Shown piece after piece: positions 1 through 32,000 of a stretch of DNA of 32,000 bases. Both the position numbers and the translations under genes were made by a program. The notes beneath the pieces were generated by a model. The model saw only the letters and a program-made list of their open reading frames with translations. It had not been told where the DNA came from and ran no database searches. Source of the DNA: Wallemia ichthyophaga EXF-994. Taxonomy: Eukaryota > Fungi > Basidiomycota. The stretch spans positions 1 to 32,000 of the forward strand of contig NW_008806292.1 of the NCBI RefSeq assembly GCF_000400465.1. Direction: 5' to 3'. The stretch's first letter is position 1. Each line of letters starts with the position of its first letter.

Positions 1-135
1 ATGGTGTCCTCTGTGCCACACACAGTCATATAGGTAAATCAATAAGTCGGAAACGGCAGCGATAGGATTTAGTCGTAGGGAAAATATTCGGTGAGAATTT
101 TTTTATCACTATTTACTAGTTTTTAAAGCAAGCAG

Positions 136-145
136 TATATATAAA
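136..145 (+). promoter_or_regulatory. TATA element upstream of the tRNA gene
   Basis: TATATATAAA lies 23-32 nt upstream of the mature tRNA 5' end, the usual position for TBP-assisted Pol III promoters. Confidence 0.55.
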
Positions 146-167
146 GACAATCAATTCCGAAATTTAA

Positions 168-249
168 GGAGCAGTAGCTTAGTTGGTTAAAGCGTAAGAT
201 TGCAATATCAGTCATCTTAAGACCACCGGTTCAAATCCGGTTTGCTCCT
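168..249 (+). tRNA. tRNA-Cys(GCA) with an 8-nt intron (206-213)
   Basis: Cloverleaf folded by hand: acceptor GGAGCAG/TTGCTCC, D stem GCTT/AAGC, anticodon stem TAAGA/TCTTA, anticodon GCA at 202-204, T arm ACCGG-TTCAAAT-CCGGT, discriminator T. Extra TATCAGTC sits at the canonical 37/38 site. A T5 terminator follows at 263-267. Confidence 0.92.
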
Positions 250-662
250 TCTATTGTTATAATTTTTCGCAATTTTTTGTTTAAAGCTGATTTCATTGCA
301 ATGAGTGAAATAGTGATCTTGTTCTAATGTTGATTGAACTTTTTTAACTCCGCAAAGCGCCAATTCTCGCCAATTGCGGCTATGTGTGGTTCGCGACGGT
401 TGATACCGGAGTGAAGCAGAATGTATATGAAGTGTCATAATGATCAATCTACAGGTCATTGTGTTCAATTTACCTTGTGCAGCGAGTGCCTTTCAATCTG
501 ACCGTTTCAAATTGCTGCCTCGCAAGCGAGAACAGGCAAAGAGGATGGTGTACGCTAATACATAAATTCAAACCCAATCCTATTGCCACATTTGAAATTC
601 TAAATTTTCTGACTCTTATTGGCGATGATTGCACTCGCTCTTAACTCTCATCATATTCGCCA

Positions 663-2368
663 ATGCTTAGATCAGCCACACGCGTGGGTAACAGCTGGAT
701 TTGCAAGGTGAATCTCACAATCCGGTAGACACAATTTTCTAGGATTCTTCCTCGTGCCACCCCGCAACCTCTCGTCTGGGGCGGCAAGAGCGTTTTGCGC
801 TCATACGCAACAGGCGCTGATCCATACGATGTAGTTATTATCGGTGGTGGTGAGTAAATTGATTATTTTATGTAGACTCATTCGCTCACGCTTTGCGCAG
901 GCCCGGGTGGCTACGTCGCTGCGATCAGAGCAGGCCAAGAGGGTCTCCGTACCGCTTGCATTGAAAGTCGCGGAAGTCTCGGTGGTACTTGTTTAAATGT
1001 TGGATGTATCCCTTCAAAGGCTCTGCTTAACAACTCGCACCACTACGAGGCAGCTCACCACGACATGAAGCACCGTGGTGTTGACATTGGAAACGTATCA
1101 CTCAACCTCGACACAATGATGAAGGCAAAGGTGGGTTATAGCATGATGTAATTGCTTTACTTAACGCCGTCACAGGACACCTCCGTCACTGGCCTCACCA
1201 AGGGTGTCGAAGGTCTTCTCAAGAAGAACAAGGTCGATTACATTAAGGGTACCGGTAGCTTCAACTCTCCAAACAAGATCGATGTTAACCTCCTTGACGG
1301 TGGCGAGACTCAAGTCGAAGCAAAGAACGTCATTATCGCAACTGGTTCAGAAGTTACGCCATTCCCAGGACAAGGTTTGGAGATTGATGAGAAGCAAGTC
1401 ATCTCATCAACCGGTGCATTGGATCTTCCAAAGGTACCAAAGAAGATGGTTGTCATCGGTGGTGGTATCATTGGTTTGGAATTGGGTTCAGTTTGGAGAA
1501 GATTGGGTGCTGAGGTCACTGTTGTCGAATTCATGGGCTCAGTCGGTGCCGGTATGGATGGTGAAATTGCAAAGAACTTCCAAAAGATACTCGCAAAGCA
1601 AGGTGTTGAATTCAAGGTCAATACCAAGGTTGTCTCTGCTGAGAAACACGCCGACGGCGTCAAGTTGAACGTTGAGGGTGTCAAGGATGGCAAGAGTGAG
1701 GCCATCGACGCTGAAGTTGTTCTCTGCTCGATTGGTCGTAGACCAGTCACTCGTAACCTCGGTTTGGACAAGATTGGAATCGAGCTCGACAACAAAGGCA
1801 GAATTCCAGTCGACGGACAATACAACACATCAGTACCAGGTGTCAAGTGTATCGGAGATGTTACATTCGGACCTATGCTTGCTCACAAGGCTGAGGAAGA
1901 GGGAATTGCAGCAGTTGAGATAATCAAGCACGGTCACGGTCACGTCAACTACGATGTCATCCCATCAGTTATTTACACTTACCCAGAAGTCGCCTGGGTT
2001 GGTCGTAACGAAGAGCAATTGAAGGAGGCTGGCGTCAATTACAAGGTTGGAAAGTTCCCATTCTTGGCCAACTCACGTGCCAAGACCAACATGGACACTG
2101 AAGGTACTGTCAAGTTCATCATCGAAGCTGATACCTATGAAATACTTGGTGTGCACATCATTGGACCAAACGCAGGTGAAATGATTGCATCAGCAGCTCT
2201 TGCTATGGAGTACAAGGCATCGGCTGAAGATGTTGCTCGTACTTGTCACGCTCACCCAACACTCTCTGAGGCATTCAAGGAGGCTGCACTTGCGTCATAC
2301 TCTAAACCAATTCAGTGGGTGTCTTTATTTTTGTGGTGGTGTATCACTGACATACTTTTAGCTTCTAA
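663..2368 (+). CDS. LPD1: Mitochondrial dihydrolipoamide dehydrogenase (E3)
   Basis: Spliced model with introns 684-728, 850-900, 1131-1175 and 2315-2361. Presequence-like N-terminus MLRSATRTQFSR; FAD motif [16 protein letters not shown]; redox-active [13 protein letters not shown]; NAD motif [10 protein letters not shown]; C-terminus [10 protein letters not shown]...KPIHF. Confidence 0.97.
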
Positions 2369-2513
2369 ACAAATTGAAAATTCTGTACAAAACGATAATA
2401 TAGATAATACTATGAGTTTGTGAGGGAGAGGTGTGACGTGGGGTGAATAAGTGTGAGCAAGTGTAATAGAGTTGGTTTTCTAATATTACAAGTTGTGATG
2501 CATGTATGCTAGA

Positions 2514-3260
2514 TTACTGGCCTGCCTCGCCGTACTTTTCATGCAATATGCCTGTCCAATAACCAGCAGCATACCATGCTTGAGATAACTGATGTAGTAT
2601 GTAATCCTTTCCAGGATCACCTGTGTTGACGGTATTGTTGACTTGTGAAGGTGCTGCCGTGTTTGTTAAGTTCATCCTGCTTGTTTTGCTTGGTCTCTCT
2701 GCTTCCACACCAATATCTGCGCTTGCTTCTGATTCCTCCATTTCCTCGCTGCTGTCCCTCTTACGCTTGCTTTGCTTGTTTGTTGTTGCGGCAACCTTTT
2801 CGGCAGACTGTTTGGCAGCAATTTTGCCTAAATCGGTACTGCTATCATACCAGATCATTGAGGGCGTCTCCAATTGGTGATTAGGGTCAGTCTTCCACGA
2901 CTGGTCTCCATGAAGCAGTCTGTACTCCTCATTAGCGGCATCCCAAGCTTCGAGGAGCATTGAATCATCCCAGACGCTGAGATCGCCGTCAATGAAAGCA
3001 GCTTCAGCAAACTCCTCGCTGTCCTCCTCGTCATCGTGCCCGTCAGCAGCAACGCCAGCGTCGATCTCGTCGAAGTACTGACTCATTTGATCGATCTTCT
3101 TCTTGTCATTTCGCTGCTTCTTTGACTTTCTCTTTTGCTTATGAGAAGGTTTACTGTCTCTCAATTCAGCCACGAAATTGGGATCAGGAAGCGCAGTTTC
3201 TGGGATTTCTTCCGGCGCAACATCTGAATAGCTAATAGGCTGCCTGCTTGAATCTGACAT
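2514..3260 (-). CDS. SMN1: Survival-motor-neuron (SMN) homologue, fungal Tudor-less type
   Basis: Intronless 248-aa ORF with a Gemin2-binding-like motif (VWDDSMLLEAWDAA) and a C-terminal YG box (AWYAAGYWTG), joined by a low-complexity linker. Confidence 0.8.
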   Translation of the reverse strand: MSDSSRQPISYSDVAPEEIPETALPDPNFVAELRDSKPSHKQKRKSKKQRNDKKKIDQMSQYFDEIDAGVAADGHDDEEDSEEFAEAAFIDGDLSVWDDSMLLEAWDAANEEYRLLHGDQSWKTDPNHQLETPSMIWYDSSTDLGKIAAKQSAEKVAATTNKQSKRKRDSSEEMEESEASADIGVEAERPSKTSRMNLTNTAAPSQVNNTVNTGDPGKDYILHQLSQAWYAAGYWTGILHEKYGEAGQ

Positions 3261-3389
3261 TTTTTATATTCAAGTTGAATTGAGTATGTTTGATGGTTTG
3301 GAGAGTGTCGTTGACCCATTCGATCATAACCTTTTAAATTATAAAGTGAGCTGCTGGAATATCAAGCAAACCAATCTAACGCTATTTAG

Positions 3390-4172
3390 ATGTCAGAACT
3401 TTGTCCAGCTTACGCGCCATTCTTTGGTGCCATGGTGGGTGCCGTCAGCCACGCTCACCTCAACATAGCTCACAATCACTCCAGGGATGCACAGCAGCCA
3501 TCGTATTTACATCACTCGGCGCTGCATACGGTACTGCTAAGTCCGGTGTCGGTATTTCTGCAATGGGTGTTCTCAGACCAGATGTGGGTTGCTGTTGTCC
3601 GTCTTTAGCGCGCTGGTCTGACAAAGCACTCAGCTCATGATGAGAAATGTTATTCCAGTTGTCATGGCTGGTATTATTGCTATTTACGGTTTGGTTGTGT
3701 CTGTTCTGATCAGTGGTGACTGTAGGTGCTCCTACTCCAGCCCAACTGCGTCTTTCCTAACACGCCGTCAATAGTAAAGGCTCCAATGCCTTTATACACT
3801 GGCTTCATTCAGCTGGGCGCGGGTTTGTCCGTCGGTTTGGCTGGTCTGGCCGCCGGTTTTGCTATTGGTATCGTCGGTGACGCTGGTGTCAGAGGTACTG
3901 CCCAGCAGCCTAGATTATTCGTTGGAATGGTGCGTTAGAATGGGTTATTAAGATTATATCTCAAACCTCCTCAAACAGGTTCTTATCCTCATTTTTGCTG
4001 AAGTTTTGGGTCTTTATGGAGTGCGTATAGGCTTTTTTGAAGGTACCCATCTAACCCAGCTACAGCTTATTGTTGCGCTTATCCTTAACACTCGCGCATC
4101 AGACACCCCTGGTGTAGGTTTATGCGAATTTGATAGCTTTTACTGACGTTATCGCAGTGTGACGTGCAATAA
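3390..4172 (+). CDS. VMA3: V-type ATPase 16-kDa proteolipid subunit c
   Basis: Multi-exon: [96 protein letters not shown]. Last exon and stop are less certain. A probable 5'-UTR intron (3346-3389) ends immediately before the ATG. Confidence 0.95.
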
Positions 4173-4376
4173 GCGAAACGCTATATCATCAAAACAGGCT
4201 CCTTCCACACATAACACATCTAAAAAGATTTCCCTTTCTCTTTTCTCCCCTTTGTTATTTACAAAATTTAATGTCCTCTAACATAACCACTTTCTATAAT
4301 AAGATACAAATGCATTAAATAAAAGTGTAAACAAATCCTACCACTTACGCATGCCTCACTTAGGCTTCATCTAAAC

Positions 4377-6901
4377 CTACTCAAGGTCAAACTGCTCAAT
4401 TGCATACGAACCAACACCAAGACTTCTCTTCTCTTCCTTGGCAGCTTTGACCGACATTTGTGGTTCTAATTTGTCCTTTGTAGCCGTAGCTTTGGCTGCG
4501 AACGTCTCGAGCAATCTGCGCAAATCAGCGTGTGCCTGTTCACGCTCGGTGAGTTCCTTGAGTGTGTTGTTTAGCTTCTCGACTTGGTAGTACGACACCT
4601 CGTAGTGCAATAAAATAGGGAAAAAGGCATCGAGCAAAACCTGAGCCATTCTTGTGAGATTTTCTAAAGTCAATTGATACTTCTTTGGTGCTCTGATTCC
4701 CTTCACTCTCTCCCGAATAGCATCCTTTTGTGCTTTGTTAGATATGTTGCTGATATCTGTTTGTGGGTGTGTAAACTCCTTGTGTAGCCAGAATTCCACT
4801 TTTTTAAACAGTCTATTTATATCATCTCCATCTGCAAATTGCTCGTAGAAGCTTCTTCTCATTAAACCAGGCGTGTAATCGGACATTATGACTGCCTTCA
4901 ACACACCGTCAACTTGAGCGAAACCTTCAAATCCTTTTGATTTACTAGATTGGTCAGTCTTACTATCTCCATCTACTTCCATCTTGTCTGTATCTTCCTT
5001 AGTTTTGCGCTGCTCCTCCTGCTGAGTTCTGTGAAGTGCGATTTCTGATTTGAGGATGCTGACGAGTGACGCCTCTGGAATATCACCGACCTGAGTAATG
5101 GCTGGGATGAGGCTTTTTGCGTCTTTGCACTTCCACAGAGCTTGTAGTATACCTCCCCAGTAGATAGCGTAGTCATTCGAGATGACATGCAACCAAATTA
5201 GTCTTGATACTACTGTGCGGCTATAGTGGCTAGGTTGAAACTCAAACACCTTTTCGTGCTTATTCGAGTGGCTAACTTTCTCTTTGAGGGCGTTCTTAAA
5301 GATGAGCTCAATGAGCGACTTGACAAACCATCTTGGTAAGACTGGCTCAGTGGAGATGTTCTTCATCGACTCCTCCTTTATAGTCTTCTGATCTACATCC
5401 TTCCCGAAGCTTTCAAGCGCGGCGTCGGCGAGATCCGCTCTGAAGAGCTCGTTGGCGATGTTCCTCAGTCTCAAGTTCTCTGTTTTAAAGTACTCATTGA
5501 GTACGGCAGTTGCTTCTTCAGAATCAGTTTGTGGATCGGTGATGATCTTCTCGATTAAAGAGAGTGTTTCCTGAAGCTTCGACTGGTCTGGATCGAGCGG
5601 TGATGCTGATTTCTGCTGTACACCTTTGGAGGGTTTGCTGAGGTATTTCTGCGTGACTTGCTCGCGACCAAGAGCTGCGAGGATGGTGGATTGTGAAGGT
5701 ACAGAGAAAGGCACGACCATCACTACCGCTTGCGAGCGTTTCGATGACTTTGATGAGATGGCAAGCATGGCGGATGTTACTGAGATATCAGACAACTCCA
5801 ATTCCACCTCACTGCTACCGACTGATTGGGGGATTGCAAACTCATACTCCGACAACATGATCTTGAGCGTGGTGTCCCATACAGTAAGGACAATCTGATT
5901 CTCCTTTCTAGCCACCAGAAGAGCGAGAGAATTCTTTAGTCCCAACACTGCCAAATCCTTGTACGTGTCCTTGATTGAAATGCTGCTAAGGTGCTTATAA
6001 ATTAATTGATTCTTGTTAATTGATTGTATTTCTATGCTGTTGAATTTGTTGGTTCTGTCTACGATGTGGAGCTGTCCAGTGGATGATGCACTGATCGACC
6101 TTATCGTCTCCTCGAATGGCACAATTGCATTGCCGAGCAACTCGAGTGCTCTTGCAGCATTGTTGAGTACCTGATACGCATTAATCGTGATTGACTTGTC
6201 CTTGTTGCCCTGCGATACTGTCAGCACGACGTATCTTGCAACCTCTGCCTTTGGGAGAAAGGGAACGTTGTCAGCGGCGAAAACGAATTCACCGAGCTGG
6301 CACTGATGGCTGTCGCTCTTCACCTGCTCGATCCTTGTAAAGTCTGAGTGGGTGTAGAGGTATGATCCATCGGGATAGCCGATCAACATGGTTGGCGGGC
6401 TGACAGGGATTGGGTGCAAAGTGGCAGCAGCACCGTCGATCTAGAGTGCTGTCAGTGGAGTCCCCCGCGACACTCCCACGCACCTCAAAGTCTTCCTGCT
6501 GCGACTGGCCACCCAAATGGGCAGCCTGGGAGGCACTCAAAGTCTCTCTCCACGAAAGCACCTTCTGCTTCTTCGTTGAGCCGCCCGAGAGCGCAACAGT
6601 CCTCCTCGTAATATTGCCATCCTTGAGCTCCTCGACGAACGTCGTCGCTGCTGAAGCAAAAGCCGTGGAAGGGCCCGTGGAAAATGATTGAAGGGTGTTC
6701 TGTGATGCTATCTGTAGCCCGTGTCAGCTCGCGTTTATTCATGCCGCGCTCACTCACATCGAGCAAGTGTATTCCATCGGCTTGGACGGTCAGCGTCGCC
6801 AAATCGGTGGCATGCCAAGACGACGACTTTCCCTTTACGTTGAATGGCCTGTTCGCCTGCTTCACCGTGTAATTAGACAGCTGGAATGGCTCATCAATCA
6901 T
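4377..6901 (-). CDS. Probable Utp8/NOL11-like nucleolar protein (beta-rich N-terminus, helical C-terminus)
   Basis: Two GT-AG introns with CTGAC branch sites join the ORFs at 6485-6901 and 6289-6561 in frame to the 680-aa ORF. TVQADGIHLLD...STGPSTAF resembles basidiomycete Utp8-like proteins as I recall them. The gene is well supported; the family call is moderate. Confidence 0.6.
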
Positions 6902-7480
6902 ATTTTAGATGATAGTCGCGGAGAGAGAAGACGGTCCCGGGAGTCGTGATGATCAGCTGCTCGATATACTCCCAGGCAGCGTATTTCTTTTACACTTTAA
7001 TTCATTTGTTTACAGAGTGGCCAACTTATCCAGCTTTCCGAGATTCGAAACAGGAATCGAGACGCTCGACCATGGCTCAAGCGCAGACACTAGCACTGTC
7101 ATACTCGAGCCTGAGAATTACTTCAAGTTTGATTAGAATTACTCAGCTTTATCATTCAGTTCAGCATTGTCAACACGACTAGGATTCGTTAGATAGATGA
7201 TGTTTTCTAGCGAGGTTTGGCAAAGAGCCTTGGACTTTAAGCGGCTTGAACTCGGCTTTTCAGCGCGTTCTACTTGCCGCTTGTCTCAGCGCTGACTCCT
7301 TGCCTTGGCTCATCAGGCTATATCAAATAAAGCAGCTATCAAACAACACAGGCAGAAATCTACGATTTATATACAGCGCATGCTTATTTCCAGCTCGACC
7401 TCCCCAAATCCACTGTTTTACAAATTTGTAGCGATCAGGTCCCCACGAAATGCGTGCCTTCTTCTCCTAAAAAGTCAAAA

Positions 7481-8828
7481 ATGACTACAGCCGGAACACT
7501 CTATAGCCAACCAAATAACTTCAGAGCATTCAGATGCCTCTCTGTCGCTGAATACAACGGCTTGAAGCTTGACACACCAGAGTTCGCGTTAGGCACCTCC
7601 AACAAGACGCCAGAATTCCTTTCCAAGTTCCCATTCGGCAAGGCTCCAGCTTTTGAGTCCGCCGACAAGAAGTTCCACTTGTCCCAAACTGCCGCTATCT
7701 CCTGGTAAGATTGTGTGTTGACATGGAGGAATTACACTCACCGGGACAGGTACCTCGCTTCTCTGAACGACTCAACGGGCCTTCTTGGCAAATCTCCACA
7801 AGATGCTGGTCTCATCCAGCAGTGGATCGCTTTCGGTGATACCGACCTCTTTATCCCTGTCTCACAACCAGCCTACATGGTATTTGGACTGACTCCCGTC
7901 AATCACGCACAGTATCAAGCTGCCTTGCCTCAGATTGAAAGAGCTTTTGCTGTCCTTGAGTCTGTTATCAAGACCCGCACCTTCCTCGTCGGCGAGCGCA
8001 TCACCTTGGCCGATATCTCTGTCGCTTCTATCCTTCGTGTGGCATTCACATACGTCGTCGACAGCGCAATGAGAGCCAAGTTCCCTCACACCGTTAGATT
8101 CTACAAGTCTGTCGCTCACAACCACGTCTGCAGCAAATTCTTTGGCGACATCAACTACCTCGACACTTTCAAACTCACCGCACCAAAGAAGGAGAAGAAG
8201 GAGCAGCCAAAGGAGAAGAAGGAAGAGAAGCCAAAGGAAGAAGCTGCACCAGCCCCAGCTCCAGCTGAGAAGCCAAAGAACCCTCTCGACCTTCTCCCCA
8301 AATCCTCATTCAACCTTGAAGCGTGGAAGCGTGCCTACATGAACCTCGACACGCGTGGCACAGACCCTGCCAAGCACTCGTTGGCTTACTTCTACGCTAA
8401 CTTTGTTCCAGAAGATTACACGGTCGTCAAGTTCACATTCAAGTGGAATGAAGAACTCAAAGCCACCTTTATGAGCAACAACCAAATTGGTGGTTTCTTC
8501 ACGAGACTTGAGGCGTCTCGCAAGTACATGATGGGTGTAGGTCTCGTCCAGAATGACACCAAGGCCGGCGGTGTCGAGGGTGCGTCAGAGATTGACGGTG
8601 TCTTCATCTGCCGTGGTGAAGATTATCTGAGCCTCATTAAGGCTGCTCCTGACTGGGAATCATACGCGTACAGCCCTCTTGACTTGAACAATGTGAGTAT
8701 TTTCCGTCTTCACATGCGTGTCAACTAACATATAAAAGGCGGACGATAAGGCATTCTTCGAGGGTGTCATGGCATGGGATCTCGTCAGCAATGGCAAGGA
8801 GTGTGTAGATGGCAAAATCTTGAAATAA
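7481..8828 (+). CDS. TEF4: Translation elongation factor 1B-gamma (GST-N, GST-C, K/E linker, EF1G domain)
   Basis: Introns 7705-7749 and 8693-8738. NKTPEFLSKFPFGKAPAFE, TFLVGERITLADI, linker KKEKKEQPKEKKEE, EF1G motifs FNLEAWKRAYMN and FMSNNQIGGFFTRLE, C-terminus DGKILK. Confidence 0.96.
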
Positions 8829-9190
8829 ACTGCGAAATGGAAGATTTACACCATGGGTGTGAGACATGTACCGCCTCATACATTTCTACTCTGGCTATTA
8901 AAAATCTACGTTGTATTGGTGTTGGAGGGAAATAACACGCGCTAGGAAGAATATCTAGCTTGTGTAGTGCTGACCTGGCTAGATCGTGCACCACCTGTGT
9001 CTTGTGCGTTGTTTCGTATTGCGTTGTTTCGTATGAATATCTCATGTGTTTTACTACATGAAATGGAGAATGATGATGGGGATGCACACGTCTTCTCCTA
9101 ATCCTATCGCTGTCACTCCTTCATCGCATCTCTTTCCATGCACGACTCGCTGCACTGTTCGAGCCGCGAGAGGTGGAAGGCTCACAGATG
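8601..9190 (+). repeat. Left arm of a 590-bp inverted repeat (EF1B-gamma 3' CDS, last intron, last exon and downstream DNA)
   Basis: Compared line by line with the reverse complement of 15031-15620: collinear, no indels, mismatches only at 8668, 9166, 9175 and 9181. Confidence 0.98.
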
Positions 9191-9529
9191 AAAATATGTA
9201 AAGACGCTGCTTCTGGAGACTCTTTGAAAACAAAGCTTCGTCCGATGTTATACAGTCGCCTTAGGCTCGGTAAACTTAGTTCAACTTGTCTGAATGAGTT
9301 TCAGATCCGTGAAAAAAGTGGATGGTGCGAGCGCAGAAATTTTCAAAGCACCTCAAGACCCCGGGTATACCGATAGAAGAGATCGGTCAGGAACTGCTTC
9401 TCATAATGTGAATTGAAGATTTTTACTCAAAACCCCTTATTCAATCAAATTGTAGTTAGTCGCAGGGCTTCAATATTATTGTACCTAATGCAATGATGGT
9501 CTTTCACATTTCATAAATAAATGAAAATT

Positions 9530-9574
9530 GACAAGACGCTCAACGTATCCCAAGCTGCCGCTATTTCCTGGTAA
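9530..9574 (+). pseudogene. Relic of a third EF1B-gamma/GST copy
   Basis: 38/45 nt identical to 7664-7708. Encodes DKTLNVSQAAAISW followed by the same GTAA intron donor. No intact flanking frame. Confidence 0.75.
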
Positions 9575-10288
9575 AAGTGTTACATTCTCTGGTTATCAAG
9601 ACTCTTTCTTTGTGGATTGAAGCAAGAGGAAAATAAATACATATGATCAGCTGGTACAAGTTGTTTTGTGGTACAAGAGATCTCGTAAACATCAATTGAA
9701 ATAAGCTCTTTTCCATACAACCAAACAGGCAATTTTTAAAACTATAAGTGCGATGTTGATACGCGCATTAAAGTCCTGATCTAATATGCAAAAACTTTAC
9801 GGGATTCAAGTTTTTGGACGTTTTCCTACAATTCTCAAAACACGCAGGGATCTTGCAGCGCTTTAGTGAGCAAGTTTGGTTGGTTTTGTTCCACCCTCAA
9901 CTTGCGCCTCGTTAGTGATTCTGGTTCCATTGGCTTCCACGCCGTAGTATAATGGAAGCAATTCATTGTGACAATCACTACGCATCTTACTTGTTCGTAA
10001 CTCATAGACAATCAGAACCTCGTATCCTTAGCGAAGCATCTCTTATTTGATAAACATACCCTTTGTGATATGTTAGTAAGATAAAATCAGAACTAAATAA
10101 AACCTGTGAATAGTTTATCGCAACTAAGGGCATTTTATTGCCTTATGGCGAGTCCGTTTCTCTATTTGTTCCAGTGTCTTATCTGAGAAAAAGCAACACA
10201 CACTTGATTATCTTTCCGAGGTTGTGCTTGTTATCCAAGTCGTTGTAATGGAGCTTGAACTGGCAAAAATAACATTTTACTCTTTTCG

Positions 10289-10417
10289 AGGAAAACGTCA
10301 GCCAAGGTAGACGGCGGTAAAGTCACAGCTGAGGATATTGAAGCGCAAAGACTGGTCAAAGTCGACGAGGATGATCCGCTTCATCATGTCATCGCGAATG
10401 ACGTGCCGCCGTTTTAA
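10289..10417 (+). pseudogene. Isolated fragment resembling the Slu7 C-terminus
   Basis: Translates to RKTSAKVDGGKVTAEDIEAQRLVKVDEDDPLHHV..., an ungapped match to the Slu7 terminal motif T-EEEMEAYR-x6-DDPM as I recall it. No ATG and no upstream Slu7 exons seen. Confidence 0.4.
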
Positions 10418-10601
10418 GATAGATATTATTTATTATCCAAAGTTGCAAGAGTTATACAAACGTTGATAGTGATATTGAATCTAAACTTCTTTTCAGAAAT
10501 TCTCGAAACGGGTTGTACTGTCTCATTCGACATAGGGCTGAGGTCAATTTTACTGGGTTATTTATGAGGCCCTATTTACTGAATAAGCTTTATCCTGGAA
10601 G

Positions 10602-11328
10602 CTATATAAGATCGGATACGGGACCAAATTTGTTCATTCTCGAGAGGTAACCCAAACGCTTTAAATTAAAATTAAAATTAGATTTAGATTTAAAATCAGC
10701 AGCGTATAAAAACAAACCATCTTCTTTTGTTTCTGCTTCAATTGTTTTAATTCTGGGTTTTGAGTCCAAAAGGATGTTTGTTTGTCGCATTTGTCGCATT
10801 TGGAAATCGTTCAATAATGTAAATGCTCAGGTGGCTGAATGACGTGAAATGAGTGCTATTTGTCCCAGAATTTTTGACTTTGATATGCACAGGCAGAAAT
10901 TTCATGTGGGTTTTATTAGGAATTGGGACTATCAATGTCTTAAGTTTTGGTGATTTGGAAGACAGAAAGGCAATCCTGCGAAAATGCAAGAGCCTTTCAT
11001 TTATGAGCTTCCTGTTAGGTATACTGAAGTCTGAATTCGAAGTCTGAATGAAAGGCGTCAGAGAAGCATTTCCAGCAAAAGTAAAACTCGCTGTAATGTC
11101 GTTAGCTTTCGATTCGTCACTGATTTAAAGCTCCAACTAGTTTCAAAAGCATTCAATTGAGGTTTATTGTATCTCTTGCCAAATATCATTGAACTCGGCC
11201 TAGGTCCAGATATCTTGGTGAGCCGATAAGCGGACCCCAAAAGATAGAGTTTACGAGAGCAAGCGATAAGATAACGCGTATTTGATGATATTATCAAATA
11301 ATTCGACAGGTATAAGTAGAAATGACAT
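10602..11328 (-). pseudogene. Frameshifted F-box/LRR-like gene relic
   Basis: ATG at 11328 gives MSFLLIPVELFDNIIKY (F-box start). The F-box second half (LIACSRKLYL) is in another frame. Downstream LRR-like pieces (FLSSKSPKLKTLIV, ILLDSKPRIKTIE) are split by stops and small tandem duplications. Confidence 0.5.
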
Positions 11329-12560
11329 TCTTCTTTTACTGAGTTGCATTAGGATAGGTGGGCAAAGAATCAAAGAAGCAAGATTTGGTGATTTTACGAA
11401 AGTAGCAATCCAGTTTTTGAATTACTTACTCGTCTGGTATTTATACCTTCCTCCAATCGATGAGCCCTCACGCTATGTTTGTAGGCAGTCACCACCTCTA
11501 TACCACCAAAGACAAATACAACATAAGGTGAATGGCCAATGATGGTCAGAGGCTATCCAATTTTACTCAACTGATGATTCGTGTTTTCGGATTTCCTTCT
11601 CAAGTCTCTTATGTGTCTCAGAGAAACTGAGACAAGCTTGGAGCGTAGTATAGACCAGTCCCAGTTTAGCGTTCATGGGGTGCAACGGGAGAACATAGTC
11701 TGTTAGCATATTCCATATCTCATTATTATTTTTTACTTCATATATGAATTAATTTCCTCTATTTAGCCATAAAACAGTAATTTTATCACTGAACGGAAGC
11801 AACAGCGATGACAAAGAATGGTTGAATGAATCAATGAAATTATAAGCACAAGAAGCTTGAAATGCCCCGGAATATAGACAATCGAATTATCAACATGCGC
11901 GACTAATATGTGCAAGATCCGTGACCAACACAATATTTGGTAAAGCAGGTGTTCTGCAGCACTGTCGAGAGCGTTGCGCTTCTATAAAGCTTTAATATAC
12001 GGCAACATGTAATCAAGTCTTTATAACATTGTATCAACCCTCCCAAGTGATCAATTTGATCCCAGTCGGCTCTCTGAGGAGATTCTCAAGGTTGTTCTGT
12101 AAATGATGCAACTAAGTCAAATGCCACATGACAGTGCTTAAATACGCCCAGGATCAAATGGGTAACGGATGATAGTGATGTGATAGTGCCTTAAATTTAT
12201 GAGAAAAAAACTTGGAAACCTGTGAGACAACAAAATTACTGACGATCCGAGGATTACTTGAGGCTTCTCTCACTATTTTCCGGCAGTAATTGTAATTATC
12301 GATCTGGATTCTGTCTGAACGTGCATCAATGATGTCACCAGAGTCGTATTATCAGGGTGAATGCGTGGTGAATGGAGAGAGGCATGCAATAATTTTATAA
12401 GAGTCTATCCTTTAGAACAATCAATTTGCTTGGATAGTAATTTTCTCCTATTCTCGTGTGATCAATGGACTATCTGATGAAAGTGAGTGTAGAAAGACTG
12501 CAACGGCTTGAAGAGAGTTCAAGGCGGTTTAAATGTGATAAAGTAACCAAAAATGCCTAA

Positions 12561-12827
12561 TTAGGTATACTGAAAGCCGAAATTCTCTATGATTCATCAT
12601 TCAATCTCTTTATAGCATTACAGTTGATCATCGAAGAGCAATTACAGCTCGGAGACGGTCAATCGCTGGCAAAATTCAACATTCATTGTAATTTAAAGCT
12701 AAATAAACGCACAAAGTGCTCTTTTACAATTGAATCATCCCCTAATAATCACCAAATCACAAAGAAAAGTACGTTATCACAAATCGAGAATGACAAGCTT
12801 AATGTCGTGTTCGTCATAGCTCTGTGA
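12561..12827 (+). pseudogene. Possible degenerate ubiquitin-like domain fragment
   Basis: LKAEI-x13-LIIEEQLQLGDGQSLAKFNI parallels ubiquitin VKAKI-x12-LIFAGKQLEDGRTLSDYNI. No ATG; the similarity is weak. Confidence 0.25.
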
Positions 12828-15030
12828 TTACAGCAAACGTGAGAAATATTGTTATCGTTTTTTAGCGATTGATTTTGTAATATATAATGGAGTGGGTTTA
12901 ACGTGAATAGCGTTGTACGGCGCTCAGTAATTATTCAATCAGATGTGAAATGGCTCTCATAGTTTATTTTTTTGGAGTCGAAATATTTATTCCATTTTCC
13001 TTCCTGCCTTCTACGACGCCAATGCAACCTTAATCGTTTTCAAACCCCCATTGTTCGAGATTTCGAAATCCACTGTGAGGCCAAATCCCCGATTTCAAAG
13101 TTAGGTTGACCCCCATTTTTGTTTGCATGAATCGCATTCAATTAATTTGGAATGATCCGTCACAACAATTATATTTCCTTGGTTCCCCGTTTGAGTCCTA
13201 TGGACCCTACGTGCCGGAAAATGTAAATCGTGTTTATAGAGACGAATACTTGGCATCTTTGGGTGATTGCACTCTAAATCAGCTATGAAAGCTTGGTTAT
13301 ATCAATGAGACGCATGAAGTTCCCCGTATTATCGTATAGCGTGCTCCAGTGGATGTCGGACTGCAACTTCTGAACGGCGTACAGAGCAAAATTGTTGCCT
13401 TAGGGATATAACTCTGGATGAATTGATAGAACTCGTTCAAGATTATCTATCAAGCTTTTGCCTTCGGAGATCGTCAAAATTTGTAAAGCAACCATCCGAA
13501 TGATGGGTGGTAGTGGAGAAATCAAACTCAATGGATATTTTAACCTGAGCGTATGCTCGATATGAGAATAGCTAAGAAAATCCGAGAATACCATAAATCG
13601 ATGCTTTTGCTAAATTGTTCATTTTGTCCATATGTAGTATCGCTGCGTTCGTCTTCTCAATTACTTACTTGGTCGTTGCAGGGCTATGTGAGCAGATCTA
13701 ATTAATTAAAGTAATCCATACTGCTGCAGGCATCTTTTCTAATAAAATAGCTTGATAATTTATACTGAATTATGTATGGGCAGCTCTAATGCCAAAAAAT
13801 AAAAGAGAAATTGCTATAGACTTTATACGTATTGATGATCACAACAGCTGCCCGTGAATATTAAAATGCGTATGTCCACTCAAATTGTTTGCTACATGTT
13901 GTTGTTGACTAATCGAGACAATGAGATTGTTGTGAGACATCGACCTGGACGCTCCCCTCAATTCTTTCCTCTCCTTTAGTAATAAAAAGCACAGAACATC
14001 AAGCGAATAGGTATAAGAAGTCTTCTTGGTTTGCAGATGAGGCGAACTAGAACCAGATATACTCAAATGACAAGGCAAGGCTGTTTCAAGCAGATTACCG
14101 CCTGGTCGACAATAAGTCTTTTGGATACAATATGTATCAATCTAATTAAGAATTCAATCTTGCCTTGGGGTTGGAGTATTTTGGGTTCTTGTTAGCCTGC
14201 TTTGAAAACTAGGCAGATTTCTTATAATGCTTGTGCTTTTCGTCAATGTTAAGTTTCAAATAGAAACCCGGTCTAAATGGAGATTTTAGGTCGATTTATG
14301 AAATGCATGTGATGGTTATCCACCAAATCCCTGTCTTTAAGGTGTAAGAGTCGAGAGTGAAACTTTTAGTAAAGAAAGTAGGTTATCGTGTAATAAGATA
14401 TTCCTATATTCATCTTATGTTTCTAGTTAAAGGCTATATGTTGATTTCCAGATATTCTGGTAGAAACAATGTCCTTTATTCATGGTCTCGTAACGTGTGT
14501 AACATTGATTTTAAGAAAGCACTGATACGACTCGATTTTGGTAAACACAAAATGTAAGGCTAGTGCCATTATGAATGATCGTAGTTTTGACATACATGAA
14601 ATAAGTCTCGACTGCTGGGTAGATTTAGTCGAACATTCTGTCCATTTTATAACATAACATCGCTTAGTCAAATATCATCAATAAAGCTGCACTAGAAAGT
14701 GATCAATGGATGAGATTGTAAAATTTACTGGTCTAAAGGCTGCCTCTTACAAGTTAACTAGGACAGCTTTACCTAGGCAGTTTATTCTCGTTCTAAAGAA
14801 AGAACTCTTCTTGCCGAAGAAAGTCCAGCCTAGTTATTTGATGCATCTCCAGTAAGTCGCAACGGAGCTCGGTGGTCTAATTTTATGGGCGCACCTGAGC
14901 CCCGATACCTACCTCTAGTGGAAATGTTTGAAAAGATTGTCTCAAATGGAGCAGGGCTTTAACGCAAGAGGTGTCGATTATTCCGATTATAGGTTCTCCA
15001 GCGTTGCTTCGATTTGCTTTCATCTGCTCC

Positions 15031-15620
15031 CATCTGTGAACCTTCTACCTCTCGTGGCTCGAACAGTGCAGCGAGTCGTGCATGGAAAGAGATGCGATGA
15101 AGGAGTGACAGCGATAGGATTAGGAGAAGACGTGTGCATCCCCATCATCATTCTCCATTTCATGTAGTAAAACACATGAGATATTCATACGAAACAACGC
15201 AATACGAAACAACGCACAAGACACAGGTGGTGCACGATCTAGCCAGGTCAGCACTACACAAGCTAGATATTCTTCCTAGCGCGTGTTATTTCCCTCCAAC
15301 ACCAATACAACGTAGATTTTTAATAGCCAGAGTAGAAATGTATGAGGCGGTACATGTCTCACACCCATGGTGTAAATCTTCCATTTCGCAGTTTATTTCA
15401 AGATTTTGCCATCTACACACTCCTTGCCATTGCTGACGAGATCCCATGCCATGACACCCTCGAAGAATGCCTTATCGTCCGCCTTTTATATGTTAGTTGA
15501 CACGCATGTGAAGACGGAAAATACTCACATTGTTCAAGTCAAGAGGGCTGTATGCGTATGATTCCCAGTCAGGAGCAGCCTTAATGAGGCTCAGATAATC
15601 TTCACCACGGCAGATGAAGA
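15031..15620 (-). repeat. Right arm of the 590-bp inverted repeat
   Basis: Reverse complement of 8601-9190 (position sum 24221 throughout), 586/590 identical. Confidence 0.98.
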
Positions 15621-16278
15621 GGCTGAATTTGTAGCTTTCGAGGTATTGGATATCGCCAAAGATAGGGCTAATGACGTGGTTGTGGGCGATAGACTTGTAG
15701 TGTCTAAGGGTGTGTGGGTACTTGGCCCTCATAGATGCGTCAATGACGTGCAAGTATGCGAAGCGGAGGATGGAGGCAACGGTGATGTCAGCGAGGGTGA
15801 TACGCTCACCGACGAGGAAAGTGCGAGACTTGAGGACGGATTCGAGGGCGTTGAGAGCTCTCTCCAAAGCAGGGAATGCAGCGTCACTGGCTGGCTTGAT
15901 TGGCTGCATGAAGCCGAGGTTCATGTAGGCTGGCTGAGAGACAGGGAAGAAGATGTCAGTCTCAGCGAACATGACCCATTGCTGGATGAGAGCTGCATCG
16001 GCTGGAGACTTGCCGAGAAGACCAGTTGAGTCGTTGAGAGAGGCAAGGTACCAGGAAATGGCGGCAGTTTGAGAAAGCTTAAGGGACTTATCGGCTGACT
16101 CAAATGTCGGAACCTTTCCTGAAGGGAACTTTGCCAAGTACTCAGGAGTCTTGTTGGTGCTGCCAAATTCAAAGGCAGGGGTGTCCACCTTCAAATCGTT
16201 GTAGGCTGCCACTGCAAGGCATCTGATAGCTCTGTAGCTGCCTGGGTAGGTGTAAATTGAACCGACTGATGAAGACAT
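15393..16278 (-). CDS. Chimeric EF1B-gamma-class GST protein (divergent GST domains plus a copied EF1B-gamma C-terminal tail), ~279 aa
   Basis: Exon 1 16278-15529, intron 15528-15483, exon 2 15482-15393. The GST part is ~64% identical to the first gene by manual count (140/218) and lacks its intron 1. It joins in frame at YKFS|LFICRGEDY to the duplicated tail. The linker and most of the EF1G domain are absent. Confidence 0.85.
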
Positions 16279-16631
16279 GCTCGTGCTCGTTGGTGGTGCG
16301 GGAGAGGAGAAGGTGGACAAGTCAAAATAAGTTAAAAATTTGTATTTCAAGGGGTTTCCAGTGGTATTCAAGGGCGTGGGGTGGTTTATGTAGGTGTAGC
16401 ATCTGGGCTGTCACTGTCAGCCGTTATTTGCAAGTGAAAATATTCATTTGATGGGATACAAGGGTGTACTGGATTTAAGGAAAGAGAGTAACCGCTATCC
16501 TAAATATTTTACTTCCAGTAATCAATTTACAAGTAAAATATTCACGCCTATCCATACCACTCAACTCTCTTTACGCGGATTCTATCATCACATAAATGAA
16601 CAAGAACTTTGGGAGATCTTCAGATATTTTA

Positions 16632-17587
16632 ATGGGGGAAATGGAGCACGGTTATTCCCATGACAACCACTTCGATCCAGCCGCTGATTTCAACAACCTC
16701 GGTCCACGCTACGTCCCTTTCTTCCCCCAAGCGGACAGCCATCCGGGAACGCCAGCGACGGAGCACACACAGCTCACTCACGATGGCAGTGAGGCTGGCA
16801 AGGATGACAAGGACGGGATGCTCACTGTCCCCGCGATGGGCGCTGATTGGCACGCAGACGAGCTCAAAGGTATATCGAAATCCCACCGCCGCAAAGAAGC
16901 AAACTGGGATCGTAAGCGTGCCGCGAAAGGCTGGTTCCGGGGCCAGCGCAAGTGCTGTGGCATAAGCAGGAAGACGGCGGTATTTATGGCATTTGGGGGA
17001 ATAATAAGGTGGGCATTCAGTCGTTGTCGGTGGTATGAGTGATGGCTTACTCTCTTCCTCTTCACAGCCTTATCCTTCTACTCTATTTCCTCATTCCGCG
17101 CACACCCACTTTCACTTTTAGATCAACTGTTCTCAACCTGGAGGACGAGGATAGCCCTAGCTTCCTAACGTATCCCACGGCTAACTTCTCGTTTGACGGC
17201 AGCGTGGCAGTCTCGCTAGACACCACGACCAGCTGGATACCCATCACCGTTAAACACCTCGACGCGACCGTATACGACGCTGTTACAAATACTAAAGTGG
17301 GCGAGGGCGGGTTCAAGAAAAGCAAATCCTATAGTCGAGATAACGATATACACGTCGATGTACCCGTGCACTTCTCCTACGAGGCATCCGATGACAGCGA
17401 TCCGACGTGGAGTGATTGGCACGACGCTTGCAAACATCAGTGGAAGGGACAGCCACCGCCTACGACACTCTCTATCAGACTCAAGTTGGATATGCAGATA
17501 CAGGGACTAACCAAGACAACGACAGTGTCTCAGTCTTCCGACAGTGACGTCGCATGTCCATTTGAATTGTCAGCTGATTCGCCATAA
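16632..17587 (+). CDS. Single-pass membrane protein with a LEA_2-like beta-rich C-terminal region
   Basis: Intron 17009-17067 joins the two ORFs in frame. Basic/Cys motif RGQRKCCGISRK, then a TM helix and IPRTP, then a beta-rich region (WIPITVKHLDATVYD, HVDVPVHFSY). The product is inferred from architecture. Confidence 0.6.
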
Positions 17588-17720
17588 GCAGGTTGGGTGC
17601 ATCAGGTATTTCTAGGATATCAACTACCTAATATATCGAACAATGAACAACGAACAATGAACAATTTTCACTTATTTGCAGTCATAATAAATACATTGTA
17701 ATGCATGGTTTTAAATCACT

Positions 17721-18965
17721 CTAATCACCATCCTCCAAGGTCCTCCTCAACGAGCGCTGGTCGAGTGGTATCCAGATATACTGCTCGGGACCGTCGACGT
17801 GAGTGTTAGAAGGCGGAGAAGACGACGATTGAATGAGGCCGTGATCTCTAAACTCAGCCAAAGCGGCCTCGAAAGCGTCTTCCGAGGTAGCGATAAAGGA
17901 TTGTTTAGCCATGCTGACTAGAGCGTGTCTCGGGGAGGCGTGAGAGGGGGTTAAGGTGGTAGAGGTATTTTGGGCAGTAGCGTCGCTCTTTTCACCCTCG
18001 CTGCATCTCTCCAACTGCAATTGAGCGATAGCTACGAACAATCTACGAGCGCGATCGGGCACACTGGCGATAACGTGTCTAGCTCCGCTAACAGTGGGTA
18101 CGATACCAGTGCTGCTTGCGGCCTGCGAGCTGTGCAAGAGGGATGTAGCGCGCTGAGCCATTTCCATGAGATGCGGTTCAAGGGTGGAGAGATCGTGCCA
18201 CAGCCACGGCAGCCCAACAGCGGCATCGTGAGCCGGGAAGAGAAGAGGAGCATTGAGATGGTCGACTGAGGCCACTACGCTGATGCGCTCACTCCCCAAC
18301 ACCCGCTTTAACTTGTCTACATCGACGTTCTTGCGCGCGTGCAAGGTGAGCGCATCCATACTGTGCAATACTGCCACTATGCGAGGCGTGGATGCGCGCG
18401 AGTATTGCAGTTGTACGCTGCGCATCAGCTCGTCTGTGGGTGTGCTGGATGGAATTGAGCTTTTCTGATGTACCGCTAATAACCCCTCTAACACACCGCG
18501 AAAAGTGATAGACGGGTTGAAGGCATCGATAGTGATTACATCATACTCCCCAGATAGCTCCCGCACAAAATCATCTATTGCCCCCCGCTTGCTGCCGAAG
18601 CCGGTGAAAATTAGTGGGCGGTGGAGAAGAAATAGCTCAGCTTTCCATTGGAGGTAGCGGCGTTTATGGGATTGGCGGGGTACACAGGGCTTTTGAGGGG
18701 CATTCTCAAGTGCGGTGCGTGTTTCCTTGGCTGTAAGTGGCGGGTAAGGGAAAAGAGAATTACTGGGTCTAGCAGGGATATTCTGGTATTGAAAGTAGAC
18801 ATCAGAGGTGGTAGGAGTTATGATTGGCTTGCTGGGTGTGGCATCCGTGGAATTGGTGAGATCCTCGTTGTCCTCACTGCCCCAATCATCCTCAGAATTA
18901 ATTGGTTGAATTTTCCCATCATCGGGTAGAAGCTGCATAATATTCGTATTCCGCTCCTTAACCAT
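17721..18965 (-). CDS. ORC2: Origin recognition complex subunit 2
   Basis: ORC2 motifs IFTGFGSKR, VLHSMD, VVASVDHLNAPLL and WLWHDLST, plus a winged-helix-like C-terminus (ALAEFRDHGLI). Start codon uncertain. Confidence 0.88.
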   Translation of the reverse strand: MVKERNTNIMQLLPDDGKIQPINSEDDWGSEDNEDLTNSTDATPSKPIITPTTSDVYFQYQNIPARPSNSLFPYPPLTAKETRTALENAPQKPCVPRQSHKRRYLQWKAELFLLHRPLIFTGFGSKRGAIDDFVRELSGEYDVITIDAFNPSITFRGVLEGLLAVHQKSSIPSSTPTDELMRSVQLQYSRASTPRIVAVLHSMDALTLHARKNVDVDKLKRVLGSERISVVASVDHLNAPLLFPAHDAAVGLPWLWHDLSTLEPHLMEMAQRATSLLHSSQAASSTGIVPTVSGARHVIASVPDRARRLFVAIAQLQLERCSEGEKSDATAQNTSTTLTPSHASPRHALVSMAKQSFIATSEDAFEAALAEFRDHGLIQSSSSPPSNTHVDGPEQYIWIPLDQRSLRRTLEDGD

Positions 18966-18992
18966 CTTCCCTCTTGGTCGTTTACTTGCAAC

Positions 18993-20165
18993 ATGTCATC
19001 ATCGCCTGAACCCGAATTAATCTACGATAGTGGTAGTGATGGTTATAATCAGCTTGATAACGATAACGATAACGATAACGATAACGAGCATTTTAATCCG
19101 GGCTCCGGAGGTTTATTGCCTGGGGATGTGGATTTACAGAAAGATACACACGACAACGCAGACGTCAACGAGGAAAATGAAAATTATAACACCCATATTC
19201 AAGACACAGACATTCCACTCCCCACACTCCCCTCCCTCAAGAGAAAAGCTATGGACGAAGCCAGCGATAGCCCTTCAAAGCTCACGAAAGCAAAAGCACA
19301 TACCAATGCGCTTGACTCAGCTCAACGCCCTCGACAGTCAAAACCAGCTGAAGAAGAATCACCCTTCTGGCCCAAAGCTGAGAGCAGAAACAGCCAAACT
19401 AAATTCAAGAGACAGAGTTTAGTTGGTGTAAGTGGTGATGGAGGTGATGGTAGAATCGATGCTGATGGCGATACCACCGGTGGCAATTCAAGACTTAAGC
19501 AGCTTTTCGCTATCGGCGATGCTCCACGCTCCCCTCGAACGGAGGTACTAAACAAACGGTTTCAGCATCAGAACCAGGACCAGCATAAAAATCACGATCA
19601 AGATCACGACAAGGAAAACCCATTCTATGATGCATTTGTAGACGTACACGAGCATCCTCATCACAACTACGGTGAAGATTTTCATTCTGATAGTACAACT
19701 GATCCACGTCCTGTCATTGTCAAGCACGAATCAGACGTTGGTGCTGTGCGAGGCTGGTCACCTGGTGAAGATGAGAATGAGAATGAGAATGAGAGCGAGA
19801 GCGATAGTGATCATCACAGCGAGGATGATAGCCAACGCATCAATAATTACATGCGTAGAAACAAGCAACGTGAGGATGATGATAATCTCAATGGCTTCAC
19901 AATATACACTCAAGACGATGCTCAAATCACCCGCAATTCACAGCACTCGCTCAACGCAGCCCAGAAATTGAAACAGACGATTGAAAATGTCCACATCGTC
20001 TCTCTCGATGCTCTGATGGAGGCTAGCAGCGAGTCAGCGCAATTCCTAGACTCGTCTGCAGCACCACTCAAACGTCTATCTAATATAATGGCTGAACATT
20101 CACGCTGGATTGAAACATTCGTGAGAGTGGTAGACCAGAAGAAGCACAACGAAGCTATATTGTAG
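18993..20165 (+). CDS. Hypothetical acidic, low-complexity protein with a helical C-terminus
   Basis: Intronless 390-aa ORF, D/N/E/H-rich, with no recognised domain. Confidence 0.7.
   Translation: MSSSPEPELIYDSGSDGYNQLDNDNDNDNDNEHFNPGSGGLLPGDVDLQKDTHDNADVNEENENYNTHIQDTDIPLPTLPSLKRKAMDEASDSPSKLTKAKAHTNALDSAQRPRQSKPAEEESPFWPKAESRNSQTKFKRQSLVGVSGDGGDGRIDADGDTTGGNSRLKQLFAIGDAPRSPRTEVLNKRFQHQNQDQHKNHDQDHDKENPFYDAFVDVHEHPHHNYGEDFHSDSTTDPRPVIVKHESDVGAVRGWSPGEDENENENESESDSDHHSEDDSQRINNYMRRNKQREDDDNLNGFTIYTQDDAQITRNSQHSLNAAQKLKQTIENVHIVSLDALMEASSESAQFLDSSAAPLKRLSNIMAEHSRWIETFVRVVDQKKHNEAIL
19056..19085 (+). repeat. (GATAAC)5 coding microsatellite
   Basis: Five perfect copies encoding DNDNDNDNDN. A (GAGAAT)3(GAGAGC)2 array occurs at 19773-19802 in the same gene. 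Confidence 0.95.
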
Positions 20166-20212
20166 ATTATTATGTTGTATTATTTATTTTTCATTTCCCT
20201 AGTGTTGTTACC

Positions 20213-22669
20213 ATGCCCATCGCTTTATCTCCATCTTCCATCATGTCACACCGACCCAGCGCCGACAACGGCCCATTGCTCCCGCAACACAACCGCGATG
20301 ACGACGATGGCGATAAGGATGTGATATTCGACGAAGCGGCGCCTTTGAACGGGAGTCCTGGCGGCACGCACAACCGGACCCGCAGGCAGAAATGGCAGTC
20401 TCCTCGATCCAAGAATATAATGGTAATCTCAGGCTGTCTGTTTATAATCCCGATATTGTGTCTGCTAAGTCCGCTCTTGGCGCTCGACACACTCGTACCA
20501 CATCCCCCGCAAGAAGCACACGCACCCAAACACCACTTCTCCCTGACTGATGCCAAGTCTGACGCCGGCTCACATACGCAGGACCACCGCCCGTGGCCCA
20601 CGGACGACGGTTTCCCATCTGAGCCATTCAGGACCGATCTCGGTGACGTTGGCGGTACTCAGACTGGCGCAGAAGCTTTCATCGTACAGACTGCAGCTGC
20701 TTATCCACTCGAATCTGCCCTTAATCCCGCTATCGTTAAGCCTACTGCTAAGGATGCTCGCGGACCTGATGATTTTGACGTTTTGAGGTGGGAAATGGGT
20801 TTTATTGGGGGAATCCTACTGACGCTGTCATTCCACATTCAAAACTATCAGACACCTAGGCCCCCTCACGCCTTACACCTCTTCGCCTAATTACCTCCCA
20901 ACCACTCCACTCGCGCCTGACACCTGTCAGGTCGAGGAGGTGCATATGCTACACAGACACGGTGTGTGAGGGTGTTTGATATGTGATGGACGTTGACTCT
21001 TTTACAGGATCGAGGTACCCCACGCCGAACTCAATGCCGCTTAGATTTTCCGATAAATTGTCCGCGGCTGTGAAAGAAGCGTATGATTCAGACTATAACA
21101 TTGGCTTCCACGGCGAGCTAGCATTTCTCAACGAGTGGAAGTATGCACTTGGAGAAGCCATTCTCACTCCAGTGGGTAGATGGCAGCTCTACAATTCCGG
21201 TGTAGGTGAAGGGTCACGAATGGAATTTTATGTGTCTCACACCGCTCACAGGCTGGTTTCCGACTAAAATACGGCCATCTCCTCACCAAACTTACAGAAC
21301 ACAAGCCAGTATTCCGTACAACGACGCAGTGAGTGGGTGCTTTATTTTACTTTATCACTCACACCCACTCCCACTTTAGAGACCGCATGTATAAATCAGC
21401 GTGGGTGTCTTGTCAGCGTGCGACTAAGCCCCCATTCACACTCTCACAGCATCAACTGGCTCGCAGGTTTCTTCGGCGTCGAGAGCTGGCAGGAAGAGTC
21501 GCACCTAAGCATCATGCATGAAGCAAGTGGATACAATAACACCCTCGCCCCGTGGGAGATTTGCCCGCGCGAGGATTCATACCAAAGCAAAGCGCATGTC
21601 GGCAAATGGAGGAATAAGTACCTCCGCAATGCGCTAAAACGCCTCAACAAATTAGCTTTTGGGTATGAGTTTGAAATTGGCGATGTTTTTGCAATGCAGG
21701 TGAGTGTACTTTCATCTTTTCAAATTGCAACTGACGTCATCTTTGTTTTTGATATCGATAGGAATTGTGTGCTTGTGGGTGGTTGATTAGAGTTTAGTGT
21801 TGCGCTTGCTCATTACTTACTCATCCCCCAGACGAGACAGTATCACTCGGATACAGTGAATTTTGCCACCTATTCACTAAGCAGGAATGGGAGGGTGAGT
21901 GGTCTTTCTGCTTTTATCTAGTACACGCCCTGACATTTTCACCAGGCTATGACTACTCATGGGATCTGCAATTCTACTATGACGCCGGCTTCGGTAGCCC
22001 CACAGCGCGCGCACAGGGGCTGGGATGGGTTGAAGAGACTCTCGCGCGCATCACCAAGCAGACGCCTGCGCCATATGACTCGACTACCAACTCCACACTC
22101 AATGAGGACCCCGTCACATTCCCCCTCGATATGCCAATGTACACGGATTTCACACACGATACCGTCATAGCAAATGTCGTTGCCGCGCTCAACCTCACCC
22201 AATTCGCAGCTCCTCTGCCATCTAATCGCATTCCGCGCCCTTCGCGTCATAGCAGTCGTTGGCGTACTTCACATATTTCGCCTTTCGCGGGTAATCTCGT
22301 CGTGCAGGTCCTGAGTTGTGACGGGGGCGAGGGTATTAGTGATGTGAGTGAAAAAGAGGACGCTTGGGAAATCACAAAAACACATAAGGTGCCACGTGCA
22401 GGTGAGTGTAGTTGTAGCATTGACCGAGGAACACTAACACTGATACCCGCTCTTTAGGCAGATACATCCGTCTTGCGCTCAACGACGCCGTACACGACTT
22501 GTCGGGTTTGGGCTGTCCATTCGATGACGAGGGCTTGTGTCCGTTGGACACTTTCACAGATGCACTCAACAGGGTGAGAGAAGAGGTGGATTTCGAGGGA
22601 GATTGCCACGGAAAGTGGGATATGGGGGCAAACGATCATGTCTCCAGCGGTCGCCCGCCTGTGCAATAG
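20213..22669 (+). CDS. Histidine acid phosphatase/phytase 1 (clade 2), probable type II membrane anchor
   Basis: Nine introns modelled. RHG|SRYP spans intron 2; DFTHDT acid motif; hydrophobic segment near aa 68-90; micro-exons at 21380-21400 and 21762-21774. Confidence 0.9.
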
Positions 22670-22813
22670 CGTTGGTAAATTAGTGCGTTAGACAAAGTAC
22701 CATGGTTGCCACGCCCATGCTTACGAGATTTTTTGTATTTTTCAAACGTAAAAATCATAGTGATGATCATTGTTCGGAATATCCGCCATCAACTATACAC
22801 TCGACATCGTGCA

Positions 22814-24452
22814 ATGAGAGCAGCACTAGTAGTAGCAGCTTCGTTGCTAGCAGTATCGCGCGGGGAAAGCCAAGCATCTATACCCGCATACAACCTCGAC
22901 CAGCCGTACCGGGGGAGTGTATCTGACGGGACACCGGCACAGCTGGGAGTGAATCCTCCTCAAAGCGTTTCCTATCCATACACGACAGATTATCCAAGCA
23001 TCCTCGTACGTCCAGTGGCGCAAGACGCCGAGAATGCCACCGAATTCGACGTGATGGGGGAGTGGGGAGTGAACATGCCCTACAAATCAGCACCATCCTT
23101 AATACACAACACTTCCCCATTCCCACCGCCCATGTGCACCGTTGCGGGAGTGACGCTGCTGCAGCGACACGGCGAGCGCTATCCGTCGTCGTGGGACCAG
23201 GCGCGCGACGCTGCTGAGGCGATTAAGGGGCTGCGTAACGGTAACGACGAGCTTAATCACGCTCAGGTTCACTTTACCGGCGAGCTTGCCTTCCTCAACA
23301 ATTACACTTATCCACTCGGCAAAAGCAAACTTACTTCGGTCGGCAGGCAAACGATGTATGAGCGCGGTGTGCATTTCGCTGTGCTCTATGGAGCTCTAGT
23401 GGATGGAAGGGGCGAGGACGATGGGCACGATCAGTACAACCAGCACAAAATGGTAGTGCGCACGACCACCGAGCAGCGCATGTTCAGCTCTGCAATCCTC
23501 TTCCTGCACGGACTGTTCGGCGAGGAGTGGGAGGAGCACGCGCAGCTTGTCCAGCAGATTGAAGAGGACGGCTTCAACTCCACTCTCAACGTCTGGAATA
23601 CGTGCAACAGGCCAGATGCAGATCAGGGCGATCCGCGCAAGGATCATTGGCAGGCTATATACCTTCAAAGCGCTGTTGATAGGCTTTCGGAGATGGTCGT
23701 GCACGCCAATTTCACTATCGCAGATGTGGCGGGTATGCAGGATCTATGTGCATGTGAGTGTTGGGTGTTGTTGGTCCGTCAATTCACTGACACCCTTAGA
23801 CGAGACAATCGCACTGGGCTACTCTGCCTTCTGCTCTCTCTTCACTAAGGACGAGTGGATGGGCTATGGGTATGGATACGACTTGTATCACTATGGTGAC
23901 GCTGGCTTTGGCGGTCCTGTCGCTAAAGCGAGTGGTTTAGGCTGGGTAGAAGAGCTGCTCGCGCGACTTACCAACGATCGCGCTAATGTGGCGTACCATA
24001 GCTCCACTAACTCCACGCTGGATACAGATCCTAAGACATTTCCCACAGACCAGCCCGTCAATATTGATTTTACACACGATGTGACTATTGGCGAGGTGGT
24101 AACTGCGCTCAACCTCACGCAATTTGCTCGTCCACTGTCTCAAGACTATATTACAGAAGAGCAGACACGCTGGAAATCGAACGCTATCAGCCCATTTGCT
24201 GCAAACTTGCTCGTCCAAACGCTGTCATGCGACGGTGCACAGTATGCAAGGGTAGTCCTCAATGACGCTGTTCAGCCTCTAGATGGATTGGGTGAGTGTG
24301 CCGGTGATGGTCAGTCTGCACTGGGATTGTGCAGCATGGACACTTTCATCGAGGCTCTCCGCCAAGTTAAAACAGAAATAGATTTTACTTTTGACTGTTT
24401 TGGTGATTTTAATAACACCCACGTTGTCCATAATGGCGTGCCTGAGCTGTAA
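22814..24452 (+). CDS. Secreted histidine acid phosphatase/phytase 2
   Basis: Signal peptide MRAALVVAASLLAVSRG, RHGERYP, DFTHDV, single intron 23754-23799. Confidence 0.92.
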
Positions 24453-24590
24453 TGAAAATTCAGTTTTATTTTGTGTCTCAATATTGTGATGGTGGTCGTG
24501 CCTGGATTATATTGTTTGGATCTTTGGGTCGCACAGAGGACATTGCTATTTAGAGCTCCTACTCACCTACTTATCCCGCATTTGGAACGG

Positions 24591-24596
24591 CACGTG
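24591..24596. promoter_or_regulatory. CACGTG E-box (Pho4/Nuc-1-type site) upstream of phosphatase 3
   Basis: Exact hexamer 107 nt upstream of the ATG at 24703. A single 6-mer can occur by chance. Confidence 0.3.
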
Positions 24597-24702
24597 CGTT
24601 CTGCATTCAGGCTAATCCGCCACGACCAACGTGTGACCAAATTGACGCACGGGGGATACCATTATACTTAAATAGCGAGCAATTCTTTTGGAAGCCATCA
24701 CA

Positions 24703-26447
24703 ATGAAGACAGCGATACAATTGGCAGTAGTTGCGGCACTCGCCGGAGCGACACCGCTCAAGCAATTCGAGACACACAACGCACTCAACCAGCGTGAGTT
24801 TATGAATTTTGACATCTACATTGTGCAACACTGACATTTCCAGGCGCAACCGCAATCAGCGCAGCCGGAAGTCACACATCGGATAGTACACCATGGCCCA
24901 CTGAGGATGGGTACGAGAACCCCGCGTACGCACTTGATCAAGGACACCGCGGCGCAACACCAACGGGGGTCGAGCCAGCAGCGATACAGACGGCGCCAGT
25001 AGGCAGCTATCCTTACGTCAAGCAACCAGCTTCAGGGGTGTACAAACCGCGTGCGCGTGACGCTGCCTCAGCAGCAGAGTTCGATGTAACGGGACACTGG
25101 GGAGTGCTCACACCGTATCGATCCGCACCGGCAATTCTCGACTCCTCCCCGCTCCCTCCACCCGGGTGCAGTGTCGATGGGATAAACGTCGTGCACCGCC
25201 ACGGATCGCGCTACCCTACGCCTTCAGCGAATCCGGCGAAATTCGCAGAGAAGCTGTCCAAGGCGGTTGCCGACTCGAACAACACTGTTGAGTTCACAGG
25301 CGAAATTGAGTTCATGGCGGAATGGACGTACAAGCTCGGCAGTGCGATACTGACCCCGATCGGCCGCACAGAGGAGAGTGACAGCGGTTCGAGCTTCCGC
25401 ACCAACTACGGCTATCTGCTGAACGGGTTCACGGAGCACAAGCCAGTTTTCCGCACGACAACGCAATCACGCATGCTACACAGTGCCGAAGAGTTCCTCA
25501 GCGGGTTCTTCGGCGTGGATGAGTGGGAAACGAATGCGCATCTGGTGCAGATCATCGAGGACAGCGGTGGATTCAACAACACTCTCACACCCTACCAGAC
25601 ATGCGAGAACGGGGGTGTGAGCTCGCAGGGTAGTGCGCGGGCCCAGCAGTGGTACTACCGCTACCTCCAGCCCGCCCAAGCACGTTTAAATGCCCAAACT
25701 ACAAATTTTCACTTGACGCTCGATGATGTGTATGCACTGCAGGATACTTGCGCGTACGAGACTGTGGCATTGGGCTACTCGCAGTTCTGCCACCTCTTCA
25801 CGCGCGCTGAATGGGAAGGGTACGAGTATGCGGCGGATCTCACCCATTACGGCAACGACTCCTTCGGTAGCCCGCTCGCACGCGCGCGGGGGCTCGGCTG
25901 GGTGCAGGAGCTCCTCTACCGCCTGACGGGCGATAGAGAGGCACTGGCAAAGCCGTCGACCATCAACTCTACCCTCGACGCTAACCCAGAAACGCTGCCA
26001 CTGCAGCCTATCAATATCGATTTCAGCCACGATGTCGTCCTCGCTAACATCCTCACGGCACTTAACCTCACCCACCTCGATACTCCTCTGGGCACGCACC
26101 ATGTGGCGGAGTACTCCAAGGATAACTTGCGCTGGGTCACCTCCCACCTCATTCCGTTCGCATCCAACATCGTCGTCCAATCACTCAGCTGCTACGACAC
26201 GCCGTTTAATAGAATCGTCGTCAATGACGCTGTTCACCCCCTCAATGGCATCGAGGGCTGCGAGGAGAACGAGCACGGCTTGTGCGCGAGAGAGCAGTTC
26301 GTTGGGGGCTTGTGGAAGATAGTCGACGAGATCGACTACGCCGAAGCGTGCAACGGCGATGTGGCTGATGAGCTGGTCAGTCATGGCGTGCCCGAACACG
26401 ATTATGGCAAGGACAAGAACAAGGAGCAAAGTGCAGTGCATGAGTAA
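24703..26447 (+). CDS. Secreted histidine acid phosphatase/phytase 3
   Basis: Signal peptide MKTAIQLAVVAALAGA, one intron (GTGAGT...CTGAC...CAG) near the N-terminus, RHGSRYP, DFSHDV; catalytic domain intronless. Confidence 0.92.
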
Positions 26448-26544
26448 GACAAGAGACCTAGAAAGTAAGAACAAGTAAGACGTAAGACGGAAGATGTGGC
26501 GGTAGATATTCCACTGTGTTGTACTACTTATACATAAATATTCT

Positions 26545-28396
26545 TCACAGCAAGAATGCGTGTGAAGTGGTAGGGAAGGCAGTCTCCGATGCCCATCGGC
26601 CTGCCCTCACTCTACCTGCAGCGAGATGGAAGGTGATTTCTTCGCGCTCACCCAAAACGTTGTATCGCTTGACGTTAAGTGTCTCCAGCGCTGGAATGCG
26701 CTTGCTCACACTTTCTGCAAAAGTCCAGTAACGCGCATTGCTCCTCCTGTTCCACTGTCTGCGCAGATCGTCGCGCATGCTGTCGACCGTGCTCGTTGGT
26801 GTGCCTGTACCTGCGCTCGGCGAGAGTGCCACACCGGGCGAGCTCATTTCGGAAACTGGCGTCGTGATTTCAGTGCAAGCGGAGTGGGGCGATTCTGTGC
26901 TAAATTGCGACTGTGATTGGGATTGCGATTGTGTCTGTGTAGTGCTTGACGAATCGACCTGCTCCATTGGCTGCACACCCTTGCCACTTCCACTTCCACT
27001 TCCGCTGCTATTGATACTACTCAAGAAAGCCAAGTTGTGATAGAACTCATTTTGCTTAATAGTCATCTCATGCTCGACGGATGTGTGTGCGTCGCCACAC
27101 TCGTCATCGAGGTCCCAGCCAAGGCTGAGATGACGGAGGTGGGTCATCTTAGCGAGAATCTCCACGAACATACTCAGCGATTGACTAGGTAGCTTCCTCA
27201 GACGCGAGTAGCGGCAGTGGAGTTCACGCAAAGTTGGCAATGTGTCGGCGACCGTCATGAGCCAGTCAAGGGTGGTGGCGAGCGGCTCCACTCGCAGCAC
27301 GTGCAACTGGATAGTAGCGAGACTGTGCACCACTAAATACGCAGACCGAGTGCTGAGCTGGTCTTCGATGGTGAATGAGTGCAGGTTCGTGTTGAGATGC
27401 GCGAACAGATTATCACCAGCTATCGGCGTCGCTGCGAGCGTGAGATGTTTGAGTGAGTTGAGAAGTTTACCAGGTGCATTAATTGCATTCGGCAATTGGC
27501 CTATCCAGTACTGGTTGTTCGGCCGGCCGTGTATCAGCAGCGTCTCTAGCCGTGGTGCATTGGCGAGGAAGGGCTCGAAACTGGGATTAGGGAAACTTCT
27601 CACCAAAGTCAGCTCCTTCAAACATGGCCATAAGCAACTAGATAGAGTGTGAATGGGGAGAAGTAGTTTGAGGTGAAGTTTTTCCAGGGTCGCAGCATTA
27701 GCCTCAACTAGTTTGGACATGAGGACTATAGAATGCCAGATCTGGTCCTCAGAGAAGATTTCCATGTTGTGTGGAGGATCGTTGCCGTGGACATCCTTGT
27801 CGTCTCTGAAGGACAGTTTAAGATGTTTGAGGTTGTTGGGGAGAGTGGATGAGGGCTGTAGAATGGTCACATCCAGTGTGAGTGAGTGTAGCTTGGGGAC
27901 GCAAGAGAATTGCGTCAACGTCTCAGCTGAAAGGGGATCATTTGAGACATATTGAATGGATTTTAGATTTGAAAGAGAAAATAGACTTGGGGGATTGTAC
28001 GTGATTGTGAGATGTCTGATTGGTGTGTCAGATGATGTCATTGAGCGGGTCAAGCAGAACACACTTTACGCAGCGACCAATGACATCCAGCCTCCTGGAA
28101 TCGATTGGGTGAGTGAGCTTCATACAGTTGAAAATTTTCTTCATTGTGATAAGACGAAGCCTGCGATTTAGGCAGCTAGTGAGGAGCTTTTTGTTGAAGC
28201 TGAGTTCGTCGGTGATGAGTTCAACGAGCTCATTTGGGAGTTTCATGAGGTTGAAAGAGGGGTTTTGTGTGCTGTGGCTTTGGCTGTGGCTGTGTGTGTG
28301 GCCTTGACTGCCAACCAGCCTGGACTTGTGTGGAGCGTATTTAGTGAACAAAGAACTAAACGTTGGTATCTTGGCTGGGAGAACTACATCCGTCAT
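26545..28396 (-). CDS. F-box protein with an LRR-like region
   Basis: F-box-like MKLPNELVELITDEL...LTSCLNRRLR. Intron 28016-28064 joins it in frame to the 505-aa ORF with repeated LxxLxL motifs. Start is 28396 or 28246. Confidence 0.75.
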
Positions 28397-28592
28397 ATCT
28401 GATTGATTATCGTGGCTGGTGGCGGTAGCGGTGCAAGTCAAGTTACCGGTAAATTGGATTCAAATATAAAATAAATTCTAATTCACAACAGAAGGCTCTT
28501 TACAACGGATACTCCAACTCCCCATAAGGATCCCTGGATCAATGGGAGTACTACCTGTGAATGGGTGGGTGAGTAAGTGGCGAAAGCGGGAA

Positions 28593-28682
28593 CACAGCTG
28601 TAGCCGTAGCCGTAGAAATAGTAATAAGAATAGCAATAGCCACAGCTACAGCCACAGCCACAGCTACAACCACAACCACACC
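28593..28682. repeat. Degenerate hexamer array (CACAGC/AATAGC/CGTAGC), 15 units
   Basis: Strict 6-nt periodicity read directly from the sequence. Confidence 0.8.
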
Positions 28683-28919
28683 CACCTGGTCCACCAACAA
28701 CATCCTCAAAATCCCGAAAACACCGCCGCTTGATTGATTAAACGCCTTTGTAAAGACAATTTCAAATCTCAAGTCTGGTATTTGTTCGATTGCGTTCATT
28801 TCGCTCATTTCGCTTTCCTCAGTGTACACGCTGCTCGCAGACATATGGCAGTATCTGTAAACCCACATATATTCATATAAACCATCTAGAACGGGTGAAA
28901 TAACAGTGAAATGGTTTTA

Positions 28920-30034
28920 TCACATTAGATCCGTAATTTTCATCTGCCTCTCATCAAATGCCATCGATGCTGTCATTTTAGCACGCGTCATATCCCTCAA
29001 GTGGCCCGCCTCACTGATATGCGTATACCTCACATCGAGCTTCTTTGGCTTGAGATGGTCCTTAGTGGGAGGTATCGACTCTGTCAGCGGCGTCGCCAAA
29101 TTCAGTTCGTCCGGCGGTCCCTCGACCAGTGACTCCTGCTGTTCGATGGTGTTATTAGGGGTTTTCTGCTCTTGCTTGTGTTGCTCCGTCTCTATCCCAT
29201 CACCACCGTCTGCCATTACACTCGCCTGCGCAGGTGTCCCCAATCCTATCTGTATACGATGCCAGCCTGTGTTTTCAAGCGGAGACCTCTGGAATGCTGC
29301 TATTCCCTGCGGGCGTCGTTTCAGCAGAGCATACTGGAGTTCAGCGAGGAGAATGCCGTGAGCGACAACAAAGACGTGTGTTTCCTCGCCCGATATGGCA
29401 CTAGCCATGACGTAAGGCATGATCATGTTTTCCTGGTAAATGAGCGGGTGAGAAGGGGCAAAATGAAGGGCTTAACAATGCCACCCACAATCACCTCCTC
29501 TGCTCTCGCTGCAACATCGTGTAGACTCTCTCCATCCTCAAACTTGAAATCGCGTCCACTCTGTCTTACTGCGTGAGCTGATTTATGGAAATGCACTTGT
29601 CCCACCTTACGCTGCCATTGCGCTTGCTGCCACGACTTGCCTTCGCCCTTACCAAAACTCTGCTCCCTGAGGAGATGTGTGAGGGTGAAAGACGGCGGTG
29701 GATTCGAATTGTTGTGCTGGAGTATCTGTTCTCTGATGGGCGTGTGAGATGTGCTATTTAGATGTGCTATTTGCCACACTAATAGCCACACTCACGCCGT
29801 CCACCTCGCCCTAGTCAGATCACTAGCTATTATCGCCTTAATGGGATAGTCTGTCAGTGACTCTCCAAGCAGCTTGGCTTGGCTCATTCCGTGATTGCTC
29901 AAAGCAGAGTCTCTCCAGCCTGCCCAGAGTGATTTCAGGTTGTCTGCGTGAGTCTTAGCATGTGCCTCTTACGCTCCCTTCTCCTGCTCACCCGTACTCT
30001 CGCCATGCCTCACTAGCGTCAGTATCAACCGCAT
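28920..30034 (-). CDS. Phosphoglycerate-mutase-family (clade 1 histidine) phosphatase
   Basis: Spliced model: MRLILTLVRHGEST, ASDLTRA, LLREQSFG, GESLHDVAARA, VVAHG; four short introns. Confidence 0.9.
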
Positions 30035-30213
30035 CTTTTTCGTGTTTGTATATGTGCGGGAGTGAGAGTGGAGTTATACGTTGATTTTCCTGACTAGTAT
30101 CGATTAATGCATGTGATTATCTTTTTATCTGCGAGTACACGGAAGTTGCCCTTGTTCTACTATCCAATGGTGTTTGTTTGTCGGGTGCAAAATTTCGCTT
30201 GAAATGACGTCAC

Positions 30214-30982
30214 TCAATTTGATTTTTTGGAATGGGCGGGAGTGTCTGGCGCTGGCTTCTTTGAATCCTCTGAAACTGGCTGTCTCCTCGGCTTGCCATC
30301 CTCCTCCTCTTTCTCTCTGTGCTCCTCCTCAGCGACGAAATACTTCCAATCATCGCCGCCACTATCAGCCTTCTTCTGCTGCGACAACTGCTCCTCGCCT
30401 CTGACGCGAATCTGGCTGAGGGAAGCGGTAGCGATAAGGACAGCGAGGGTGGAAACCTGTGCTGCCATTCTCGCCTGCACCAACTTCTGCGAGAAGGTCT
30501 GCGTGGGGTTGCGCCCCCAGATATACGCGCCCGATCCGATCATGCTACCGAACCAGCTACCCACGACAAACTTGAATCTGTTTTCCTTGGCTGCGAGAAG
30601 AATCCTCTCAGAGGTGGACAGATACGCCTCTCTGCGTGCTCGCTCTTGGGTGTGTTTCTCGAGTATCTCCACGCTGTCGACATCCTCGTTCTTCCACTGC
30701 GACCGCATGTGGTCTTCGTATGCAAATTCGGCGTTGGTTGCGCCACAAAGGAGCGTGCCGACGAGCATCAGCCAGCCTTTTTGGACGGGTGGCTGGGCGG
30801 CGATGACTGGGTAGCGGCGCCCTGCGAGGAATAAACCTGCTGCTGAGCTGGGTTGTGTGAGTGTGTGTGGCTCATGTTCTCAGATACACTCACAGCGACG
30901 ATCCAAGTAGCGCTCCTTTTAGCCCACCAAGCGCTGTTGCGCGCCCACTGGCATCCATCTGCTCCTGCGTAATTAATTTCAT
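30214..30982 (-). CDS. RCF2: Respiratory supercomplex factor 2 (HIG1 family)
   Basis: Exon 1 MKLITQEQMD...GGLKGALLG, one intron, then a HIG1-type domain (ENRFKFVVGSW, QKLVQARMAAQ). Confidence 0.85.
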
Positions 30983-31078
30983 TGTGGGTGTCGTAGTGGG
31001 AGACGAGGAGATGACGATATTTCCATCTCTCGTACGACCATCATCGAATTGTAATATTTTATTAATCAAAACATAGAG

Positions 31079-32000
<922 letters not shown>

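What the first reader, a model, noticed from the sequence alone, without database searches (positions are those of the whole stretch)
8601..16278. A 590-bp inverted duplication grafts the EF1B-gamma tail onto an old GST paralog, creating a chimeric gene
Seen: two convergent genes share the same 3' end (last ~30 codons of the penultimate exon, the intron, the last exon and ~360 bp downstream; 586/590 nt identical), while their GST domains are only ~64% identical in protein. The junction (AGCC|TCTTCATC vs GGTG|TCTTCATC) falls at the end of GST-C and is in frame. The second protein is therefore GST-N/GST-C plus ~60 EF1G residues, without the linker or most of the EF1G domain. Established: stand-alone EF1B-gamma-type GST proteins exist in fungi. 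Inference: a very recent template switch or gene conversion gave an old paralog a new tail, intron and terminator. The arms could also let the 5.8-kb core invert without changing either protein.
Basis: partly seen in the sequence, partly recalled or inferred. Interest (0 to 1): 0.8.

Follow-up and report, generated by a model that had tools for sequence, protein, structure and literature searches.

The report
Truncated copy of duplicated eEF1B-gamma gene
The "chimeric" gene is one of two convergent full-length elongation-factor-1-gamma paralogs of the halophilic fungus Wallemia ichthyophaga that lacks 432 internal bases only in the 2013 reference assembly, so it is a deletion or an assembly error and not a newly grafted gene.

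Summary
Arms 8601-9190 and 15031-15620 are a 590-nt inverted repeat (586/590) at the 3' ends of two convergent genes whose GST domains are only 63-66% identical.

The window is Wallemia ichthyophaga EXF-994 scaffold KE007242.1:1-32000. Both genes are already annotated: EOQ99301 (418 aa) and EOQ99302 (279 aa).

The "graft" reading fails.
- In six other strain assemblies checked at DNA level (15-16 by accession), copy B leaves the reference exactly at 15621. It continues into the lysine-rich linker and EF1G domain, so B is a full-length eEF1B-gamma paralog there.
- B sits at the ancestral syntenic position. W. hederae and another Wallemia species have one full-length gene at that place.
- In the other strains the arms are about 1.0 kb, and the repeat boundary differs between strains. 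That indicates ongoing gene conversion of the 3' halves.

The reference B therefore equals full-length B minus 432 in-frame bases. The left breakpoint is exactly where B-specific sequence merges into A/B-shared sequence, and the reference was built with SOAPdenovo at K=21. I favour a mis-assembly (about 0.6) over a real deletion private to this strain (about 0.3). No reads were available to decide between them. Interest is low to moderate.

The parts
7481..8828 (+). Gene A, full-length eEF1B-gamma (EOQ99301 / XP_009269760, 418 aa). Exons 7481-7704, 7750-8692 and 8739-8828. It is the lineage-specific extra copy.
   Evidence: Spliced translation is identical to P0134. Pfam finds GST_N, GST_C and EF1G (E=1e-33). 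No counterpart at this position in W. hederae or in L012.
8181..8600 (+). Linker plus most of the EF1G domain of A (420 nt). The matching 432-nt segment of B, which carries a B-specific 12-nt insertion, is present in other strains but absent from B in this assembly.
   Evidence: Alignment of L001, L006-L010 and L002 with A and B. In L002, 432 nt lie between ...TTCAGCC and TCTTCATC....
8601..9190 (+). Left arm of the inverted repeat as assembled: the last 31 codons of A's exon 2, intron 2, the last exon, and 362 nt downstream of the stop codon.
9191..15030 (.). 5.84-kb core. It is 38% GC, has no stop-free frame longer than 125 aa, and has no Pfam or Rfam hit and no RIP signature. It is absent from the syntenic interval of two other Wallemia species.
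15031..15620 (-). Right arm of the inverted repeat as assembled. It differs from the left arm by 4 transitions.
15620..15621 (-). Junction. 15621 is the last B-specific base. Every other strain contig continues here with CACCAAAGAAGGAG..., whereas the reference continues with TCTTCATC... There is no microhomology and no N.
15393..16278 (-). Gene B as assembled (EOQ99302 / XP_009269761 / UniProt R9AB18, 279 aa). Exons 16278-15529 and 15482-15393. It is the copy at the ancestral syntenic position and is full length in other strains.
   Evidence: Synteny with W. hederae and L012.

Best explanation
W. ichthyophaga carries two convergent full-length eEF1B-gamma paralogs. B is at the ancestral locus. 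A is a lineage-specific inverted copy 5.8 kb downstream.

Their GST-coding 5' halves have diverged under purifying selection. Gene conversion between the inverted copies keeps the 3' ~1.0 kb (linker, EF1G domain, intron 2, 3' UTR and about 360 bp beyond the stop) almost identical.

The 590-bp arm and the 279-aa "chimera" in this window are that same structure with 432 in-frame bases missing from copy B. I think the loss is most likely not in the genome. The 2013 reference was built from short reads with SOAPdenovo 1.04 at K=21, so the second copy of a ~1-kb perfect repeat had to be rebuilt by scaffolding and gap filling. The B-specific contig appears to have been butt-joined to an incompletely filled arm.

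Shown: B is full length in other strains and in outgroups; the arms are ~1 kb elsewhere; conversion-tract boundaries vary between strains; the loss is seen only in the reference; the breakpoint lies at the edge between unique and repeated sequence.

Inferred: the loss is an assembly error and not a real allele.
For: 1. Identity of the window. It is GCA_000400465.1 KE007242.1:1-32000 (L005 is 100% identical).

2. B is full length in other strains.
- Proteins P0001 and P0124 continue into the linker and EF1G, and P0124 carries a PF00647 hit.
- 15-16 strain accessions fall in that protein cluster.
- Six contigs align to the window from about 26278 down to exactly 15621 and then continue into the linker.
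- Two of these contigs (L001, L006) stop exactly 119 nt after the last A/B difference, which is k-1 for the k=120 assembler (method in PMC6738226). L007 and L008 stop 98 nt after it. These stops imply a perfect ~1.0-kb repeat.

3. Full length is ancestral at B's position. W. hederae (L004) and Wallemia sp. (L012) each have one full-length gene there with collinear flanks and no A copy or core. By my four-point reading of the identities, A and B are sister paralogs.

4. Concerted evolution of the 3' halves. GST-region dS is about 1.1 against 4/590 differences in the arms. The boundary shifts between strains: E3P86 B becomes A-type from about 7978, and the gene at the A locus in L002 becomes B-type from 8129.

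5. Points favouring an artefact.
- The reference used SOAPdenovo 1.04, K=21, with 500-bp and 2-kb libraries (PMC3849046).
- No other strain has the 279-aa form.
- The left breakpoint falls on the exact base where B-specific sequence merges with A/B-shared sequence. A de Bruijn contig must end there. A random deletion would hit that base about once in a thousand.
Against: - There is no N run at the join, and I cannot reproduce the exact assembler step that would give a blunt join without Ns.
- The join is in frame, which has a 1 in 3 chance under an artefact.
- The B arm carries its own SNP (15553) only 68 nt from the junction, so B-specific reads were used close to it.
- EXF-994 differs from every other strain by 0.4-0.6% in this flank, so private variants are expected.
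- No reads of EXF-994 were available to me.
Confidence: 0.6

Rival explanations
1. The 432-bp loss is real. It is a blunt, in-frame deletion private to the EXF-994 lineage. It turns the redundant paralog B into a GST-only protein with a non-folding 61-residue remnant of the C-terminal domain, which would be an early step of pseudogenisation or of becoming a stand-alone EF1B-gamma-class GST.
For: - The sequence is contiguous and free of Ns, and the junction is in frame.
- The B arm has its own SNPs, one of them 68 nt from the junction.
- EXF-994 is a distinct lineage here, with 40-56 mismatches per 10.6 kb to the six B-side contigs that continue into the linker (123 to E3P86).
- Paralog redundancy would tolerate the loss.
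Against: - The loss is found in none of the other strain assemblies.
- The left breakpoint coincides to the base with the edge between unique and repeated sequence. That is unexpected for a random deletion.
- The assembly method (K=21) is error-prone in exactly this kind of repeat.
Confidence: 0.32
2. One reading: an old stand-alone GST paralog recently acquired the last ~590 bp of A (tail, intron and terminator) by template switch or gene conversion.
For: In the reference assembly alone the structure looks like this.
Against: - B carries the linker and EF1G domain in all other strains checked.
- The outgroups have a full-length gene at B's position.
- The B-specific 12-nt insertion in the linker shows that B's linker is its own and not a fresh copy of A's.
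Confidence: 0.03
3. The identical 3' halves come from one recent segmental duplication or a single conversion event, and not from recurrent gene conversion.
For: The identity step at the linker is sharp, and there are few differences within the arms.
Against: Different strains have different boundaries: 8181 with the 12-nt indel in most strains, about 7978 in E3P86, and a B-type tract from 8129 at the A locus in L002. Some strains also have arm SNPs private to one copy, such as E3P84 at 8275 and 8290. These require several independent events.
Confidence: 0.1

Closest known systems
Duplicated eEF1B-gamma genes in fungi (for example S. cerevisiae CAM1/TEF3 and TEF4; from my own knowledge)
   Same: Two paralogs, each with GST-N, GST-C, a lysine-rich linker and the EF1G C-terminal domain. 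Both are under purifying selection.
   Different: Here the copies are convergent neighbours 5.8 kb apart, and only their 3' halves are kept identical.
Arm-to-arm gene conversion in inverted repeats or palindromes (for example human Y-chromosome palindromes and chloroplast inverted repeats; from my own knowledge)
   Same: Within one genome the arms are nearly identical, while the flanking paralogous sequence is old. The identity boundaries are sharp, and the arrangement could allow the spacer to invert.
   Different: The arms are small (~1 kb) and begin inside a coding region at a domain boundary. One protein domain therefore evolves in concert while the other diverges.
Stand-alone EF1B-gamma-class GSTs of fungi (GTE/EFB-gamma class; from my own knowledge)
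   Same: The reference model of B has only the GST-N and GST-C domains of the EF1B-gamma type.
   Different: B is not an independent GST lineage. It has the full C-terminal half in other strains and in the outgroups.
Collapsed or mis-filled repeat copies in short-read de Bruijn assemblies
   Same: The anomaly is seen in one K=21 assembly only, lies inside a repeat longer than the reads, and has a breakpoint at the edge between unique and repeated sequence.
   Different: No Ns or other visible scar, and the join happens to be in frame.

Membership tests
eEF1B-gamma (EF1G family) | GST_N and GST_C domains of the EF1B-gamma type | tested here: met
   Both A and B hit PF02798 and PF00043. The best homologs are fungal elongation factor 1-gamma proteins.
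eEF1B-gamma (EF1G family) | Complete C-terminal EF1G domain (PF00647 / PDB 1PBU fold) | tested here: not met
   This verdict is for B as assembled in the window. B has no PF00647 hit and keeps only about the last 62 of 162 domain residues. The feature is met by A (E=1e-33) and by B of other strains as far as their contigs reach (P0124 carries PF00647).
Stand-alone EF1B-gamma-class GST | An independent gene lineage that lacks the linker and EF1G domain across strains and relatives | tested here: not met
   B has the linker and EF1G in six strain contigs and 15-16 accessions. The syntenic genes of W. hederae and L012 are full length.
Concerted evolution by gene conversion between inverted repeats | Paralog identity in the tract far above the divergence of adjacent paralogous sequence | tested here: met
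   4/590 differences in the arms against about 30% nucleotide divergence and dS about 1.1 in the GST region.
Concerted evolution by gene conversion between inverted repeats | Tract boundaries differ between individuals, indicating recurrent events | tested here: met
   E3P86 B is A-type from about 7978, and L002 is B-type from 8129. Most strains have the boundary at 8181 with a 12-nt indel.
Assembly artefact (mis-filled repeat copy) | Absent from independent assemblies, with a breakpoint at the edge between unique and repeated sequence | tested here: met
   Assembler settings.
Assembly artefact (mis-filled repeat copy) | No reads of the same strain support the junction | not testable with these tools
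   The paper mentions neither SRA nor GEO and reports only the GenBank WGS deposit. No independent contig encodes the exact 279-aa protein.
Inverted-repeat centromere (Komagataella phaffii / Candida tropicalis type) | AT-rich, gene-free core flanked by inverted repeats | tested here: met
   The core is 38% GC and free of ORFs, and lies between the arms.
Inverted-repeat centromere (Komagataella phaffii / Candida tropicalis type) | CENP-A occupancy, one such region per chromosome, and conserved position in relatives | tested here: inconclusive
   Occupancy and number per chromosome cannot be tested here. The core is absent from the syntenic interval in two related species, which counts against this reading.

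The most novel reading that the evidence does not exclude
The 5.8-kb AT-rich, ORF-free, lineage-specific core lies between ~1-kb inverted repeats formed by the homogenised 3' halves of two convergent genes. It could be a flip-flop invertible segment, and possibly a small inverted-repeat centromere of the kind known from Komagataella phaffii. Contig L002 would then be the opposite orientation isomer.
Probability: 0.07. Interest if true: 0.6.

Novelty: new member of a known kind. Interest (0 to 1): 0.25.

Why it matters
Annotation. The 279-aa "Elongation factor 1-gamma" (EOQ99302 / XP_009269761 / UniProt R9AB18) is in RefSeq and UniProt and was used as evidence to annotate 21 further genomes. 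It is probably a truncated model of a ~431-aa protein.

Biology. The locus is a compact natural example of domain-specific concerted evolution. One half of a duplicated gene is free to diverge (GST domain, about 35% amino-acid divergence). The other half (linker and EF1G domain) is kept identical by conversion between inverted copies, with tract ends that differ between strains of a species described as having little recombination.

If the deletion is real, it would show one way in which a stand-alone EF1B-gamma-type GST can arise from an elongation-factor gene.

Tried and rejected
- Look-up of the spliced B protein. I reached the protein through the homology search and the cluster listing instead.
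- Bubble-contig idea. I considered that the right breakpoint, 67 nt from SNP 8668, marked a k=67 bubble contig. I dropped this when the paper gave K=21.
- Metagenome scan. A scan for the B-specific 20-mer next to the junction returned one unrelated contig, a chance match. No further scan was allowed.
- Strains closest to the reference. I looked for strains 7 and 8 of PMC6738226. None of the fetched B-side contigs is closer than 0.37%. Three of the 21 strains are not represented among the B proteins.
- Nature of the core:
  - no Pfam hit in the six longest of its stop-free frames;
  - no Rfam family or tRNA;
  - no RIP signature, with TpA/ApT 0.77 and (CpA+TpG)/(ApC+GpT) 1.29;
  - only three small tandem repeats;
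  - no nucleotide similarity to the syntenic intergenic DNA of W. hederae or L012.
- Intron positions as an orthology marker. They were uninformative. A has introns after ISW and after DLNN. B lacks the first. W. hederae has a single intron at a third site, YMMG|TG.
- E3P96 contigs (L013, L014). They were too fragmented to place a conversion boundary.
- Literature. Neither the 2013 genome paper nor the 2019 population paper mentions the elongation-factor genes. Neither Wallemia genome paper appears among the 8 listed of 14 papers that hold 'Wallemia' and 'centromere', and I opened none of them.
Full report
**1. Observation**

The repeat is real. Arms 8601-9190 and 15031-15620 are 590 nt, reverse-complementary and 5840 nt apart. 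They differ at four positions, all transitions: 8668, 9166, 9175 and 9181. Outside the arms the two genes remain alignable but diverged, at 72-81% nucleotide identity.

Spliced by hand, gene A (+; exons 7481-7704, 7750-8692, 8739-8828) encodes 418 aa. Gene B (-; exons 16278-15529, 15482-15393) encodes 279 aa. The B junction is ...YKFS|LFICRG..., in frame. Pfam finds GST_N, GST_C and EF1G in A, but only the two GST domains in B. The 61-residue tail of B matches roughly the last 62 of 162 residues of the single globular C-terminal domain solved as PDB 1PBU. It is therefore a fragment of a domain and not a folding unit.

**2. Source of the window**

The homology search identified Wallemia ichthyophaga. 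The window is the first 32 kb of scaffold KE007242.1 of the EXF-994 reference, GCA_000400465.1 (100% identity). Both genes are already annotated as "Elongation factor 1-gamma": EOQ99301 (418 aa, P0134) and EOQ99302 (279 aa, P0126, identical to my model of B). The reference was assembled from Illumina reads of 500-bp and 2-kb libraries with SOAPdenovo 1.04 at K=21 (PMC3849046).

**3. Copy B in other strains**

A population study assembled 21 more strains at more than 200x coverage with IDBA-Hybrid, k up to 120, guided by the reference (PMC6738226). In those assemblies B is annotated as a partial protein of 258-299 aa. After ...YLESYKFS it continues PPKKEKKEEKKEQPKEKKEEKPKEEAAPAPAPAEKPKNPLDLLPKSSFNLEAWKRAYMNLDTRGTDPAKHSLAYFYANFV (P0001, P0124). 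The cluster holds 15-16 accessions, and the longest member carries a PF00647 hit.

At DNA level, six B-side contigs (L001, L006-L010) align to the window from about 26278 down to exactly 15621. They then continue with CACCAAAGAAGGAGAAGAAGG[AGGAGAAGAAGG]AGCAGCC.... This is A's linker sequence plus a B-specific 12-nt insertion (EEKK).

Two of these contigs (L001, L006) stop exactly 119 nt (k-1) after the last position at which that strain's A and B differ; L007 and L008 stop 98 nt after it. In strain E3P84 the A and B partial proteins end at the same residue (P0130, P0124). This is the signature of a perfect repeat longer than k. In these strains the arms therefore begin at the linker (A coordinate 8181) and are about 1.0 kb long. 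Logan contig L002 contains one complete arm of 1007 nt, with exactly 432 nt between ...TTCAGCC and TCTTCATC....

**4. The ancestral state**

W. hederae (L004) and a further Wallemia species (L012, 70-80% nucleotide identity) have collinear flanks on both sides: the histidine-phosphatase genes, ORC2 and a ~310-aa gene on one side, and the ~811/835-aa gene, ATP-synthase subunit c, a ~265-aa gene and a pyridine-nucleotide oxidoreductase on the other. In both, a single full-length eEF1B-gamma gene sits at B's position, with 1.9-2.5 kb of ordinary intergenic DNA after it. Neither has an A copy or an AT-rich core.

Pairwise GST-domain identities are A-B 66%, A-hederae 65%, B-hederae 63%, A-L012 72%, B-L012 69% and hederae-L012 74%. 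By the four-point condition applied to these values, A groups with B. A is therefore a lineage-specific inverted duplicate of B. Since the duplication both GST domains have diverged strongly but under constraint (dN 0.25, dS 1.11).

**5. Why the 3' halves are identical**

Divergence drops from about 30% to about 0% at the start of the linker. It stays there through the EF1G domain, intron 2, the 3' UTR and about 360 bp beyond the stop codon. The boundary differs between strains:
- In E3P86 (L003), B switches to A-type sequence at about 7978, and the contig ends 117-119 nt later.
- In L002, the gene at the A locus switches to B-type sequence at 8129 and carries the B-type 12-nt insertion. Only 12 nt are shared at the switch point, too few for a k=31 assembler to jump across.
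- In E3P84, B has two private SNPs, at 8275 and 8290.

Several independent exchanges are needed to explain this. It is recurrent gene conversion between inverted copies, that is, concerted evolution restricted to the C-terminal half of the protein.

**6. What the "chimera" is**

Reference B equals full-length B minus 432 bases (144 codons). B has its own linker, marked by the 12-nt insertion. It is full length in every other strain checked. It descends from a full-length gene.

What remains open is whether the 432-bp loss is in the EXF-994 genome or only in its assembly.

For an artefact:
- The loss is seen in no other assembly, and no other annotated protein resembles the 279-aa form.
- The second copy of a ~1-kb perfect repeat cannot be resolved by a K=21 graph, so it had to be rebuilt by scaffolding and gap filling.
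- The left breakpoint lies on the exact base where B-specific sequence merges into A/B-shared sequence (15621). A de Bruijn contig ends there. A random deletion would start at that base about once in a thousand.

For a real deletion:
- There are no Ns.
- The join is blunt and in frame.
- A B-specific SNP lies 68 nt from the junction.
- EXF-994 is a distinct lineage, 0.4-0.6% from the six contigs that reach the junction in this flank (1.2% from E3P86).

There is no microhomology at the junction, which fits neither overlap-based gap closure nor slippage particularly well. From memory of SOAPdenovo's scaffold output, the first K bases of each downstream contig are trimmed by default. That would place the join exactly at 15621. 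I could not verify this and treat it as inference only.

I put a mis-assembly at about 0.6, a real private deletion at about 0.3, and everything else at about 0.1. That the structure arose by loss and not by a graft I hold at more than 0.9.

**7. The core and inversion**

The 5.84-kb spacer is uniformly 34-41% GC. The window as a whole is about 47% GC and the genome about 45% (PMC3849046). The spacer has no stop-free frame longer than 125 aa, although about 72-74% of the genome is coding. It has no Pfam, Rfam or tRNA hit, no RIP signature and no similarity to the outgroup intergenic DNA.

L002 (SRR25393946; 98.4% identical to the window over the A-side alignment, 4294-9190) runs from the A flank through a complete arm into the B-side end of the core (window 15030 down to 14403). 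This fits an inverted core in that strain, or a crossover near 8128. It is a single short-read contig that somehow crossed a 1-kb repeat, so I treat it only as suggestive. An inverted-repeat centromere is the most novel reading that the evidence leaves open. The absence of the core from the syntenic site in two relatives counts against it.

**8. Verdict**

What is present is an ordinary kind of structure, an inverted paralog pair with gene conversion, plus a truncation of one copy specific to the reference that is probably an assembly error. Novelty: a new member of a known kind. Interest: low to moderate. The practical consequence is that the RefSeq/UniProt entry for B should be re-examined.

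Noticed in passing
window 9191-15030: A 5.84-kb stretch at 38% GC with no open frame longer than 125 aa. It has no Pfam or Rfam hit and no RIP signature, in a genome that is about 73% coding. It is absent from the syntenic interval of W. hederae and of another Wallemia species.
   Followed up: partly
L002 (Logan SRR25393946_6033) 1-5523 vs window 4294-9190 and 15620-14403: The contig joins the A flank through a full 1007-nt arm to the B-side end of the core. The gene at the A locus is B-type from 8129, including the 12-nt insertion. This could be an inversion isomer, a crossover product or an assembly chimera.
   Followed up: partly
L003 (strain E3P86, SPOI01000235.1) 10001-10572: Copy B switches from B-type to A-type sequence at about window coordinate 7978, inside GST-C. 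In this strain the repeat is about 1.2 kb and the converted tract reaches into the GST domain.
   Followed up: yes
window 9005-9034 (and the mirror site in the right arm): A perfect 15-nt tandem duplication (TGCGTTGTTTCGTAT x2) downstream of the stop codon, present in both arms. L002 has a single copy.
   Followed up: no
window about 20200-26400: Three tandem paralogs of a histidine-phosphatase (His_Phos_2) gene. The reference annotation splits them into 390-646-aa models, whereas the 2019 re-annotations give 1033-1051 aa.
   Followed up: no
window 167-251 (+): A tRNA gene (Rfam 62.5 bits). ARAGORN could not assign an anticodon to it, and I take it to contain an intron. W. hederae L004 has a 90%-identical segment (19905-19978) matching window 168-249.
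   Followed up: no
L004 10001-11339 vs window genes A and B: Intron positions differ between close relatives. A has introns after ...AAISW and after ...DLNN. B lacks the first. W. hederae has one intron at a third site (YMMG|TG). The gene calls in two other Wallemia contigs suggest that an intron at the first site is ancestral.
   Followed up: partly
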